DNA of 64,000 bases from Arcobacteraceae bacterium (GCA_963662945.1 OY759974.1:1792001-1856000), one strand, 5' to 3'. Counted from the stretch's first letter, positions 1 to 64,000 are shown. Notes: a model not told the origin generated them from the sequence alone. Numbers and translations are program-made.

Positions 1-765
1 ATAACAAAAGGGATGGGTGTAAAAACAGGTGATACTGTAGTTCTTGTAGCTAATAATAAAAGTGGAAGTGTAAATGGTATCAATTTGAAAGTTGCAGGTG
101 AAGTGGCAAGAATTTCAGGACCTGGTGGAAGAGATGGATATATTCATATAGATGATGCGAAAAAAGTGTTACGAATACAAGGTGTTGAAGTTAGCGAGAT
201 TGTTATACGATTAAAAGATGTAGCAATGTTAGAAGATGCAATGATAGAGTTGAGTCCTATTTTAAAAAAAGTAAATCAAAAAGGAAAACCTGCATTTGAG
301 ATACATACTTGGGAAAAACTAAGTCCATTTTATAATATAGTAAAAATGTTGGATATTATGAATATTTCAATACAGATAATATTAATATCTATCGTTTTAA
401 TCTCTATATTAAATGTGATGATAATGAGTGTGTATGAAAGAATAAAAGAGATAGGAACAATTGCTGCAATGGGTACTCCTCCAAAAACAATAGTCAAACT
501 CTTCTTAATGGAGGGTTTACTACTGGGAATTTTAGGAGCTATATTGGGAGCAATTTTATCAATGTTAATTGTACAAGGACTTGATATGATGCAAATAACT
601 TATAGTTTTGGGCGAGAAAGTAATTTAATACTTGAACCAGTTTTAGCGCTAAAAGATGTTATAATTGTGAGTATAATTGTTATAGCAATTTCTTTGATTG
701 CATCAATTAGTCCGGCGTTGAAAGCTTCAAAGCTTGACCCAGTAGAAGCTTTAAGAACAAATTAA
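1..765 (+). CDS. FtsX/LolE/MacB-family ABC transporter permease, C-terminal part (runs off the left edge)
   Basis: Frame is open from base 1; has SVYERIKEIGTIAAMG, three C-terminal TM helices and the PALKASKLDPVEAL ending typical of FtsX-like permeases. Confidence 0.9.
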   Translation: MTKGMGVKTGDTVVLVANNKSGSVNGINLKVAGEVARISGPGGRDGYIHIDDAKKVLRIQGVEVSEIVIRLKDVAMLEDAMIELSPILKKVNQKGKPAFEIHTWEKLSPFYNIVKMLDIMNISIQIILISIVLISILNVMIMSVYERIKEIGTIAAMGTPPKTIVKLFLMEGLLLGILGAILGAILSMLIVQGLDMMQITYSFGRESNLILEPVLALKDVIIVSIIVIAISLIASISPALKASKLDPVEALRTN

Positions 766-781
766 AAGAAAGGATTTATAA

Positions 782-1120
782 ATGAAAAAATTAATTATGA
801 TGACAACATTAGCTGCTTCACTATTTGCAGTTGATTATAACAGTATGAGTTTAGATGAACTTTCAAATTTAAGAGGAACTGTTCCAGTTCAAGAAAGAGA
901 ATCTTTTAGAAGTGCATTTCAAGAAAAATTAAAATATCTTACACCAGAAGAACAATCAAAATATATGAGGGGAAATGGTCAAGGTATGCAAAATAAAAAT
1001 ATGAATCAGAACAAAAATATGAATCAACAAAGATTTCAAGATGGTAGCGGTGCTGGAGGTATGTATCAAGGTTCTAGAGGATTTGGCGGTGGTGCTGGTG
1101 GAAAAGGTGGCGGACGATAA
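782..1120 (+). CDS. DUF1104-like secreted protein with Gly/Gln/Asn-rich tail
   Basis: Signal peptide ending SLFA, DYNSMSLDELSNLRGTVP motif, low-complexity C-terminus; AAGGA RBS. Confidence 0.7.
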   Translation: MKKLIMMTTLAASLFAVDYNSMSLDELSNLRGTVPVQERESFRSAFQEKLKYLTPEEQSKYMRGNGQGMQNKNMNQNKNMNQQRFQDGSGAGGMYQGSRGFGGGAGGKGGGR

Positions 1121-1833
1121 TGTTAAAATTATTTCTTGCTATTTGCTTTACAACTGTTATATTTGCTGATAATTTATTGATGCAAATAGATAAGAAGTTA
1201 TCTCCTGGTAGTAGCGAAAGCTATAAAAAGCTTATTAATATAGAACCAGATGGAACAAAAAAAGAGTTTTTATTATATCAGGCAAAAAAAGATAGTGATA
1301 AAATGGTATCACTATTTTTACAGCCTGAGTCTGAAAAAGGACGAAGTACTTTAAGACTTGGTGAAAATATGTGGTTGTTTCTTCCTGAAGTTGGAAAAGC
1401 TATACGAGTAACATCTATGCAGAGTGTTGTTGGAGGAGTTTTTAACAATAGCGATATTATGAGACTTGATTTTTCTGCTGAATATGATATTGTTTTTCAA
1501 GAAGAGAAAGCTGATGAGATTATTTTAACAGTAAAAGCAAAAAATGATACTGTTGCTTATGATAAATTAATTATGAGTGTTGATAAAACTTCAATAACAC
1601 CCAAAGAGATACAATGTTATAGTTCAACTGATATGCTTATTAAAACTTTGTATTATAAAGATTTAAAAGATTTTGGTCATGGGATTGTCCGTCCTGCTTT
1701 GATAGAAACAAATTCACCTTTATATAAAGGGTATAAATCAATTATGGTATATGGAAAAATTACACCTAAAGATTTTAGTGATGAAGCTTTTACCTTAGAT
1801 AATTTAGGCAAAGTATCAGATTTACGAAGATAA
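1120..1833 (+). CDS. LolA-like outer membrane lipoprotein-sorting protein
   Basis: Signal peptide; LFLQPESEKGRSTLRLGENMWLFLP and GGVFNNSDIM motifs; lies in an operon with the FtsX permease. Confidence 0.8.
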   Translation: MLKLFLAICFTTVIFADNLLMQIDKKLSPGSSESYKKLINIEPDGTKKEFLLYQAKKDSDKMVSLFLQPESEKGRSTLRLGENMWLFLPEVGKAIRVTSMQSVVGGVFNNSDIMRLDFSAEYDIVFQEEKADEIILTVKAKNDTVAYDKLIMSVDKTSITPKEIQCYSSTDMLIKTLYYKDLKDFGHGIVRPALIETNSPLYKGYKSIMVYGKITPKDFSDEAFTLDNLGKVSDLRR

Positions 1834-1836
1834 TTT

Positions 1837-2952
1837 ATGCAAAAGTTATCTCTTCTTTTTTTATGTTATGCAACATTATTAGTTGCAGATGATTATAGTT
1901 TTGATTTTAAAGAACTTGAAAAAATAGAAGTAAAAACCTATGAATATACAGGGTATATAAAAGGGGAGCATAAATATCAAGATCTTAACCAAAATTCACC
2001 TAGTTTTCCATCAAAAAATAAATCAAATATGGAAAGCTATTTTGGAGAGGCTTTTTTAAATTATAAATATTTTTATAATGAATTTACATTTGAAACTGAA
2101 TTTATGGCAAACTATGAAAATATTGATTTCAATGAAGAAGATACTTATACAACAAATCAACTTTTTACAAATTATAAATATAATGATAATCATCAACTAA
2201 ATCTTGGGAAAAAAACAGCAACTTGGGGGAAAGGTTATTTTTTTAATCCCATTGCTTTTATAGATAGAAAAAAAGATCCGACAAATCCTGAAGCAAGCAA
2301 AGAAGGATATACAGTTATTAATTATAAATATAATAAAACTTTTCAAAATGAGCTACAAAATTTGACTTTTGACGCTGTATACTTACGAACAACTTCTCAT
2401 ATAAATGAAGACTTTTATAATCAAAACTCTAATACTTTAGTTTTAAAAACGTATTTGTTGTATCAAGATATTGATATAGATTTTGTTTATCTTTATAATG
2501 ATAAATTACCTAATAAATGGGGAGTAGATTTTTCTACTAATCTTCAAACCAATTTTGAAATTCATGGTGAATATGGAAGAAGTGACGATAGTTTATATTC
2601 TTATTTAATTGGTTTAAAATACCTTACTGATTCTGATTTAACAATAATAAGTGAATATTTTTACCAAAATAAAGAATTATCTAAAACACTGAGTTTTTGG
2701 GATAATAGATATATGATAAATAAATTAACTCAAAAAGAGCCGTTTGATATACTTTATTTTAGTGTTTATTTTAAAAATATGTACAATTTTGATGATAATT
2801 CACAACAAAATAATTTAGGACTTATTTATACAAAAATAAAAAATCTTACTATTGACTTTTCTGTAGGGAAGAACTCGGGAAATAGTAGAAGTGAATTTGG
2901 AACAAAATTAGTGGAAAAATTCACATGGCTACAACTAAAATATAATTTTTAA
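1837..2952 (+). CDS. Putative outer-membrane beta-barrel protein
   Basis: Signal peptide, aromatic-rich alternating strands, WGKGYFFNP motif, C-terminal LKYNF resembling a beta-signal. Confidence 0.65.
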   Translation: MQKLSLLFLCYATLLVADDYSFDFKELEKIEVKTYEYTGYIKGEHKYQDLNQNSPSFPSKNKSNMESYFGEAFLNYKYFYNEFTFETEFMANYENIDFNEEDTYTTNQLFTNYKYNDNHQLNLGKKTATWGKGYFFNPIAFIDRKKDPTNPEASKEGYTVINYKYNKTFQNELQNLTFDAVYLRTTSHINEDFYNQNSNTLVLKTYLLYQDIDIDFVYLYNDKLPNKWGVDFSTNLQTNFEIHGEYGRSDDSLYSYLIGLKYLTDSDLTIISEYFYQNKELSKTLSFWDNRYMINKLTQKEPFDILYFSVYFKNMYNFDDNSQQNNLGLIYTKIKNLTIDFSVGKNSGNSRSEFGTKLVEKFTWLQLKYNF

Positions 2953-3194
2953 ATCGTTTTTTATTGAGGTGAAATTATTATTTTTTTTGTAAGATTAAGA
3001 TATTCTATAAAACTAGAAAATATACTAAAGACTTTTATGGGACTCTTTTATGTTAAAATACAGGTTTTAAGTAAAGATTATTTGATTAATAGATTTACAA
3101 TAGAACATTAAATTATTATGAAAAGGTTTGGAATGAACAATATAAAAAATTTAGGTGCAACTTCTGAGTTTGTTGTATCACTATAGGATTACTG

Positions 3195-5687
3195 ATGATA
3201 GTTAGAGGTATTTTATTACTAAGTATTTTTTTTATTTTTGCTAACGCAGTTGAAAAAAAAGTATCAATCCAACTTTTATGGAAACATCAATTTGAATTTG
3301 CAGGGTATTATGTAGCAAAAGAAAAAGGTTTTTATAAAGAGGTAGGATTAGATGTAGATATAAAAGAGTATGAATTTGGAGTAAACATCGCTAAAGATGT
3401 GAGTGATGGTAAAAGTGATTTTGGAGTTGATAGTTCGGCTTTAATTTTAGACAAAATTCATGGACTAGATGTTTATTTACTTATGCCTACTTTACAAACG
3501 TCCCCTTTTGTATTATTAGCAAAAAAACGAGATGATTTAAAAACTGTTTCTGATTTAAAAGGTAAACGAGTTATGTTTACTCCAAATCAAGTAACTATGG
3601 CTTCATTGAATGCAATGTTTAAAGTAAATAATCTTTCTAGTAAAGATTTTATCTCTCAAGAACATAGTTTTAATACACAAGATTTAATAGATGGAAAAAC
3701 AGATGCTTTAACAGCTTATATTTCTAATGAACCTTTTTATATGATAGAAAAGAATCAAGACTATACTATTTTTAACCCCTCTGATTATGGTTTTAATTTT
3801 TATGATAATATTCTTTTTACTTCGCAAAAACTTTTTAAAAAAGATCCTCAATTAGTAAAAAATTTTTATGAAGCAACGAAAAAAGGTTGGGAGTATGCAT
3901 TTACTAACGTGGAAGAGAGTGCGAAAATTATACAGCAAAAGTATAATACGCAAAATAAATCATTAAAACATTTGATTTTTGAAGGAAATGAGCTTAAAAA
4001 ATTAAGTCATTTTGGGGCAAATGAGTATCATAAATTTAAGCCAGAAATCATCAGTCAAATTATACAAACATATAATTTATTGGATATTTCTAAATCGACA
4101 GTTGATATAAAAGAATTAATATATCCAGATGCAATGTATGTTGAAAGTAGTATTGATTATACACTTTTATTAGAGATTGTAGGTGCAATTTTAGTTTTAT
4201 TTATAGGATTTTATTATTGGAATAGAAAGTTATCATATCTTAATAAAACGATTCAAAAAAGTAGAAATAAAATTGCAGTATTACTTGATAATGCGGGACA
4301 AGGCTTTTTAACTTTTGATACAAACTTTATTGTTGATGATGAATATTCAACAGAGTGTACTAAAATTTTAGGAAATAATATTGCATCTCAAGATATTGCT
4401 GATTTATTATTTACAGATAGTGCTAAAAAAGAGTTTTTTAAAAATACATTAAAACTGTTATTACAAGAGAAAAATGAAATTAAAAGAAAATCTCTTATAT
4501 CTTTATTACCTCAAATAATTATAATAAATAAAAAAGCTATTAAAATAGAATATAAAGTTTTGGATGAAAGTTACTTTATGTTGATTTTAACAAATATTAC
4601 ATCACAAAAGAAGCTTGAAAACAAAGTCAAAAAAGAGCAAGAAACGTTAAAAATGATTGTAGCTATTGTAAGTGAATCTGAAATGTTTTTTGATTTAAAA
4701 AAAGAGTACATAAATTTTATCCATTCATATTCAACTTTTGTAGACTTAGATAAAACGCCTTTACACAATATAAGTAGTATTTATAGAATGATACATACAT
4801 TTAAAGGGACTTTTTCGCAATTATATATGCAAAATATAGTTGCTTTTTTACATCAATTAGAAAATGAAATATCTCATTTACAAATTAAAAGTAGTAGTTC
4901 TAATGAACAGTTATTAGAACTTTTAGATAATAGTGATTTTAATAAAAGTTTGAATATTACATTTAATATTATTAAAGAGGTTTTAGGTTCAGAGTTTTTA
5001 GAATCAGATAATTTTGTAAAGATAGATTATTTAGATATTGTAGATTTACAAGAAAAAATTGAAAATGTTTTAGGTAAACTCAAAGAAACAACACCTGAGT
5101 GTTATGAATTATTGTGTCAAGTACAAAATCTTTCTAGTACAAAACTCATAACACTATTACATCCATTTATTGCATCTACAAAACAGTTATCATCAAGACT
5201 TGAAAAAGAGATTTACGATTTTGAGATTATTGGAGATAGTAATATTGCTTTACCTGATAAATATAAACCTATGATAAAATCATTAGTTCATATTTTTAGA
5301 AACTGTATTGATCATGGGATTGAAAGTCCAGAAGTAAGATTGGAAAAAAATAAAGATGAAGTTGGTACTATCGCTTGTAACTTTGTTGTTGAAGATAGTA
5401 ATTTAATCATATCAATTTCAGATGATGGGGAAGGAATTAATTTAGATAAATTTAGAACTAAACTTAAAGAAAAAAATATTGATATTACAAATTTATCAGA
5501 AAATGAAATTTATCAATTCATTTTTGATGATAATTTTACAACAAATGAAAAATTATCAGACATCTCAGGAAGAGGAATTGGTATGAGTGCTGTAAAAAAT
5601 GAAGTTGATAAACTCAATGGAGTGATTAATATAAATTCACAAAAAGATAGTGGAACTACTTTTGAAATAGTAGTACCCCTTTCATAA
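3195..5687 (+). CDS. Membrane sensor kinase: NMT1/THI5-like periplasmic domain, TM, PAS-like, HPt, CheA-type HATPase; no CheW domain
   Basis: LLWKHQFEFAGYYVAKEKGFY (NMT1-like), TM near aa 325-342, YRMIHTFKG (HPt His), HIFRNCIDHGIE, ISDDGEGI and SGRGIGM (CheA-type ATPase); protein ends right after the ATPase. Confidence 0.85.
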   Translation: MIVRGILLLSIFFIFANAVEKKVSIQLLWKHQFEFAGYYVAKEKGFYKEVGLDVDIKEYEFGVNIAKDVSDGKSDFGVDSSALILDKIHGLDVYLLMPTLQTSPFVLLAKKRDDLKTVSDLKGKRVMFTPNQVTMASLNAMFKVNNLSSKDFISQEHSFNTQDLIDGKTDALTAYISNEPFYMIEKNQDYTIFNPSDYGFNFYDNILFTSQKLFKKDPQLVKNFYEATKKGWEYAFTNVEESAKIIQQKYNTQNKSLKHLIFEGNELKKLSHFGANEYHKFKPEIISQIIQTYNLLDISKSTVDIKELIYPDAMYVESSIDYTLLLEIVGAILVLFIGFYYWNRKLSYLNKTIQKSRNKIAVLLDNAGQGFLTFDTNFIVDDEYSTECTKILGNNIASQDIADLLFTDSAKKEFFKNTLKLLLQEKNEIKRKSLISLLPQIIIINKKAIKIEYKVLDESYFMLILTNITSQKKLENKVKKEQETLKMIVAIVSESEMFFDLKKEYINFIHSYSTFVDLDKTPLHNISSIYRMIHTFKGTFSQLYMQNIVAFLHQLENEISHLQIKSSSSNEQLLELLDNSDFNKSLNITFNIIKEVLGSEFLESDNFVKIDYLDIVDLQEKIENVLGKLKETTPECYELLCQVQNLSSTKLITLLHPFIASTKQLSSRLEKEIYDFEIIGDSNIALPDKYKPMIKSLVHIFRNCIDHGIESPEVRLEKNKDEVGTIACNFVVEDSNLIISISDDGEGINLDKFRTKLKEKNIDITNLSENEIYQFIFDDNFTTNEKLSDISGRGIGMSAVKNEVDKLNGVININSQKDSGTTFEIVVPLS

Positions 5688-5707
5688 AACTAGAAAAGGA
5701 AATAAAT

Positions 5708-6181
5708 ATGATATTAGATGCATTAATACTTCAATCAAAACTTTTTTTGTCTGAAGATATGGGAATAGATATAAATAATATAACAATTGATGAACTTAAT
5801 CCAGATAAATTGATTTTAAAAGATTATACTTCAATGATTGGTACTGGTGGAACTCTTAATTTAATGATTATTATTAGTTATGATAGTAATTTATTAAATC
5901 ATTTAGTGACACTTTTTATGGATGGTGAAGAGGTAGCACAAGATGAAATGGTTGAAGTGATTGATAGTGTGTCTGGAGAAACAATTAATACTATTATAGG
6001 GCTTGCTTTACCAACATTTCCAAATAGAGGTAAAGGTGTGACTATTACTCCACCAATTACGATAAATGATGCTTCAAATATTAAAAAATATAAAAACTCT
6101 AAAATAGTAAGTGCCAATATAGTAACACAATATGGTGAATTAAGTATTAGTGCCGTTGGTACAGAAGAATCAATAAAATAA
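5708..6181 (+). CDS. cheX: CheX-family phosphatase
   Basis: DSVSGETINTIIG (ExxN), ITPP motif; located between the CheA-like kinase and a CheY-like protein. Confidence 0.75.
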   Translation: MILDALILQSKLFLSEDMGIDINNITIDELNPDKLILKDYTSMIGTGGTLNLMIIISYDSNLLNHLVTLFMDGEEVAQDEMVEVIDSVSGETINTIIGLALPTFPNRGKGVTITPPITINDASNIKKYKNSKIVSANIVTQYGELSISAVGTEESIK

Positions 6182-6199
6182 GAAAAAAGGATAAAAAAT

Positions 6200-6613
6200 A
6201 TGTTAAAAGTTTTAGTAGTAGATGATTCACTTATTATAAGAAAAAAGATTACAAATTTATTAGAAAAATTAGGTCATGAGGTTGTTTTTAGTGCAACAAA
6301 TGGTCAAGAAGCGATTGATGGATATAATCAAACAAAACCAGATTTAGTAACAATGGATATAACAATGCCAGATATGGATGGTATAACAGCTGTAAAAAAT
6401 ATTATAAAAGATAATGCAGATGCTAAAATAATTATGGTAACATCTCATGGACAAGAAGATATGGTTATTAAATCAATTCAAGCAGGGGCTGTTGGATATA
6501 TGCTAAAACCTATTACTGAAGATAAATTAGCAGCTTCAATTGGTGAAGTTTTTATTGAATATGCTGTTGATGAAGAAGATGAAGATTTAGATATTTTAGA
6601 TGATGAGATTTAG
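6200..6613 (+). CDS. Single-domain CheY-like response regulator with acidic tail
   Basis: VLVVDDS, MDITMPDMDG, MVTS and LKP receiver motifs; tail DEEDEDLDILDDEI. Confidence 0.9.
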   Translation: MLKVLVVDDSLIIRKKITNLLEKLGHEVVFSATNGQEAIDGYNQTKPDLVTMDITMPDMDGITAVKNIIKDNADAKIIMVTSHGQEDMVIKSIQAGAVGYMLKPITEDKLAASIGEVFIEYAVDEEDEDLDILDDEI

Positions 6614-6623
6614 GATTTAAAGA

Positions 6624-7556
6624 ATGGAAGAAAACAAACTTTTTGAAGCACTTTTAGATGTAATACCCTTTGCTGCATATGCCGTAGATATTGAGACTTA
6701 TGAAGTGGTATACGCAAATAAACTAATGGGAGAAAGTTTGTATGCACCGAGAGAAAACTTTTGTTGGAAAAAAGTTTTTGGACAAAATGAAGTTTGTAGT
6801 TGGTGTACAATTTCAGAGTTAAAGCAAAGAAAAGCTATTTATCATAGTGAAAAACTTGTTACAAACTTTTTTGATGAAGTAACTGACAAATGGCTTCAAA
6901 GTTACGATGAGCTTGTTAGATGGCCTGATGGAAGAACTGTAAAATACTCCATAGCTGTTGATATTACAGAACAAAAAGAGATACAAGCAAATATGATTAA
7001 AACTCATACAAAGCTTGCAATACAAACAAAAGCGTTACGAGAAGCTAATGAAAAGTTAGAATATATGGCTACAAAAGATTACTTAACAGGGATTAATAAT
7101 AGGGGTAGTTTTTTTGAACAAGCGAAAAAAATATGGGAACAGCCACTCAAAACAAATGAAAAAATATATATAGCTATGTTTGATCTTGATAAATTTAAAA
7201 ATATTAATGATACTTATGGACATCAAGTAGGGGATACAGTGCTTAAAGAATTTGCTAAGAGTGTTTCCTCAAATATAGATGAAAATGATATATTCGCTAG
7301 AATTGGTGGCGAAGAATTTGTTTTATTAACTATAAGTGAAGATGAAAAAAAAGTAATAGAAAAACTTGAAAAAATGAGACAAAATGTAGAAAATTTATCT
7401 TTAACTTCTCAAAAGGAGAATTTACAATTGACAGTATCAATTGGACTAAGTTCTAAACTTGATAATCAAACAATAGATCAAACTCTTGATTTCGCAGATA
7501 AAAAACTTTATGAAGCAAAAAATAGTGGAAGAAATAACATAAAGTTTAGATTATAA
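6624..7556 (+). CDS. Diguanylate cyclase with N-terminal Cys-containing PAS-like domain
   Basis: DYLTGINNR, DLDKFKNINDTYGH, RIGGEEF; the RxxD I-site position reads DEND. Confidence 0.9.
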   Translation: MEENKLFEALLDVIPFAAYAVDIETYEVVYANKLMGESLYAPRENFCWKKVFGQNEVCSWCTISELKQRKAIYHSEKLVTNFFDEVTDKWLQSYDELVRWPDGRTVKYSIAVDITEQKEIQANMIKTHTKLAIQTKALREANEKLEYMATKDYLTGINNRGSFFEQAKKIWEQPLKTNEKIYIAMFDLDKFKNINDTYGHQVGDTVLKEFAKSVSSNIDENDIFARIGGEEFVLLTISEDEKKVIEKLEKMRQNVENLSLTSQKENLQLTVSIGLSSKLDNQTIDQTLDFADKKLYEAKNSGRNNIKFRL

Positions 7557-7570
7557 ATTAGGGATGCAAT

Positions 7571-9781
7571 ATGTTAGAAAATAAATTATTTGAAGCATTA
7601 TTAGATGTTATTCCTTTTGGGGCATATGCTGTAGATGTAGAAACTTATGAAATTGTTTATGCAAATAAAATAGTAAGAGAAAATATGTATGCACCACAAG
7701 AAACATATTGCTGGGAAAAAATATACGGACAAAATGAGATTTGTAGTTGGTGTAGTATTATAAATCTTCAACAACGAGTTCGCGGGGTTAAAAAAGAAAA
7801 ATATACTTGTGAGTTTTTTGATGAAATAGATGATAAATGGATAAAGTCTTATGATGAACTTATATGCTGGCCAGATGGTAGAGATGTAAAATACTCCATT
7901 TTAGTTGATACTACTGATCAAAAAGCAACTCAAGGTTCAATGATACAATCTCATGCAAAATTAGCAGTAAAATCAAAGCAGATTACAAAAACAAATCAAA
8001 ATCTTCAAATAACAAAATTAAAACTTCAAAAAACAGTAAGAGAACTTCAAGAACAAAAAGAAAAAGCAGAAGAAGCAACAAAGTTTAAATCAAATTTTTT
8101 AGCAAATATGAGTCATGAAATCAGAACACCAATGAATGGTATTTTAGGTATGACACATTTAGCACTTCAAACAGATGATATAGTAAAACAAAAAGAGTAC
8201 ATACAAAAAATTGATAGTTCAGCAAAAAACTTATTATATATTATAAATGATATTTTAGATTTTTCTAAAATAGAAGCAGGAAAATTAGAAGTTGAAAAGA
8301 TAAGTTTTGATATGAAAAGTGTTATAACAAATCTTCGAAATATTACTGAACTTAAAGCTGATGAAAAAAATATTTCATATGAAATATTTTATGAAGAGGA
8401 AAATAGTATTTATATAGGTGATCCAATACGACTTGGGCAAATTTTGATAAATTTAGTTAATAATGCAATAAAGTTTACTCACAGTGGAGGAGTTCAAGTT
8501 TATGTTGAAAGCTTAGATAATACTGTTAGATTTATAGTAAAAGACAGTGGAATTGGGATTACAAAAGAACAACAAAAAATATTATTTCAATCTTTTTCTC
8601 AAGCAGATGTTAGTACAACTAGAAAATATGGTGGTACAGGTTTAGGATTGTCCATATCTAAACAACTTGTTGAGATGATGGGTGGTAAAATTGAAATTTA
8701 TAGTGAATTTGGAAAGGGAAGTGAATTTGTATTTGAATTACCTTTACAAAAAGGGTTAGAAGATAGTATTGACACACCAGTTCAGTCATTAAATCAATTA
8801 TTACAACAAATGACATTATTGGATAAAGTGAAAATACTTTTAGTAGAAGACAATGAAACGAATCGATTTTTAATTCAAGGACTTCTTGAGTTTGATTCCA
8901 TCGAGGTTGTAAATGCATATGATGGAAAAATGGCGGTAGATATTTTTCAAAAGTTTTCAAATGATTTTGATTTGATTTTAATGGATATTCAAATGCCTGT
9001 TATGGATGGATACGAAGCTACCAAAATTATAAGAGAACAAAATCAACAAATACCAATTATCGCATTAAGTGCAAATGCGATGGTTCAAGATATTCAAAAT
9101 AGTAAAAATGCGCAGATGAATGAGCATTTAAATAAACCATTAGAAGTTGAATCACTTTATCGATGTATTTTAAAATATTGTACAAAGAAAAAAATAGTAG
9201 TATCTCCAAATAATAGTGAAGATATTATTGTTATCCCAATATTAAAACATATTGATATCAATTATGGGCTGACTATGGTCAATCAGAATAGAAAGTTATA
9301 TGTGAAAATTTTATTAAGTTTTTATGATAATTATTCTAATTTAAATTTAGAATCTTTAAGTAAAGAAGAATTTTTAAGAACTATTCATACATTAAAAGGT
9401 TTGAGTGCAAATATTGGTGCAAAAGATTTTTATGAAATTATAAAACACATTGAAAGTGTAGAAGATAGTTTTTTTATAGAACAGTTTTATAAAGAATTGA
9501 AATTGATTTTAGAAGAAATTAAAGAGTTGAAAAATATAAAATATTCTCAAGATAATAAAGAAAAGTTAGATATTGATGAAAATGAAAAAAACATTTTGTT
9601 TGACAATCTAAAACAAGCACTGATGACAAAAAAACCTAAAAAATGTTATGACGTAATAGAGGTATTAAATAAATATAAATTAAATGAAGAAGATAAAAAA
9701 CTATTTGAAAGTACAAAAAAATTTATAGAAAAATTTAATTTTAACGAAGCCCTAAAATTATTTGAAAGTGTAAATCATTAA
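7571..9781 (+). CDS. Hybrid histidine kinase (PAS-like, HisKA, HATPase, REC, HPt)
   Basis: [56 protein letters not shown]. Confidence 0.95.
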
Positions 9782-10065
9782 AGAACAAGTTTTAATTTTT
9801 TTTGTTCATTATTTTTAAAAATCATTTTTATTTGTTTATCATCTAATAATAGTTGTTTAAGTATTTTTGTTTCAATATTTGTAATTTCTTTTTTCTCAAG
9901 AAAATCATCTATTATCTCTTTTGCTGAATCAATATCAGTATTTTGAGTAAATTCAATAAGTAGTGAGTTATCACTAAGTACAATCTTTTGATTTGATATT
10001 CTAAAATTTTTAAATTTGCCTGTAAGCTTAAAAAACTCTAGTTTATTTCGTCTTGATAAGTACAC
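9778..10065 (-). CDS. Hypothetical protein (true start may be upstream at 10098)
   Basis: 95-aa ORF filling the gap; the frame stays open upstream to an AGGAG at 10105-10109. Confidence 0.55.
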
Positions 10066-10184
10066 ATAATTTTTTATGTATATAAATTTTTCTTCGATAA
10101 TAAACTCCTAAATAATTACAAAATATCCTTCATATTATTATAAAAATAGACTTAACTTTAGGTTAACTTAATTTTAAACGTATA

Positions 10185-10493
10185 CTAGGAATTACATTTT
10201 TTTTCTAGATCAGGTATTTCCATATTAAGGTAACTAATCTCTTTTAGAATTGACTGCCTAAATTGGTCTAGAGGTTTTCTTACACTATAGTATGCCCATC
10301 TTCCTTTTCTATCAACTTTTAAAAAACCTGCATCTTTAAGTATTTTTAAATGTCGTGATATTCTTGACTGTATCATCCCAAATGAGTTTTCAATGTCACA
10401 AACACATACTTCGCCATTTATATTTATAAAATGAAGTATTTTAATTCTTGTTTCATCATTTAAACTACTGATTGTTTTTAGAAATATCTCCAT
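10185..10493 (-). CDS. arsR: ArsR/SmtB-family transcriptional repressor
   Basis: EVCVCDI metalloid-binding motif, QSRISRHLKILKDAG HTH, RKGRWAYY wing. Confidence 0.9.
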   Translation of the reverse strand: MEIFLKTISSLNDETRIKILHFININGEVCVCDIENSFGMIQSRISRHLKILKDAGFLKVDRKGRWAYYSVRKPLDQFRQSILKEISYLNMEIPDLEKKCNS

Positions 10494-10502
10494 ACTCTAT
10501 CT

Positions 10503-11804
10503 TTATTTGAATTTTATAATAATCATACCACAAAATTTATTGTCATTATCATAAAACTCAACTCTAAAACTTTTTTGTTCCTTGTCAACAGCAAATCTAT
10601 CGAGAATATCTTTTTTTGAAATAAGAATATTATTTTCATTATCAACATTATCTTTACTAAAACCAATAATATTGACCCTGAAGTTTGTAGAGGCATTAAT
10701 TTTAAAGGTCTTATTTACTTCGATAATATCACCAAATTTAGCAATTTTATTTTCATTGTCAACAACTAATTTTATATCATCTTTTAAATCACAATATTCA
10801 AAGTATTGGGGAATTAAAGTCCCAACTCTTTTGTTTCCTATCATAAAATTATAATTTCCTTTGTATTTTACAATAGCCCCTAGTGGATGTTCAAATTTAA
10901 AAATATTATCACTATTTTTAAGTGGAAAATAGTAGTTTGTAGATTTTATAGTTTCTAAATCAAGGGTAATACGGTCATTGATTTTGACTTTTTTATAGTT
11001 ATTTAAAATAGCTTCTAGTTGTTCAAGGTTATCTAAATCAAAATTTCTTTCATATTCAATTCCCATAATATTCATAAAACTCTCAATGGCTTTGAGTTGA
11101 TATTTTACTTTTTTAACTAAATCAGTAATATTTTTACTAGTTTCTACTGCAAATGCAGGTTTATGATGTGTGATGGCAAAATAGGTAAGGGAAAGTTGCA
11201 TCTGTTCATCTTTCTCTTTTGTTTTTGTATTTTTTATATTAAAAGAGTGATGATTTTCTACCAGTCCATTATTGAGGTCAACACTCACTTGTTTTGCAAT
11301 CTCATCAAGATTTGAAAATTTTATATCTTTATGAATTTTAGTTTGATCTATAATAAAAGCTTGTCCCCAAGCACTAGGATTAAAAATAGAACTTTCCCAT
11401 TTATGTCTATAAAATCCTCTTCCATCGTGCAGATTCAAAATTAAATCCACTTTTTTATCTAAGATAAGTTTTTTTATATTTTGTACAGTTTCATAATCTT
11501 CATCATTTTTTTCTACTTTATTGAATTTTCTATTCATATCTCCGTAGATTCCACGTTGATTTCTGACAATACTATCAAAATTGAGGTTTGGTACTATCCA
11601 AAGAGAGCCTTTTTTGATAGTATAATTTTGAATTAATACAGAAGGAGCAAAATACCCACCAGGCTCATCACCGTGAATTCCACCAATCACTAATAAAGTA
11701 TTTTCCCCTTGAGCCTCTTTTTTGTGTAAATCAAAGTTAAGAATTGCTCCCATTAAAATATTTGTGATTAAAGTCACTAGTAAAAATGGTTTAAAAAGAT
11801 TCAT
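10503..11804 (-). CDS. M99-family peptidoglycan DL-carboxypeptidase (Csd4/Pgp1-like)
   Basis: Signal peptide; GGIHGDEPGG, GDMNRKF, LNLHDG and WGQAFIIDQ motifs. Confidence 0.85.
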   Translation of the reverse strand: MNLFKPFLLVTLITNILMGAILNFDLHKKEAQGENTLLVIGGIHGDEPGGYFAPSVLIQNYTIKKGSLWIVPNLNFDSIVRNQRGIYGDMNRKFNKVEKNDEDYETVQNIKKLILDKKVDLILNLHDGRGFYRHKWESSIFNPSAWGQAFIIDQTKIHKDIKFSNLDEIAKQVSVDLNNGLVENHHSFNIKNTKTKEKDEQMQLSLTYFAITHHKPAFAVETSKNITDLVKKVKYQLKAIESFMNIMGIEYERNFDLDNLEQLEAILNNYKKVKINDRITLDLETIKSTNYYFPLKNSDNIFKFEHPLGAIVKYKGNYNFMIGNKRVGTLIPQYFEYCDLKDDIKLVVDNENKIAKFGDIIEVNKTFKINASTNFRVNIIGFSKDNVDNENNILISKKDILDRFAVDKEQKSFRVEFYDNDNKFCGMIIIKFK

Positions 11805-11807
11805 ACT

Positions 11808-13298
11808 TTAATGTCCTCCCATAACTTTTTCTATCTCTTCAGGTTTATCATGGATTCCAAATCTATCTATAATTGTTGCGGTTGCTTCATTTTTTCCAAT
11901 GATTTCCACCTCAATACCAGCTTTTCGTAATTTATATACTGACTTATCAAGTGCAAAAACAGCTGAAACATCCCAAAAATGGGCACGACTTACATCAATA
12001 ACCACTTTTTTTATATTCTCTTTGAAATCAAAAGAGGCGATAAACTTATCACTACTATTGAAAAACACTTGACCTATAAATTTATAAAATTTTGTTTTTC
12101 CCTCATCTTCATAGTGTTCTTCGTGGTAAAAAAAGTGACTAATTTTATTGGCAAAAAAGAGTGAGGCTAATAATACTCCTGTAAGGACTCCCAGTGCTAA
12201 ATTGTGGGTAAATACTGTGACTAATGTGGTTGAAAGCATCACAATATTTGTAGAAAGAGGTAAGGTTTTAAGCCCAGTAATAGATGCCCAATTAAAGGTA
12301 CTAATAGAGACCATAATCATCACGGCAACTAAAGCAGCCATAGGGATGATAGCGACTAAATCACTTAAAAATACTACTAAAATAAGTAAAAATATCCCTG
12401 CTAAAAATGTAGAGAGTCTTCCTCTACCTCCTGATTTCACATTGATAACTGATTGTCCTATCATGGCACATCCAGCCATTCCCCCTAAACAACCAGAAGC
12501 GATATTGGCAATTCCTTGACCTCTTGCTTCTTTATTTTTATCACTTGTAGTATCAGTCATATCATCTAAAATAGTAGCAGTCATAAGTGACTCTAAAAGT
12601 CCCACAATTGCAAGTGAAAAAGAGTATGGAAAAATAATTTGTAAAGTTTCAAAATTTAAAGGGATGTTAGGGAGAAGAAAGATTGGTAAAGTATCAGGCA
12701 ATTCTCCCATATCTCCAACAGTTCGTATATCAATTCCAAAATAAGCCACAACGATTGTTAAAATAATGATAGTCACCAGTGGAGATGGTAAAAGTTTTCC
12801 TATTTTTGGTATATAAGGAAAAAGATAAATGATTCCTAATCCAATAGCAGTCAAAAGATACACATGCCAAGTAACATCAACAAGTTCAGGAAGTTGTGCC
12901 ATAAAAATAAGTATTGCTAGTGCGTTTACAAACCCAATCACCACCGCTCGTGCGACAAAACTCATCAATTTTGCAATACCAATATAGGCTAAAATAATTT
13001 GAAAAATTCCTGTTAAAATTGTAGCGGCTAGAAGGTATTGAAGTCCATGTTCTTTAACTAAAAGTACCATCACTAAAGCCATTGCTCCAGTTGCTGCACT
13101 AATCATAGCGGGTCTTCCACCGACAATTGAAATAACCACAGCGATACAAAAAGAGGCATAGAGACCAACTTTTGGGTCAACCCCAGCGATGATAGAAAAA
13201 GCTATCGCTTCAGGAATCAAGGCAATACCAACTACTAAAGCTGATAAAATATCTCCTCTTATATTTCCAAACCACTCTTTTTTAATATTTGTGTACAT
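11808..13298 (-). CDS. SulP/SLC26-family anion transporter with STAS domain
   Basis: [37 protein letters not shown]-terminal STAS (GQVFF...HFWDVSAV). Confidence 0.93.
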
Positions 13299-13322
13299 TT
13301 AGTTCCTTAAAATATAATAGTG

Positions 13323-13412
13323 TAATTCTATAAATCACGTGTAATTTTTTTGTTAATCCTAAAAAAACTACTTATAGAATTATATTCATAATAATAAAAT
13401 ATCGCGATTGTA
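13323..13412 (-). promoter_or_regulatory. Putative sulP promoter (-10 TACAAT at 13407-13412) and structured 5' leader
   Basis: TTTAGATACAATCGC also precedes pyrH; 11-bp inverted repeat 13323-13333 / 13372-13382 encloses a second stem. Confidence 0.5.
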
Positions 13413-13440
13413 TCTAAATGTTAATTGGATGTTGGTTAAG

Positions 13441-13677
13441 CTATTTACTTTGAAGTATTTCTATGATTTCATCTACACTTAAAAGTTTTCCTGTACTTTT
13501 TACTGTTCCATCAACTACAAGAGCAGGGGTACTAACAACATTGTATTTCATAATCTCCATTATATCCTCCACTTTTTTTACATCATGAAATCCACCAATT
13601 TTTGTTAAAGCCTCTTTTGTATTAGCTTCTAGTGCTCTACATTTAGCACATCCAGTTCCTAAAATTTCTATTTTCAT
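13441..13677 (-). CDS. Small thioredoxin-like redox-active disulfide protein of ars clusters
   Basis: MKIEILGTGCAKC (CxxC) and STPALVVDG; follows arsP. Confidence 0.88.
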   Translation of the reverse strand: MKIEILGTGCAKCRALEANTKEALTKIGGFHDVKKVEDIMEIMKYNVVSTPALVVDGTVKSTGKLLSVDEIIEILQSK

Positions 13678-13690
13678 ACCTATCTCCTTT

Positions 13691-14653
13691 TTATAAAATT
13701 ATATTAAACATATACCCAACAAGAAGTATTCCTAAACCTACAATTGCAAAAAATATAGCGATAAGTTTAATATCTAATATTCTTTTTAATATCATAGCTT
13801 CTGGTAAACTTAAAGCTGTAACAGCCATCATAAATGCCAACGCACTTCCAAGTAACATCCCTTTGGCTGTTAATACTTCAACAAGTGGCATAACTCCTGC
13901 TGCGTTTGCATACATTGGTATCCCCATTAAAACAGCAACTGGCACAGCATACCAAGCATCGCCACCTGCATATTTTGCGATAAATTCTGCAGGAATATAT
14001 CCATGAATAAATGCACCAATTCCAACACCAATCATCACATAAAGATATATTTTTTTGAAAATATCGGCTGTATATTCCCAAGCTTCTTTTACTCTTTGTT
14101 GTAATGTAAGTTTAATTTGAACATCTTCAAGTTCTCCCTCAATTGGAGTAACAGGAATCAAAACATATTTTTCTATATTTTTGATTTTCCCTATAAAATA
14201 TCCACCAAATATAGCAACTACTAGTCCAAAACCTATATAGATAGCTGTAATTTTCCATCCAAACAGTCCAAATAACATTGCTATTGCAATTTCATTGTTT
14301 AAAGGAGATGAGATAAGAAAACTAAAAGTTATCCCTATAGGGATTCTTGCTTGCATAAATCCAAGAAATAATGGTATAGCACTACAGCTACAAAAAGGTG
14401 TAATGATACCAAAAAGTGCAGCAAGAATATTTCCACTAAATTCTGATTTTCCTTGTAGATACACACGAACTTTTTCCGTGTTAAAATAGGTTCGTAAAAA
14501 ACTTACTGCAAAAATAATAGTGATAAGTAAAATAAATATTTTTATAGTATCATAGATAAAAAAATGTGTAGCACTTCCTACAGCACTAGTAGATTCTAGT
14601 CCCCAAAAGTTATAAACTAATTTATCAACAATTTTTTCCCACCAATCAAACAT
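13691..14653 (-). CDS. arsP: ArsP-family permease (DUF318)
   Basis: TPFCSCSAIP and FMMAVTALSLPE signature motifs. Confidence 0.88.
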   Translation of the reverse strand: MFDWWEKIVDKLVYNFWGLESTSAVGSATHFFIYDTIKIFILLITIIFAVSFLRTYFNTEKVRVYLQGKSEFSGNILAALFGIITPFCSCSAIPLFLGFMQARIPIGITFSFLISSPLNNEIAIAMLFGLFGWKITAIYIGFGLVVAIFGGYFIGKIKNIEKYVLIPVTPIEGELEDVQIKLTLQQRVKEAWEYTADIFKKIYLYVMIGVGIGAFIHGYIPAEFIAKYAGGDAWYAVPVAVLMGIPMYANAAGVMPLVEVLTAKGMLLGSALAFMMAVTALSLPEAMILKRILDIKLIAIFFAIVGLGILLVGYMFNIIL

Positions 14654-15054
14654 TATAATCCTAAAGCTTTTTGAATTTTAGGAATTAAAATCATTTCAAT
14701 TTCATCGTACGTTTCTTCAAATGCCTCAAAACCTTTTCCATCTGGATCCTCAAATCCCACATGAATTTTAGGAATTGGTTTTGGAAACATTGGACAAGTT
14801 TCATTTGCATGGTCACATACAGTGATAACTAAATCAAAATCTTCATCGATAACTGTATCAAGTGTTTTACTGTGATATTCCTCTTTCCAAATTCCTTTTT
14901 CTTGTAGAAGTTTTTTTGCATTTGGATTCACTTTTCCACTAGCTTTCACTCCACTACTTTGGGCTTTTACTCCATTAAGTTTTGCATTTATAAGTGCTTC
15001 TGCTATGATACTTCTACAGCTATTTCCTGTACATAATACTAATACTTTTTTCAT
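14653..15054 (-). CDS. arsC: Thioredoxin-dependent arsenate reductase (LMW-PTP fold)
   Basis: LCTGNSCRS, VCDHANETCP, FEDPDG. Confidence 0.92.
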   Translation of the reverse strand: MKKVLVLCTGNSCRSIIAEALINAKLNGVKAQSSGVKASGKVNPNAKKLLQEKGIWKEEYHSKTLDTVIDEDFDLVITVCDHANETCPMFPKPIPKIHVGFEDPDGKGFEAFEETYDEIEMILIPKIQKALGL

Positions 15055-15066
15055 GTTTTTTCCTTT

Positions 15067-16320
15067 TTAAATTAATGTTAATAAAACTATAAATAACACA
15101 GGTGGTGTTACTATCATTCCAAATTTACTGTATTCTTTAAAACTGATTTTTACCCCTTTTTGTGATAATACATGCAACCATAATAGCGTAGCTAAGCTAC
15201 CAAATGGTGTCATTTTCGGTCCTAAATTACATCCAATAATATTTGCATATATCATTGCCTCATTTCCAATGTTTGCTAATGAAATATCCATAATCATAAT
15301 AGTTGGCATATTGTTCATAAAAGCACTTAAAAAAGCTGCGATAAAACCTGTACCAACAACTGCTATAAAATCACTTTGTGTAGCTAAATCTTTGAGTATT
15401 ACCTCTAGATAATCTGTTAGTCCAGCATTTTTAAGTCCATAAACAACTATATAAAGTCCAATACTGAACCACACAACTTGCCAAGGTGCTGTTTTAATAG
15501 TAAGCCATGCACGAGCAGATTTTGTGTAACTGGCAATTGCTAAAAATAAAAGTCCACCACCCAAAGCAAATAAACTTATTGGAAGATTATAAATATCTCC
15601 TATAAAATATCCAACTAAAAGTAGAGCTAAAAAGAACCAACTAAATTTAAAAAGTGCTTTATTTTTTAAAACATCATCTGGATTTTTAAGAAGCGTTATG
15701 TCTATCTCTTTTGGAATATCTTTTCGTAAAACTACCCATAGTACAATTATAGAGATAATTGTACTTACAACATAAGGGATAAACATATTTGATAGATATT
15801 CCACAAAACCTATATGAAAATAATTTGCTGTTACGATGTTTGTAAGATTTGAAAATACAAAAGGGAGTGATGCACTATCACTGATAAATCCACCTGCAAG
15901 TAAAAAAGCAATAATAGTTTTAAAATTGAGTTGTAGTATTCTCATTTTAGCTAAAAGTATTGGAGTGAGTATAAGTGCAGCTCCATCATTTGCAAAAAGT
16001 GCAGATACAAATGAACCTAAAAGTAGAGCATAGATAAACATCAAATGACCATTACCACGTGATAGTTTTGCCATTTTAATAGCACACCATTCAAAAAAAC
16101 CTATCTCATCTAAAACCATAGATAAAATAATAATTCCAATAAAAGCTAATGTAGCATCCCAAACTATATTTGTTACAGTTAATACATCATTAAAACTTAC
16201 AGCTCCAAATAGTAAAGCAGTTATTGCCCCTATAATTGCAGTTGTTCCTATTTGTAAATTTTTTGGTTGCCAAATAACAAACAAAAGGGTGAGTAAAAAT
16301 ATTACACTAGCAGTGAACAT
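15067..16320 (-). CDS. arsB: Arsenite efflux pump ArsB
   Basis: SALFANDGAALILTP, MNNMPT, GPKMTPFGSLATLLWLHVL. Confidence 0.93.
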   Translation of the reverse strand: MFTASVIFLLTLLFVIWQPKNLQIGTTAIIGAITALLFGAVSFNDVLTVTNIVWDATLAFIGIIILSMVLDEIGFFEWCAIKMAKLSRGNGHLMFIYALLLGSFVSALFANDGAALILTPILLAKMRILQLNFKTIIAFLLAGGFISDSASLPFVFSNLTNIVTANYFHIGFVEYLSNMFIPYVVSTIISIIVLWVVLRKDIPKEIDITLLKNPDDVLKNKALFKFSWFFLALLLVGYFIGDIYNLPISLFALGGGLLFLAIASYTKSARAWLTIKTAPWQVVWFSIGLYIVVYGLKNAGLTDYLEVILKDLATQSDFIAVVGTGFIAAFLSAFMNNMPTIMIMDISLANIGNEAMIYANIIGCNLGPKMTPFGSLATLLWLHVLSQKGVKISFKEYSKFGMIVTPPVLFIVLLTLI

Positions 16321-16334
16321 CTATTTTTCCCATT

Positions 16335-17240
16335 CTAACTGTAGTAGTAATTTTGGATATTGTTATAGTTAAGTTGCTTGTAAAAATTGAGATAATTAAA
16401 CTTATCACTTTTAACAGTTTGTTCTAAATCTAAAGTATCTACTCCATCATCATAGGCTTTTTTTAAATCTTTTCTTAATATTTGAAGATATTCTAAAGAT
16501 GGTTTGTACGAGTCTTTATGGTATTCATTTCCATGACCACCTAAAATATATTTTGCGTTGTATTTACCTAGATTTTCTAAAGCTTCAATCCATCCGTCAA
16601 TATTTGAATTTTTTGTATAATTTAACATTCTACCGTTAAACACGATATTCCCTACAAAAAAGAAACTATCATCTTTGCTATAAATAGCAATGTCACTTTT
16701 CTCTTCTGAAACTGCACTTAATTTGAGTATCTCTAAAGTTTTTTTGCTACCTACTATTTTATATCCATTTTCCACTAAAGTATCAGCTAAAATTACTTTC
16801 GTATTTTCTAAAACATCTGGAGATAAAATCATCTTCATTCTTTCAAACTTCTCTTTATTATCTTTTATATCATCATTGAGATTTTTATATCCTACAATTT
16901 TTGCTCCCTTTTCTTGGAAAAAAGAAGCACCTTGAGTTCTATCATCATGAAAATTTGATAAAATAACATGAGAGATATCTTTTTTTGGATAATCTTTTTT
17001 GATTATTTGATAAAATTCTTGTGCAAATTTATATGTTGGACCTGCATCTAAAACAACTATGCTATTGCCTATATCAACATAGCACATATTAGAAACAAAA
17101 CCATTATTTTCTTTTGTAGGTGGATTGAAATCACCAATAACACAGTGAATATCCTTTGTAATTGTTAAGGGCTTTAGGTTGTATATATTTGCTACTAACA
17201 ATAAACTCAATGATAACAATATTAAAATTATTTTTTTCAT
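16335..17240 (-). CDS. Secreted MBL-fold protein (SoxH-like), degenerate metal site; C-terminus probably frameshifted (alternative end at 16321)
   Basis: Signal peptide; NNGFVSN, LDAGPT, SNFHDDR (canonical HxHxDH), GGHG. Confidence 0.7.
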   Translation of the reverse strand: MKKIILILLSLSLLLVANIYNLKPLTITKDIHCVIGDFNPPTKENNGFVSNMCYVDIGNSIVVLDAGPTYKFAQEFYQIIKKDYPKKDISHVILSNFHDDRTQGASFFQEKGAKIVGYKNLNDDIKDNKEKFERMKMILSPDVLENTKVILADTLVENGYKIVGSKKTLEILKLSAVSEEKSDIAIYSKDDSFFFVGNIVFNGRMLNYTKNSNIDGWIEALENLGKYNAKYILGGHGNEYHKDSYKPSLEYLQILRKDLKKAYDDGVDTLDLEQTVKSDKFNYLNFYKQLNYNNIQNYYYS

Positions 17241-17285
17241 AATTTTTTCCTTTTGAATGTTTTGAATTATATCATATATATTTTA

Positions 17286-17309
17286 ATATATCAAGATATA
17301 TTGATATAT
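17286..17309. promoter_or_regulatory. Perfect 9-6-9 inverted repeat, probable ArsR-family operator
   Basis: ATATATCAA-gatata-TTGATATAT upstream of the MBL-arsB-arsC-arsP operon and the divergent DGC gene. Confidence 0.7.
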
Positions 17310-17365
17310 AATGTTTTGAAATTTTATATAAATAGTTATATAATGGTCACATTAAAGGAAGTTAG

Positions 17366-18751
17366 ATGACAAAAATAATTGATTTAAAAGAATTTGCATA
17401 TTTTTTAAGAGTTCATAGAAATGATATTATAACAAATTGGCTTGAAAGAAATGAAGTGAAAAATATTATTCATAAACATTCAATACCAATAGTTGAAAAA
17501 AATATGAATATTTTTTATGGATTTTGTGATTGTTTTATAAGTATTTATCAATGGAATTTTACAATATCAGAATGTCAGGCAAGGATGGATTTTTTACATC
17601 TTCTAAATAAATATAATGTTACGAATAATGAACTTTATACATTGATATTACGATTACAATCAGCAATAGAAAATGCAATTTATAAAGATGGAAATCTTTC
17701 TTATAATATTCAGATGGAATTGGAAACAGTTACCATAAGTATTGCAAATGAACTTACTGATACATATGCGCATTTAAAGGATGAAAATAGTTATAAGCAA
17801 AATGAGCAGAGTAATCTTTTAGCTGAATATAAAAAAGCAGTAGATATTAGTAATATTGTATCAAAAACAAATCCTAAAGGGATTATCACCTATGTAAACG
17901 ATAAGTTTTGTAAAATAAGTGGATATACACAAGAAGAACTTATTGGAAAAGCACATAATATTATACGGCATCCAAGTATGGATAGAGAAGTATTTAAAGA
18001 GTTATGGGATACTGTAAAATCTAAAAAATCTTGGCATGGAATAGTGACTAATATGGCAAAAGATGGAAGTTCTTATGTTGTTGACTCTACTGTGATTCCT
18101 ATACTTGATGTTGATGGTGATATTATAGAATTTATTGCAGTTAGACATGATATAACAGAATTTGAAAAAACAAAAGAACAGTTACAAAATATTAATAAAG
18201 TTATGAGAAATAAAGTTGATGAACTTTATTCAGTTACATCCTCTTTGGAAGAAAAAGCAACAAAAGACGAGTTAACAAGTTTATATAATAGAGCTAAATT
18301 TGAAGAGATTTTTTCATATGAGATTAACAAAGCAAAACATTATAATCACAATTTAAGTGTAATATTATTTGATATAGATCATTTTAAAAATATTAATGAT
18401 ACTTATGGACATCAAGCGGGAGATGTTACATTAAAAGAGCTTTCAAGTTTGATTGCGAAAAATATTAAAACAAGTGATGTATTTGCAAGATGGGGTGGTG
18501 AAGAGTTTATTATACTTTTACCTGATACTGATATTGAAGGCGCTTTACAATTTGCTCAGAAATTAAGAAAATTAATTAAAGCAAATAAATTTACTGAAAT
18601 AGAATTTATGACAGCAAGTTTTGGTGTTGCGCAGTTTGAGGAATATGAAGATAAGCTTACCTTATTTGAAAAAGTTGATAAAGCATTATATATAGCAAAA
18701 AATAATGGTAGAGATAGAGTAGAACAAAGTCTTTTTAATTGTGTGCACTAA
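17366..18751 (+). CDS. PAS-GGDEF diguanylate cyclase with N-terminal helical domain
   Basis: Aer-like PAS (ELIGKAHNIIRHPSM...LWDTV), DELTSLYNR, RWGGEEF. Confidence 0.9.
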   Translation: MTKIIDLKEFAYFLRVHRNDIITNWLERNEVKNIIHKHSIPIVEKNMNIFYGFCDCFISIYQWNFTISECQARMDFLHLLNKYNVTNNELYTLILRLQSAIENAIYKDGNLSYNIQMELETVTISIANELTDTYAHLKDENSYKQNEQSNLLAEYKKAVDISNIVSKTNPKGIITYVNDKFCKISGYTQEELIGKAHNIIRHPSMDREVFKELWDTVKSKKSWHGIVTNMAKDGSSYVVDSTVIPILDVDGDIIEFIAVRHDITEFEKTKEQLQNINKVMRNKVDELYSVTSSLEEKATKDELTSLYNRAKFEEIFSYEINKAKHYNHNLSVILFDIDHFKNINDTYGHQAGDVTLKELSSLIAKNIKTSDVFARWGGEEFIILLPDTDIEGALQFAQKLRKLIKANKFTEIEFMTASFGVAQFEEYEDKLTLFEKVDKALYIAKNNGRDRVEQSLFNCVH

Positions 18752-18847
18752 AAAAATAATAATAAAAGTATTTAATTTTCACTAAAGTTAAAGAGAGTAA
18801 TATTTTAGTATATAACTTTTTATTATAAAATGTTTTAAAGGATTATT

Positions 18848-20326
18848 ATGAAAAATAATCGAATAGTGTTAAAATATATTTTTGGATTATCATTTATATT
18901 AGCGATAATGTTTCTGTTTAGAGTATATTATGATATGAAACATTATGACAGTATGTTAGATATACAAAAAAATAATTTGACAAATGATATGCTAAGTGTA
19001 TTCAAAACTTCAGAAAAAAACCTTATTGCCAAATATCAGTTACTACATGCAGATTTTATTAATACTAATCAAATTGCAGAATATTTTAAAAATCATGAAA
19101 GAAAAAAATTGTATCAGTTGTTGAAAAAAGATTATGAAGATATAAAAGTAATAGATCCTAATTTTTTTGTAATGCATTTTATAGATAAAGATAATATTAC
19201 CGTTTTAAGAATGCATAAACCAGAATCTTATAATGATGATTTAACAACAAAAAGACCTATAGTTGCATACGCAAATAAAGTTATTAAAAAACAAACAGGT
19301 TTTGAAGTTGGTAAAAATGGTATGGTTTATAGAATAACAATGCCTTTTGTACATAATGGTGAACATATAGGAGTTTTGGAATTTGGTATTAAGCCAAAGT
19401 ATTTTGTTGATTCATTAAATGAAAAATACAAAGTTGAATCGATAATTTTAGTTAAAAAAGAGAAACTTGATGTTTTAACAGTAAAGAAAAATTATCAAGA
19501 ACTTGCTGAGTATGCAATAGTTTCTCAGAGTAAATTTTCAAAAAGATTTATAGAAAAACTAGATTTAACAAAAGCCACACAGGTAATTTTTTTAGAAGAT
19601 AAATATTTTTTAGTTGCAAATGAGTTAAATCTGAATGATTACCAAGGTAATGTAGTGTCAAAAGTTTTAATTATAAAAGATATTACCGAATTCATTTTAG
19701 ACAAAAATGAATCTTTACTTGTGATTAATAGTTTAAATTTGATAGTATTTTTGATAATCATTGTTGTTATCTACATATTGTTTAATAGGTTCAATGAAGA
19801 GATTCAAAAAAATATGAAAACTATAACTAGTTTAAATAAAAAATCTAAATATTTACATACAAAAGCCAATACGGATGAACTCACAAATATTTATAATAAA
19901 AGATATTTTGATACTTATTTAGAAAGTTTTATTCGATATGGTAATAAAGGTTCTATTATATTTTTTGATATTGATCACTTTAAAGAGATTAATGATACTT
20001 ATGGACATCAAATAGGGGATGTTATTCTTAAAAGTATTTCAAAATCAATCCGTAATCATATAAGACAAAATGATACTTTTGCAAGGTGGGGTGGGGAAGA
20101 ATTTGTAATAATCCTTAATAATCTTGATTTAGAGATGGCTGTAAAAAAAGCACAAGAATTTAGAAAATGTATCCAAGAGTATCAATTTGACCAAAACATC
20201 TCAATAACTATCTCTTTAGGGGTTACACAAGTTGACCCAAATGATACGAAAAGTACTCTTATCAAAAGAGTTGATTCTTTATTGTACAAAGCAAAACACA
20301 ATGGTAGAAATCGTGTTGAATCTTAA
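18848..20326 (+). CDS. Membrane diguanylate cyclase with periplasmic Cache-type domain
   Basis: Two TM helices flanking LRMHKPESYNDDL...GFEVGK; RQND I-site and RWGGEEF. Confidence 0.88.
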   Translation: MKNNRIVLKYIFGLSFILAIMFLFRVYYDMKHYDSMLDIQKNNLTNDMLSVFKTSEKNLIAKYQLLHADFINTNQIAEYFKNHERKKLYQLLKKDYEDIKVIDPNFFVMHFIDKDNITVLRMHKPESYNDDLTTKRPIVAYANKVIKKQTGFEVGKNGMVYRITMPFVHNGEHIGVLEFGIKPKYFVDSLNEKYKVESIILVKKEKLDVLTVKKNYQELAEYAIVSQSKFSKRFIEKLDLTKATQVIFLEDKYFLVANELNLNDYQGNVVSKVLIIKDITEFILDKNESLLVINSLNLIVFLIIIVVIYILFNRFNEEIQKNMKTITSLNKKSKYLHTKANTDELTNIYNKRYFDTYLESFIRYGNKGSIIFFDIDHFKEINDTYGHQIGDVILKSISKSIRNHIRQNDTFARWGGEEFVIILNNLDLEMAVKKAQEFRKCIQEYQFDQNISITISLGVTQVDPNDTKSTLIKRVDSLLYKAKHNGRNRVES

Positions 20327-20330
20327 TATT

Positions 20331-20690
20331 TTATTTTTTACTAAAGTTTAAAGAGATAGAGTTTACACAGTGTCTTGTTGATTTTTGTGTAAATTTTTCC
20401 CCTTTAAATACATGTCCCAAATGTCCACCACAAGTAGCACACACTATTTCAACTCTTCTTCCATCAGCATCTGGTAACTCTTTTACATTTGAAGCAATCA
20501 TATCATCAAAGCTAGGCCAACCTGTACCACTATCAAACTTTGCATCGGAAGAGAAAAGAGGTGTATTACATTGTTTACAGGTATAGATTCCTTTTTCATG
20601 ATTATCCCAATATGCTCCTGTAAAAGCTCTTTCTGTTCCTTTGTTGAGAATTACTCTTTGTTCTTCTTCATTTAATTGATTGTATGACAT
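20331..20690 (-). CDS. msrB: Methionine-R-sulfoxide reductase
   Basis: GTERAFTG, KFDSGTGWPSF, GHLGHVF, RHCVNS, two CxxC Zn motifs. Confidence 0.95.
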   Translation of the reverse strand: MSYNQLNEEEQRVILNKGTERAFTGAYWDNHEKGIYTCKQCNTPLFSSDAKFDSGTGWPSFDDMIASNVKELPDADGRRVEIVCATCGGHLGHVFKGEKFTQKSTRHCVNSISLNFSKK

Positions 20691-20768
20691 AATATTTCCT
20701 TTATAAAAAGTGATTATAAATTAATTGCACTTAATTAAAATTGACTCTATAAATTTAAATATAAATAC

Positions 20769-21539
20769 TCAACTTAGGTATGATAAAAGTTCTTTGTGAA
20801 TCAAACCATTTGTTGCTACGATACATTCTTTACCAAAAATATTATATGTTTCATTGTTCATGTTTGTTACAGTTCCACCTGCTTCTTCTAAAATAATCAT
20901 ACCAGCTGCAACATCCCATGCTTTTAGATTGATTTCATAATATCCATCATAAGTTCCTCTTGCAACCATACAAAGGTCAATAGATGCACTTCCTAACCTT
21001 CTTACATCTTGACATTGTGGCAATACTGATTCTAGGTTTCGTATAACAAAAGCTAAATCATTTTTATTTGTTGCACTTGTATAAGGAAATCCAGTTGCAA
21101 TGAGAGACTCTTTAAATTGTTTATTAGAAGTTACTTTTAAAGGTTCATTATTGCAAAATGCACCACATCCAATTTTTGCTTGATAAAGTTCATCTAAGAT
21201 AGGATTATAAACAATACCAATATAAGGTTTTTTATTCTTATATACACCTACAGAAATAGCACAGTGAGGTACTTGATTGACAAAATTTGTTGTTCCATCA
21301 ATGGGATCAATAATAATGGAATCACAAAATTCCAAATCACTATTATCAGATTCTTCTGCAATGATATTAAACTCTTTAAAAGTAGAAGAAAATTTTTCTT
21401 TTAGAAAATTCTCAACAGCAATATCATATTGGGTTACTAAATCTTTTTTTCCCTTAAAGGTTATTTCTTTATTTGTGTAATACCCTTTTTTTAATATCTC
21501 GCCAGCTTCTTTAATAATTTGAATTAATGTATCTATCAT
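20769..21539 (-). CDS. suhB: Inositol monophosphatase family protein
   Basis: DPIDGTTNF, RRLGSA, WDVAAG. Confidence 0.9.
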   Translation of the reverse strand: MIDTLIQIIKEAGEILKKGYYTNKEITFKGKKDLVTQYDIAVENFLKEKFSSTFKEFNIIAEESDNSDLEFCDSIIIDPIDGTTNFVNQVPHCAISVGVYKNKKPYIGIVYNPILDELYQAKIGCGAFCNNEPLKVTSNKQFKESLIATGFPYTSATNKNDLAFVIRNLESVLPQCQDVRRLGSASIDLCMVARGTYDGYYEINLKAWDVAAGMIILEEAGGTVTNMNNETYNIFGKECIVATNGLIHKELLSYLS

Positions 21540-21541
21540 TA

Positions 21542-21898
21542 TTAGTTTGATAAAAAAACATTGTTATAATCATTGATTTCATAGCCTACATATAGTTTTT
21601 CTTCACCATTGAGACCATGCTCACAAATAGGTCTTTTTATAAGAGAGTTATTTTCCCATAAAAGTTTTGTTTTTGTTTTAGTATTGAGATTTGTTCCTTT
21701 TAAGTTTAAGTCTCTATATGCTTTACTTCGAGGATTAAATAACTCTTTGGCTTCTGTAAATTGAAGCCAATATTCTATTTTTTCTTGTGAGATAGGATTT
21801 TTATCAATATCTATAAAGTCATAATTGATGTTGTTACTATCGAAGAACTCTTTTGCTTTTTTTACACTTGGACAAGTTTTTATTCCATATACTTTCAT
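21542..21898 (-). CDS. ArsC/Spx/YffB-family protein
   Basis: VYGIKTCPSVKKA, LIKRP. Confidence 0.85.
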   Translation of the reverse strand: MKVYGIKTCPSVKKAKEFFDSNNINYDFIDIDKNPISQEKIEYWLQFTEAKELFNPRSKAYRDLNLKGTNLNTKTKTKLLWENNSLIKRPICEHGLNGEEKLYVGYEINDYNNVFLSN

Positions 21899-21986
21899 AT
21901 AATACCCCTTTAGAATTATTGAAATATATTATCAAAGGAAAATTTCATTTTAGTGACAATTATCCTTTACCACTTGATTATTTAAA

Positions 21987-23333
21987 TTACAACTTAAGTA
22001 TACCTGTTTCATTCAGCATTATCAATAGAACAGATATGGGAGCAATATACCTAATAAGAATAAGCCATACTTTAAAAAATCTTTCTCCCATAAATGGTAC
22101 AAGAGTATTTCGTATAAGTTGTTTATCCATAATATATCCAACAAATATAGCTAGTAAAATACCACCTAAAGGCATTAGGATTGCAGCGGTTATAAAATCA
22201 AACCAATCAAATAAATTTTTATTTCCAAATGTTAAACTTTCAGAGAAACTATTTGTATTTGAAAGAAGTGCAAAGATACCGATAATATAAAAAATAGATG
22301 ATATTGTGTAAGTAGCTTTTTTTCGAGAGATTTTTTTTCTTTCGACAAGATACATTACAGTAGGTTCTAATACTGAAATAGCAGAGGTGATAGAAGCAAA
22401 AGCTAAAGCAATAAAAAATGCTATAGCCATAATATTTCCAATAGCACCCATTTCATAAAAAATTGCAGGAAGTGTAATAAATACTAATCCTGGACCTTGA
22501 CCAGGTTCTTGACCAGCTGTAAATACAACTGAAAATATGATAATACCCGCAACAATCGCAATAATTGTATCAAGGGAAACAATTGTTATAGAAGCTTTTA
22601 CAATATTGATATTTCTATCTAATGATGCAGAATAAGAAAGAATAGTTGCCATACCAATAGAAAGTGTGAAAAAAGCATGACCAACTGCTATAATAATAGA
22701 ACTTGCATGAAATTTTTCAAAATTTGGATAAAACATAAAATCTAAAGCTTTTGTAAATCCTGAAAGAGAAATACTATAAAAAAACATTATTATAAGAATT
22801 ATAATTAAAGTTGGCATCAATAAGTTATTAAGTTTTTCAATCCCTTTTTTAACACCTTTTGAAATAGTGTAAGCAATTATTAAAAAAGCTAATGTATAGT
22901 AAAAAAGTTGTGTATATATATCATCTTTTAACATTGTGAGAAAGACTGTTTCCGCTTGAGAAGTATTTTGTGGTAGATTAATGACCGCAATAACAATATA
23001 GTTTAGAATCCATCCTACAACAATAGAGTAAAAAGACAATATGATAATACCTGTTAGAAATGTAAATCCAGAATATTTCCAGTATTTTTTTCCAGGAGGA
23101 GATAATGTTTCAAAAGAGGTTACAGAATCTTTATTGGTACTACTTCCCACTAAAACTTCAGCAATAAATATTGATAAACCTATTAAAATTACTGTAAAGA
23201 GATACACAAAGACAAAAATTCCACCACCATTTTCACCTGTAATATAAGGAAACTTCCAAATATTTCCCAATCCAACAGCACTTCCCGCTGCTGCTAAGAT
23301 AAATCCTATTCTTGAAAATCTATTGGTATACAT
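21987..23333 (-). CDS. Sodium-dependent NSS (SNF) family transporter
   Basis: AAAGSAVGLGNIWKFPY, AFFTLSIG, GPGLVFITLP. Confidence 0.93.
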   Translation of the reverse strand: MYTNRFSRIGFILAAAGSAVGLGNIWKFPYITGENGGGIFVFVYLFTVILIGLSIFIAEVLVGSSTNKDSVTSFETLSPPGKKYWKYSGFTFLTGIIILSFYSIVVGWILNYIVIAVINLPQNTSQAETVFLTMLKDDIYTQLFYYTLAFLIIAYTISKGVKKGIEKLNNLLMPTLIIILIIMFFYSISLSGFTKALDFMFYPNFEKFHASSIIIAVGHAFFTLSIGMATILSYSASLDRNINIVKASITIVSLDTIIAIVAGIIIFSVVFTAGQEPGQGPGLVFITLPAIFYEMGAIGNIMAIAFFIALAFASITSAISVLEPTVMYLVERKKISRKKATYTISSIFYIIGIFALLSNTNSFSESLTFGNKNLFDWFDFITAAILMPLGGILLAIFVGYIMDKQLIRNTLVPFMGERFFKVWLILIRYIAPISVLLIMLNETGILKL

Positions 23334-23348
23334 TTCTATCCTTTTTAG

Positions 23349-24404
23349 TTAGTCAAGCTCATTGTATAAACTATCCCTTTCAATTGGTTCAAAACCACTA
23401 TTTTTAATAAGTTCTATAAATTCTGATTGTTTCATACCATTTGCACTAGCTGCACCTGCAGCACTATTGATAGATTCTTTCTCAATGGTTCCATCTAAAT
23501 CATTTGCTCCAAATTCTTGAGCTACTAATGCTAATTTTATAGATGAAGTTACCCAATATGCTTTTAGACTTGGAATATTATCAAGAATTATTCTAGAAAT
23601 TGCAAATGTTTTAAGTATCTCTTGGGCTGTTGGGAAATCTGTTACTTTTAAAAAGTTATTCTCTTTTTGATATACAAGAGGTATAAATGAGTTAAATCCT
23701 CCTGTAATATCTTGTAAATCTCTTAATCGTAACATATGATCTACTCTATTTTCTCTACTTTCAATATGTCCAAAAAGCATAGTTGCATTTGATTTTCGTC
23801 CTCTTTGATGCCATAGTTTGTGTATTTGTATCCATTGGTCGGAACTTACTTTACCGCCACAAACCCTTTTTCGCACTTGTTCATCAAAAATTTCAGCACC
23901 ACCACCTGGCATAGAATCTACACCGTATTCAATCATCATATCTATAATTTCATCATAAGATTTATTGTACTCTTCACTTAAAAAATGAATCTCTGCTGCT
24001 GTGAGTGCTTTTACATGAAGTTGTGGATATTGTTCTTTTATTTTTTTGAAAATTTCAAGATACCACTCTAACCCTGTATTTGGATTATGGGCTGAAACTA
24101 TATGGACCTCTTTGATGCCATTTTTTACACTATTTTCTACGGTATTCATTATCTCGTCGTGGGTCATAGTATATTGATGTGGATTTTTTCTACTTGCACT
24201 GTAGGCACAAAATTGACAAACATCTTTACAAATGTTAGTTGGATTTATATGTCGATTTACATTATAATAAGTTTTTCTTCCAAATTTGTTTTCTCTAATT
24301 TTTGAAGCTATTTTTCCAAGCTCAAGAAGATCCATATCATAAAGTTTTATAGCATCTTCAAATTGTAATCTTGTGTTATTTTTTAATTTTTCTTCTAATG
24401 TCAT
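23349..24404 (-). CDS. mqnE: Aminofutalosine synthase (radical SAM)
   Basis: NRHINPTNICKDVCQFC (CxxxCxxC), SMPGGGAEIF, NATMLFGH; near mqnF. Confidence 0.88.
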   Translation of the reverse strand: MTLEEKLKNNTRLQFEDAIKLYDMDLLELGKIASKIRENKFGRKTYYNVNRHINPTNICKDVCQFCAYSASRKNPHQYTMTHDEIMNTVENSVKNGIKEVHIVSAHNPNTGLEWYLEIFKKIKEQYPQLHVKALTAAEIHFLSEEYNKSYDEIIDMMIEYGVDSMPGGGAEIFDEQVRKRVCGGKVSSDQWIQIHKLWHQRGRKSNATMLFGHIESRENRVDHMLRLRDLQDITGGFNSFIPLVYQKENNFLKVTDFPTAQEILKTFAISRIILDNIPSLKAYWVTSSIKLALVAQEFGANDLDGTIEKESINSAAGAASANGMKQSEFIELIKNSGFEPIERDSLYNELD

Positions 24405-24406
24405 AG

Positions 24407-24616
24407 TTAATATCTTTTCTCTTTTCTTTTAATTTTATATTTTGGTGCATTGGCAATATCATATACATGTTTAGGTTCTTGTTTGTGTAAGGCTATGATA
24501 TCAATTTGAGTGTCTTTATAAAACCACCCTTCATTTCTATCTTGAAGTATATTATCTTTAAATAAATTTTTTAGTTCATCACTTGTAATAATTATTTCAT
24601 CAATTTCTTCAGCCAT
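24407..24616 (-). CDS. Small hypothetical protein
   Basis: 69-aa ORF with AAGGA RBS, tightly packed between sppA and mqnE. Confidence 0.65.
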   Translation of the reverse strand: MAEEIDEIIITSDELKNLFKDNILQDRNEGWFYKDTQIDIIALHKQEPKHVYDIANAPKYKIKRKEKRY

Positions 24617-24627
24617 GATATTTCCTT

Positions 24628-25497
24628 TTAAAAAGCCATAAGACCACTTGTTTTTGTCGATATATTAGAAATACTCCCTGTGATTATTTTTTCCATGAAT
24701 TTTTCCATTTCATCTTCTTTTGACCATACAGGTTTTTTCACATTGCTTAATTGTACTACTAATTCTTTTGCTCTTGAAATAGGTGCTACTTCATCTACAA
24801 GTTTGACCTCTTTTGCACCAAATGCAGTAAAAATATGCGCATCTGCATACTGTTTATGGTCTTCTTTTTTTAATTTTCTTGCATCTGCTACATAAGAGAC
24901 AAAAAGATTATATGTATTTTGAGTTACTTTTTCTAGTTCTTCTTTTTCCTCTTTTGTCCAGGCTCGTGTTGGTGTTCCAGATTCTTTGTAAACACCAGCT
25001 TTTACAACTTGAGATTTGACACCTATTTTTGCCATTAATTCACTTGCATCAACACTTTGCATAATCACACCAATACTTCCTATCATACTTCCAGGATTTG
25101 CTATAATTGTATTGGCATATAAACTTGCCAAGTAACTTCCGCTAGCCATAATACCACTAGCATAAGCTACTACTGGTTTTATTTCATTTAATTCTTTAAT
25201 AGCATAAGCAATCTCAACAGAAGGAGCAACTGCACCACCTGGAGAATTTACTTTAAATAAGACGCCTTTGATTGAAGGATCGTTTTTTGCTGTTTCAATC
25301 TTATCTAAAACTTCATCTGCAATCATTATTGGACCATTAAGTTCAATAATTTGAAGATTTGGACGTTCTAAATTTTGTTTATCTGTATTTGTTATAACAA
25401 AATAAAGGATAGTTAAAAATAAAACAGTTTTAAAATTGTTTTGTATAAATTGTATTGGTGCTGTAATTGGAAGAAACAGCTTACTTAAGAAGTTCAT
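24628..25497 (-). CDS. sppA: Signal peptide peptidase SppA (S49)
   Basis: VNSPGGAV, MASGSY, GSIGVI. Confidence 0.92.
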   Translation of the reverse strand: MNFLSKLFLPITAPIQFIQNNFKTVLFLTILYFVITNTDKQNLERPNLQIIELNGPIMIADEVLDKIETAKNDPSIKGVLFKVNSPGGAVAPSVEIAYAIKELNEIKPVVAYASGIMASGSYLASLYANTIIANPGSMIGSIGVIMQSVDASELMAKIGVKSQVVKAGVYKESGTPTRAWTKEEKEELEKVTQNTYNLFVSYVADARKLKKEDHKQYADAHIFTAFGAKEVKLVDEVAPISRAKELVVQLSNVKKPVWSKEDEMEKFMEKIITGSISNISTKTSGLMAF

Positions 25498-26713
25498 CGA
25501 CCCCTCCTATAAATGTATGATTTGTTTGTGATGTATGGAGAATAATTGCTGTTGCTAAATCATCTCTATCTTCAATAGAATCAGGAAGTGTAAAACTGAT
25601 AATATCTGCATCATATCCTTTTTGCAATATTCCTTTTTGAAGTCCAAGTGCTCGTGCACCACCACTAGTTGCTGCATGTAGAAGCTGTTGTGATAGTTGA
25701 TTTGGTTCAAAGTTAGTGTGGATAAAAATCGCATTTTTTAACTCTTCGAACATATTTAGAGTATGATTTGAACTTAATCCATCTGTCCCCATAGCAAGAG
25801 GAATTTCTTTTATATAACTTAAATTTAATGTTGCATTATTTAAAAGTCGATTTGAATTTGGACAATGAATAATAGAAGCGCCAAGATCATGTATTTGTTG
25901 TAACTCTTGTTCATTTGCTTCTACACAATGAGTAAAACTCAAGTGTTTAATATCTTTAAATTGATATAAAAAATCACTTGGTTTTGTTAATGATTGATGT
26001 TGATCTAACATATCTTTAAAAAAAGAGCTAAACTCTCCATCACTATAATTTAACCAATTGTTTTCAGCAGCACTTTCTTGAAAATGTGCAGAAACTGGCA
26101 TCTCTTTTTCTCGTGCTATTTTTAATACTTCTCTTATTAAAAAAGGGTGTGTTGAGTAAGGAGAATGTATAGCAATTGCTGGTATAAAAGTTTTTGAAGA
26201 GTGACTTTGTGCATTTTGAAGTTTTTCCTTGAAGTCTAGAAAAAGTGTATCTATCATTTCAGGTTTGCTTCCTAAAATTTCCGTAAAATAAATAACATTG
26301 ATAGGGGATTCTACACATGAGTCCATATCAAAACCATACGAACTAATTGCACCAATAGTTGTTGTTCCATTTTGTATCATTTTAGCTAGTTCATTATCGA
26401 TTAGTTGTTTATCTGCTTTTTCTATGAGTTCTTCTCTATTTTTAATAACTGAAAAAAGCCATTGAACAAAGTTTCCATATTTTAAAGTAGTTTTATTTGC
26501 ACTAAATTCTAAATGAACGTGAGTGTTAATAAGACCTGGCATAAGAACTGAGTTTGTTCCTAAATATTCAATTTTTTCATTTGGATATTTAATTTTAAAT
26601 CGTTCGTATGTATCTATATCAAGAATTTTTTCATCAAAACAAATAGCACCATCTTGAATGATAGTAAAGTTATCATCACAAGTAACAAGCCAATCTGCGT
26701 AGAAAAATTTCAT
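25481..26713 (-). CDS. mqnF: Aminofutalosine deaminase-like amidohydrolase
   Basis: PGLINTHVHLEF, AIHSPYS, HCPNSN, GTDGLSSN; sits between sppA and a divergent aroQ. Confidence 0.8.
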   Translation of the reverse strand: MKFFYADWLVTCDDNFTIIQDGAICFDEKILDIDTYERFKIKYPNEKIEYLGTNSVLMPGLINTHVHLEFSANKTTLKYGNFVQWLFSVIKNREELIEKADKQLIDNELAKMIQNGTTTIGAISSYGFDMDSCVESPINVIYFTEILGSKPEMIDTLFLDFKEKLQNAQSHSSKTFIPAIAIHSPYSTHPFLIREVLKIAREKEMPVSAHFQESAAENNWLNYSDGEFSSFFKDMLDQHQSLTKPSDFLYQFKDIKHLSFTHCVEANEQELQQIHDLGASIIHCPNSNRLLNNATLNLSYIKEIPLAMGTDGLSSNHTLNMFEELKNAIFIHTNFEPNQLSQQLLHAATSGGARALGLQKGILQKGYDADIISFTLPDSIEDRDDLATAIILHTSQTNHTFIGGVDELLK

Positions 26714-26788
26714 GATATTATTAACCTCTTATTATATTTTAGATATTATACCAAAAATTTATAATTTACAATTAAAAGGGAAAAAAAT

Positions 26789-27283
26789 ATGAAAATTGCA
26801 GTTATTCAAGGGCCAAATCTAAACATGTTAGGTATTAGAGAGCAAAATATCTATGGACCAATGACATTAGATCAAATTCATCAACAAATGAAAGGAAGTG
26901 CTGAACAAAATGGTGTTGAGTTAGAGTTCTTTCAAAGTAATTTAGAGGGTGAAATTGTTGATAAAATTCAAGAGTGTTTAGGGACAGTTGATGGTATTAT
27001 TATTAATCCAGCTGCATATTCTCATACAAGTATTGCTATTGCAGATGCAATTAGTGCTGTAAATTTACCAGTAGTTGAAGTACATATTTCAAATATATAT
27101 AAAAGAGAAGAATTTAGACAAAAATCTGTAACAGCAACTGCAAGTTTAGGTGTAATTACAGGATTTGGACCATTTGGATACCATATGGGACTTATTGCAT
27201 TAATGCAAATTATTAGTGAAATGCAAGCTGCACATAATGCAAAACTTGCAGCACAAGAAAAACAACAAACAGAAGAAAAATAA
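26789..27283 (+). CDS. aroQ: Type II 3-dehydroquinate dehydratase
   Basis: [29 protein letters not shown]. Confidence 0.96.
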
Positions 27284-27286
27284 TTT

Positions 27287-28309
27287 ATGAAAAACTATAT
27301 TCTTCAAGATGAAAATGCTGTTTATTTTGAATGTGGATATAGTTGTGATAATGTTATTTTTTTAAATATCAGTGATGAAAAATATTTTATCACTGATGCT
27401 CGATATGAAATTGAGGCAAAACTTTTTGCAAAATCTTGTGAAGTGATTGTAACAAATGATTTAGTAAAAGCTACAAGAAAGATCCTGAAAAAATCAAAAA
27501 TCAAAAAACTTACTTTTGATCCAAATGATTTTAAACTTCTTACCTACAACTCTTTAAAAAATAATTTAGATGTAAAGTTTATTGAAAAACCAAATTTTTC
27601 AAAACTCAAAAGAATTATTAAAACAGATGATGAGATACAACTACTTAAAAAAGCTATGAGTCTAGGGAGAGATGGTTTTGAGAGATTTGCTTCATATATT
27701 CAAAAAGAGGGTTTAGGAAAAAGTGAAAAATATCTTTTTTTTAAAGCAAAAGAGTTTATGAGCAATACAGGAGAATTAGATTTAAGTTTTGATCCAATTG
27801 TTGCTATTAATGAAAATAGTGCAAAACCACATGCATTGCCTACTGATAAAATTTTAACTCAAAATGATTTATTGCTTGTAGATGCAGGGATAAAATATCA
27901 AAGATATTGTAGTGATAGAACCTGTACTTCAAGTGTAAACCAAAATATAAGTTTTAAGAGAAAACAAAAATTTCAAACTAAATTAGAGCAAAAAGTTTAT
28001 GATATAGTTTTAAAAGCACAACAAACAGCTATCAGTAAAGCAAAAGTTGGTATGAAAGCAAGTAAAATAGATAAACTAGCAAGAGATATCATAGAAAAAT
28101 CTGGATATGGAAAATATTTTGTTCATAGCACAGGTCATGGAGTGGGGCTTGACATTCATGAATATCCAACAATAAACAGTAGAAGTGATGTAATTATAGA
28201 AAATAATATGGTTTTTACAGTGGAACCAGGTATTTATTTAGGCGAGCAATTTGGTGTACGAATAGAAGATACTGTTGTTATGAAAAATGGTCGTGCTGAG
28301 ATATTATAG
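27287..28309 (+). CDS. M24-family Xaa-Pro aminopeptidase
   Basis: YCSDRT, HSTGHGVGLDIHEYP, FTVEPG, GVRIED. Confidence 0.92.
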   Translation: MKNYILQDENAVYFECGYSCDNVIFLNISDEKYFITDARYEIEAKLFAKSCEVIVTNDLVKATRKILKKSKIKKLTFDPNDFKLLTYNSLKNNLDVKFIEKPNFSKLKRIIKTDDEIQLLKKAMSLGRDGFERFASYIQKEGLGKSEKYLFFKAKEFMSNTGELDLSFDPIVAINENSAKPHALPTDKILTQNDLLLVDAGIKYQRYCSDRTCTSSVNQNISFKRKQKFQTKLEQKVYDIVLKAQQTAISKAKVGMKASKIDKLARDIIEKSGYGKYFVHSTGHGVGLDIHEYPTINSRSDVIIENNMVFTVEPGIYLGEQFGVRIEDTVVMKNGRAEIL

Positions 28310-29214
28310 TGTCAAATATTGTTGTTTCATGTGATTTAGGTTCTAACTCATTTCGAGTGTTAGTGTATGATTTTTTAAAAGATGAAGCTATTGGAGATTT
28401 TGAAACAACAGTTGGAACCGCTGATGGTCTAAAACAAAGTGGCAATATTTCAGTAGAAGCTCTAGAAAGAATTATCAAAGCAATCAATCAAAGCATTGAA
28501 AAACTTCATTACAATCCACAAGATGTGATAGCAGTTACAACTTCAGCAATGCGTCAGGCAAAAAACTCCTCTTTTATTATTGAACAAATTCAAAAAAAAA
28601 CGGGTGTTTTATTTAGTATAATTAGTGGAGATAAAGAAGCAGAACTTACACTTTTAGGACTTCAATATAGTCTAAAAAAACAAAATATCAATAGTGAAAA
28701 TATCATTTTAGTAGATATTGGTGGTGGAAGTACAGAAATAGTATTTGTAAAAGATAATACGCCTTTATATAAAAGTTTTGAAGTAGGGATAGTGACTTTA
28801 TCTCAATCCTCAAATAAAGAGGAGATACTCAAAAACTTTCAAAATGAGGTTCAAAGTTATATTAAAACTTTACCTTTTGATATTCAAGTTTTACAACTTG
28901 TAGCAACAGCTGGTACACCTACAACAATTGCAGCACTGAAACATAATCTAAATTATCATACTTATGATAAACAAATTATCAATGGAACTAAAGTTTCTAT
29001 GGATGATTTAGTGTATTATAAAAATTATTTAGAATCAATTCCATTAGAAGAAGCAGAAATTTTAACAGGAACAAATAGAGTACAGTTTATAGGTTCTGGA
29101 ATTGATATATTTAGATTGATTTATGAAATATTAGAGAAAGAGTTTTCTGTAGTTTTTGATGAAGGTTTACGAGAAGGTGTTGCTGTAGAACAATTTTTAA
29201 AATTTAAAAGGTAA
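28309..29214 (+). CDS. Ppx/GppA-family phosphatase
   Basis: DLGSNS, TSAMR, DIGGGSTE, GLREG; GTG start overlaps the upstream stop. Confidence 0.88.
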   Translation: MSNIVVSCDLGSNSFRVLVYDFLKDEAIGDFETTVGTADGLKQSGNISVEALERIIKAINQSIEKLHYNPQDVIAVTTSAMRQAKNSSFIIEQIQKKTGVLFSIISGDKEAELTLLGLQYSLKKQNINSENIILVDIGGGSTEIVFVKDNTPLYKSFEVGIVTLSQSSNKEEILKNFQNEVQSYIKTLPFDIQVLQLVATAGTPTTIAALKHNLNYHTYDKQIINGTKVSMDDLVYYKNYLESIPLEEAEILTGTNRVQFIGSGIDIFRLIYEILEKEFSVVFDEGLREGVAVEQFLKFKR

Positions 29215-29226
29215 AAGAGAAAAAGA

Positions 29227-31197
29227 TTATTTCTTTTTCTCTTTAATAACTTCCTCAACCTCTTTTTCAAAAAGATCCTCTTGTCTCATTGAAATTCCTT
29301 TCATATGTGAAATAGGTACACAAAATGCAATACCATCACCACTTGTAGTAATATGAAGTTTTTTAATTATTTCTCTTATAATTTTATCCACAATCATAGT
29401 CGGTACAATAAATAACAGCAGCTTATCAGTTTCTTCTGGTTTATGTCTATAAAAGTTATCTAGTTCAGCAAGCCCCATACCTGAAGCATTCAGTATAGTT
29501 ACTCCACTTGCTCCTGCTTCTTTAGCTGCATGAAGGGCATCATCCTCTTTATCTAAAGGAACGATTACAATAACAGCAGAGAAAGCAAGATTCATAGAGT
29601 GTCTTAAGTCTGTAGCATCTAAGTTAATAGTTGAGAGTGTCATATCATCAACACCCTCTAAACTTCCATGCAGTTTTGAAATATGTTCTTTTCTTTCCTC
29701 TTTTGCTATTTCTGTATCACCTTTAATATGAAGTTTTTCAATAATGATTCCATAAGATAAAACTGTAATCATAGGAAATAGTGATGCAAATGCAATAAGA
29801 CCAAATCCATCAATGAGTGGACTTCTTCCATCGATGTTTGTAGCAAGTCCTATACCAAGAGCAGCAACTAAAGGAACAGTTACAGTAGAAGTTGTAACAC
29901 CACCTGAATCATACGCTATAGGAATAATATGTTTTGGTGCTATAAAAGTTAAAAATACTACAACTAAGTATCCAGAAATAATATAGTAATGAATGTGTCC
30001 ACCATCAATAATTCTAAAAGCACCGAGTGCTATACCAAAAGCAACACCAGATGCGACAAAAAGTCTTAATGACATATCATTTATTTTTCCATCACTTATC
30101 TCTTTTGCTTTTTTTGCGATAGCCATAAGAGCTGGTTCAGCCATAGTGGTTGAAAAACCAATAGCAAATGCAAAGGCGTAAATTATCCATACATTTCCAG
30201 CTTGTGTAAGTTGGAATGCCATAGATTCACCAAGAGCAAAAAGTCCCATTTCAAGCCCTAAGATAAATGCATAAAGACCTAGTATAACAAGTATAAAACC
30301 AATAATTACTAATTTTAAATTTTCTATAGATTTTTTTAGAATACCATATTGAAAAAAGAAAATAATTGCAAGAATTGGTAATACATCTCTAATTACTGCT
30401 ATGATTCCATGTGTTACAGATTCTACTGTAATTGTAGTAGATACTTGTGCTTTGGCTTCAATTATGACTGCTGCTACTTCTTTTGCTTCAACAAAGTTAT
30501 ATACAAAGATTCCATATATTTGAACAAATATCATAGGAGTAAGTGAAGCAAATGCAATAAGTCCAAAACCATCTATAATGGGGTTTCTTCCCTTGATTGT
30601 TGAAGCTAAACCAATCCCAAGTGCAGCAACTAAAGGAACTGTTACTGTAGAAGTAGTAACACCCCCTAAGTCATAAGCAAGACCAATAATCTCTTTTGGT
30701 GCAAAAAATGTAACACTAACTACAGCTATATAACCACCAATAATGTAGTAGTGAATAGGGTGACCTTTAATAATCCTATACACACCAAGTAAAATTGCAA
30801 AACCTACAGATAAGGCAACTACATATCGTAAAGTATTTGCATCAATTCTGCCACTACTAATAGCAGCAGCTTTATCTGCAATAACAGAAAGGGCAGGTTC
30901 TGCAATTGTAGTACCAAAACCAATAGCAAAAGCAAAAACCATGATCCACATAGTAGAACCACTTTTTGCAAAATCTCTTGCTAGACCCTCTCCTACTGGG
31001 AATATACCTATTTCTAAACCTTGTAAAAATATAGCAAGTCCAATACCTACTATAATCATACCAACTGTCGTGGGGATCCAATCCTCTGGAATAGTTTGCA
31101 AAATTGCTAACTGAAAAAATAGTATTACTAATACTATAGGGATTAAATCTCTAAAAGACTCTTTTAAAAGTCTTAGAAAAAAATAAAATTGTGTCAT
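29227..31197 (-). CDS. Tandem DUF1538 membrane domains fused to a C-terminal PII-like domain
   Basis: Two copies of TxAEPAL, [25 protein letters not shown] and [12 protein letters not shown]-terminal [13 protein letters not shown]...[10 protein letters not shown]. Confidence 0.82.
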
Positions 31198-31240
31198 TAC
31201 ACTTCCTTAACTAAAATAATCAAGGGGATTATAACAAATT

Positions 31241-31945
31241 TTATATTATTTCTGAGATAAGTTTTTTAAACTCACGGAGATCGTGATCATAACCTAACAT
31301 TACAATCGTATCTCCTGCATCAACTTTATGATTAATCCCAGTTGAGAAAAAAATAAATTTATCACTAAGCTCTTTATCTTGAATACCTAAAATAATAATA
31401 TTATTTTTATGTATTTTTTTTAAATCTTCTAAATAAATACCATCAAAAATAGAATTTTTTAGTATGGTGAATTCTGCAATTTCTATATTTGAAGAACTAA
31501 ATAAAATGTTGTCTAAAATATCTTGTATTACAGGTTTATGTAATGAACGAAATATTCTCATAGCTCCTATTTCTGAAGGATTAATAGTTTTATTTGCACC
31601 TGCTAAGAGTAGAGTTTTATTATCTTCTTTTGTTGAAGATAAAGAGATGATTTTTATATTTTGATTAATATTTCGTACACTTAATGTGATAAATAAATTT
31701 GTGTTTTTGTTGCTTCCCAAACAAAAAAATGCTTTAATATCATCTTTATCTAGTCCTGCTTCAATAATATGTTCATCATCCATTAAAGAAAGCTCTTTTG
31801 TTTCAAATCCAAGTTTTTTCGCTTCTAAAACTAATGTTTCATCATCTTCAATAATAATAATATGGTAGTTTTTTTGACGTAATGTAGTTGCTATTTTAGA
31901 AGCTATTTGACTAAAGCTATAAATAATAATTTTGTTTTTATTCAT
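31241..31945 (-). CDS. TrkA/RCK-domain protein (RCK-N plus RCK-C)
   Basis: NLFITLSVR, LLAGANKTINP and an RCK-C region similar to the neighbouring channel; Rossmann glycine motif degenerate (YSFSQIA). Confidence 0.82.
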   Translation of the reverse strand: MNKNKIIIYSFSQIASKIATTLRQKNYHIIIIEDDETLVLEAKKLGFETKELSLMDDEHIIEAGLDKDDIKAFFCLGSNKNTNLFITLSVRNINQNIKIISLSSTKEDNKTLLLAGANKTINPSEIGAMRIFRSLHKPVIQDILDNILFSSSNIEIAEFTILKNSIFDGIYLEDLKKIHKNNIIILGIQDKELSDKFIFFSTGINHKVDAGDTIVMLGYDHDLREFKKLISEII

Positions 31946-33559
31946 TTATTTGTCCTGCTTTGTTTGAGTAGGTAATATTTTTTCAGAGATTTTTTTTCTC
32001 ATTGAAAGTGTTGGTTTGGATGCAATTAGTTCTATTTTAAATTTTGCAACAGATTCTTTATGTCCTATAATAATTAATACATCTGCCTCTTTGATTATAT
32101 ATTGATCAGGCTTTGGATTGAACTTGAATTTTTTATTATTTGAAGTTTCAACTATTCCAATAAGGGTGAGATTAAACTTTGTAAAATCAATATTTTCTAG
32201 TTTATGTCCAATGAAGTTAGATTTCTGAATAATCTCAACTTCATCCATAATAGCACCTTCACTATTTAATAAAATATCATCAATAGCTTCAAAGGCAATG
32301 GGTTGACCAATATATTCAGCTGCAACTAATGCACTGATTTCATTTGCAGATATAACTTCATTTGCACCAGCTAAAAAAAGTTTTTTCTTTACTTTTTCAC
32401 TATTTGCACGAGCTATTATGTTTATATTTGGATTTTGTGAACGAGCAGTAAGTATAATGGAGAGATTTACAGCATCATTATCAGTAATTGCAATAATACT
32501 ACTTGCTCCTTTATTAATACCTATATTTGATAAAAAAGTGGAGTCTGTTGCATCCCCTTTTATAGATAAAATATTTTGTGTATTTGCATGAGAAAAAACT
32601 TCATCTTTATAATCGATAATAATAAATTTTTGTTTTATTTTCAATAACTCTTCTGCAAGAACTTTTCCCATTCGTCCATAACCACAGATAATAACAAATT
32701 CTTTTAGGGCATTTGCTTCACCAATAACTTTTTCCTCTTTTAAAGCAAGCAGTCTTGCACTGAGTGCTGTGGTAACAATCGATGTAAAGAATGCAATAAC
32801 ACCAACACCACCTACAACTAAAAAGATAGTGGCAATTCTTCCTTCTGTAGTAACTGGACTAATATCTCCAAATCCAACTGTTGAAATAGTAATAACAGCC
32901 CAATAAACAGCATCAAAAAAGGTGTGAATGTTTTCATTAACACCGGCACCTTCATATATAAAAATAATAGTTGAACCAAAAGCAATAGCCATAAAAAACA
33001 TAATTGCAAGTGTAAAAAACTCAAACCGTTTCTCGATGAAAACATCACTAAATTGTTTAATAGAATTTGCATACCTAAGAAGCTTAAAAAGTCTAAATAG
33101 CATTAGAATTCTTAAAATTCTTAAAGGTCTGTAATAAGGTAAAATAGCAAGTAAGTCAATAATTGACATAGGAGAAAAGATAAATTTAATTTTATCTTTG
33201 ATAATGGTTTTTAGAGAATCATTGATATTGTATGTTTGATTGATTAATCGACTTTTTTCATAATCTTCTACAATTTGTTTATGAGCATGGGAGATTACCC
33301 ACAATCTTCCCAACCACTCAATAATAAAAATAATGATTGCAATCATTTCATAGGTACTCAGCCAAGGAAGAGCAACATGATTTACTTCATAAATCATTAT
33401 ACCAACAGTACTAAGTACTAAAAAAATCATCAAAAAATCAAAATATTTTTTCTTTTTTGAACCAGTGTCTTCTAAAAATTCATACGCAAAATGTTTTATT
33501 GCATAATATCTATGAGAACCTTCTAGAAAATAGGCGAATTTTAATAGTATGCTACCCAT
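31946..33559 (-). CDS. 6TM potassium channel with C-terminal RCK domains
   Basis: S4-like RPLRILRILMLFRLFKLLR, filter TISTVGFGD, ICGYGRMG Rossmann motif. Confidence 0.92.
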   Translation of the reverse strand: MGSILLKFAYFLEGSHRYYAIKHFAYEFLEDTGSKKKKYFDFLMIFLVLSTVGIMIYEVNHVALPWLSTYEMIAIIIFIIEWLGRLWVISHAHKQIVEDYEKSRLINQTYNINDSLKTIIKDKIKFIFSPMSIIDLLAILPYYRPLRILRILMLFRLFKLLRYANSIKQFSDVFIEKRFEFFTLAIMFFMAIAFGSTIIFIYEGAGVNENIHTFFDAVYWAVITISTVGFGDISPVTTEGRIATIFLVVGGVGVIAFFTSIVTTALSARLLALKEEKVIGEANALKEFVIICGYGRMGKVLAEELLKIKQKFIIIDYKDEVFSHANTQNILSIKGDATDSTFLSNIGINKGASSIIAITDNDAVNLSIILTARSQNPNINIIARANSEKVKKKLFLAGANEVISANEISALVAAEYIGQPIAFEAIDDILLNSEGAIMDEVEIIQKSNFIGHKLENIDFTKFNLTLIGIVETSNNKKFKFNPKPDQYIIKEADVLIIIGHKESVAKFKIELIASKPTLSMRKKISEKILPTQTKQDK

Positions 33560-33586
33560 ATAAACCTCGCCTATTAAATACTAAAA

Positions 33587-33730
33587 CTATTCAGTTGCTT
33601 CATGAATAGTACTTTTGGTTGCTTCCCATCCATCATTGGTGTCTTTTTTAATACCTTCCCACGTTGCACATCCAGTAGAAACCAAAGTAAATACGAATAG
33701 TAATAGAATCCCTAAAATTTTACTTTTCAT
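33587..33730 (-). CDS. Small entericidin-like lipoprotein, 47 aa, absent from the ORF track
   Basis: MKSKILGILLLFVFTLVSTGCATWEGIKKDTNDGWEATKSTIHEATE*; lipobox STGC; AGGAG RBS 5 nt upstream. Confidence 0.8.
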   Translation of the reverse strand: MKSKILGILLLFVFTLVSTGCATWEGIKKDTNDGWEATKSTIHEATE

Positions 33731-33740
33731 ACATTCTCCT

Positions 33741-35306
33741 TTATATTTGATGAGGATTTTCTTTATTTAACATATCTTTCATAGATAAATAACTATTTAA
33801 AGCTCCCACATAAGCTCTTGCACTTGCTATCATTGTATCTAAATTTAATCCATGTCCTATCATAGGTGGATTATCATCATTAAAGGTAACTTTACAAGTA
33901 ACTTTTGCTAATGCATCTTTCCCTTCGCTTACTGCTTTTACATTATAATCTACTAAAGTACCATTATATCCAGTTATTCTGTCAATTGTTTTAAAAATAG
34001 CATCCATAGCACCATCTCCAATTGCAGCTTCTGTTATTTCTTGATCTTTGTATTTGATACTTACAACTGCACTAGGAACACCTCTACTACAATCAGAGAT
34101 TTGAACAGCCGTAATTTCGTATATTTTGTTATGATTTAATTTTTCATCAGTAACAATCATTCGAACATCATCATCCATAATCTCTTTTTTCTTGTCACAT
34201 AATAATTTAAATCTTTCAAATGCTGTATTTAATTCATCATCAGGTAAGTCAGCAAAACCTAACTGTACTAATTTGTCTTTAAATGCAGCACGACCAGAGT
34301 GTTTTCCTAAAACTATAGAATTGTTTTTTTCAATACCTATATCTTCAGGCTTCATAATCTCATAAGTTTCTTGATGTTTTAAAACACCATCTTGATGGAT
34401 TCCACTTTCATGTGCAAAAGCATTTTTACCAACAATAGCTTTGTTTGGTTGCGGTTCAATACCTGTAATGTTTGCAACCATTTTTGAAGCTTGGTATATC
34501 TCTTTTGTATTGATATTTGTAGTAATACCAGGGAATAAATCTTGTCGTGTTTTTAATGTCATAACAATCTCTTCCATAGCAGCATTTCCAGCTCTCTCAC
34601 CTAAACCATTGATAGTACACTCAACTTGTCTTGCACCAGCTTCAATACCTGCTAAAGTATTTGCAACTCCTAATCCTAAATCATTGTGATTATGTAATGA
34701 TACAATAGCATTAGAACCAATTGAATCAATAAATCCAACCATTTGTTCTACCATAAATCTAATTTCTTGTGGTAATCTATATCCAACAGTATCTGGTAAA
34801 TTTATAGTAGTAGCTCCAGCCTCAATTACAGCTTGTGTAATTTCTTTCATAAAAGATAATTCACTTCTTCCTGCATCTTCCAATGAGAACTCAACATCTT
34901 CTACGAAAGTTCTTGCATATTGTACTGCATGAATTGCTCTTTTGATTACTTCATCTGGACTCATTTTTAATTTATATTGCATATGAATTGGACTCGTTGC
35001 AATAAAAGTGTGAATTCGTTTTGCATTTGCAGCTGCTATTGCTTCACCTGCTGCTTTAATGTCATTGTCAACAGCTCGTGCTAATGAACAGATTTTACTG
35101 TTTTTAATAGTTCTTGCTATTTGTGATATAGCATCAAAATCACCAGGACTTGCAGCTGCAAAACCAGCTTCTATTACATCGACCCGTAATTTTTCTAATT
35201 GTTGCGCTATTTGAATTTTTTCTGCTGTATTCATAGACGCACCAGGACTTTGTTCTCCATCTCTTAATGTTGTATCAAATATTATTATATTTTTGTTATT
35301 TGTCAT
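33741..35306 (-). CDS. leuA: 2-isopropylmalate synthase
   Basis: [42 protein letters not shown]-terminal regulatory domain. Confidence 0.96.
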
Positions 35307-35373
35307 TTTATAAACCTTGTTATATATTAAATTATTTTAAATTTTTCAATTTAGACTGTGGCTTGATTTTGAA

Positions 35374-35448
35374 TTATTTTGAGGTATGGAGAAGGAGTAG
35401 ATTGGTACTTTTAAATATGATATTTTTAGATATGTATGTAGCTTTCAT
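35374..35448 (-). CDS. Putative leu leader peptide MKATYISKNIIFKSTNLLLLHTSK
   Basis: AGGAGA RBS, ATG, four consecutive Leu codons CTA CTC CTT CTC, TAA 67 nt before the leuA start. Confidence 0.8.
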   Translation of the reverse strand: MKATYISKNIIFKSTNLLLLHTSK

Positions 35449-35570
35449 AATCTATCTCCTTTTTAGTGTAATTTATTTTTGTATATTGTACCAAATTTTA
35501 GTTACACTAAAACTTAAGTAAAAATAAGGTATCATATAATAGTATAAAATTCAATAAATAAAGAGAAAAG

Positions 35571-36869
35571 ATGACATTTAGACAGTTAGGGTTATGCAAA
35601 GAAATATCACAAGCCACTGAAGATTTAGGATATTCAAATCCAACCAAAATACAAGAAGAAGCAATAGAATATCTTTTACGGAAAAGAGACCTATTAGCTA
35701 TTGCTCAAACAGGTACTGGTAAAACAGCTGCATTTGTCTTACCGATGCTACAAACTATCAAAGAGTATCAAGATAAAAATGACAATAATAGAATATTATC
35801 AAAACTGATTATCGCCCCAACAAGAGAGTTAGCACTCCAATTAGAAAAAAGTATTAATAATTATGCAAAATATTTGGATATAAAAACAAGTTGTATTTTT
35901 GGTGGAGCAAATATAAAACCACAAATAAAAAAACTTGATGAAAAAGTTGATATAGTGATTGCTACAACTGGTCGATTAATGGATTTAATAGAAAAAGATA
36001 AAATCAATCTTACAAAAGTTGATACTTTAGTACTTGATGAAGCAGATACAATGCTAGATATGGGATTTGTATCGGATATTGAAAAAATTATACTCTCTTT
36101 AACAAATTTAGAACAAACAATTTTATGCTCAGCAACTTTAGGACCAAATGTAAAAAAATTATCAAATACATTATTGAAAAATCCTAAAATAATAGAAGTA
36201 AAATCAACTGATAGAGTGAATGAGCGAGTAGAACAAGTAGCATATCCTGTAACAGCTGATAAAAAGTTAGAGATGCTTTCATTTTTAATTGGAAGTCAAA
36301 ATATGCAACAAGTGCTTGTATTTTGTAAAACAAAAGCAAGTGCTGAAGAGATAGTAAATAACTTAAAACTAGATGGTTTAAAGGCAGCTTCTGTACATGG
36401 AGATAAAACTCATGGAGCAAGAGCAAAAGCAATTACACAATTTAAAGAAACTGAGATAAAAGTTTTAGTAGCAACCGATGTTGCTGCACGAGGTCTTGAT
36501 ATTGTAGATTTATATTATGTAATAAATTTTGATTTACCTTTTATGCCTATAGATTATGTCCATAGAATAGGGCGAACAGCACGTGCAGGAAAACACGGTA
36601 TTGCGATTTCTTTACTAGATGAATTTGATATGGCAGCAATTAGAGAAGTGGAAAAATATGTTGGGCAAAAGATTCCAAAATTAGAACTTGAAGGGTTTGA
36701 TGTTGGTAAAAGAATTAAAATGATTGCCACAAAAAAAATTGTTGAAACAAAGGAAGATATCAAAAGAAAAAAAATAGGTGGTGCTTTTGGAAATAAAAAA
36801 CATAAAAAAGCAAATAAAAGCCAACCAAAGCAACGTGGAAAGAGAATTATCGGACAAAAAAAACAATAA
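35571..36869 (+). CDS. DEAD-box RNA helicase (RhlE-like)
   Basis: AQTGTGKT, PTRELA, LDEAD, SAT, HRIGRTAR; basic tail. Confidence 0.95.
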   Translation: MTFRQLGLCKEISQATEDLGYSNPTKIQEEAIEYLLRKRDLLAIAQTGTGKTAAFVLPMLQTIKEYQDKNDNNRILSKLIIAPTRELALQLEKSINNYAKYLDIKTSCIFGGANIKPQIKKLDEKVDIVIATTGRLMDLIEKDKINLTKVDTLVLDEADTMLDMGFVSDIEKIILSLTNLEQTILCSATLGPNVKKLSNTLLKNPKIIEVKSTDRVNERVEQVAYPVTADKKLEMLSFLIGSQNMQQVLVFCKTKASAEEIVNNLKLDGLKAASVHGDKTHGARAKAITQFKETEIKVLVATDVAARGLDIVDLYYVINFDLPFMPIDYVHRIGRTARAGKHGIAISLLDEFDMAAIREVEKYVGQKIPKLELEGFDVGKRIKMIATKKIVETKEDIKRKKIGGAFGNKKHKKANKSQPKQRGKRIIGQKKQ

Positions 36870-36905
36870 TTTTTATATAAATTTATTTTAGGAGGATAGT
36901 GAGGA

Positions 36906-37319
36906 ATGCCTAAACTGCAAAAGTTGTTTTTTATTATTGGTTTTATAATTATTTTATCTGGGTGTACTCAACAATATAGTATATTCAATATGGAAAATGA
37001 CAAAGAAACTCTTACTCAAAAACAAAAAAATTGTAATCAACATATAAAAATTATGCAGTATGCATTGTCTTATGTTACAAACGAATTTGAGAAGGGATAT
37101 TTTCATAAAAATGATTTAATAGGTGCTAAAGCACAACTATTTTTAATTGAAAATAATTCACCAAATATATTTGCTAAGAATATCAATGAGGCACAAAAAT
37201 CATACGATATGGAATATAATTTAGCAAAAAAAAACAATTGTAACATAGACGAATTTACAGTATCTCCGATTCAAAAAGTTAAAGATAAACTAAAAACTTT
37301 ATCAGAAGGTCAAAAATGA
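36906..37319 (+). CDS. Hypothetical lipoprotein
   Basis: Lipobox LSGC; strong RBS; first gene of an operon with the two-component system. Confidence 0.7.
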   Translation: MPKLQKLFFIIGFIIILSGCTQQYSIFNMENDKETLTQKQKNCNQHIKIMQYALSYVTNEFEKGYFHKNDLIGAKAQLFLIENNSPNIFAKNINEAQKSYDMEYNLAKKNNCNIDEFTVSPIQKVKDKLKTLSEGQK

Positions 37320-37573
37320 TAGTTAATAAACCGGGAATAGTTTTATTCTTTTTATTGACAATACCTCTTTTTGCTAAAGATATTCAAGTAGATAACTTAT
37401 TAGAAAAAGTTCAACATGCCAAGACAGCAGAGGAAAAACAATCTCTTATTGAACAATTAAAACAAAAATTAGCACAAGACAATAAAAAAGCGAGAGAAGA
37501 AGCAAATGCTATTATTGAAGCAAAGAAAAAACTTCCTTCTCGAAATTATAATGATAGTTCTTTAAAAAAATGA
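37316..37573 (+). CDS. Small secreted helical protein, apparent distant paralogue of 39278-39508 and 39695-39925
   Basis: Signal peptide ending LFA; ATGA overlap with the upstream gene. Confidence 0.65.
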   Translation: MIVNKPGIVLFFLLTIPLFAKDIQVDNLLEKVQHAKTAEEKQSLIEQLKQKLAQDNKKAREEANAIIEAKKKLPSRNYNDSSLKK

Positions 37574-38202
37574 AAATACTACTTTTAGAAGATGATGCTA
37601 TTTTAGCACAAACAATGGTTCAAATTTTGGAACAAGAAAATTATGATGTAACATTGGTAGAAGATGGAGAAGAGGTACTTGAAGCCACATATGAAAATAA
37701 ATTTGATCTTTATTTGTTTGATATCAATGTTCCAATACTCGATGGGAAGGAGACTCTAAAAGCTTTAAGAGATGCTGATGATAATACACCAACTTTTTTT
37801 ATAACAGCATTAAGAGATACTGCTTCAATTTTAGAAGGATTTGATTGTGGTTGTAATGATTATATTAAAAAACCATTTGATTTAGATGAACTTTTGGCTC
37901 GTATCAAAGCAATCTTAAAAAGACAAAATCCAATAATTAAATACAATGATATCACCTTTGATTTATTTGAAAATAGAGTAATCAAAGCAGGCAAAGAGGT
38001 TTCATTAGGGATTGTGGAAAAAGAGATTTTTTCACTACTTGTAAAAAATATCAATATTACAGTCAATAAATCAACATTTTTTGAATATATGAATAAACCA
38101 AGTGATACTGCACTACGAGTATTAATTAGTAAATTAAAAAAGGTTTTAGAACTTAATATAACTAACACAAAAGGTATAGGATATAAGCTTGAAACATTAT
38201 GA
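37570..38202 (+). CDS. OmpR-family response regulator
   Basis: LLLEDD, LFDINVP, YIKKPFD, winged helix LRVLISKLKK...KGIGY. Confidence 0.93.
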   Translation: MKILLLEDDAILAQTMVQILEQENYDVTLVEDGEEVLEATYENKFDLYLFDINVPILDGKETLKALRDADDNTPTFFITALRDTASILEGFDCGCNDYIKKPFDLDELLARIKAILKRQNPIIKYNDITFDLFENRVIKAGKEVSLGIVEKEIFSLLVKNINITVNKSTFFEYMNKPSDTALRVLISKLKKVLELNITNTKGIGYKLETL

Positions 38203-39223
38203 AAAAAAATCTTTTTTTACAGCATTATTTCTCTTTTTTATCCCACTTTTTCTCCTTTCTAGCATTGTTTTATATATGTATCATGAAGAGAGTGTTAAAG
38301 ATATAGAACAAAGAATTCTTTATCAAATGAAAGAGTATACATACGATTTTCAAGGAGATGATTTTTCTCTTGATATTGTAGAAGATGATAAGAAAAAAGA
38401 GATTTTTAAAATATATCATAGTGAAGATGGACTTTGTGCTTATTTTCAAATACCTTCAAAAGGACCTTATCTTTTAAAAGTAATTTTTGATAATGCAAAA
38501 TATGAAAAGCTTTATAATCAATTTATAAAAAAACTTTTTAAATTAGCTATTATTATTTTCTTTTTATTATTTTTTCTCTCTATTGGATTTGCGTTTTATT
38601 CCTTAAGACCAATGAGACAAGCACTTCATCTTTTAGAAGATTTTCTCAAAGATTTAATTCATGATTTAAATACTCCAGCAACTTCAATTTTACTAAATTC
38701 AAAGCTGTTAAGAAGGCGTGGAGATTTTGAGGAGATAGAGAGAATAGAACTTAGTGCTAAAGGGATTGCCTCTTTATATAAAAATTTAGAATTTATGAAT
38801 CCTAATGATATAGTAAATGATGAGGTCGTTGTATTGGATGAGTTAATAAATGAAAAAATAAATATTCTACAAAAAATTTATCCAAATATAAAATTTACAA
38901 AGAGTATAACTAGTACTATTGTAAAAAGTAATAGAAGTGGAGTGGATCGTATTATAGATAATTTGTTGACAAATGCTTGTAAGTATAATAAAAAAAATGG
39001 ACAAGTGCATATAGAGATACAAAATCAAAAACTGATAATAGAAGATACAGGTGTAGGGATAAAAAATACTACAAAAGTTTTTAAACGATATTACAAAGAA
39101 AGCACCAATGGTTTGGGTATTGGTATGAATATTGTTAAACAATTAAGTGATATTTTAAATATATCTATTGATATAAAAAGTGTTGTTGGTAAAGGAACTT
39201 GTGTAGAACTTACTTTTAAATAA
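38189..39223 (+). CDS. Sensor histidine kinase
   Basis: Two TM helices, H-box LIHDLNTP, NLLTNACKY, EDTGVGI, GLGIGM. Confidence 0.92.
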   Translation: MKHYEKKSFFTALFLFFIPLFLLSSIVLYMYHEESVKDIEQRILYQMKEYTYDFQGDDFSLDIVEDDKKKEIFKIYHSEDGLCAYFQIPSKGPYLLKVIFDNAKYEKLYNQFIKKLFKLAIIIFFLLFFLSIGFAFYSLRPMRQALHLLEDFLKDLIHDLNTPATSILLNSKLLRRRGDFEEIERIELSAKGIASLYKNLEFMNPNDIVNDEVVVLDELINEKINILQKIYPNIKFTKSITSTIVKSNRSGVDRIIDNLLTNACKYNKKNGQVHIEIQNQKLIIEDTGVGIKNTTKVFKRYYKESTNGLGIGMNIVKQLSDILNISIDIKSVVGKGTCVELTFK

Positions 39224-39225
39224 AA

Positions 39226-39263
39226 TGTAAAATATTTTATAATATACCATAAAATATTTTACA
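39226..39263. terminator. AT-rich hairpin between convergent genes (copy 1)
   Basis: TGTAAAATATTTTAT-8 nt-ATAAAATATTTTACA perfect 15-bp inverted repeat. Confidence 0.55.
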
Positions 39264-39277
39264 ATAATTATGAGCTA

Positions 39278-39508
39278 TTAATCTGATTTTGTTAATTTTT
39301 CTCTAATAATTGCTTGCGCTGTAATACGATCTTCTTTCTCTACTTTAGCACATTCTCTTTCAAGTTCATCTATTAATTTATCTTGAACTTTATGATTCTT
39401 AGTATTGTTAATTTTATCTACTAACATACTAATTTGTTTTACTTCTGTTGAAAACAAGCTAGTTGCTCCAATAATTGCAAAAATTGCGATGTATTTAGTT
39501 ATCTTCAT
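39278..39508 (-). CDS. Small secreted protein, tandem paralogue A
   Basis: Signal peptide (KYIAIFAIIGATSLFS), AAGGA RBS, similar to 39695-39925. Confidence 0.8.
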   Translation of the reverse strand: MKITKYIAIFAIIGATSLFSTEVKQISMLVDKINNTKNHKVQDKLIDELERECAKVEKEDRITAQAIIREKLTKSD

Positions 39509-39535
39509 TGTTTTTTCCTTTTTTTTGATGTAAGA

Positions 39536-39570
39536 AAGTATAACAAGGAAGTGTAAGTTAAGTGTTAGTT
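39536..39570 (-). promoter_or_regulatory. Duplicated promoter copy 1: direct repeat AACT(A/T)ACAC plus extended -10 TGTTATACT
   Basis: 34/35 identical to 39955-39989; 11-bp-period direct repeat upstream of TATACT. Confidence 0.7.
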
Positions 39571-39612
39571 GAAAAAATATCCGTGTAGAATTTACTTTTG
39601 CATGTTATAGTT

Positions 39613-39648
39613 GTAAAATATTTTATCTATTATGATAAAATATTTTAC
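39613..39648. terminator. AT-rich hairpin downstream of paralogue B (copy 2)
   Basis: GTAAAATATTTTATC-6 nt-GATAAAATATTTTAC; arms match copy 1. Confidence 0.55.
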
Positions 39649-39694
39649 TAAAATTATTAAATTAAATTTGTAAATGTATAGAGTTATATAGTTT

Positions 39695-39925
39695 TTAGTG
39701 AGATGATTTTAATTTTTCATCAACGATAGCTTGTGCTTTAGTAAGATCTTTTTTATCTAGCATTTCAAGTTCTTTTTCTAGTGTATCCATCAAGTTCTTT
39801 TTAGCTTTTACGTCACTTGTATTGTTGATCTGATCTACCAAAATACTAATTTGTTTGACTTCTGCTGCAAATAAACTTGTTGCACCAATAATGGCTAAAA
39901 TTGCTATATATTTACTTAAGTTCAT
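39695..39925 (-). CDS. Small secreted protein, tandem paralogue B
   Basis: Signal peptide (KYIAILAIIGATSLFA), AGGAGG RBS. Confidence 0.8.
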   Translation of the reverse strand: MNLSKYIAILAIIGATSLFAAEVKQISILVDQINNTSDVKAKKNLMDTLEKELEMLDKKDLTKAQAIVDEKLKSSH

Positions 39926-39954
39926 TGTTTCCTCCTTTCTTGTAAGATGTATGG

Positions 39955-39989
39955 AAGTATAACAAGGAAGTGTAAGTTAAGTGTAAGTT
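39955..39989 (-). promoter_or_regulatory. Duplicated promoter copy 2: AACTTACAC-TT-AACTTACAC plus TGTTATACT
   Basis: Perfect 9-bp direct repeat upstream of an extended -10. Confidence 0.7.
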
Positions 39990-40027
39990 TAAAACAGAAC
40001 AATTAATATTGATTCAGTTTTACTTAA

Positions 40028-40795
<768 letters not shown>

Positions 40796-40807
40796 GAAGG
40801 AAATAAA

Positions 40808-41017
40808 ATGAGATTAGAAGAGATATTAGCACAAGCGTTAGAAAGAGTAAATAATGATAGATATGTACTAGCAGTTGCTGTTGGTCAAAGAGCTGATGAA
40901 TTAAGTAAAGGTGCAAAACCTTTAATTGATAGTAATCAAACTAAAAACATGAAATACACTGATATTGCAATTAAAGAGATTGCTTCAGGTGTATTAGTAA
41001 TAGATGGTTTAGAATAA
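40808..41017 (+). CDS. rpoZ: RNA polymerase omega subunit
   Basis: DRYVLAVAVGQRA...IAIKEIASG; pyrH-rpoZ-spoT order. Confidence 0.92.
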   Translation: MRLEEILAQALERVNNDRYVLAVAVGQRADELSKGAKPLIDSNQTKNMKYTDIAIKEIASGVLVIDGLE

Positions 41018-41043
41018 GACTTATTTTTATAATTTGAATTGCA

Positions 41044-43203
41044 TTGAATAAGTTTTTAAATAGTATAAAACATACAAAAACAATTGAGGGTGCATTAAAG
41101 TTACTTAAAACACATTTTAAGTTAACTTCTGATGTTGAAAAAGCCCTCGACTTTTCAATTAATGCACACCAAAATCAGTTTAGAAAAAGTGGTGAAGAGT
41201 ATGTAGTGCATCCTATATTAGTAGCTGTTATTACAGCATACTATAGTAATGATGAACATATGGTAATGGCTGCATTATTACATGATGTAGTAGAAGATAC
41301 ACCAACTACGCTTCCCATTATAGAAAAAGAATTTGGTAAAGATGTCGCTCATATTGTTGATGGGTTGACAAAAATCACAGAGATTAGAGAGCATGAACTT
41401 GCACCTGCTACAGATAATGCAAAACTTATAACTTCTGCACTTACATTTAGAAAAATGCTTGTAGCTGCTATAGATGATGTAAGGGTAATGGTTGTAAAGT
41501 TATGCGATAGACTTCATAATATGCTTACACTTGAAGCATTAACAGCAGAAAAACAAAAAAGAATATCTGAAGAAACATTAGTTGTATATGCACCAATTGC
41601 ACATAGACTTGGTATCTCTACAATTAAAAATGTTTTAGAAGATTTAGCTTTCTTTTACTTGTATCCAGAAGAATATGAAAAAATTGATACACATATGAAA
41701 GAGTATCAACAAAAGGTACAATTAACAATTAATAACTTTTTATCAAAAACAAAAAATGTATTAGATAAAAATGGATTTACAGATAATATAAAAATATTTA
41801 GTAGAATTAAACATTATTATTCAATTTTTTTAAAAATACAAAGAAAAGGGGTAAGTATAGATGAAGTACTTGACCTTTATGCAATAAGAATTTTAGTACA
41901 AGAACCAATTGATTGTTATAATATTTTAGGAATTATTCATATCAATTTTAAACCATTAGTTTCTCGATTTAAAGATTACGTTTCAGTTCCAAAAGAAAAT
42001 GGATATCAAACGATTCATACAACAGTATTTTCAGATTCAAAAATATTTGAGGTACAAATTCGCACCTTTGATATGCATGATATTGCAGAGTATGGAGTTG
42101 CTGCACACTGGAAATATAAAAGTGGAACAGTAGCTAGTTCAAATGTTAAAGGACCAAATCTTGATTGGTTACATTCTCTTGCTGCTAATGATGCAAGTGT
42201 AGAAGAATTTTATAATGATGCCAAACAAGATTTATATAGTGAAGATATAATAGTGTATTCACCAAAAGGTGATATTTTTATGCTTCCTCGTGGTTCAACT
42301 GCCTTTGATTTTGCATATGCTATTCATACCGATGTTGGTAATTATGCAATGGAATCTATGATAAATAAAGTTAAAAAACCATTATTAACACAACTAAGAA
42401 GTGGAGATATTGTTTCAATTATTACAAATAATCATATAATTCCTCGATGTACTTGGCAAGATATGGTACAAACTACAAAAGCCAAAAAATCAATTAAAAC
42501 ACTATGCCATAATAGATTAAAACACATAGATGATTTAAGTAGTAGAAATATTATAAATACAATTTTTTCAAGGTATAAAGAGTTTATTTTAGATGAATTA
42601 ACTGATTTAAAATTAACAAATCTCAATAAAATAGTTTACAATCTTGATCATTTAAAACATACAAAGCGAACAATACAAAAATATGTACGTGCAACTGAAG
42701 GGATTTTTGCAAGATTTAAAGTGCAAGGGTTGAGTTTAAAAAAAATCCAATTTGACAATGTTTTGATATATTCAAATTTTAGCATAAATACTGTATCATT
42801 TGACCACTGTTGTCATCCAAAATTTGGTGATGATATTGTAGCTTTGAAAGATCATAAAGATGTGACTATACATCATAAACTATGTGAAAAAGCATACAAG
42901 AAAATGAAAAAAAATAATCAAATGTTGTATTGTGATTGGGTAAAAGATAAATACTATAAATATAAAATGGTTGTTAGCTTTGCAAATATGCGAGGTGAAT
43001 TAGCAAAATTTTTAACATATTTATCTGTAGAACATGAAGCTACGATTTTACTTGTAGATTATGGGAGAGATAAATATGCATCGAATCAGTATTGTACAAT
43101 AGATTTTGAAATAAAAAATGATAATAAAGATCAAGTTAGAGCTTTATGTGAACAAAAAGTAAAAATTATAGAATTTTATTTAACTTTAGATGCTTATAAA
43201 TAG
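41044..43203 (+). CDS. spoT: Bifunctional (p)ppGpp synthetase/hydrolase
   Basis: [38 protein letters not shown] domain. Confidence 0.95.
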
Positions 43204-43211
43204 GGATAGAA

Positions 43212-44420
43212 ATGGAATTAAAAATTAAAGAAGCACTTGGAGAGATTTCAAGAGGTTCAGAAGAAATTATTGATAATGAAAGATTAGAACAACTTTTAAA
43301 AAACTATTTTGAAAATGGTGAAAACTATTATGTAAAGGCAGGTTTTGATCCAACTGCTCCTGATTTACATTTAGGACATACTGTATTATTACAAAAGTTA
43401 GCAACATTTCAAAAATATGGGGCTATAGTTCAATTTTTAATTGGGGATTTTACAGCAAGTATTGGGGATCCAACAGGAAAAAGTGTAACAAGAAAAATAT
43501 TAAGTAAAGATGATGTTTTAAAAAATGCACAAAGTTATAAAGAACAAGTGTTTAAAATCCTTGACGAGTCTAAAACTCAAGTTGTGTTTAACAGTACTTG
43601 GCTTAATGATTTAGGAGCAGCTGGTATAATACACTTAGCCTCAAATTTAACAGTTGCTAGAATGTTAGAAAGAGATGATTTTAGTAAAAGATATGCTTCA
43701 AACTCGCCTATAGCAGTAAGTGAATTTACCTATCCTTTATTACAAGGTTATGATAGTGTTCATTTGAAATCTGATGTTGAGGTAGGTGGTACCGATCAAA
43801 AATTTAATCTTTTGATGGGAAGACAGCTTCAAAAAGCATATAATATTAAAAAACAACAAGTTGTATTGATGATGCCTATTTTAGAGGGGCTTGATGGTGT
43901 ACAAAAGATGTCAAAATCACTTGGTAATTACATTGGAGTAACTGATGAACCAAATGATATGTTTGGAAAAGTATTAAGTATTTCAGATGAATTGATGTGG
44001 AGATATTATGAATTATTATCTTCAAAAAGCTTAAAAGAGATTGCTCAATTAAAAAGTGATGTAGAGAGTAAAATAGTACATCCAAAAAAAGCGAAAGATC
44101 TTTTAGCGATAGAAATAGTAGATAGATTTCATGGAAATGGCGCTGGTCAATTAGCAGCAGATGAATTTACAAAAATATTTGCTAAAAAAGATATACCGAC
44201 AGATATGAAAGAATATGTTTTAGATAGTGGCATTGGTATTTTGCAAGCATTAGTAGAGTGTGAATTAGTTCCATCAACTTCACAAGCAAGAAGAGATATT
44301 AAAGCAGGTGCTGTAAAACTTGATCAACAAAAAGTTGATGATGATACAATGATTTTAGAAAATAAAGAATACATATTGCAAAAGGGTAAGAAGAATTTTG
44401 CAAAAATTACGATAAAATAG
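43212..44420 (+). CDS. tyrS: Tyrosyl-tRNA synthetase
   Basis: [19 protein letters not shown]-terminal S4 domain. Confidence 0.97.
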
Positions 44421-44457
44421 ATATTAGTTTAGTAGAAAATTAGAATAAGGGTAACGA

Positions 44458-45531
44458 ATGAGAATAGGAAAGTATGAGATTGAAAAACCAATTATACAAG
44501 GCGGAATGGGTGTCGGTATAAGTTGGGACCAATTAGCTGGAAATGTATCACTTGAAGGTGGATTAGGTGTTATAAGTGCAGTTGGTACAGGATATTATCA
44601 AGATAAAAAATTTTCAAAAAAGAACGTTCAAGATAAACCTTATTCAGAAGAAAACTTTTATTCAAAAGATGCATTAGTAGAAATTTTTAAAAATGCTAGA
44701 AAAATTTGTGGAGATAAACCTCTTGCTGCAAATATATTGTATGCACAAAGTGATTATGGTAGAGTTGTTCATGATGCTTGTGAAGCGGGAGCAAATATTA
44801 TTATTACAGGAGCTGGAATTCCTACAAATATGCCAGAGTTTACAAAAGATTATCCAGATGTTGCACTTGTTCCAATTGTAAGTTCTGCACGTGCTTTAAA
44901 ATTGATTTGTAAAAAATGGAAAAGATATGGTAGATTACCAGATGCTGTTATTGTTGAAGGTCCATTAAGTGGTGGACATCAAGGTTTTAAATATGATGAT
45001 TGTTTTAAAGAAGAATTTCAATTAGAAAATATTGTTCCTCCTGTAATTGAAGAAGCAAAAAATTGGGGAAATATGCCAATTATTGCAGCTGGTGGAGTGT
45101 GGAATAAACAAGATATAGATAAGTTTTTAGATATGGGATGTGCTGGTGTTCAAATGGGTACTAGATTTATAGGAACTTATGAATGTGATGCAAGTGATGC
45201 TTTAAAAAATGTTATTATAAATGCTGAAGAAAAAGATATAAAACTTTTAAAATCACCAGTTGGATTACCAGCAAGAGGAGTTATTACTAATCTTCAAAAA
45301 GCAATTGAAACTGGAACTGCACCGAAAGTTGCATGTATAAGCAATTGTGTTGCTCCTTGTCATCGAGGTGAAGAAGCAAAAGCTGTTGGATACTGTATTG
45401 CTGATAGATTGAGTGATGCTTATCTTGGAAAAGTTGATACAGGATTATTTTTTACAGGTTCAAATGGATATAGAATAAAAGAGTTAATAAGTGTTAAAGA
45501 ATTGATGGATAAATTAACTAACGGCGAGTGA
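44458..45531 (+). CDS. Nitronate monooxygenase / FabX-like flavoprotein
   Basis: PIIQGGMGVG, VEGPLSGGHQG, CISNCVAPC...YC Cys cluster. Confidence 0.85.
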   Translation: MRIGKYEIEKPIIQGGMGVGISWDQLAGNVSLEGGLGVISAVGTGYYQDKKFSKKNVQDKPYSEENFYSKDALVEIFKNARKICGDKPLAANILYAQSDYGRVVHDACEAGANIIITGAGIPTNMPEFTKDYPDVALVPIVSSARALKLICKKWKRYGRLPDAVIVEGPLSGGHQGFKYDDCFKEEFQLENIVPPVIEEAKNWGNMPIIAAGGVWNKQDIDKFLDMGCAGVQMGTRFIGTYECDASDALKNVIINAEEKDIKLLKSPVGLPARGVITNLQKAIETGTAPKVACISNCVAPCHRGEEAKAVGYCIADRLSDAYLGKVDTGLFFTGSNGYRIKELISVKELMDKLTNGE

Positions 45532-45532
45532 T

Positions 45533-46879
45533 TTGAAACAATTAATTAAATTTTTTTTAATTGTTATACTAATATCTCAATATTCTTTTGCTTTGACAAA
45601 GGAGTATTACAAAGATAAATATGATACAACTAAAAGGTTGTATTTAGGTGCTATTATGTCAAATGATAGAGCTAAAGAGATTGAATATTTAAAGAAACTC
45701 ATACGTTATGCAGATAAACTGAATATTGATACTTTAAAGTATCAAAAAGAGCTCAATCGAATCGATACAACTACAATAATACAAAATAAAGTACAAACAA
45801 AATCTTACTTAAAACCACAAGTATTAAAATCCAAATATACTATTAAATCTGTTGTACAAGACACAGAGAGTATAACAATAAATTTTTATGATGATATAGA
45901 CAAATCTTTTATTGATTTTGACGAGAGAAAAGACAACAAATATTTTTATGATGAATTTAATATAAAAGGTAATTTTAAAGATGCAAAACCAACAAAGCTT
46001 TTTATAAAAGGGGTTAGCAAAATAACAATATACCAGCATAGTGATGATATTTTAAGAATATCATTGCGAAATCAAACAAATTTAAAAACCATTTATATAA
46101 TAGGAAAAAAAAGTATTATTATAAAAGTTTTAGATTTAAATAAAAAACCTATTAAAAATAGTGTACAAATGCTTCCTCAAGATATGTTTTTCCCATCTGC
46201 AAAAACAATTGTTATTGATGCTGGTCATGGAGGTAAAGATTCTGGTGCTGTAGGCCCTGGAAAGAACTATGAAAAACATGTGGTTTTTGCAATAAGCAAA
46301 TATTTAAAAAAAGAATTAGAAAAAATGGGCTTTAAAGTATATCTTACAAGAGCAAGGGATAAATTTGTAGAACTAAGTGATAGAACACATTTTGCTAATA
46401 CTAAAAATGCAGATATTTTTATTTCACTTCATGCTAATGCTGTTCCAAGATCAAAAGCAAAAGAAGCTCATGGTATAGAAACATATTTTTTAAGTCCTGC
46501 AAGAAGCGCTAGAGCGAAAAGGGTTGCAGCTTTAGAAAATAAGGGTGATATGGATAAAATGAGTTTAGGAAGTAAAGATTCTCTTTTAACTATCTTAAAT
46601 CAGTCAAAAATAACAGCTTCAAATAAAATTGCAATTGATGTGCAAAGAAATATGCTTTATACTTTAAGAGGTATATATGGAAAAAGTAATATAAAAGATG
46701 GCGGAGTTCGAGAAGGACCATTTTGGGTACTTGTAGGAGCTCAAATGCCATCTATATTAATTGAAGTAGGTTATATTTCACATCCAAAAGAGGGAAGACG
46801 AATTAAAACAACAAGTTACCAAAAAAATATTGCAATTGGTATTGCCCAAGGTGTGAAAAGTTATTTTATAAAAAATTAA
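45533..46879 (+). CDS. amiA: N-acetylmuramoyl-L-alanine amidase (Amidase_3)
   Basis: IDAGHGGKD, FISLHAN, ILIEVGY; signal peptide. Confidence 0.9.
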   Translation: MKQLIKFFLIVILISQYSFALTKEYYKDKYDTTKRLYLGAIMSNDRAKEIEYLKKLIRYADKLNIDTLKYQKELNRIDTTTIIQNKVQTKSYLKPQVLKSKYTIKSVVQDTESITINFYDDIDKSFIDFDERKDNKYFYDEFNIKGNFKDAKPTKLFIKGVSKITIYQHSDDILRISLRNQTNLKTIYIIGKKSIIIKVLDLNKKPIKNSVQMLPQDMFFPSAKTIVIDAGHGGKDSGAVGPGKNYEKHVVFAISKYLKKELEKMGFKVYLTRARDKFVELSDRTHFANTKNADIFISLHANAVPRSKAKEAHGIETYFLSPARSARAKRVAALENKGDMDKMSLGSKDSLLTILNQSKITASNKIAIDVQRNMLYTLRGIYGKSNIKDGGVREGPFWVLVGAQMPSILIEVGYISHPKEGRRIKTTSYQKNIAIGIAQGVKSYFIKN

Positions 46880-48456
46880 TCTATTGAAACAGTCACTTCA
46901 TCCATTTGTTCAGGAAGTAAATTATTGTTTGCATATTTTAAATAGAGTTTTTTATCAATAAAGAATTTTACTAAATCTTTGTCTAATTCTCCATCTTTTA
47001 CCATAAAAGACATTATTTTAAGTGATTGGTTTAATGTATTGGCATTTTTGTAAGGTCTATCTGAAGCAGTAAGTGCTTCAAATATATCTGCAATAGCTAG
47101 TATTCTTGCTTCAAAGGTAATCTCATCCCCTTTAAGTCCTAAAGGATAACCTTGTCCATTGATTTTTTCATGATGTCCACTTGCAATCTCTGGTACACGC
47201 TGTAATCTTTTAGGAAATGGTAGAGAATTTAGAATTTCATAACTTAATCTCGCATGATTATTGATGATATGTCGTTCATCATTCGTTAAAGTTCCTTTTG
47301 CTATACATAAATTATCAATTTCATTTTGAGTTAAAATATTTTGTTTTATATTGTTTATGGTAATTTGATACTGAGCTATTTTATGAACTCTTTGAATATC
47401 CTCATCACTCATAAATTCTGACCCTTTATTTGCCATTTGTATAAATAATAAATCTTCTTGAATCTGTTTTATTGTGTCATTAAATTCTTTTTCTATAGAT
47501 TCATTATTTTTATTTTGAATGAGTTTATTTAAATATTCTATTTCTATTTCTTTTTTTAATAGCTCAAATTTTACTTCAACAGTATGTATTCTATCATATA
47601 TGGTTTCTAATTTTGTTGATTTATCAACAACATGGTCTGGAGTAGTTATTTTTCCAACATCATGCATCCACGCAGCAACATCAATCTCTTTTAATTGGTA
47701 TTCATCAAAAAACTTCTCTCTATAAAGACCTTCATTATCTTCATTGACTGCTTGTGCAATATCCAAAGCAATCTCTGAAACTCTATTAATATGCCCTTGG
47801 GTATATTTTGACTTTTCCCCAATAGCTGTTGCAATAGCTTGAATAAAAGAATCTAAAAGATTTTCTAAATCTCGTACTAATCTTTGTTGCGTTATAGACA
47901 TTGCAGCTTGTGATGACATAGAAAGAATTAAATCTTCATCATCTTTTGTAAAAGCTACACTTTTTTCATCTTTGTTTTGTTTGTTAATAAGTTGTACAAC
48001 GCCAATAATATCTCCATCATAATTTTTCATAGGAACAACTAGCATTGATTTTGTTCTATAGCCAGTTGCAGCATCAAAAGCTTTAGGGCCTTCAAAGTTG
48101 AATTCTTCTGATTTATAAACATCTTCTATATTAATTAGTTTATCATTAAGTGCACAACTTACTGATATATTAATATCATTTTGAGAACCATCTTCTTTAT
48201 ATAAAGGAAGATTTGGCCAAGGTATAGTTCCCTCTGCACTAGAGAGACTTATATTTAACGAATCTGTTTGAACTGCTGTAAATTTTAAAGATTTGTTATC
48301 ATCACATAAAAGATAAAATGTTCCCGCATCTGCATTTGTTATTTTTTTAGCAGCAGTAAGAATTTTTTGCATTATTAAATGCAAGTTCTTTTCAGTAGAT
48401 AGGAGATATCCTATTTCATTTAACAAGTGTATATAATTATTTTCTTGGCTATCCAT
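46876..48456 (-). CDS. GAF plus HD-GYP phosphodiesterase
   Basis: GAF (FDAATGYRTKSMLVVPM, VVQLINK), MHDVGKI, HHEKINGQGYP, ADIFEALTASDRPYK. Confidence 0.9.
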   Translation of the reverse strand: MDSQENNYIHLLNEIGYLLSTEKNLHLIMQKILTAAKKITNADAGTFYLLCDDNKSLKFTAVQTDSLNISLSSAEGTIPWPNLPLYKEDGSQNDINISVSCALNDKLINIEDVYKSEEFNFEGPKAFDAATGYRTKSMLVVPMKNYDGDIIGVVQLINKQNKDEKSVAFTKDDEDLILSMSSQAAMSITQQRLVRDLENLLDSFIQAIATAIGEKSKYTQGHINRVSEIALDIAQAVNEDNEGLYREKFFDEYQLKEIDVAAWMHDVGKITTPDHVVDKSTKLETIYDRIHTVEVKFELLKKEIEIEYLNKLIQNKNNESIEKEFNDTIKQIQEDLLFIQMANKGSEFMSDEDIQRVHKIAQYQITINNIKQNILTQNEIDNLCIAKGTLTNDERHIINNHARLSYEILNSLPFPKRLQRVPEIASGHHEKINGQGYPLGLKGDEITFEARILAIADIFEALTASDRPYKNANTLNQSLKIMSFMVKDGELDKDLVKFFIDKKLYLKYANNNLLPEQMDEVTVSID

Positions 48457-48485
48457 GAGTTATTATACCTAAAAAAATCATAAGA

Positions 48486-50732
48486 TTACCCTTTTGTAGT
48501 ATGAACAAAAACACCATTAAAGTTTTTTGGTGGTTCTTCTATATAATGTTCACACCTTTCAATGTAAATTCTGTAAATATTTTTATTGGTTTTATCTTCC
48601 CAATTATTAAGTGTGGTAAATATTTCCAAAGCTTCCTTAAAATTACTTTTTTTATATAATTCTACAGCATGGTGATAAAGTTCTAATTCTTCATTGAGTC
48701 TCTCTTTGGAAACCTTATATAATTTGTGCATAGATTCATCTCTATTATAATCTATGATTTGCCAAATTTCAATAGGTTCTTTTTTCCCTTTTACAGTTAC
48801 TAAATCTAAAAATCTAAAAATATATTCATCTTGAGGCAATCTTTCTTTTGTAAAATTAGAAATATTACATTTTGAGTTATAAAATTTACAAAGTGACTCA
48901 AGTCTTGCTCCAAGATTAATAGGATCACCAATTACTGTATAGTCACTTCTTTGACTACTTCCCATTTCTCCAGCGATAACTTCACCAGTATTAAGACCAA
49001 TTCCAATATCTACAATTGGTATATTAAGTTCTTTTGACATTTGAACTACAGCTTTAAATCTCTCATCAGCTTCGAGTTTTTTATTGAGTGTATCTAAATA
49101 GTGTAGTTGTTCTAACGTAGCATTCACGGCTCGTTGTGGATGATCTGGTACATCTCCTGGTGCATTCCAATATGCCATAATAGCATCACCTATAAATTTA
49201 TCAATTGTACCATGTTGATTAATGATGATATCTGTCATAGGATCCATATATTCATTCATAAATTCAATAAGAATTTTTGCATTAGGCATTGCTTCTGAGA
49301 TATTTGTAAAACCTCTTACATCACTAAAAAATACCGTTACTTCTCTTGTATTTGCTGCAAAAGAGGTATCTTCAGGATTAGCAAGAAGTGATTCCATAAC
49401 CTCTTTAGATACTTTTGAAGCAAATTTATTTTTAATAGCTTTTGTTTGTTTTTGTTCAAGAAAATAGTTCAATGTTATAGCACTAATACTTGTTAATATA
49501 ATTGTTAAAATAGGAAATAAAATATTTAGAATCAAACCATAAGTAAATAAAGATACAAATATAAGATAAATATCTAACATAGTTACAATAGCAATAATCG
49601 TTAATGCAATAGACAAAGGTAAATAAGCTATTAACATAATGATAATAAAACCTAGTAAAAATATATGTAAAATATTGAGACCATCAACCCAAGAAGGTTT
49701 AGAGATAAAATCTTTTGTTAAAATATTATCTATAATATTTGCATGTACTTCAACCCCAGGGTAAACAGATTCAAAAGGTGTAGCTCGCAAGTCTAACAGT
49801 CCAGCAGCACTTGTACCAATAATAGCTATTTTCCCTTCAATATCTTTTTTATTAAAATTATTATTGAGTATATCTACAGCAGAGATATATTGAAAACTTT
49901 TAGCACCACCTCTAAAATTTACAATTGATCTTCCATATCTATCCGTTGGAATAATAAAATCTCCAAGTTGAATATTAATAACACCATTTTCATCATAGTT
50001 GATAAAAACTTTTTTAATATCCGAAATAACTCGAATAATTTCTAGTGCTAATGATGGATATATTTGTTCATTGTATTTTATAATTAAAGGGACACTTCGT
50101 ACTACACCAGACTCATCAGGAACATTATTGAAAAATCCACTAGAATAAGAACTTTGTTGAATGATTGGCAAGTTTAAAATGGTTCCAAAAGCATTGATTA
50201 CTAAATCTTTATTATATTCAGTTAGATTTTTTTCTATGAAAATTGCAGGTATATCAGGTGTTCTTTGTTCTGCAAAATCATCACGCGAAAGTTGAAATTG
50301 ATATCCCAAAATAGTAGGTGTTTGTGAAATAATTGAAGCAAAATATTTGTCGTTATCTGGTATCTCTTTAGTTGTGGAAATATGATATTTTTCTATTATT
50401 TTTGTAGGATTAGTTCTATCTTCTTCTGCAAAAACAATATCAAATCCAACCAGTCCAACGCCTGCGTTTGTGAGATTGATTAATAAATCAGAAACTGTAT
50501 CTCTACTCCAAGGCCATTGTCCAACTTCTTTTAATGATTTATTATCTAAATCGATAATAACGATATTTTTACTATCTTCAACTTCTCCTCTTAAAATAAA
50601 CATATAATCTCTTAATCTATTATCAAAAGAGTTTAATGTTTTGGGAATATAAGTATAAAAATAAAACAAAACTACAAAAGTAGAAAGAGCTAGTAAAAAG
50701 TAAAAAAGAAACTTTTTAAAATGCTTATTCAT
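48486..50732 (-). CDS. CHASE2-domain class III adenylate cyclase
   Basis: GQWPWSR and PGVEVHA (CHASE2), 3 TM, FSDVRGFT, DKFIGDAIMA, YTVIGDPINLGARLES. Confidence 0.92.
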   Translation of the reverse strand: MNKHFKKFLFYFLLALSTFVVLFYFYTYIPKTLNSFDNRLRDYMFILRGEVEDSKNIVIIDLDNKSLKEVGQWPWSRDTVSDLLINLTNAGVGLVGFDIVFAEEDRTNPTKIIEKYHISTTKEIPDNDKYFASIISQTPTILGYQFQLSRDDFAEQRTPDIPAIFIEKNLTEYNKDLVINAFGTILNLPIIQQSSYSSGFFNNVPDESGVVRSVPLIIKYNEQIYPSLALEIIRVISDIKKVFINYDENGVINIQLGDFIIPTDRYGRSIVNFRGGAKSFQYISAVDILNNNFNKKDIEGKIAIIGTSAAGLLDLRATPFESVYPGVEVHANIIDNILTKDFISKPSWVDGLNILHIFLLGFIIIMLIAYLPLSIALTIIAIVTMLDIYLIFVSLFTYGLILNILFPILTIILTSISAITLNYFLEQKQTKAIKNKFASKVSKEVMESLLANPEDTSFAANTREVTVFFSDVRGFTNISEAMPNAKILIEFMNEYMDPMTDIIINQHGTIDKFIGDAIMAYWNAPGDVPDHPQRAVNATLEQLHYLDTLNKKLEADERFKAVVQMSKELNIPIVDIGIGLNTGEVIAGEMGSSQRSDYTVIGDPINLGARLESLCKFYNSKCNISNFTKERLPQDEYIFRFLDLVTVKGKKEPIEIWQIIDYNRDESMHKLYKVSKERLNEELELYHHAVELYKKSNFKEALEIFTTLNNWEDKTNKNIYRIYIERCEHYIEEPPKNFNGVFVHTTKG

Positions 50733-50735
50733 AAA

Positions 50736-51542
50736 TTAATACCTAATACAATCGTTTGTTTTTAAAATCGTACCATCATTAAGTAAAAGTTTTAAGGTAT
50801 CTATTTCATCTGTTATTTCTTGTAGATAAAAAGGTTTTAGATGAGATAAGTGTAAAGTTATATCTTTTCTTGTAAGTTTTGTAAGTTCTTTTTGTAATAA
50901 ACTCGGTGTAAGATGTTTACTGTCAAATGCTAATTTTTCCATTCTTGAGGGAAAAGAAACATCGATAATAACAGTTGAAATCTTATGATTTGTATTAATA
51001 TTTTCCCAAATAGTATCACAACAGTATGTATCTGAAGTAAATAATAAAGCATGATCATTTTTTTGTATAATATAGCCATTACTAGATTTTGTATGATTGT
51101 TTTCTATAGCAGTTATTGTTATATTATCTATTATAAATGGTGTATTAAGTTCTATTGGAATTAATTCTATAGCATTACAATTTGAGTTAATTAGTGGTAT
51201 TTGGGTAAAGTCAGGCCAGATTTCCCAGTTTAATAGATGATTATGTATATGTTCTAAATTTTCTTTTCTTCCATATATTTTGAGTGGTTTTTTTCTAAGT
51301 TCGAAAGTATTATCAATAAGAAATGCAATATCAATAATATGATCAAGATGAGAATGTGTTATGAGAATATGATCAATTTCAACAACAATATCATGTTGTT
51401 CATTGGTTAAATTTCCAGCATCTATAACGATATTTTTTGAAACTTGTAAAGAGGTTAAGTCTGTATTATGTGATTTTCCACCATTGGCACCTAATACTTT
51501 TATAAAGTTATTTTCGTTATTGGAAAATGATAGGTTGGCCAT
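50736..51542 (-). CDS. Class II (MBL-fold) cyclic-nucleotide phosphodiesterase-like protein
   Basis: LGANGG, ITHSHLDHI, NWEIWPDF, HLTP, HLKP. Confidence 0.82.
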   Translation of the reverse strand: MANLSFSNNENNFIKVLGANGGKSHNTDLTSLQVSKNIVIDAGNLTNEQHDIVVEIDHILITHSHLDHIIDIAFLIDNTFELRKKPLKIYGRKENLEHIHNHLLNWEIWPDFTQIPLINSNCNAIELIPIELNTPFIIDNITITAIENNHTKSSNGYIIQKNDHALLFTSDTYCCDTIWENINTNHKISTVIIDVSFPSRMEKLAFDSKHLTPSLLQKELTKLTRKDITLHLSHLKPFYLQEITDEIDTLKLLLNDGTILKTNDCIRY

Positions 51543-51545
51543 TCT

Positions 51546-51974
51546 TTACCCCTTTTGTAAATATTTTATAACATCCTGTATTAATTTACTTTGTTTTTTC
51601 TTGATATTTGGTAATTTTGTAATATCAAAAAACTGTGCATCACTGTTTTCCCATGAAAGATATTTTTTTTGTAATTTGTCATCTGTAAAATATTTTTCAA
51701 TATCTTTTATATTATTGTAATTTACTAGATAAATAGCAATATCTTTTTGCTTATTTTTTTGTTCGAAATATTTTTCTAAATATTTTTTTTCAACAGTTAT
51801 CGATGATTCTTCTTTGAACTCTCTAATAGCTGTTTGAAAATCTGCTTCACCTTTATCTTGAACACCTTTTAAAAATCCCCAACGATTTTTACTTGACACA
51901 GATTTACATAATAGTATTTTAATACTATTTTTGTTCACTTTATAAAGTGAAATACCATAAGCTTTTATTTTCAT
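51546..51974 (-). CDS. NUDIX hydrolase
   Basis: Nudix box GVQDKGEADFQTAIREFKEESSI. Confidence 0.85.
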   Translation of the reverse strand: MKIKAYGISLYKVNKNSIKILLCKSVSSKNRWGFLKGVQDKGEADFQTAIREFKEESSITVEKKYLEKYFEQKNKQKDIAIYLVNYNNIKDIEKYFTDDKLQKKYLSWENSDAQFFDITKLPNIKKKQSKLIQDVIKYLQKG

Positions 51975-53039
51975 TTAAATAACTTTTTTATTGTAAATAT
52001 AATAGGTTACAATAAATAATATAACCAATGGCATTATTATAGCAAGTTCTCCTAAAACTATGCCTCCAAATGCTAATTTTTGAAGTAAAAATAATACTCC
52101 CCAAGTTATTAATGTCGTAAAAATAGTAATAGAAGTAAAACCTGCTGTATTAAAAAATCTACTACTAGGATTTGTGAATAAAAAGATAATAATTATTAAT
52201 GGTATAACAAAAAAAGGCATAAATATTTGTGAATATAAAATTGTTTTTATTTTGTTTGTGTTGAAGTCTTGATCTTCTAATAATAATATTGTTCGAACAG
52301 CATCAATAATTGAAAATTGGGTTTCCCCTTTATATACATTATTAATAATTTTAGGTTCAAATCCTTCTAGTGTATATAAAAATTTTTCATTTGTTATAGT
52401 AAGTTTAGAATCATTCCAATCTATTACTTCTGGTTTTTTTGTAATTTTGGTATCAATAACATACCATCTATTGTTTTGAAAGTAAGCTTTTTTTGCTACG
52501 ATAATTTCTACAATATCATGATTTTTAGTTTTAAAAATATGAATATCTTCAGCTTTTTTTTCTAAAGGATAAAGCTTTTTAAAATAGATAAAGTAATCAT
52601 CGTATTTTAAAAATATGTTTGATTTTTCATTTACAAAATAACTGTTATCTAAAATTTTATTTTTATTTTCAACTGAATAAGCAAGAGGTGTTGCTTGTAA
52701 AACTATTAATATAAGTGTAATAAAAATTGAGATGAAAATAATAGGTCGTAAAACATCAGCTTTTGATATACTCAAAGAATAAAAACTTACTAGTTCATTA
52801 TTTTTAACTAATACAGTAATAGTAACAATCCATCCAAAAACCAATGAAAGGGGTAGGGTAATCGTAAATGTGAAAAAAGCATTGTATATTACATATAATA
52901 ATTGTAAGTTTGCAGATTTTGGAAGATCAGCTAAGTTTTGTAATAGATCGATTCCTACAAAGAAAAATTCTAAAGAGATCAAAATAATAAAAAAGTATTT
53001 TAAATATTTTAATAAAAGATATTTTGTAATTATTTTCAT
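51975..53039 (-). CDS. LptF/LptG-family LPS export permease
   Basis: 3 TM, periplasmic region, 3 TM; LPLSL...NELVS motif; follows pth. Confidence 0.85.
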   Translation of the reverse strand: MKIITKYLLLKYLKYFFIILISLEFFFVGIDLLQNLADLPKSANLQLLYVIYNAFFTFTITLPLSLVFGWIVTITVLVKNNELVSFYSLSISKADVLRPIIFISIFITLILIVLQATPLAYSVENKNKILDNSYFVNEKSNIFLKYDDYFIYFKKLYPLEKKAEDIHIFKTKNHDIVEIIVAKKAYFQNNRWYVIDTKITKKPEVIDWNDSKLTITNEKFLYTLEGFEPKIINNVYKGETQFSIIDAVRTILLLEDQDFNTNKIKTILYSQIFMPFFVIPLIIIIFLFTNPSSRFFNTAGFTSITIFTTLITWGVLFLLQKLAFGGIVLGELAIIMPLVILFIVTYYIYNKKVI

Positions 53040-53596
53040 ATATCAGCTTTAATTGTGTATTTTGATTTTACCTCTTCAAGTGATAAGCTCTGTAAAGACT
53101 CTATCGCTTTAATAGTATGAGGTATTATATCTTCTAATACTTTTAGTTCCTCTTTTGAAAAGTCAGATAAAACATAATTTGCTACATCTGATTTATGTTC
53201 AGGTTTTCCTATACCAATTCGTACTCTTATATAATCTTTTCCAATATGAGCATCAATAGAACGAAGTCCATTATGACCACCGTGACCACCACCCATTTTA
53301 AATTTTACTGTTCCAAATGGTAAGTCTAAATCATCGTGTACTATTATAATATTGCTATTTTCAATATTATAATACTCTACGATATTTATAATTGATGAAC
53401 CACTATCATTCATATAAGTTTGTGGTTTGGCATAAATATTTGTAAGATGTTTTTTCACTTCAGCTTTGAAGTTTTGATTTGTGATATTTGTAGTTTGTAG
53501 ATTTTTGGTTATCTCATCGATAACCAAAAAACCTATATTGTGTCGGTTAAGTTTATATTTATCACCTGGATTACCAAGTCCAGCGATTAAGTACAT
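53036..53596 (-). CDS. pth: Peptidyl-tRNA hydrolase
   Basis: GLGNPG, RHNIGF, HDDLD, GGHNGLRSI. Confidence 0.97.
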   Translation of the reverse strand: MYLIAGLGNPGDKYKLNRHNIGFLVIDEITKNLQTTNITNQNFKAEVKKHLTNIYAKPQTYMNDSGSSIINIVEYYNIENSNIIIVHDDLDLPFGTVKFKMGGGHGGHNGLRSIDAHIGKDYIRVRIGIGKPEHKSDVANYVLSDFSKEELKVLEDIIPHTIKAIESLQSLSLEEVKSKYTIKADI

Positions 53597-53614
53597 AACA
53601 ATCTAAACTTTAGA

Positions 53615-54151
53615 TTATTTAGCTTTGATTACACCAACAACTGGTACTCTTGGGTCTAAGAAACATTCAACACCTGTTGGTAATTCAATATCTCTTACAA
53701 GGTAGTTGTCACCTGTATCTAAATCTGTTACGTCAAATTTGAATTCTTGTGGTAAGTTTTCAATTGTACATTTAACTGCAACTCTATTTCTGTGGTATGC
53801 TAAAAGACCTTTGTTTTTAAGACCTTTTGGTGTTCCTACAGCTTTTACTGGAACCATGTATGTAGCTCTTACACCTGGTTGTGCAACCATTAAATCAACA
53901 TGTAATAATGCTGAAGTAATAGGGTGTTTTTGATACTCTTGAACAACAACTTTGTAAGTTGTTCCTGCAACATCTACATCAAATGCAACTGTTTCTTTGT
54001 TCTTTAAATATCTAACGTAATCATTTACTTTAAATGCAGCATTTACGTTTTCCATACCTTTTCCGTAAATGTTGGCAATTAGATAACCATCTCGTCTTAA
54101 CTGTTTTGTTGGTTGTTTTGCGATACTATCTCTAAGTATACCTTGTAACAT
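53615..54151 (-). CDS. rplY: 50S ribosomal protein L25 / Ctc
   Basis: [18 protein letters not shown]...LHVDL. Confidence 0.95.
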
Positions 54152-54220
54152 TTTGTTTCCTTGTTTTAAATTGAACGCGAATTTTACCCAAAATTAATTT
54201 AAGTTTAGATTAAATTAATC

Positions 54221-55549
54221 TTATTTCCTTAATCTTGATACAAAATCATTTTGTAGTATTTTATTTGGGTCTTCTTTATCTGCAAAACTCCAAAAATCAT
54301 CCCATTTTGGATAAGCTTTTTTAAAATCCTCTTGGGAAATTCTAAACTGTTTTCCCCAATGTGGTCTTCCATTGTATTTTAACAATATCTCATCAACAGT
54401 TGTAAAATATTTCAAATATTCTGGCTTCCTTCCATAAGGAAAATGTATTTTTGTTCCTATCCAACAACTATCTGTATCTCCTGTAGGACTTAGCCAATAA
54501 CTGTCTTTTTGTACAAATCGTACCTCTATTGGAGTATCGACATAAATATTTTTTTCTTTGATGGTTTCTATAACTTCACGAAAAACTTTAAAAGTATCTT
54601 TGATATCAAAAGCATACTCTACAACATCTTGTTTGAGTAAATGTGGTAAGAAAAATGCCCAATATGATTTCCATACAGAGATATTTTTTTGAGGTAATAG
54701 TATTTTTGCCATAAGTTTATTTATTTTTGGGATAAGTGTTCTTTTAAATGAGGCAAAAAAGAGTAAAAATTCATGCAAAAAGTTATTGATAAGTAATCCA
54801 TAGATGAAGTATGTATTAAATTTTTTTAATTTATTTGCTTCTTCTTTTGTAGTTCTATTCCCAAGCCATATCATAAAATCATCTGTATGTGGAATCCAAA
54901 TAAATTTAAAATGCTCATTATTTTTGAGCAGCTCATCAAAATTTTTTTCTATTTCTTCTAAACTCATCTTTTGTTCTGTTACTTCAAGATTAAAAGATGG
55001 CTCGCATTGTAAAGTGATTTTTGTTATGATTCCCAATACGCCTAAACCTACAGCATAGATATCAAACTCTTCATCACTATTATGAACTATTTTTTTCTCT
55101 CCAGTTGGAGTGATAAGTTCAAAAGTTTTCACAAAAGAGCTGAATATTTTGTAGTTTATTCCACTTCCATGGTATCCAGTACTACAGCTTCCTGCAACAC
55201 AATCAAAGATATTAGTTCCTAAGTTTGAAAGAGTAAGGTTATACGGTTTTAGTTGTTTGATTAAATCTGGCATCATCATACCAGCTTCAAATGTTGCTGT
55301 ATGATTTTCTCTATCTACCTCTAAAAGTTTTGAAAACTTTTCAAGACTTAATAAGATCCCATTTATATTTGGACAGTAGATGTCATTGTAACTATCTCCT
55401 CCACCTACAACTTTCAGTTTTGTTTGGTGTTCGTTACAATATTTTACTATGTGGATTACTTCAGCTTCATTGTTTGGATATAAAATTTCTTTGGCATCAC
55501 TTGAATATGTTTTTGCCCAGTTTTGTCGTATATTTCTATTTATTCTCAT
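54221..55549 (-). CDS. FAD-linked aldonolactone oxidase-like protein (GULO/ALO, VAO family)
   Basis: NWAKTY, STGYHGSG, LGVLGIIT, PIEVRF, GRPHWGK. Confidence 0.82.
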   Translation of the reverse strand: MRINRNIRQNWAKTYSSDAKEILYPNNEAEVIHIVKYCNEHQTKLKVVGGGDSYNDIYCPNINGILLSLEKFSKLLEVDRENHTATFEAGMMMPDLIKQLKPYNLTLSNLGTNIFDCVAGSCSTGYHGSGINYKIFSSFVKTFELITPTGEKKIVHNSDEEFDIYAVGLGVLGIITKITLQCEPSFNLEVTEQKMSLEEIEKNFDELLKNNEHFKFIWIPHTDDFMIWLGNRTTKEEANKLKKFNTYFIYGLLINNFLHEFLLFFASFKRTLIPKINKLMAKILLPQKNISVWKSYWAFFLPHLLKQDVVEYAFDIKDTFKVFREVIETIKEKNIYVDTPIEVRFVQKDSYWLSPTGDTDSCWIGTKIHFPYGRKPEYLKYFTTVDEILLKYNGRPHWGKQFRISQEDFKKAYPKWDDFWSFADKEDPNKILQNDFVSRLRK

Positions 55550-55635
55550 GGGTGTAAGTTTACAATTTTTTTAATAACATTGAAGTAAACTACTTTATTG
55601 TATAATCACACAAAATTTACTAAAGAAAGATTATC

Positions 55636-56544
55636 GTGTCAACACTCTTAGCTGTAATATCAATTTACCTTTTTATTTTTATAGGTTTTATTGCCAAAAA
55701 AGTATTTCAAGATGATATTCATGAAAAAACTTTGATTCTTATCTCTTTATATTTTTTACAACCTATGTTAACTTTTTGGGGACTTACAAGAACGCCGATA
55801 GATTTTAATTTAGTTCTCACACCGTTTTTATATTTTATAATTGTGACAATTGTTTTAGTGATATTGATATTTCTTGGAAAATATTTTTTTGATGAACAAA
55901 AGGATAGATCAATTTTTATAGCTACTTCCCTTATAGGAAATACTGGAAATTTAGGAATCCCACTTGGAATTGCACTTTTAGGGGAAAGTAGTGTTCCTTA
56001 TACAAGTATTATCAATATTGCAAATATCTTTTTTATATATACTGTAGGGATTTACTTTTTTGCTAAAAGTTCTTTTAGTTTTAAAGAATCACTTTTACAA
56101 ATGGTAAAAATACCTATTCTTTGGTTTGCTTTATTTGCATTATATTTTAACTATAGAGGTTTTTCTATACATCCTCAACTTGAGCTTATTTTACAAATGG
56201 CTGCTTATGCAACTATTGTTTTACAGCTTATTATTTTTGGAGTGTATTTGGCAAAAACAAAAATTGCTTCACATAATTATAAATTGAGTTTGAGTACAAG
56301 TTTTGTGAAGCTTATATTTTTACCACTTGTTGGTATGATAGTTGTTTTTATATCTCCATTGCCAAACGATATAGCTGCTATTTTGATAATCTCATTACTT
56401 GTGCCACTTGCAGTGAATAATGTAAATATAGCTGCACTGTATGATTGTAAACCTTATGATGTAACTGCCATAGTATTTTTAAGTACGGTGTTGTTTTTAG
56501 TTTTGATTTATTTTGATTTGAGGGTTATTGATTTTATTTTTTAG
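55636..56544 (+). CDS. AEC (auxin efflux carrier) family transporter
   Basis: GNTGNLGIP, KLIFLP, about 10 TM helices; GTG start. Confidence 0.88.
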   Translation: MSTLLAVISIYLFIFIGFIAKKVFQDDIHEKTLILISLYFLQPMLTFWGLTRTPIDFNLVLTPFLYFIIVTIVLVILIFLGKYFFDEQKDRSIFIATSLIGNTGNLGIPLGIALLGESSVPYTSIINIANIFFIYTVGIYFFAKSSFSFKESLLQMVKIPILWFALFALYFNYRGFSIHPQLELILQMAAYATIVLQLIIFGVYLAKTKIASHNYKLSLSTSFVKLIFLPLVGMIVVFISPLPNDIAAILIISLLVPLAVNNVNIAALYDCKPYDVTAIVFLSTVLFLVLIYFDLRVIDFIF

Positions 56545-56614
56545 AAAAAAATTTAATTAAAGAGAAGAAGCTACTTAATAGCCTTCTCATCAGCAACATA
56601 GATACATCTAGTAT

Positions 56615-56971
<357 letters not shown>

Positions 56972-56980
56972 TTAATTTAA

Positions 56981-58168
56981 TTAAAAAGCTCGTTTAAATT
57001 CTGGGTAAGCTTCAACCCCACATTCATTAACATCAAGACCTTCAAGTTCTTCATCATGTGTTACTTTTAAAGGTATGATTTTATTTATAATGAATAATAC
57101 TATATAACTACTTATAAAAGCAAAAACTGCAATTGTAATTACACCTTTGAGCTGTCCAAAAAATGTAATACCTTCACTAGGATTACTAGCAAATATACCA
57201 ACAGCTAAAGTCCCCCAAATACCATTTACAAGATGCACAGAAAGTGCTCCAACTGGATCATCAAGTCTTAATTTATCAAAAAATGGAACAGCTGCTACAA
57301 CTAAAGCACCACCAATTCCACCTATTAAAATTGGTTGATAGATATTGTATAAATCAGGCCCAGCAGTAATTGCTACTAAACCACCTAAAGCACCATTTAA
57401 AACCATTGTAATATCTAGTTTTTTATAGATAAAGTACATGATAAGTCCTGAGATAATTGCACCTGAAAGACCTGCTGTGTTTGTATTTAAAATAGTAAGA
57501 GCAACAGCATTTGCACTCTCTTTTGATGCAATACTTCCTACGCTTCCGCCATTAAATCCAAACCAACCAATCCATAATAAAAATGCTCCAAGTGTTACAA
57601 GTGGGATATTTGATGCTGGAATTACTCTAACTCCACCATCTTTTGGATATCTTCCATGTCTTGCACCCATTATCATTATAGCTGCTAATAATGCCCAACC
57701 ACCAGTAGAATGAATAACTGTACTTCCAGCTAAGTCATACATAGTTAAGTCAAATAGAGTTCCCTCAAGCATATCAGAACCCCAAGACCAATTTACAACT
57801 AACGGATAAATTACCGAAGACATAACAATAGCAAAAATACCTAGAGGAATCACTTTTGCTCTTTCACTTACTCCTCCACTGATAATATTAATAACCTTAC
57901 CAACAAAAGCCATTTGAAATAAAAATGCTGCCCAAGCACTCATACTATCACTGCCAAAATTACCAAAAGCTATAGAATAGCCAACAAGTAAAAAAGCCAT
58001 AGATGCTACAGCATAAATCATTGTATTCATCATTAAAACTGATGTAACATTTTTAGTTCTTACAATTCCTGCTTCAAGCATAGCAAAGCCAGGAACCATA
58101 AAAATTATTAATACAAAAGCAAATAATGCAAAAAATGTATCAATAACATAAGATATTTCAGGTGTCAT
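56981..58168 (-). CDS. amtB: Ammonium transporter
   Basis: DLAGSTVIH, LWIGWFGFNGGS, DDPVGALSVH (twin His intact). Confidence 0.95.
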   Translation of the reverse strand: MTPEISYVIDTFFALFAFVLIIFMVPGFAMLEAGIVRTKNVTSVLMMNTMIYAVASMAFLLVGYSIAFGNFGSDSMSAWAAFLFQMAFVGKVINIISGGVSERAKVIPLGIFAIVMSSVIYPLVVNWSWGSDMLEGTLFDLTMYDLAGSTVIHSTGGWALLAAIMIMGARHGRYPKDGGVRVIPASNIPLVTLGAFLLWIGWFGFNGGSVGSIASKESANAVALTILNTNTAGLSGAIISGLIMYFIYKKLDITMVLNGALGGLVAITAGPDLYNIYQPILIGGIGGALVVAAVPFFDKLRLDDPVGALSVHLVNGIWGTLAVGIFASNPSEGITFFGQLKGVITIAVFAFISSYIVLFIINKIIPLKVTHDEELEGLDVNECGVEAYPEFKRAF

Positions 58169-58194
58169 TTAAAATCCTTAGAAAAAATTATACA

Positions 58195-58249
58195 ATTATA
58201 GCAAGAATAATTTTTTCTAAAAGAGCATAATTGTATAATTAATGTACAA
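58195..58249 (-). promoter_or_regulatory. amtB promoter: extended -10 TGCTATAAT plus upstream 17-bp palindrome
   Basis: TATAAT at 58195-58200 on the minus strand; TGTATAATTAATGTACA at 58232-58248. Confidence 0.6.
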
Positions 58250-58948
58250 CTATAATATCATAGGAAGTTCTAGTTTGATTGAGTTATGGTCAAAAAATAT
58301 ATTTGCATTAGATTTAATTGCTTTATTTTCAAGGTTTTTTTCAATACTTTTATCAAAAGAAAGATTTTCATTTGAAATAAACTCTAAAGCAACAATTTTA
58401 CATTTTTTTTGATTGATTATTTCATATTCTCCAGTTTTAATGTAAACTTGAAGTGAAATATGTTTTTTATCTTTAAAAATTGAAAAACATTCATTTAAGC
58501 ACAATAAAAAGTCATTAATATTAATTTTGACTTCAGGAATAGAGATATCGTATAACTCATTAATTTCTAATTTTGAATGAAGTAGAGTACTGTTTTTTGA
58601 TAAATCTATAAGACTGAAGATATTTACAAGTTTTAGTTTTTCATCTTTAATTGTATGAGTGCTATTTGATACTACTTTATAGAGTCTAAGAGCAATCTCA
58701 TCATCATTTGCATAACCTACAAGTATTGCATAGTATGATTGTTTATTGTATTTTAAAGATACATATTTATGATTAAAACCAAAATTTAAACTAGCATTTG
58801 AAACTGCAAGTTGAAAAAGTTCTTTAATACTAACAAAGTTTAGTAAAAATTCTGCCTCTTTGTTATAGCTTTTTACTTTCCCACTTGAATCAAATAAAAG
58901 ATATGGATTAAGATCATTTTCTATTAGTTGTTCATAAAAATCTTTCAT
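58250..58948 (-). CDS. PAS-like protein, possible degenerate NtrB-like partner
   Basis: PAS-like start (LIENDLNPYLLFDSSGKVKSYNKEAE); YDISIPEV...KLELPM resembles an eroded HATPase; no H-box or G-boxes seen. Confidence 0.5.
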   Translation of the reverse strand: MKDFYEQLIENDLNPYLLFDSSGKVKSYNKEAEFLLNFVSIKELFQLAVSNASLNFGFNHKYVSLKYNKQSYYAILVGYANDDEIALRLYKVVSNSTHTIKDEKLKLVNIFSLIDLSKNSTLLHSKLEINELYDISIPEVKININDFLLCLNECFSIFKDKKHISLQVYIKTGEYEIINQKKCKIVALEFISNENLSFDKSIEKNLENKAIKSNANIFFDHNSIKLELPMIL

Positions 58949-58956
58949 TTTAGCTC

Positions 58957-59715
58957 CTAGTTTTCTAACTCAGCAGAGTATTGGTCTATTTTTTTTCGCA
59001 AAGTAATTCTATTGATTTGTAGTTTATTAGCCATTTGTAATTGAGATTTATACTCTTTTTTTGCTGCTTTTAATAAAGGAATTTCAAAATATTCCAATAA
59101 ATCTTTGTAGTTGTATTCTTTTTTTAATTTGTTCAATATAAATTGTTCTAAACTATAACTCATATCTTCATCTTTTAAAGATTTTAATATTGAATTTTTA
59201 AATATAGATTTTTTCAAAGAAACACCATTTGTTGATAAATCTATATCTATATCTTTTGATTCAATATCTATTTCATAAATCTCTTTTGCCTCTTTAAGAT
59301 ATATTTTAATTAATTCTTCTAAATCCTCTTTTCTCTCTGCTAGTGGTGGAATATCTAATTTTACTGCAAATGAAGCTTCAATATCTTGAGGTAAATATGT
59401 TGAAGTTGCTACAACTTTAATATGAATAAGTCTTTCTAAAAATTCTTTTTTATTAACAACTTGTTCTATATTTGTAATAATTATTTCTACATATTCTTCA
59501 ATATTTGCTGTTTTATTTATAAGAGTTTCTTCTAATGTTCTTGCATCAAAAATTGATGCATCTGGTAAAATATTTTGTGCTAATATTTTTTTTCCAACAC
59601 CTTTAGGTCCTATAATCAAAATATTAACAGGTAAACTTGAAGAGATTTGTGCTATATTTAAAAGTTTTTTTGATGATTCAGATTTTGCTATAAATTTATT
59701 CATATTACTAATCAC
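58957..59715 (-). CDS. Truncated NtrC/Fis-family regulator (short AAA-like region plus Fis HTH)
   Basis: ILIIGPKGVGK Walker A, IPPLAERKEDL, SQLQMANKLQINRITLRKKI HTH; no REC domain and no GAFTGA. Confidence 0.75.
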   Translation of the reverse strand: MISNMNKFIAKSESSKKLLNIAQISSSLPVNILIIGPKGVGKKILAQNILPDASIFDARTLEETLINKTANIEEYVEIIITNIEQVVNKKEFLERLIHIKVVATSTYLPQDIEASFAVKLDIPPLAERKEDLEELIKIYLKEAKEIYEIDIESKDIDIDLSTNGVSLKKSIFKNSILKSLKDEDMSYSLEQFILNKLKKEYNYKDLLEYFEIPLLKAAKKEYKSQLQMANKLQINRITLRKKIDQYSAELEN

Positions 59716-60757
59716 ACTTATTTAATTTATCTTGTACATATTTTTTAACATCACTGTACAAAGAACTTTCTTTAAAGTCATCAAATGCTGCTCCACTAGC
59801 ATTAGGATGTCCTCCACCATTAGCAAGTTTTTGAGCAAGAACTGATACATCTATTTTATTGTCTGCTCGAAATCCAGCCCGCCCCCGTCTTCCAATATCC
59901 ATAAAAAAGTCATAATCAGGATTTGCTTTTAAAAATGCGTTAGCAGAAATTGATATATTCCCTAAGCTATAGGTTAAAAGGCCCTTGAAGTTTTTATAAT
60001 AAACAGTAAGTTCTTCTTTTTTACTGTCTAAAGAATCTACAAGATATGAAGAACTTAAATTATCAAGTGTATTATTTATACCACTATTATTTAAAAATTC
60101 TTTTTTAAAGTGGTATATTTTTTCATCAAGTAAAATATATCCATCTTCCATAGTGATGTAATCTAAAGCTTTTGTTAATAAAAAGTGTTTGTAGTCTCTA
60201 TGTTGTGTTGGGAACAAAAGATTGTTTATCTCAAATGATTTAGTAATCATACTCATACAAACTTTCCCAAACTCAAAAAGTTCATCTTTGTCTTTCCAAA
60301 TATCTGCAGCGTTTATTGCTTGAACTAATTTAGAAAAATGAGGTTCACATTTCTCTTCAAATTTTTCATAATTTGTACAGAAATAATCATAGGTAATAAG
60401 TGTTGCAGATCTTGAAGTGTCTAAAAAATACCACTCATATTTCTCACTACTTTTTTTCCCAGTGATATGATGATCTAGAAGTTGTAAAGTGATTTTATAA
60501 CCATCATTGATAAGATTAGAGATTTTTTTATCTAAGTTTTTTGATTCATCTGTTGTGAGGTTTAAATCGGTAATCAAAAAAAGAATCTCTTCATCTTTTG
60601 AAATTTGCTGTATATTTTCTAATACTTCATTTATAAATAGTTTTACTTCCAGACCATAATTAGCATTTAAAAAAGTACCTTCTGGAAAAATTTTTCTTGA
60701 TATAAGTTGGCAACCATAGCCATCCATATCTGTATGTGAGATGTGAAAAAACTTCAT
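59708..60757 (-). CDS. DHH/DHHA1 phosphoesterase (NrnB-like)
   Basis: HISHTDMDG, ITDL, LLDHH, GGGHPNASG. Confidence 0.88.
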   Translation of the reverse strand: MKFFHISHTDMDGYGCQLISRKIFPEGTFLNANYGLEVKLFINEVLENIQQISKDEEILFLITDLNLTTDESKNLDKKISNLINDGYKITLQLLDHHITGKKSSEKYEWYFLDTSRSATLITYDYFCTNYEKFEEKCEPHFSKLVQAINAADIWKDKDELFEFGKVCMSMITKSFEINNLLFPTQHRDYKHFLLTKALDYITMEDGYILLDEKIYHFKKEFLNNSGINNTLDNLSSSYLVDSLDSKKEELTVYYKNFKGLLTYSLGNISISANAFLKANPDYDFFMDIGRRGRAGFRADNKIDVSVLAQKLANGGGHPNASGAAFDDFKESSLYSDVKKYVQDKLNKCD

Positions 60758-60780
60758 TTTTAAAAAACCTTGTAATATTT

Positions 60781-60797
60781 TGTATAGTTATTATACA
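60781..60797. promoter_or_regulatory. 17-bp palindrome overlapping the -10 of the DHH / Fis-regulator operon
   Basis: TGTATA-GTTAT-TATACA; minus-strand TATAAT at 60790-60795. Confidence 0.5.
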
Positions 60798-60828
60798 CTA
60801 AAAGTAATTATAACTCTCTTTTTTTTGA

Positions 60829-61227
60829 TTATAAAATATCTTTTAATGTTAAATTATCTAAAAATCCATTGATTTTATTTTGTAAATTTGCAAGTAGTGG
60901 AAAAACTGTACAACCTCCATTTACACTTGCACTACAAGTACTATTATCGCTAGTACATTCAAATACTGAAGGAAGTTTTTCTTCGGCAATAGTAGTTATT
61001 TCTAAAATAGTAAGTTCTTCACAAGATTTTTTTAAAGTAAATCCTCCATTATTCCCTTTATATGAATTAAGTATTCCATTTTTTGCTAGATTTTGCAAAA
61101 TTTTAGCTAGAAAAGATTTTGATATATTAAGTTCTGTTGCTAATATATCCACATTTTTAGGTTGATCACTTTTTGCAATACTTACTAATGATAATAAAGC
61201 ATATTCACTTTTTTTTGTTAATAACAT
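60829..61227 (-). CDS. Rrf2-family transcriptional regulator with three Cys
   Basis: YALLSL, SFLAKILQNL, GNNGGFTL, ECTSDNSTC...GC. Confidence 0.9.
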   Translation of the reverse strand: MLLTKKSEYALLSLVSIAKSDQPKNVDILATELNISKSFLAKILQNLAKNGILNSYKGNNGGFTLKKSCEELTILEITTIAEEKLPSVFECTSDNSTCSASVNGGCTVFPLLANLQNKINGFLDNLTLKDIL

Positions 61228-61327
61228 ATTATTCCTACTATTTTAAAGATTAGAGGATTGTACTAAAATTCTTGTAATGTTTTAATTAAGACAATTTTTG
61301 TTTTATTTGGATTAAAGTTAATTTAAG

Positions 61328-61362
61328 AAAAAAGGGGAGATAGCAAAAGCTACCTCCCCTTT
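61328..61362 (-). terminator. Intrinsic terminator of rpsO
   Basis: GGGGAGGTAGC-TTTT-GCTATCTCCCC followed by a T-run on the minus strand. Confidence 0.85.
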
Positions 61363-61384
61363 ATAAAAATAGTTTTAGTTAAAA

Positions 61385-61657
61385 CTATTTTGCTCTGATT
61401 CCTAAATCAGCAACTAGTTGTGTAAATTTAGCGAAATCTGTTCTTCTTAAGTATTTAAGAAGTCTTTTTCTTTTTCCAACCATTTTTAATAGACCTAATC
61501 TTGAATGATGATCTTTGTGATTTTCTTTTAAATGATCTGTTAATCTAGCTATTTGTGCACTTAATACTGCTATTTGTACTTCTGCTGAACCTGTGTCTTT
61601 TCCATCTCTTTGGTATTTAGAGATAATCTCTTGTTTTACGTCCTGATCTAAAGCCAT
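61385..61657 (-). CDS. rpsO: 30S ribosomal protein S15 (start at ATG 61657)
   Basis: [29 protein letters not shown] precedes MALD. Confidence 0.96.
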
Positions 61658-61770
61658 AATGGACCTCCTGATTGGTATATTTAATCTCAAATGTAATCAA
61701 CACTACAAATGGAAAGCGAATAATACTAAAATAAACTTATATTTTAACTTAAATAGATAAAAATTACAAA

Positions 61771-61977
61771 TTATCCACCACCACATAATCCCTTATAGTT
61801 TGTATTTTTGATTTTTTCAAGATAAACAAGAGTATGCTCAAGAACTTTTTTTTCTTCAACTAATGGTTGCATTAAAGCATTTTTATCTGTTAAATTTATT
61901 TTTTGATTATCCACTAGTGCTAAAACTTCATTTTTTATTTCATCAATTCTATTATTTAGAATAGTTATCATTTTCAT
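61771..61977 (-). CDS. Small hypothetical coiled-coil protein
   Basis: 68-aa ORF with TAAGGA RBS; ends LCGGG. Confidence 0.55.
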   Translation of the reverse strand: MKMITILNNRIDEIKNEVLALVDNQKINLTDKNALMQPLVEEKKVLEHTLVYLEKIKNTNYKGLCGGG

Positions 61978-62024
61978 ATTTTAATCCTTATTTGGTATAA
62001 TAACTACAATAAATTAAAATTTGG

Positions 62025-62804
62025 ATGAAAATGGAATTTGATCAAAATATATTTTTCGATGAGTTTAATAATAAAATTATAAGCTTAGAGAATGCTCTTG
62101 TTGATCTTAAAAACGGAGATTATAGTACAGAAGTTATTAATGAAATATTTCGAGATATTCATACTATAAAAAGTACCTCTGATTTATTAGGTATGTTTTC
62201 TTTAGTTGGAGTTACCCATAAAGCAGAAGATGTACTAGATGCAATAAGAAATAAAAAAATAACTATGAATGATACTATATGTTCATTATTTATTGAATTT
62301 AAAGATTATATTTCCCTATCTATTAAAAATGTTTCAATGGGTATTTTTGATGATGAATTGGTGGAAAGTTTAACAATCTATTTTGAAAAAGAATTTGATT
62401 TTTATCTTCATCAAGCTTCTGATGAAAATACAAAAGAGATAGAGAAAAAAACGATTCTAATAGTGGAAGATTCTACAATTATGAGATATATGATAAAAAA
62501 ACTGGCACTTGATAATGGATATAATATTTTTATTGCAGATAATGGTGCTGATGGATATAAAAAAATAGAAAATCATGATATAGATTTAATTATTTGTGAT
62601 TTAACTACGCCAAATATTGGTACAAAAGAGATGATTACAAAAATAAAACAAAACATACGATATGATCAAATACCAATTATTATGCTTGTTAATTATATAA
62701 GTAATGATCTAATCGAATATGGTAAACATATTGGTGCAAGAGCTTGGCTTAGTAAACCAATAGATAATAATAAACTTTTAATGATGCTAAATAAAATACT
62801 TTAG
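62025..62804 (+). CDS. HPt (CheA P1-like) plus receiver domain protein
   Basis: INEIFRDIHTIKS...THKAEDVLD; ILIVEDS, IICD, LSKP. Confidence 0.85.
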   Translation: MKMEFDQNIFFDEFNNKIISLENALVDLKNGDYSTEVINEIFRDIHTIKSTSDLLGMFSLVGVTHKAEDVLDAIRNKKITMNDTICSLFIEFKDYISLSIKNVSMGIFDDELVESLTIYFEKEFDFYLHQASDENTKEIEKKTILIVEDSTIMRYMIKKLALDNGYNIFIADNGADGYKKIENHDIDLIICDLTTPNIGTKEMITKIKQNIRYDQIPIIMLVNYISNDLIEYGKHIGARAWLSKPIDNNKLLMMLNKIL

Positions 62805-62890
62805 TAAATATTCTACAAATCTCATCAAAGAAGTTCTATGGTATAATTCCAAAAATTTATTAAACTGAGTAACTAAAAATAGGATTTAAA

Positions 62891-63340
62891 ATGAAAGTAT
62901 TATTAATAAAAGATGTAAAGTCTTTAGGAAAAGCAGGAGAAGTTAAAGAGGTAAAAGATGGTTACGGAAAAAACTTTTTAATAGGAAAAGGTTTTGCTAA
63001 ACACGCTACACCAGAAGTTTTAGAAGAGTGGGCACAAGAACAAGCAAACTTAGAAGCAGTATTAGAAGCTGAAATTGCAGAAGCTAAAGAGATTAAAGAA
63101 AAAATTGATAGTTTTCAATTTACAATCAAACATAAAGTTGGAGCGAATGGACATTTAATAGGAAGTGTTACGAGTAAAGAAGTTCAACAAGTAATGTATG
63201 AACAAGCAAATATTGCTATTGATAAAAAACAAATAACAATTACAGATAAAATAAAATCTATAGGTATATTTGAAGCTGATTGTAAACTAGGAAATGGAAT
63301 TCATGCAATTGCTAAAATAGATGTAATTGCTGAGATTTAA
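62891..63340 (+). CDS. rplI: 50S ribosomal protein L9
   Basis: MKVLLIKDVKSLGKAGEVKEVKDGYGKNFL. Confidence 0.97.
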   Translation: MKVLLIKDVKSLGKAGEVKEVKDGYGKNFLIGKGFAKHATPEVLEEWAQEQANLEAVLEAEIAEAKEIKEKIDSFQFTIKHKVGANGHLIGSVTSKEVQQVMYEQANIAIDKKQITITDKIKSIGIFEADCKLGNGIHAIAKIDVIAEI

Positions 63341-63352
63341 GGAGTCTGATTT

Positions 63353-63901
63353 ATGTTTGAAGCAACTACAATACTTGCATACAAAAGTGAAGATGGAACA
63401 GCAGTAATTGGTGGAGATGGTCAAGTTACATTTGGTGATACTGTTTTAAAAAATAATGCTACAAAAATAAGAACACTTTATAATGGGAAAGTATTAGCAG
63501 GATTTGCAGGAAGTACTGCAGATGCTTTTAATCTTTTTGATATGTTTGAAGCACATTTAGAAAATACAAAAGGTGATTTATTAAAATCAGTTGTGAATTT
63601 TTCTAAAGAGTGGCGAAAAGATAAAACACTAAGACGACTTGAAGCTATGATGTTGGTTTTAAATGAAAATCATATTTTTATATTAAGTGGTACTGGGGAT
63701 GTTGTTGAACCAGAAGATGGCTGTTTAGCATCTATTGGAAGTGGTGGAAACTATGCAATAGCAGCAGCAAGAGCTCTAAAAAAACATTCAAATTTAGAAC
63801 CATTAGAACTTGTACGAGAGTCTTTAATGACAGCTGGAGAACTTTGTATTTATACAAATCAGAATATAAAAACATTAACATTGGATAAGGAAGAAAAATA
63901 A
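63353..63901 (+). CDS. hslV: ATP-dependent protease subunit HslV
   Basis: [26 protein letters not shown]. Confidence 0.97.
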
Positions 63902-64000
63902 TGGATATGACTCCAAAACAAATAGTATCTTATCTTGATGATTATATCATCGGTCAAAAAGATGCAAAAAAAACAATTGCAATTGCTTTACGAAATAGAT
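63901..64000 (+). CDS. hslU: HslU ATPase, N-terminal fragment (runs off the right edge)
   Basis: [36 protein letters not shown] overlaps the hslV stop. Confidence 0.93.

Follow-up and report, generated by a model that had tools for sequence, protein, structure and literature searches.

Binding-protein sensors are known among class I histidine kinases, as in BvgS and in Borrelia Hk1, the latter also feeding a c-di-GMP cyclase. The Wsp system combines an MCP, CheW, CheR and CheB with a REC-GGDEF cyclase, and receivers that act as phosphate sinks occur in chemotaxis systems. The sink role is discussed in a survey of 13,673 CheAs, which gives P1, P3, P4 and P5 as the core domains of canonical CheA, finds CheW in 100% of the proteins and describes CheA as devoid of an input domain (PMC10782961). 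The same source mentions CheA-CheC/CheX fusions in the F1 systems of Leptospirae, where the CheAs are full and possess CheW domains. Finally, the MAC1 and MAC2 proteins are described as chemotaxis-related and experimentally uncharacterized; they are defined by a methyl-accepting chemoreceptor-like coiled coil and by CheB/CheR domains or genes (bioRxiv 10.1101/2022.05.07.491037).

The locus considered here belongs to a stretch of 64,000 nucleotides (hereafter the window) from an Arcobacteraceae bacterium (GCA_963662945.1, OY759974.1:1792001-1856000). Five genes, all on the + strand, succeed one another from position 3195 to position 9781: g1, a sensor kinase (3195..5687, 830 aa ORF); g2, a predicted CheX-type CheY-P phosphatase (5708..6181, 157 aa ORF); g3, a single-domain CheY-like receiver (6200..6613, 137 aa ORF); g4, a predicted soluble diguanylate cyclase with a PAS-GGDEF organization (6624..7556); and g5, a predicted soluble hybrid kinase with a PAS-HisKA-HATPase-REC-HPt organization (7571..9781). 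The ORF coordinates leave gaps of only 20, 18, 10 and 14 bp, in agreement with the co-oriented and tightly packed arrangement proposed from the sequence alone. Across these genes, terminator-like sites are found at chance level (2 found vs. 1.2 expected), the sole + strand site falling within the GGEEF coding stretch. From the short gaps and the chance-level terminators, we propose that the five genes form one operon. We further propose that this operon encodes a self-contained phosphorylation pathway that centers on a CheA-type (class II) histidine kinase fused to its own sensor and that feeds g4 and g5; taken jointly, operon and pathway are given a probability of about 55%. A Pfam domain scan detected MCPsignal, CheW, CheR and CheB in 0 of 60 window ORFs (minimum ORF length 80 aa within the first 16 kb, 100 aa elsewhere), as the sequence-only reading had stated for the corresponding genes.

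In g1, an NMT1 periplasmic domain is followed by a transmembrane (TM) helix, a PAS-like domain, an HPt domain, a P3-like hairpin and a CheA-type P4 domain. Hydropathy scanning reveals only two hydrophobic segments, a signal/anchor (residues 1-20) and the TM helix (4146..4223, residues 318-343), so that residues 21-317 are assigned to the periplasm. The TM helix is also present in the AF2 model, as part of a single unbroken helix (322-365). The periplasmic part contains an NMT1/THI5-like solute-binding domain (3291..3917, residues 33-241; Pfam NMT1, E 4e-47), the nearest solved relatives of which are 4nmy (E 1e-16) and ThiY (3ix1, E 5e-11); the NCBIfam SsuA_fam model scores 53.6 bits, far under its cut-off of 163.5 bits. 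It is plausible that the NMT1 domain senses a ligand directly. On the cytoplasmic side, conservation and the AF2 fold (alpha/beta, pLDDT 80-90) delineate a PAS-like domain (4281..4595, residues 363-467), which opens with the family signature LLDNAGQGF and contains a near-invariant Cys388. Judged by invariant alignment columns, no other family-specific part of the protein is as well conserved. The region gives no Pfam match even at E ≤ 10; atlas features place it near PAS_7 clusters at 0.95, which we take as a lead only. Both this domain and the P3-like hairpin described below were overlooked in the sequence-only reading.

The catalytic half starts with an HPt (P1-like) helical bundle (4677..5003, residues ~495-603), recognized from conservation, AF2 helices and a weak Pfam Hpt match (residues 525-578, 17.8 bits vs. 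a cut-off of 24.6, which some relatives do reach); its match to the P1 domain of CheA is also weak (1tqg, E 0.02). The putative phospho-acceptor, His534 (codon 4794-4796), belongs to an HTFKG motif whose H534, T535, K537 and G538 show no variation among 18 sequences. In 39 sequences from three phyla, the His, Thr and Lys are again invariant and the Gly near-invariant (at least 90%). Next comes a two-helix hairpin (5028..5132, residues 612-646), a putative dimerization domain resembling P3. Its helices (612-629 and 634-646) are modeled at low confidence (AF2 pLDDT ~60), and residues 576-662 give no Pfam match to H-kinase_dim at E ≤ 10, two points that weigh against the proposed pathway. CheW is likewise without a match in this stretch at E ≤ 10. 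P3 is, according to the CheA survey, frequently missed by HMMER (PMC10782961). With Foldseek, g1 aligns with a P3P4 structure of CheA (4xiv) over 249 columns (TM 0.70 on target, E 3e-14). The ATP-binding domain (5166..5681, residues 658-829) is of the CheA type: it aligns with P4 of T. maritima CheA (1i58, E 1e-31), gives TM values of 0.83-0.89 against P4 structures in Foldseek, matches Pfam HATPase_c (696-829, E 2e-14) and carries the N, G1, F and G2 boxes, with H699, N703, D706, H707, G708, D743-G745, F777 and G792-G796 invariant in the family (18 sequences). NCBIfam CheA models cover only this P4 part. Since g1 terminates one residue past P4, a P5 domain could not be accommodated. A Pfam search of the whole protein at E ≤ 0.01 found neither CheW nor H-kinase_dim nor a HisKA-type domain, in contrast with g5, where HisKA scores 75 bits. 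Pfam, topology and the 1i58 match thus support the earlier description of a periplasmic binding domain, a TM helix, an HPt histidine and a CheA-type ATPase without CheW, and the search for a cryptic CheW domain found none. Each of the five proteins has kept its catalytic motifs intact.

Might g1 be a fragment of an ordinary chemotaxis kinase using CheW and receptors encoded elsewhere or, alternatively, a relic without activity or a product of faulty assembly? The absence of partner genes covers the 64-kb window only, and chemotaxis systems are reported in Arcobacteraceae (PMC9239204). However, g1 has no P5 with which to dock CheW or receptors and has its own sensor instead; its architecture is repeated, identically, in 20 NMT1-type loci and recurs in hundreds of clusters; and the catalytic motifs are all invariant. 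This explanation is already disfavored, and we consider it very improbable.

Setting g1 beside the known systems shows what is shared and what is not. As in canonical CheA, the putative phospho-acceptor histidine is carried by an HPt bundle rather than by a DHp helix, P4 is of the CheA type and the kinase is accompanied by a CheY-like receiver and a predicted CheX phosphatase; at the P3 position, a two-helix hairpin is modeled at low confidence. Unlike canonical CheA, g1 lacks P5/CheW, has a built-in sensor and an invariant PAS-like domain before HPt, and has no MCP, CheW, CheR or CheB near it in the window. Since the surveyed CheAs are described as having CheW in every case and no input domain, the g1 family falls outside the definition of CheA, as far as that source goes (PMC10782961). 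Like the MAC proteins as described (bioRxiv 10.1101/2022.05.07.491037), g1 unites receptor and kinase in one polypeptide, so that the CheW bridge is unneeded; unlike them, g1 and its relatives have no MCPsignal domain, and CheB/CheR were not found nearby, either in the window or in 71 loci. The overall logic is that of class I transmembrane sensor kinases, with a sensor in the periplasm, a TM helix, a PAS domain in the cytoplasm, then the kinase core and its cognate receiver; g1 differs from them by the absence of HisKA/DHp, by a histidine located on HPt, by a CheA-type ATPase with a long insert and by a CheY-like output receiver to which a CheX of its own is devoted. As in Wsp, a pathway with a CheA-type kinase is proposed to end in a diguanylate cyclase, but the operon has no receptor, adaptor or methylation genes and the input domain of g4 is PAS, not REC.

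The cytoplasmic module made of the PAS-like domain, HPt, P3-like hairpin and P4 defines a large and widespread kinase family. Searched against clusters at 50% identity, a family profile built from the part of the module preceding P4, P4 itself being left out, gave 943 matches at E ≤ 1e-30. The sensor domains of this family are exchangeable and fall into over a dozen kinds. Of 7349 representatives, the best 150 divide as follows: 82 end at most 25 aa past P4 and 64 have CheX after P4; the remainder comprises GAF (2), a 54-aa tail (1) and a truncated protein (1), and no CheW is found in these 150 tails. As in the Leptospirae F1 fusions, kinase and CheY-P phosphatase are thus united in one protein in those 64 representatives, with the difference that CheX directly follows P4, at the position of P5, with respect to the F1 proteins as that source presents them. 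The CheW domain (PF01584) is absent from the 120 homologue matches listed (0/120), and CheW is equally absent from 33 kinase variants from other loci (0/33). Among neighboring genes (225 clusters from 71 loci), CheW, CheR and CheB were not found and MCP only twice.

Gene order is conserved as well, the point on which the sequence-only reading had called for a check. The succession kinase-CheX-CheY occurs in 42/51 Campylobacterota-like loci, and 63/72 loci have an adjacent receiver gene. Where an NMT1-type kinase has at least 4.5 kb downstream, kinase-CheX-CheY-PAS-GGDEF is found in 16/17 cases and all five genes in 11/17. All five parts are present again in Desulfovibrionaceae (L047, L049), and CheX is fused to the C-terminus of the kinase in 8/13 Bacillota loci. 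In several loci (L002, L010, L012, L016, L019, L020), tandem kinases with differing sensors use one CheX and one CheY.

The assignment of g2 to the CheX family rests on a Pfam match (48.7 bits vs. a cut-off of 27) and on the active-site motif that Park et al. reportedly described in 2004 (S/D-x3-E-x2-N ... P), found here as S87-x3-E91-x2-N94 ... P116. The E and N of the motif line up with those of T. maritima CheX (1squ). In 54 orthologues, E is kept in 51 (D in 3), and N and P in all 54. We therefore predict that g2 is a phosphatase; that the pathway resets through CheX, as suggested earlier, would fit this intact, conserved motif and the frequent CheX-kinase fusions. In Pfam, g3 matches Response_reg only (E 2e-31). 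Its catalytic residues (D8, D9, D53, T81, K103) are invariant in 33 orthologues, its C-terminal tail is acidic, and its best NCBIfam matches are CheY models, below cut-off (106 vs. 200 bits).

A common N-terminal PAS domain in g4 and g5, also overlooked in the sequence-only reading, is 60% identical between the two proteins over 146 residues. It spans residues 1-150 in both, with a long linker helix in g4 (6624-7073 in g4, 7571-8020 in g5), and is called Cys3 PAS here. Behind it, g4 has a GGDEF domain (residues 150-305, Pfam, 140 bits) with GGEEF at 228, a motif kept in 32/32 orthologues, and DEND in place of the RxxD I-site; domain and GGEEF motif are those of a diguanylate cyclase, as which g4 is predicted to act. 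In g5, HisKA (H182), HATPase_c and REC (D472) are each above the Pfam cut-off and the C-terminal region is HPt-like (weak Pfam Hpt, 19.9 bits; H606 in HTLKG), which points to an unorthodox/hybrid histidine kinase.

The kinase-CheX-CheY core may operate as proposed while g4 and g5 have their own sensors, the Cys3 PAS domain binding a metal, an Fe-S or a redox cofactor. Co-transcription would then merely let outside and inside signals meet at c-di-GMP, and g3 would act elsewhere, for instance on the flagellar motor or on a protein encoded elsewhere. C47, C58 and C61 of the domain do not vary among 60 sequences, and H128 occurs in more than 90%; the three invariant cysteines suggest that the domain may be a sensor itself, with a bound metal or cofactor. 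The PAS fold with its long output helix resembles the LOV and FixL sensor modules. Moreover, 13/41 Campylobacterota-like loci with downstream room have no Cys3-PAS gene after kinase-CheX-CheY, so that the CheY-like protein must have other or elsewhere-encoded targets, and in one locus (L018) a lone NMT1-type kinase without partner genes is flanked by two flagellar genes, flhA and fliI. The cysteines, these 13 loci and the lone kinase all weigh against the pathway that we propose. However, all 64 Cys3 PAS ORFs (64/64, in 37 loci) begin directly behind a g3-like gene, at most 1.5 kb downstream, in a set of loci collected via the kinase, the association being thus examined near kinases only; this pairing is kept across the distance between Campylobacterota and Desulfovibrionaceae, a persistence that speaks for a functional tie closer than common regulation. 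Separate sensing by g4 and g5 is a possibility that we hold to be clearly the less probable; it is also compatible with the main pathway, and both may hold.

Alternatively, g3 could mainly be a phosphate sink drained by CheX, the phosphoryl group passing from the HPt of g1 to the REC of g5, then to the HPt of g5 and to some response regulator, with g4 under separate regulation. The complete REC (D472) and HPt-like end (H606) of g5 would suit such a relay, for which the sink receivers of chemotaxis systems offer a precedent. However, both REC and HPt are absent from 4/18 fifth-gene orthologues (L006, L037, L047, L049) and the fifth gene is reduced in several loci to a PAS stub of 171-227 aa; what stays constant in this gene is PAS rather than REC. 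In addition, no protein of the set is more conserved than g3 (75% mean column identity), which one would hardly expect if it were only a sink. We regard this route as unlikely.

In the phosphorylation pathway that we favor, a periplasmic ligand would bind the NMT1-type domain of g1 and the signal would be transmitted through the single TM helix to the invariant cytoplasmic PAS-like domain, which in this family would stand where canonical CheA needs P5, CheW and receptor arrays. In a dimer formed via the P3-like hairpin, P4 would phosphorylate His534, from which the phosphoryl group would be transferred to Asp53 of g3. Dephosphorylation of g3 by the CheX protein g2 would then ensure a fast on/off cycle. 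Phosphorylated g3 would finally act on g4, giving a c-di-GMP output, and on g5, opening a second phosphorelay, most likely through the Cys3 PAS domain at the N-terminus of both. We infer this last step, the most conjectural of all, from the adjacency of the genes and from their common PAS input domain.

Overall, the observation made in the sequence-only reading is confirmed and its interpretation supported in part: the anatomy and the missing partners stand, the gene order is conserved, the motifs are intact and a reset through CheX fits. The name "class III histidine kinase" that it used does not apply to proteins of the g1 type, since in the literature consulted this phrase designates hybrid kinases of fungi (group III, for example Bos1). 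Nor does the operon stand alone: it belongs to a very large family whose sensors can be swapped and which seems to have been undescribed so far.

Five genes follow one another on the + strand of the window, as delimited by an ORF scan: g1 (3195-5687), a CheA-type kinase with an NMT1 sensor; g2 (5708-6181), a CheX; g3 (6200-6613), a CheY-like receiver; g4 (6624-7556), a PAS-GGDEF cyclase; and g5 (7571-9781), a hybrid kinase with PAS, HisKA, HATPase, REC and HPt domains. The gaps between them measure 20, 18, 10 and 14 bp, in this order. A 242-bp spacer lies 5' of g1 and a convergent gene 3' of g5. The G+C content of the window is low (24-33%). Promoter-like sites are found at about the number expected (48 seen, 52.5 expected) and terminator-like sites do not exceed their frequency in shuffled sequence, the sole + strand site falling within the GGEEF-coding stretch of g4. 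According to Pfam, a Csd4/Pgp1-type Peptidase_M99 gene adjoins the cluster. A 95-aa ORF at 9778-10065 (-), convergent with g5, overlapping its last 4 bp and devoid of a Pfam match, may not be a real gene. Further along, an arsenic-resistance-type cluster (10185-16320 and 21542-21898, -) comprises an ArsR regulator, an ArsP_1 permease, a low-molecular-weight phosphatase-type ArsC and an ArsB pump, with a second ArsC/glutaredoxin-type gene away from the rest. Second-messenger genes are dense in the window (17366-20326, +, and 46876-51542, -); they encode tandem PAS-GGDEF and dCache_3-GGDEF cyclases, a GAF-HD_5 (HD-GYP-like) protein, and a CHASE2-adenylate/guanylate cyclase adjoining a class-II cNMP phosphodiesterase-like gene.

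In g1, Pfam recognizes NMT1, HATPase_c and, below threshold, Hpt. Hydrophobic stretches at residues 1-20 and 318-343 place residues 21-317 on the periplasmic side. The last 172 residues correspond to the P4 domain of CheA (E 1e-31 against P4 of T. maritima CheA; Foldseek TM-scores of 0.83-0.89 against P4 structures), with invariant N, G1, F and G2 boxes. An AlphaFold model built from 18 relatives predicts, with pLDDT values of 80-90, three elements N-terminal to P4. An unbroken helix leaves the membrane and extends to residue 365; it is followed by a PAS-like domain of alpha/beta fold (370-467) and by a bundle of helices (469-603) in which His534 lies within the motif HTFKG. For a two-helix, P3-like hairpin (612-646), model confidence is lower, with a pLDDT of about 60; nevertheless, Foldseek aligns 249 columns with the CheA P3P4 crystal structure 4xiv. 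Neither the PAS-like domain nor the P3-like stretch has a Pfam match when sub-segments are searched at E<=10. Altogether, these data indicate the order sensor, TM helix, PAS-like, P1, P3-like, P4, without P2 and without P5. The possibility of a cryptic CheW domain in residues 345-470 was rejected, as the model predicts an alpha/beta, PAS-like fold rather than paired beta-barrels. The sequence-only reading had held that g1 is devoid of CheW and that the window contains no MCP, CheW, CheR or CheB gene. Both statements hold: g1 ends one residue past P4, and none of the four was found among the 60 window ORFs scanned.

A word-indexed protein search with g1 retrieved 4134 homologues, for 120 of which domain content was listed. 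Among these 120, the cytoplasmic 480 residues are 50-60% identical, the N-terminal sensor varies (NMT1, dCache_3, CHASE8+HAMP, MCP-like PDC, SBP_bac_3, or none recognized), and no CheW domain is seen. A family profile restricted to the PAS-like, HPt and P3-like parts (39 sequences, three phyla) was then compared with 1.84 billion representatives, yielding 7349, 3742 and 943 clusters (50% identity) at E<=1e-3, 1e-10 and 1e-30, respectively. Within the best 150 of the 7349 representatives, P4 is present in 149. The C-terminus lies at most 25 residues past P4 in 82 of these 150, and CheX is fused behind P4 in 64; two carry a GAF domain, one has a 54-residue tail and one is truncated. The family extends to at least three phyla. 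Its sensors also include dCache_1, dCache_2, CHASE2, NIT, 7TMR-DISM, Reg_prop/Y_Y_Y propellers, Fe-hydrogenase-like modules with 4Fe-4S motifs, PAS and GAF arrays, REC-DUF3369-GAF, and Ser/Thr kinase-AAA_16-GAF giants.

Some members deserve mention on their own. In Bacillota, members at two loci (L046, 3172-6555; L051, 6594-9992) and proteins P0131 and P0197 combine an Fe-hydrogenase-like sensor, 4Fe-4S motifs and a terminal CheX fusion; they may be H2- or redox-sensing forms of the g1-type pathway. A giant member of 4858 aa (P0125) combines a membrane sensor, the PAS-like domain and a terminal P4 with tandem HPt-like repeats, which number about 26, far more than in multi-Hpt ChpA-type CheAs. 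Full-length family kinases bear NCBI-derived names such as 'ABC transporter substrate-binding protein' or 'cache domain-containing protein' (e.g., P0009, P0030, P0031), which come from the sensor and thus hide the kinase; for the listed family kinases, the JGI source name is 'CheA'.

Gene neighborhoods were studied starting from 404 relatives in a one-genome-per-species scan, the best 80 of which were fetched, giving 73 loci. The nearest belong to Arcobacteraceae genomes, with 80% identity in g1. All ORFs of these loci were compared with g1-g5, and the kinase core was found in 72, L039 ending at a contig end. Loci were grouped by record title and similarity, some odd MAG titles being accepted as written. 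Counts were taken from the raw-ORF phmmer table because the greedy gene caller overlooked genuine genes where the GC content is high (L060 and L068, and L049 and L055 in part). In the 51 Campylobacterota-like loci, CheX follows the kinase in 43, a g3-like receiver is present in 45, and both in 42. For the 13 Bacillota loci, the corresponding numbers are 8 (CheX being fused to the kinase), 10 (receiver adjacent) and 8; Pfam reveals a ninth fusion, in L052. All eight Desulfobacterota loci have an adjacent receiver, upstream in five of them, and three have CheX after the kinase, hence both. At least 4.5 kb are available downstream in 41 Campylobacterota-like loci; 28 of these continue with a PAS-GGDEF gene and 16 with a PAS-kinase gene, and 16 have the five-gene set. 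Among NMT1-type kinases with room downstream, the order kinase-CheX-CheY-PAS-GGDEF is observed in 16 of 17 and the five-gene set in 11 of 17; the NMT1-type kinase of L018 stands alone. Desulfovibrionaceae loci L047 and L049 have all five parts, with cyclase and kinase in swapped order. This conservation of gene order leads us to reject chance adjacency of g1-g5, and the sensor-fused CheA-type kinase gene cluster noticed in the sequence is real.

The surroundings of the clusters were surveyed through 327 other ORFs located within three genes of them in 71 loci. Among the resulting 225 clusters of neighbor genes, none corresponds to CheW, CheR or CheB and two to MCPs (L045, L057). In six loci (L002, L010, L012, L016, L019, L020), two tandem family kinases with unlike sensors precede one CheX and one CheY, so that several sensors can feed one receiver. 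In these close relatives, the second kinase (769 aa, sensor not recognized; L002 5683-7992, L020 10482-13055) lies immediately upstream of the NMT1-type kinase. In 12 loci, an SBP_bac_3 gene encoding about 250 aa precedes the upstream second kinase, at a place where the window has only the 242 bp. Genes for c-di-GMP effectors often flank the clusters: L035 (8214-10917, -) has a LapD-like GGDEF-EAL receptor and a LapG-like BTLCP protease, and YfiR-like DUF4154 genes are found in L005 (4619-6857, -), together with a REC-GGDEF-EAL gene, and in L028 (4495-5001). In some Bacillota loci (L059 3030-5636, L064 6829-7215), the kinase-CheX fusion stands beside SiaA-like (HAMP-SpoIIE), DUF6272, SiaC-like and GGDEF genes, which points to a partner-switch module combined with the g1-type pathway.

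The g2 protein is recognized as CheX by Pfam. Its active-site motif S87-x3-E91-x2-N94, with P116, aligns with T. maritima CheX and is kept in 51-54 of 54 orthologues. The lone receiver g3 is the most conserved of the five proteins (mean column identity 75%), with D8, D9, D53, T81 and K103 kept in 33 of 33 orthologues. Its acidic C-terminal tail (residues 123-137, window 6566-6610), rich in D/E and then reading DLxLLDDxx in the consensus, is present in most of 31 Campylobacterota-like orthologues and missing from two Desulfovibrionaceae copies; it could be a docking peptide. The g1, g2 and g3 parts most likely fit a linear phosphorylation pathway. A periplasmic ligand would act on g1, the signal would cross the TM helix and then the PAS-like domain, and P4 would phosphorylate His534, from which the phosphoryl group would pass to Asp53 of g3 and then be removed by CheX. 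As the PAS-like domain is invariant directly before HPt, whatever the sensor, it is the best candidate for a coupling element replacing P5, CheW and receptor. Moreover, CheX lies either next door or fused at the P5 position, which speaks for fast turnover of the CheY-like protein as a central part of the design. Elsewhere in the window, an Hpt-REC protein of 259 aa (62025-62804, +) resembles the HPt of the g1-family profile (E 4e-8) and the g3 profile (E 1e-13, REC); it could be a further partner of g1 or of a similar kinase.

Downstream, g4 and g5 have no hydrophobic segment and are thus predicted to be soluble. Pfam finds GGDEF in g4 (GGEEF in 32 of 32 orthologues, without I-site) and HisKA, HATPase_c, Response_reg and a sub-threshold Hpt in g5 (key residues H182, D472 and H606). 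Over residues 1-146, the two proteins are 60% identical. No Pfam model matches this region, here called Cys3 PAS and distinct from the PAS-like domain of g1, when hits up to E<=10 are allowed. It is modelled as a PAS fold with a long C-terminal helix (pLDDT 84) and shows only generic likeness to PAS_4 clusters and LOV-type sensors; it is a new input domain, common to a cyclase and a kinase. In the fetched loci, each of the 64 copies starts at most 1.5 kb downstream of a g3-like gene; stand-alone copies occur as well (L069, L070). Three observations lead us to infer that phosphorylated g3 acts on g4 and g5: the genes are strictly adjacent, g4 and g5 have the PAS input in common, and it is this PAS that stays constant, rather than the REC of g5. 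A complex prediction for Cys3 PAS with g3 gave 0.34, against 0.22 for the control, and is no evidence on binding either way. In the main rival reading, Cys3 PAS itself senses a cytoplasmic metal or redox cue. Three cysteines (C47, C58, C61) are invariant in 60 sequences; a Foldseek search with the model, which matched only generic LOV and PAS sensors, gave no cofactor clue. Such sensing would be compatible with docking of phosphorylated g3.

CheA is the textbook kinase unable to sense alone and controlled only within receptor-CheW arrays. According to a 2023 survey of 13,673 CheA sequences, CheA has no input domain, P1, P3, P4 and P5 occur in all and CheW in 100%, HATPase_c with CheW 'uniquely distinguishes' CheA, and CheC/CheX fusions are noted only in Leptospirae F1 CheAs (PMC10782961). 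Compared with this definition, g1 has P1 and P4, an uncertain P3, no P5, and a sensor. Judged by its sequence, it would act as a CheA core does, yet it falls outside the survey's definition of CheA. The nearest precedent for receptor and kinase in one chain is provided by MAC proteins, which are defined by a methyl-accepting coiled coil with CheB and CheR (bioRxiv 10.1101/2022.05.07.491037), all absent from the g1 system. A study of Campylobacterota signalling counted only HisKA + HATPase kinases (PMC9239204), so that the g1 family would be passed over. The main text of a preprint on incomplete kinases names neither CheA nor CheW, and its 18 new profiles might cover the g1 family under another name (10.64898/2026.02.27.708494). 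No description of CheW-less, sensor-fused CheA-type kinases was found in full-text literature covering few subscription journals, and an earlier mention is possible. The outline drawn from the sequence alone was right; its label 'class III histidine kinase' is a fungal term and was wrong, and the link to c-di-GMP and a phosphorelay is one that we, too, only infer.

The g1 system is a member of a large and apparently unnamed variant of CheA-type signalling. Tentatively, and with a probability of roughly 0.3, it can be proposed that this 'one-piece CheA' represents a third design for histidine-kinase pathways in bacteria, one that has no name, including sensor drive, CheX placement and PAS docking. 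Any one of numerous fused sensors, which in the family extend from solute-binding domains to Fe-hydrogenase-like modules, would directly drive a class II core (HPt, P3, P4). An invariant PAS-like domain dedicated to coupling would relay this drive in place of P5, CheW and receptor arrays, and CheX would be either fused at the P5 position or supplied by an adjacent gene. As a diffusible product, the CheY-like protein would bind Cys3 PAS, a dedicated docking domain, and thereby switch effectors, so that an extracellular cue would be tied to c-di-GMP and a second phosphorelay.

Since the CheA catalytic core is here under fused-sensor control, the family offers a simple, array-free system for studying class II kinase switching. 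Censuses that count HisKA + HATPase_c proteins as kinases and HATPase_c + CheW proteins as CheAs miss its members. In free-living Campylobacterota, the operon provides a route, open to testing, by which a periplasmic ligand would reach c-di-GMP. If the one-piece proposal is true, the family may also bear on the origin of CheA, either as a sensor kinase minus its sensor or as the CheA to which a sensor was added.
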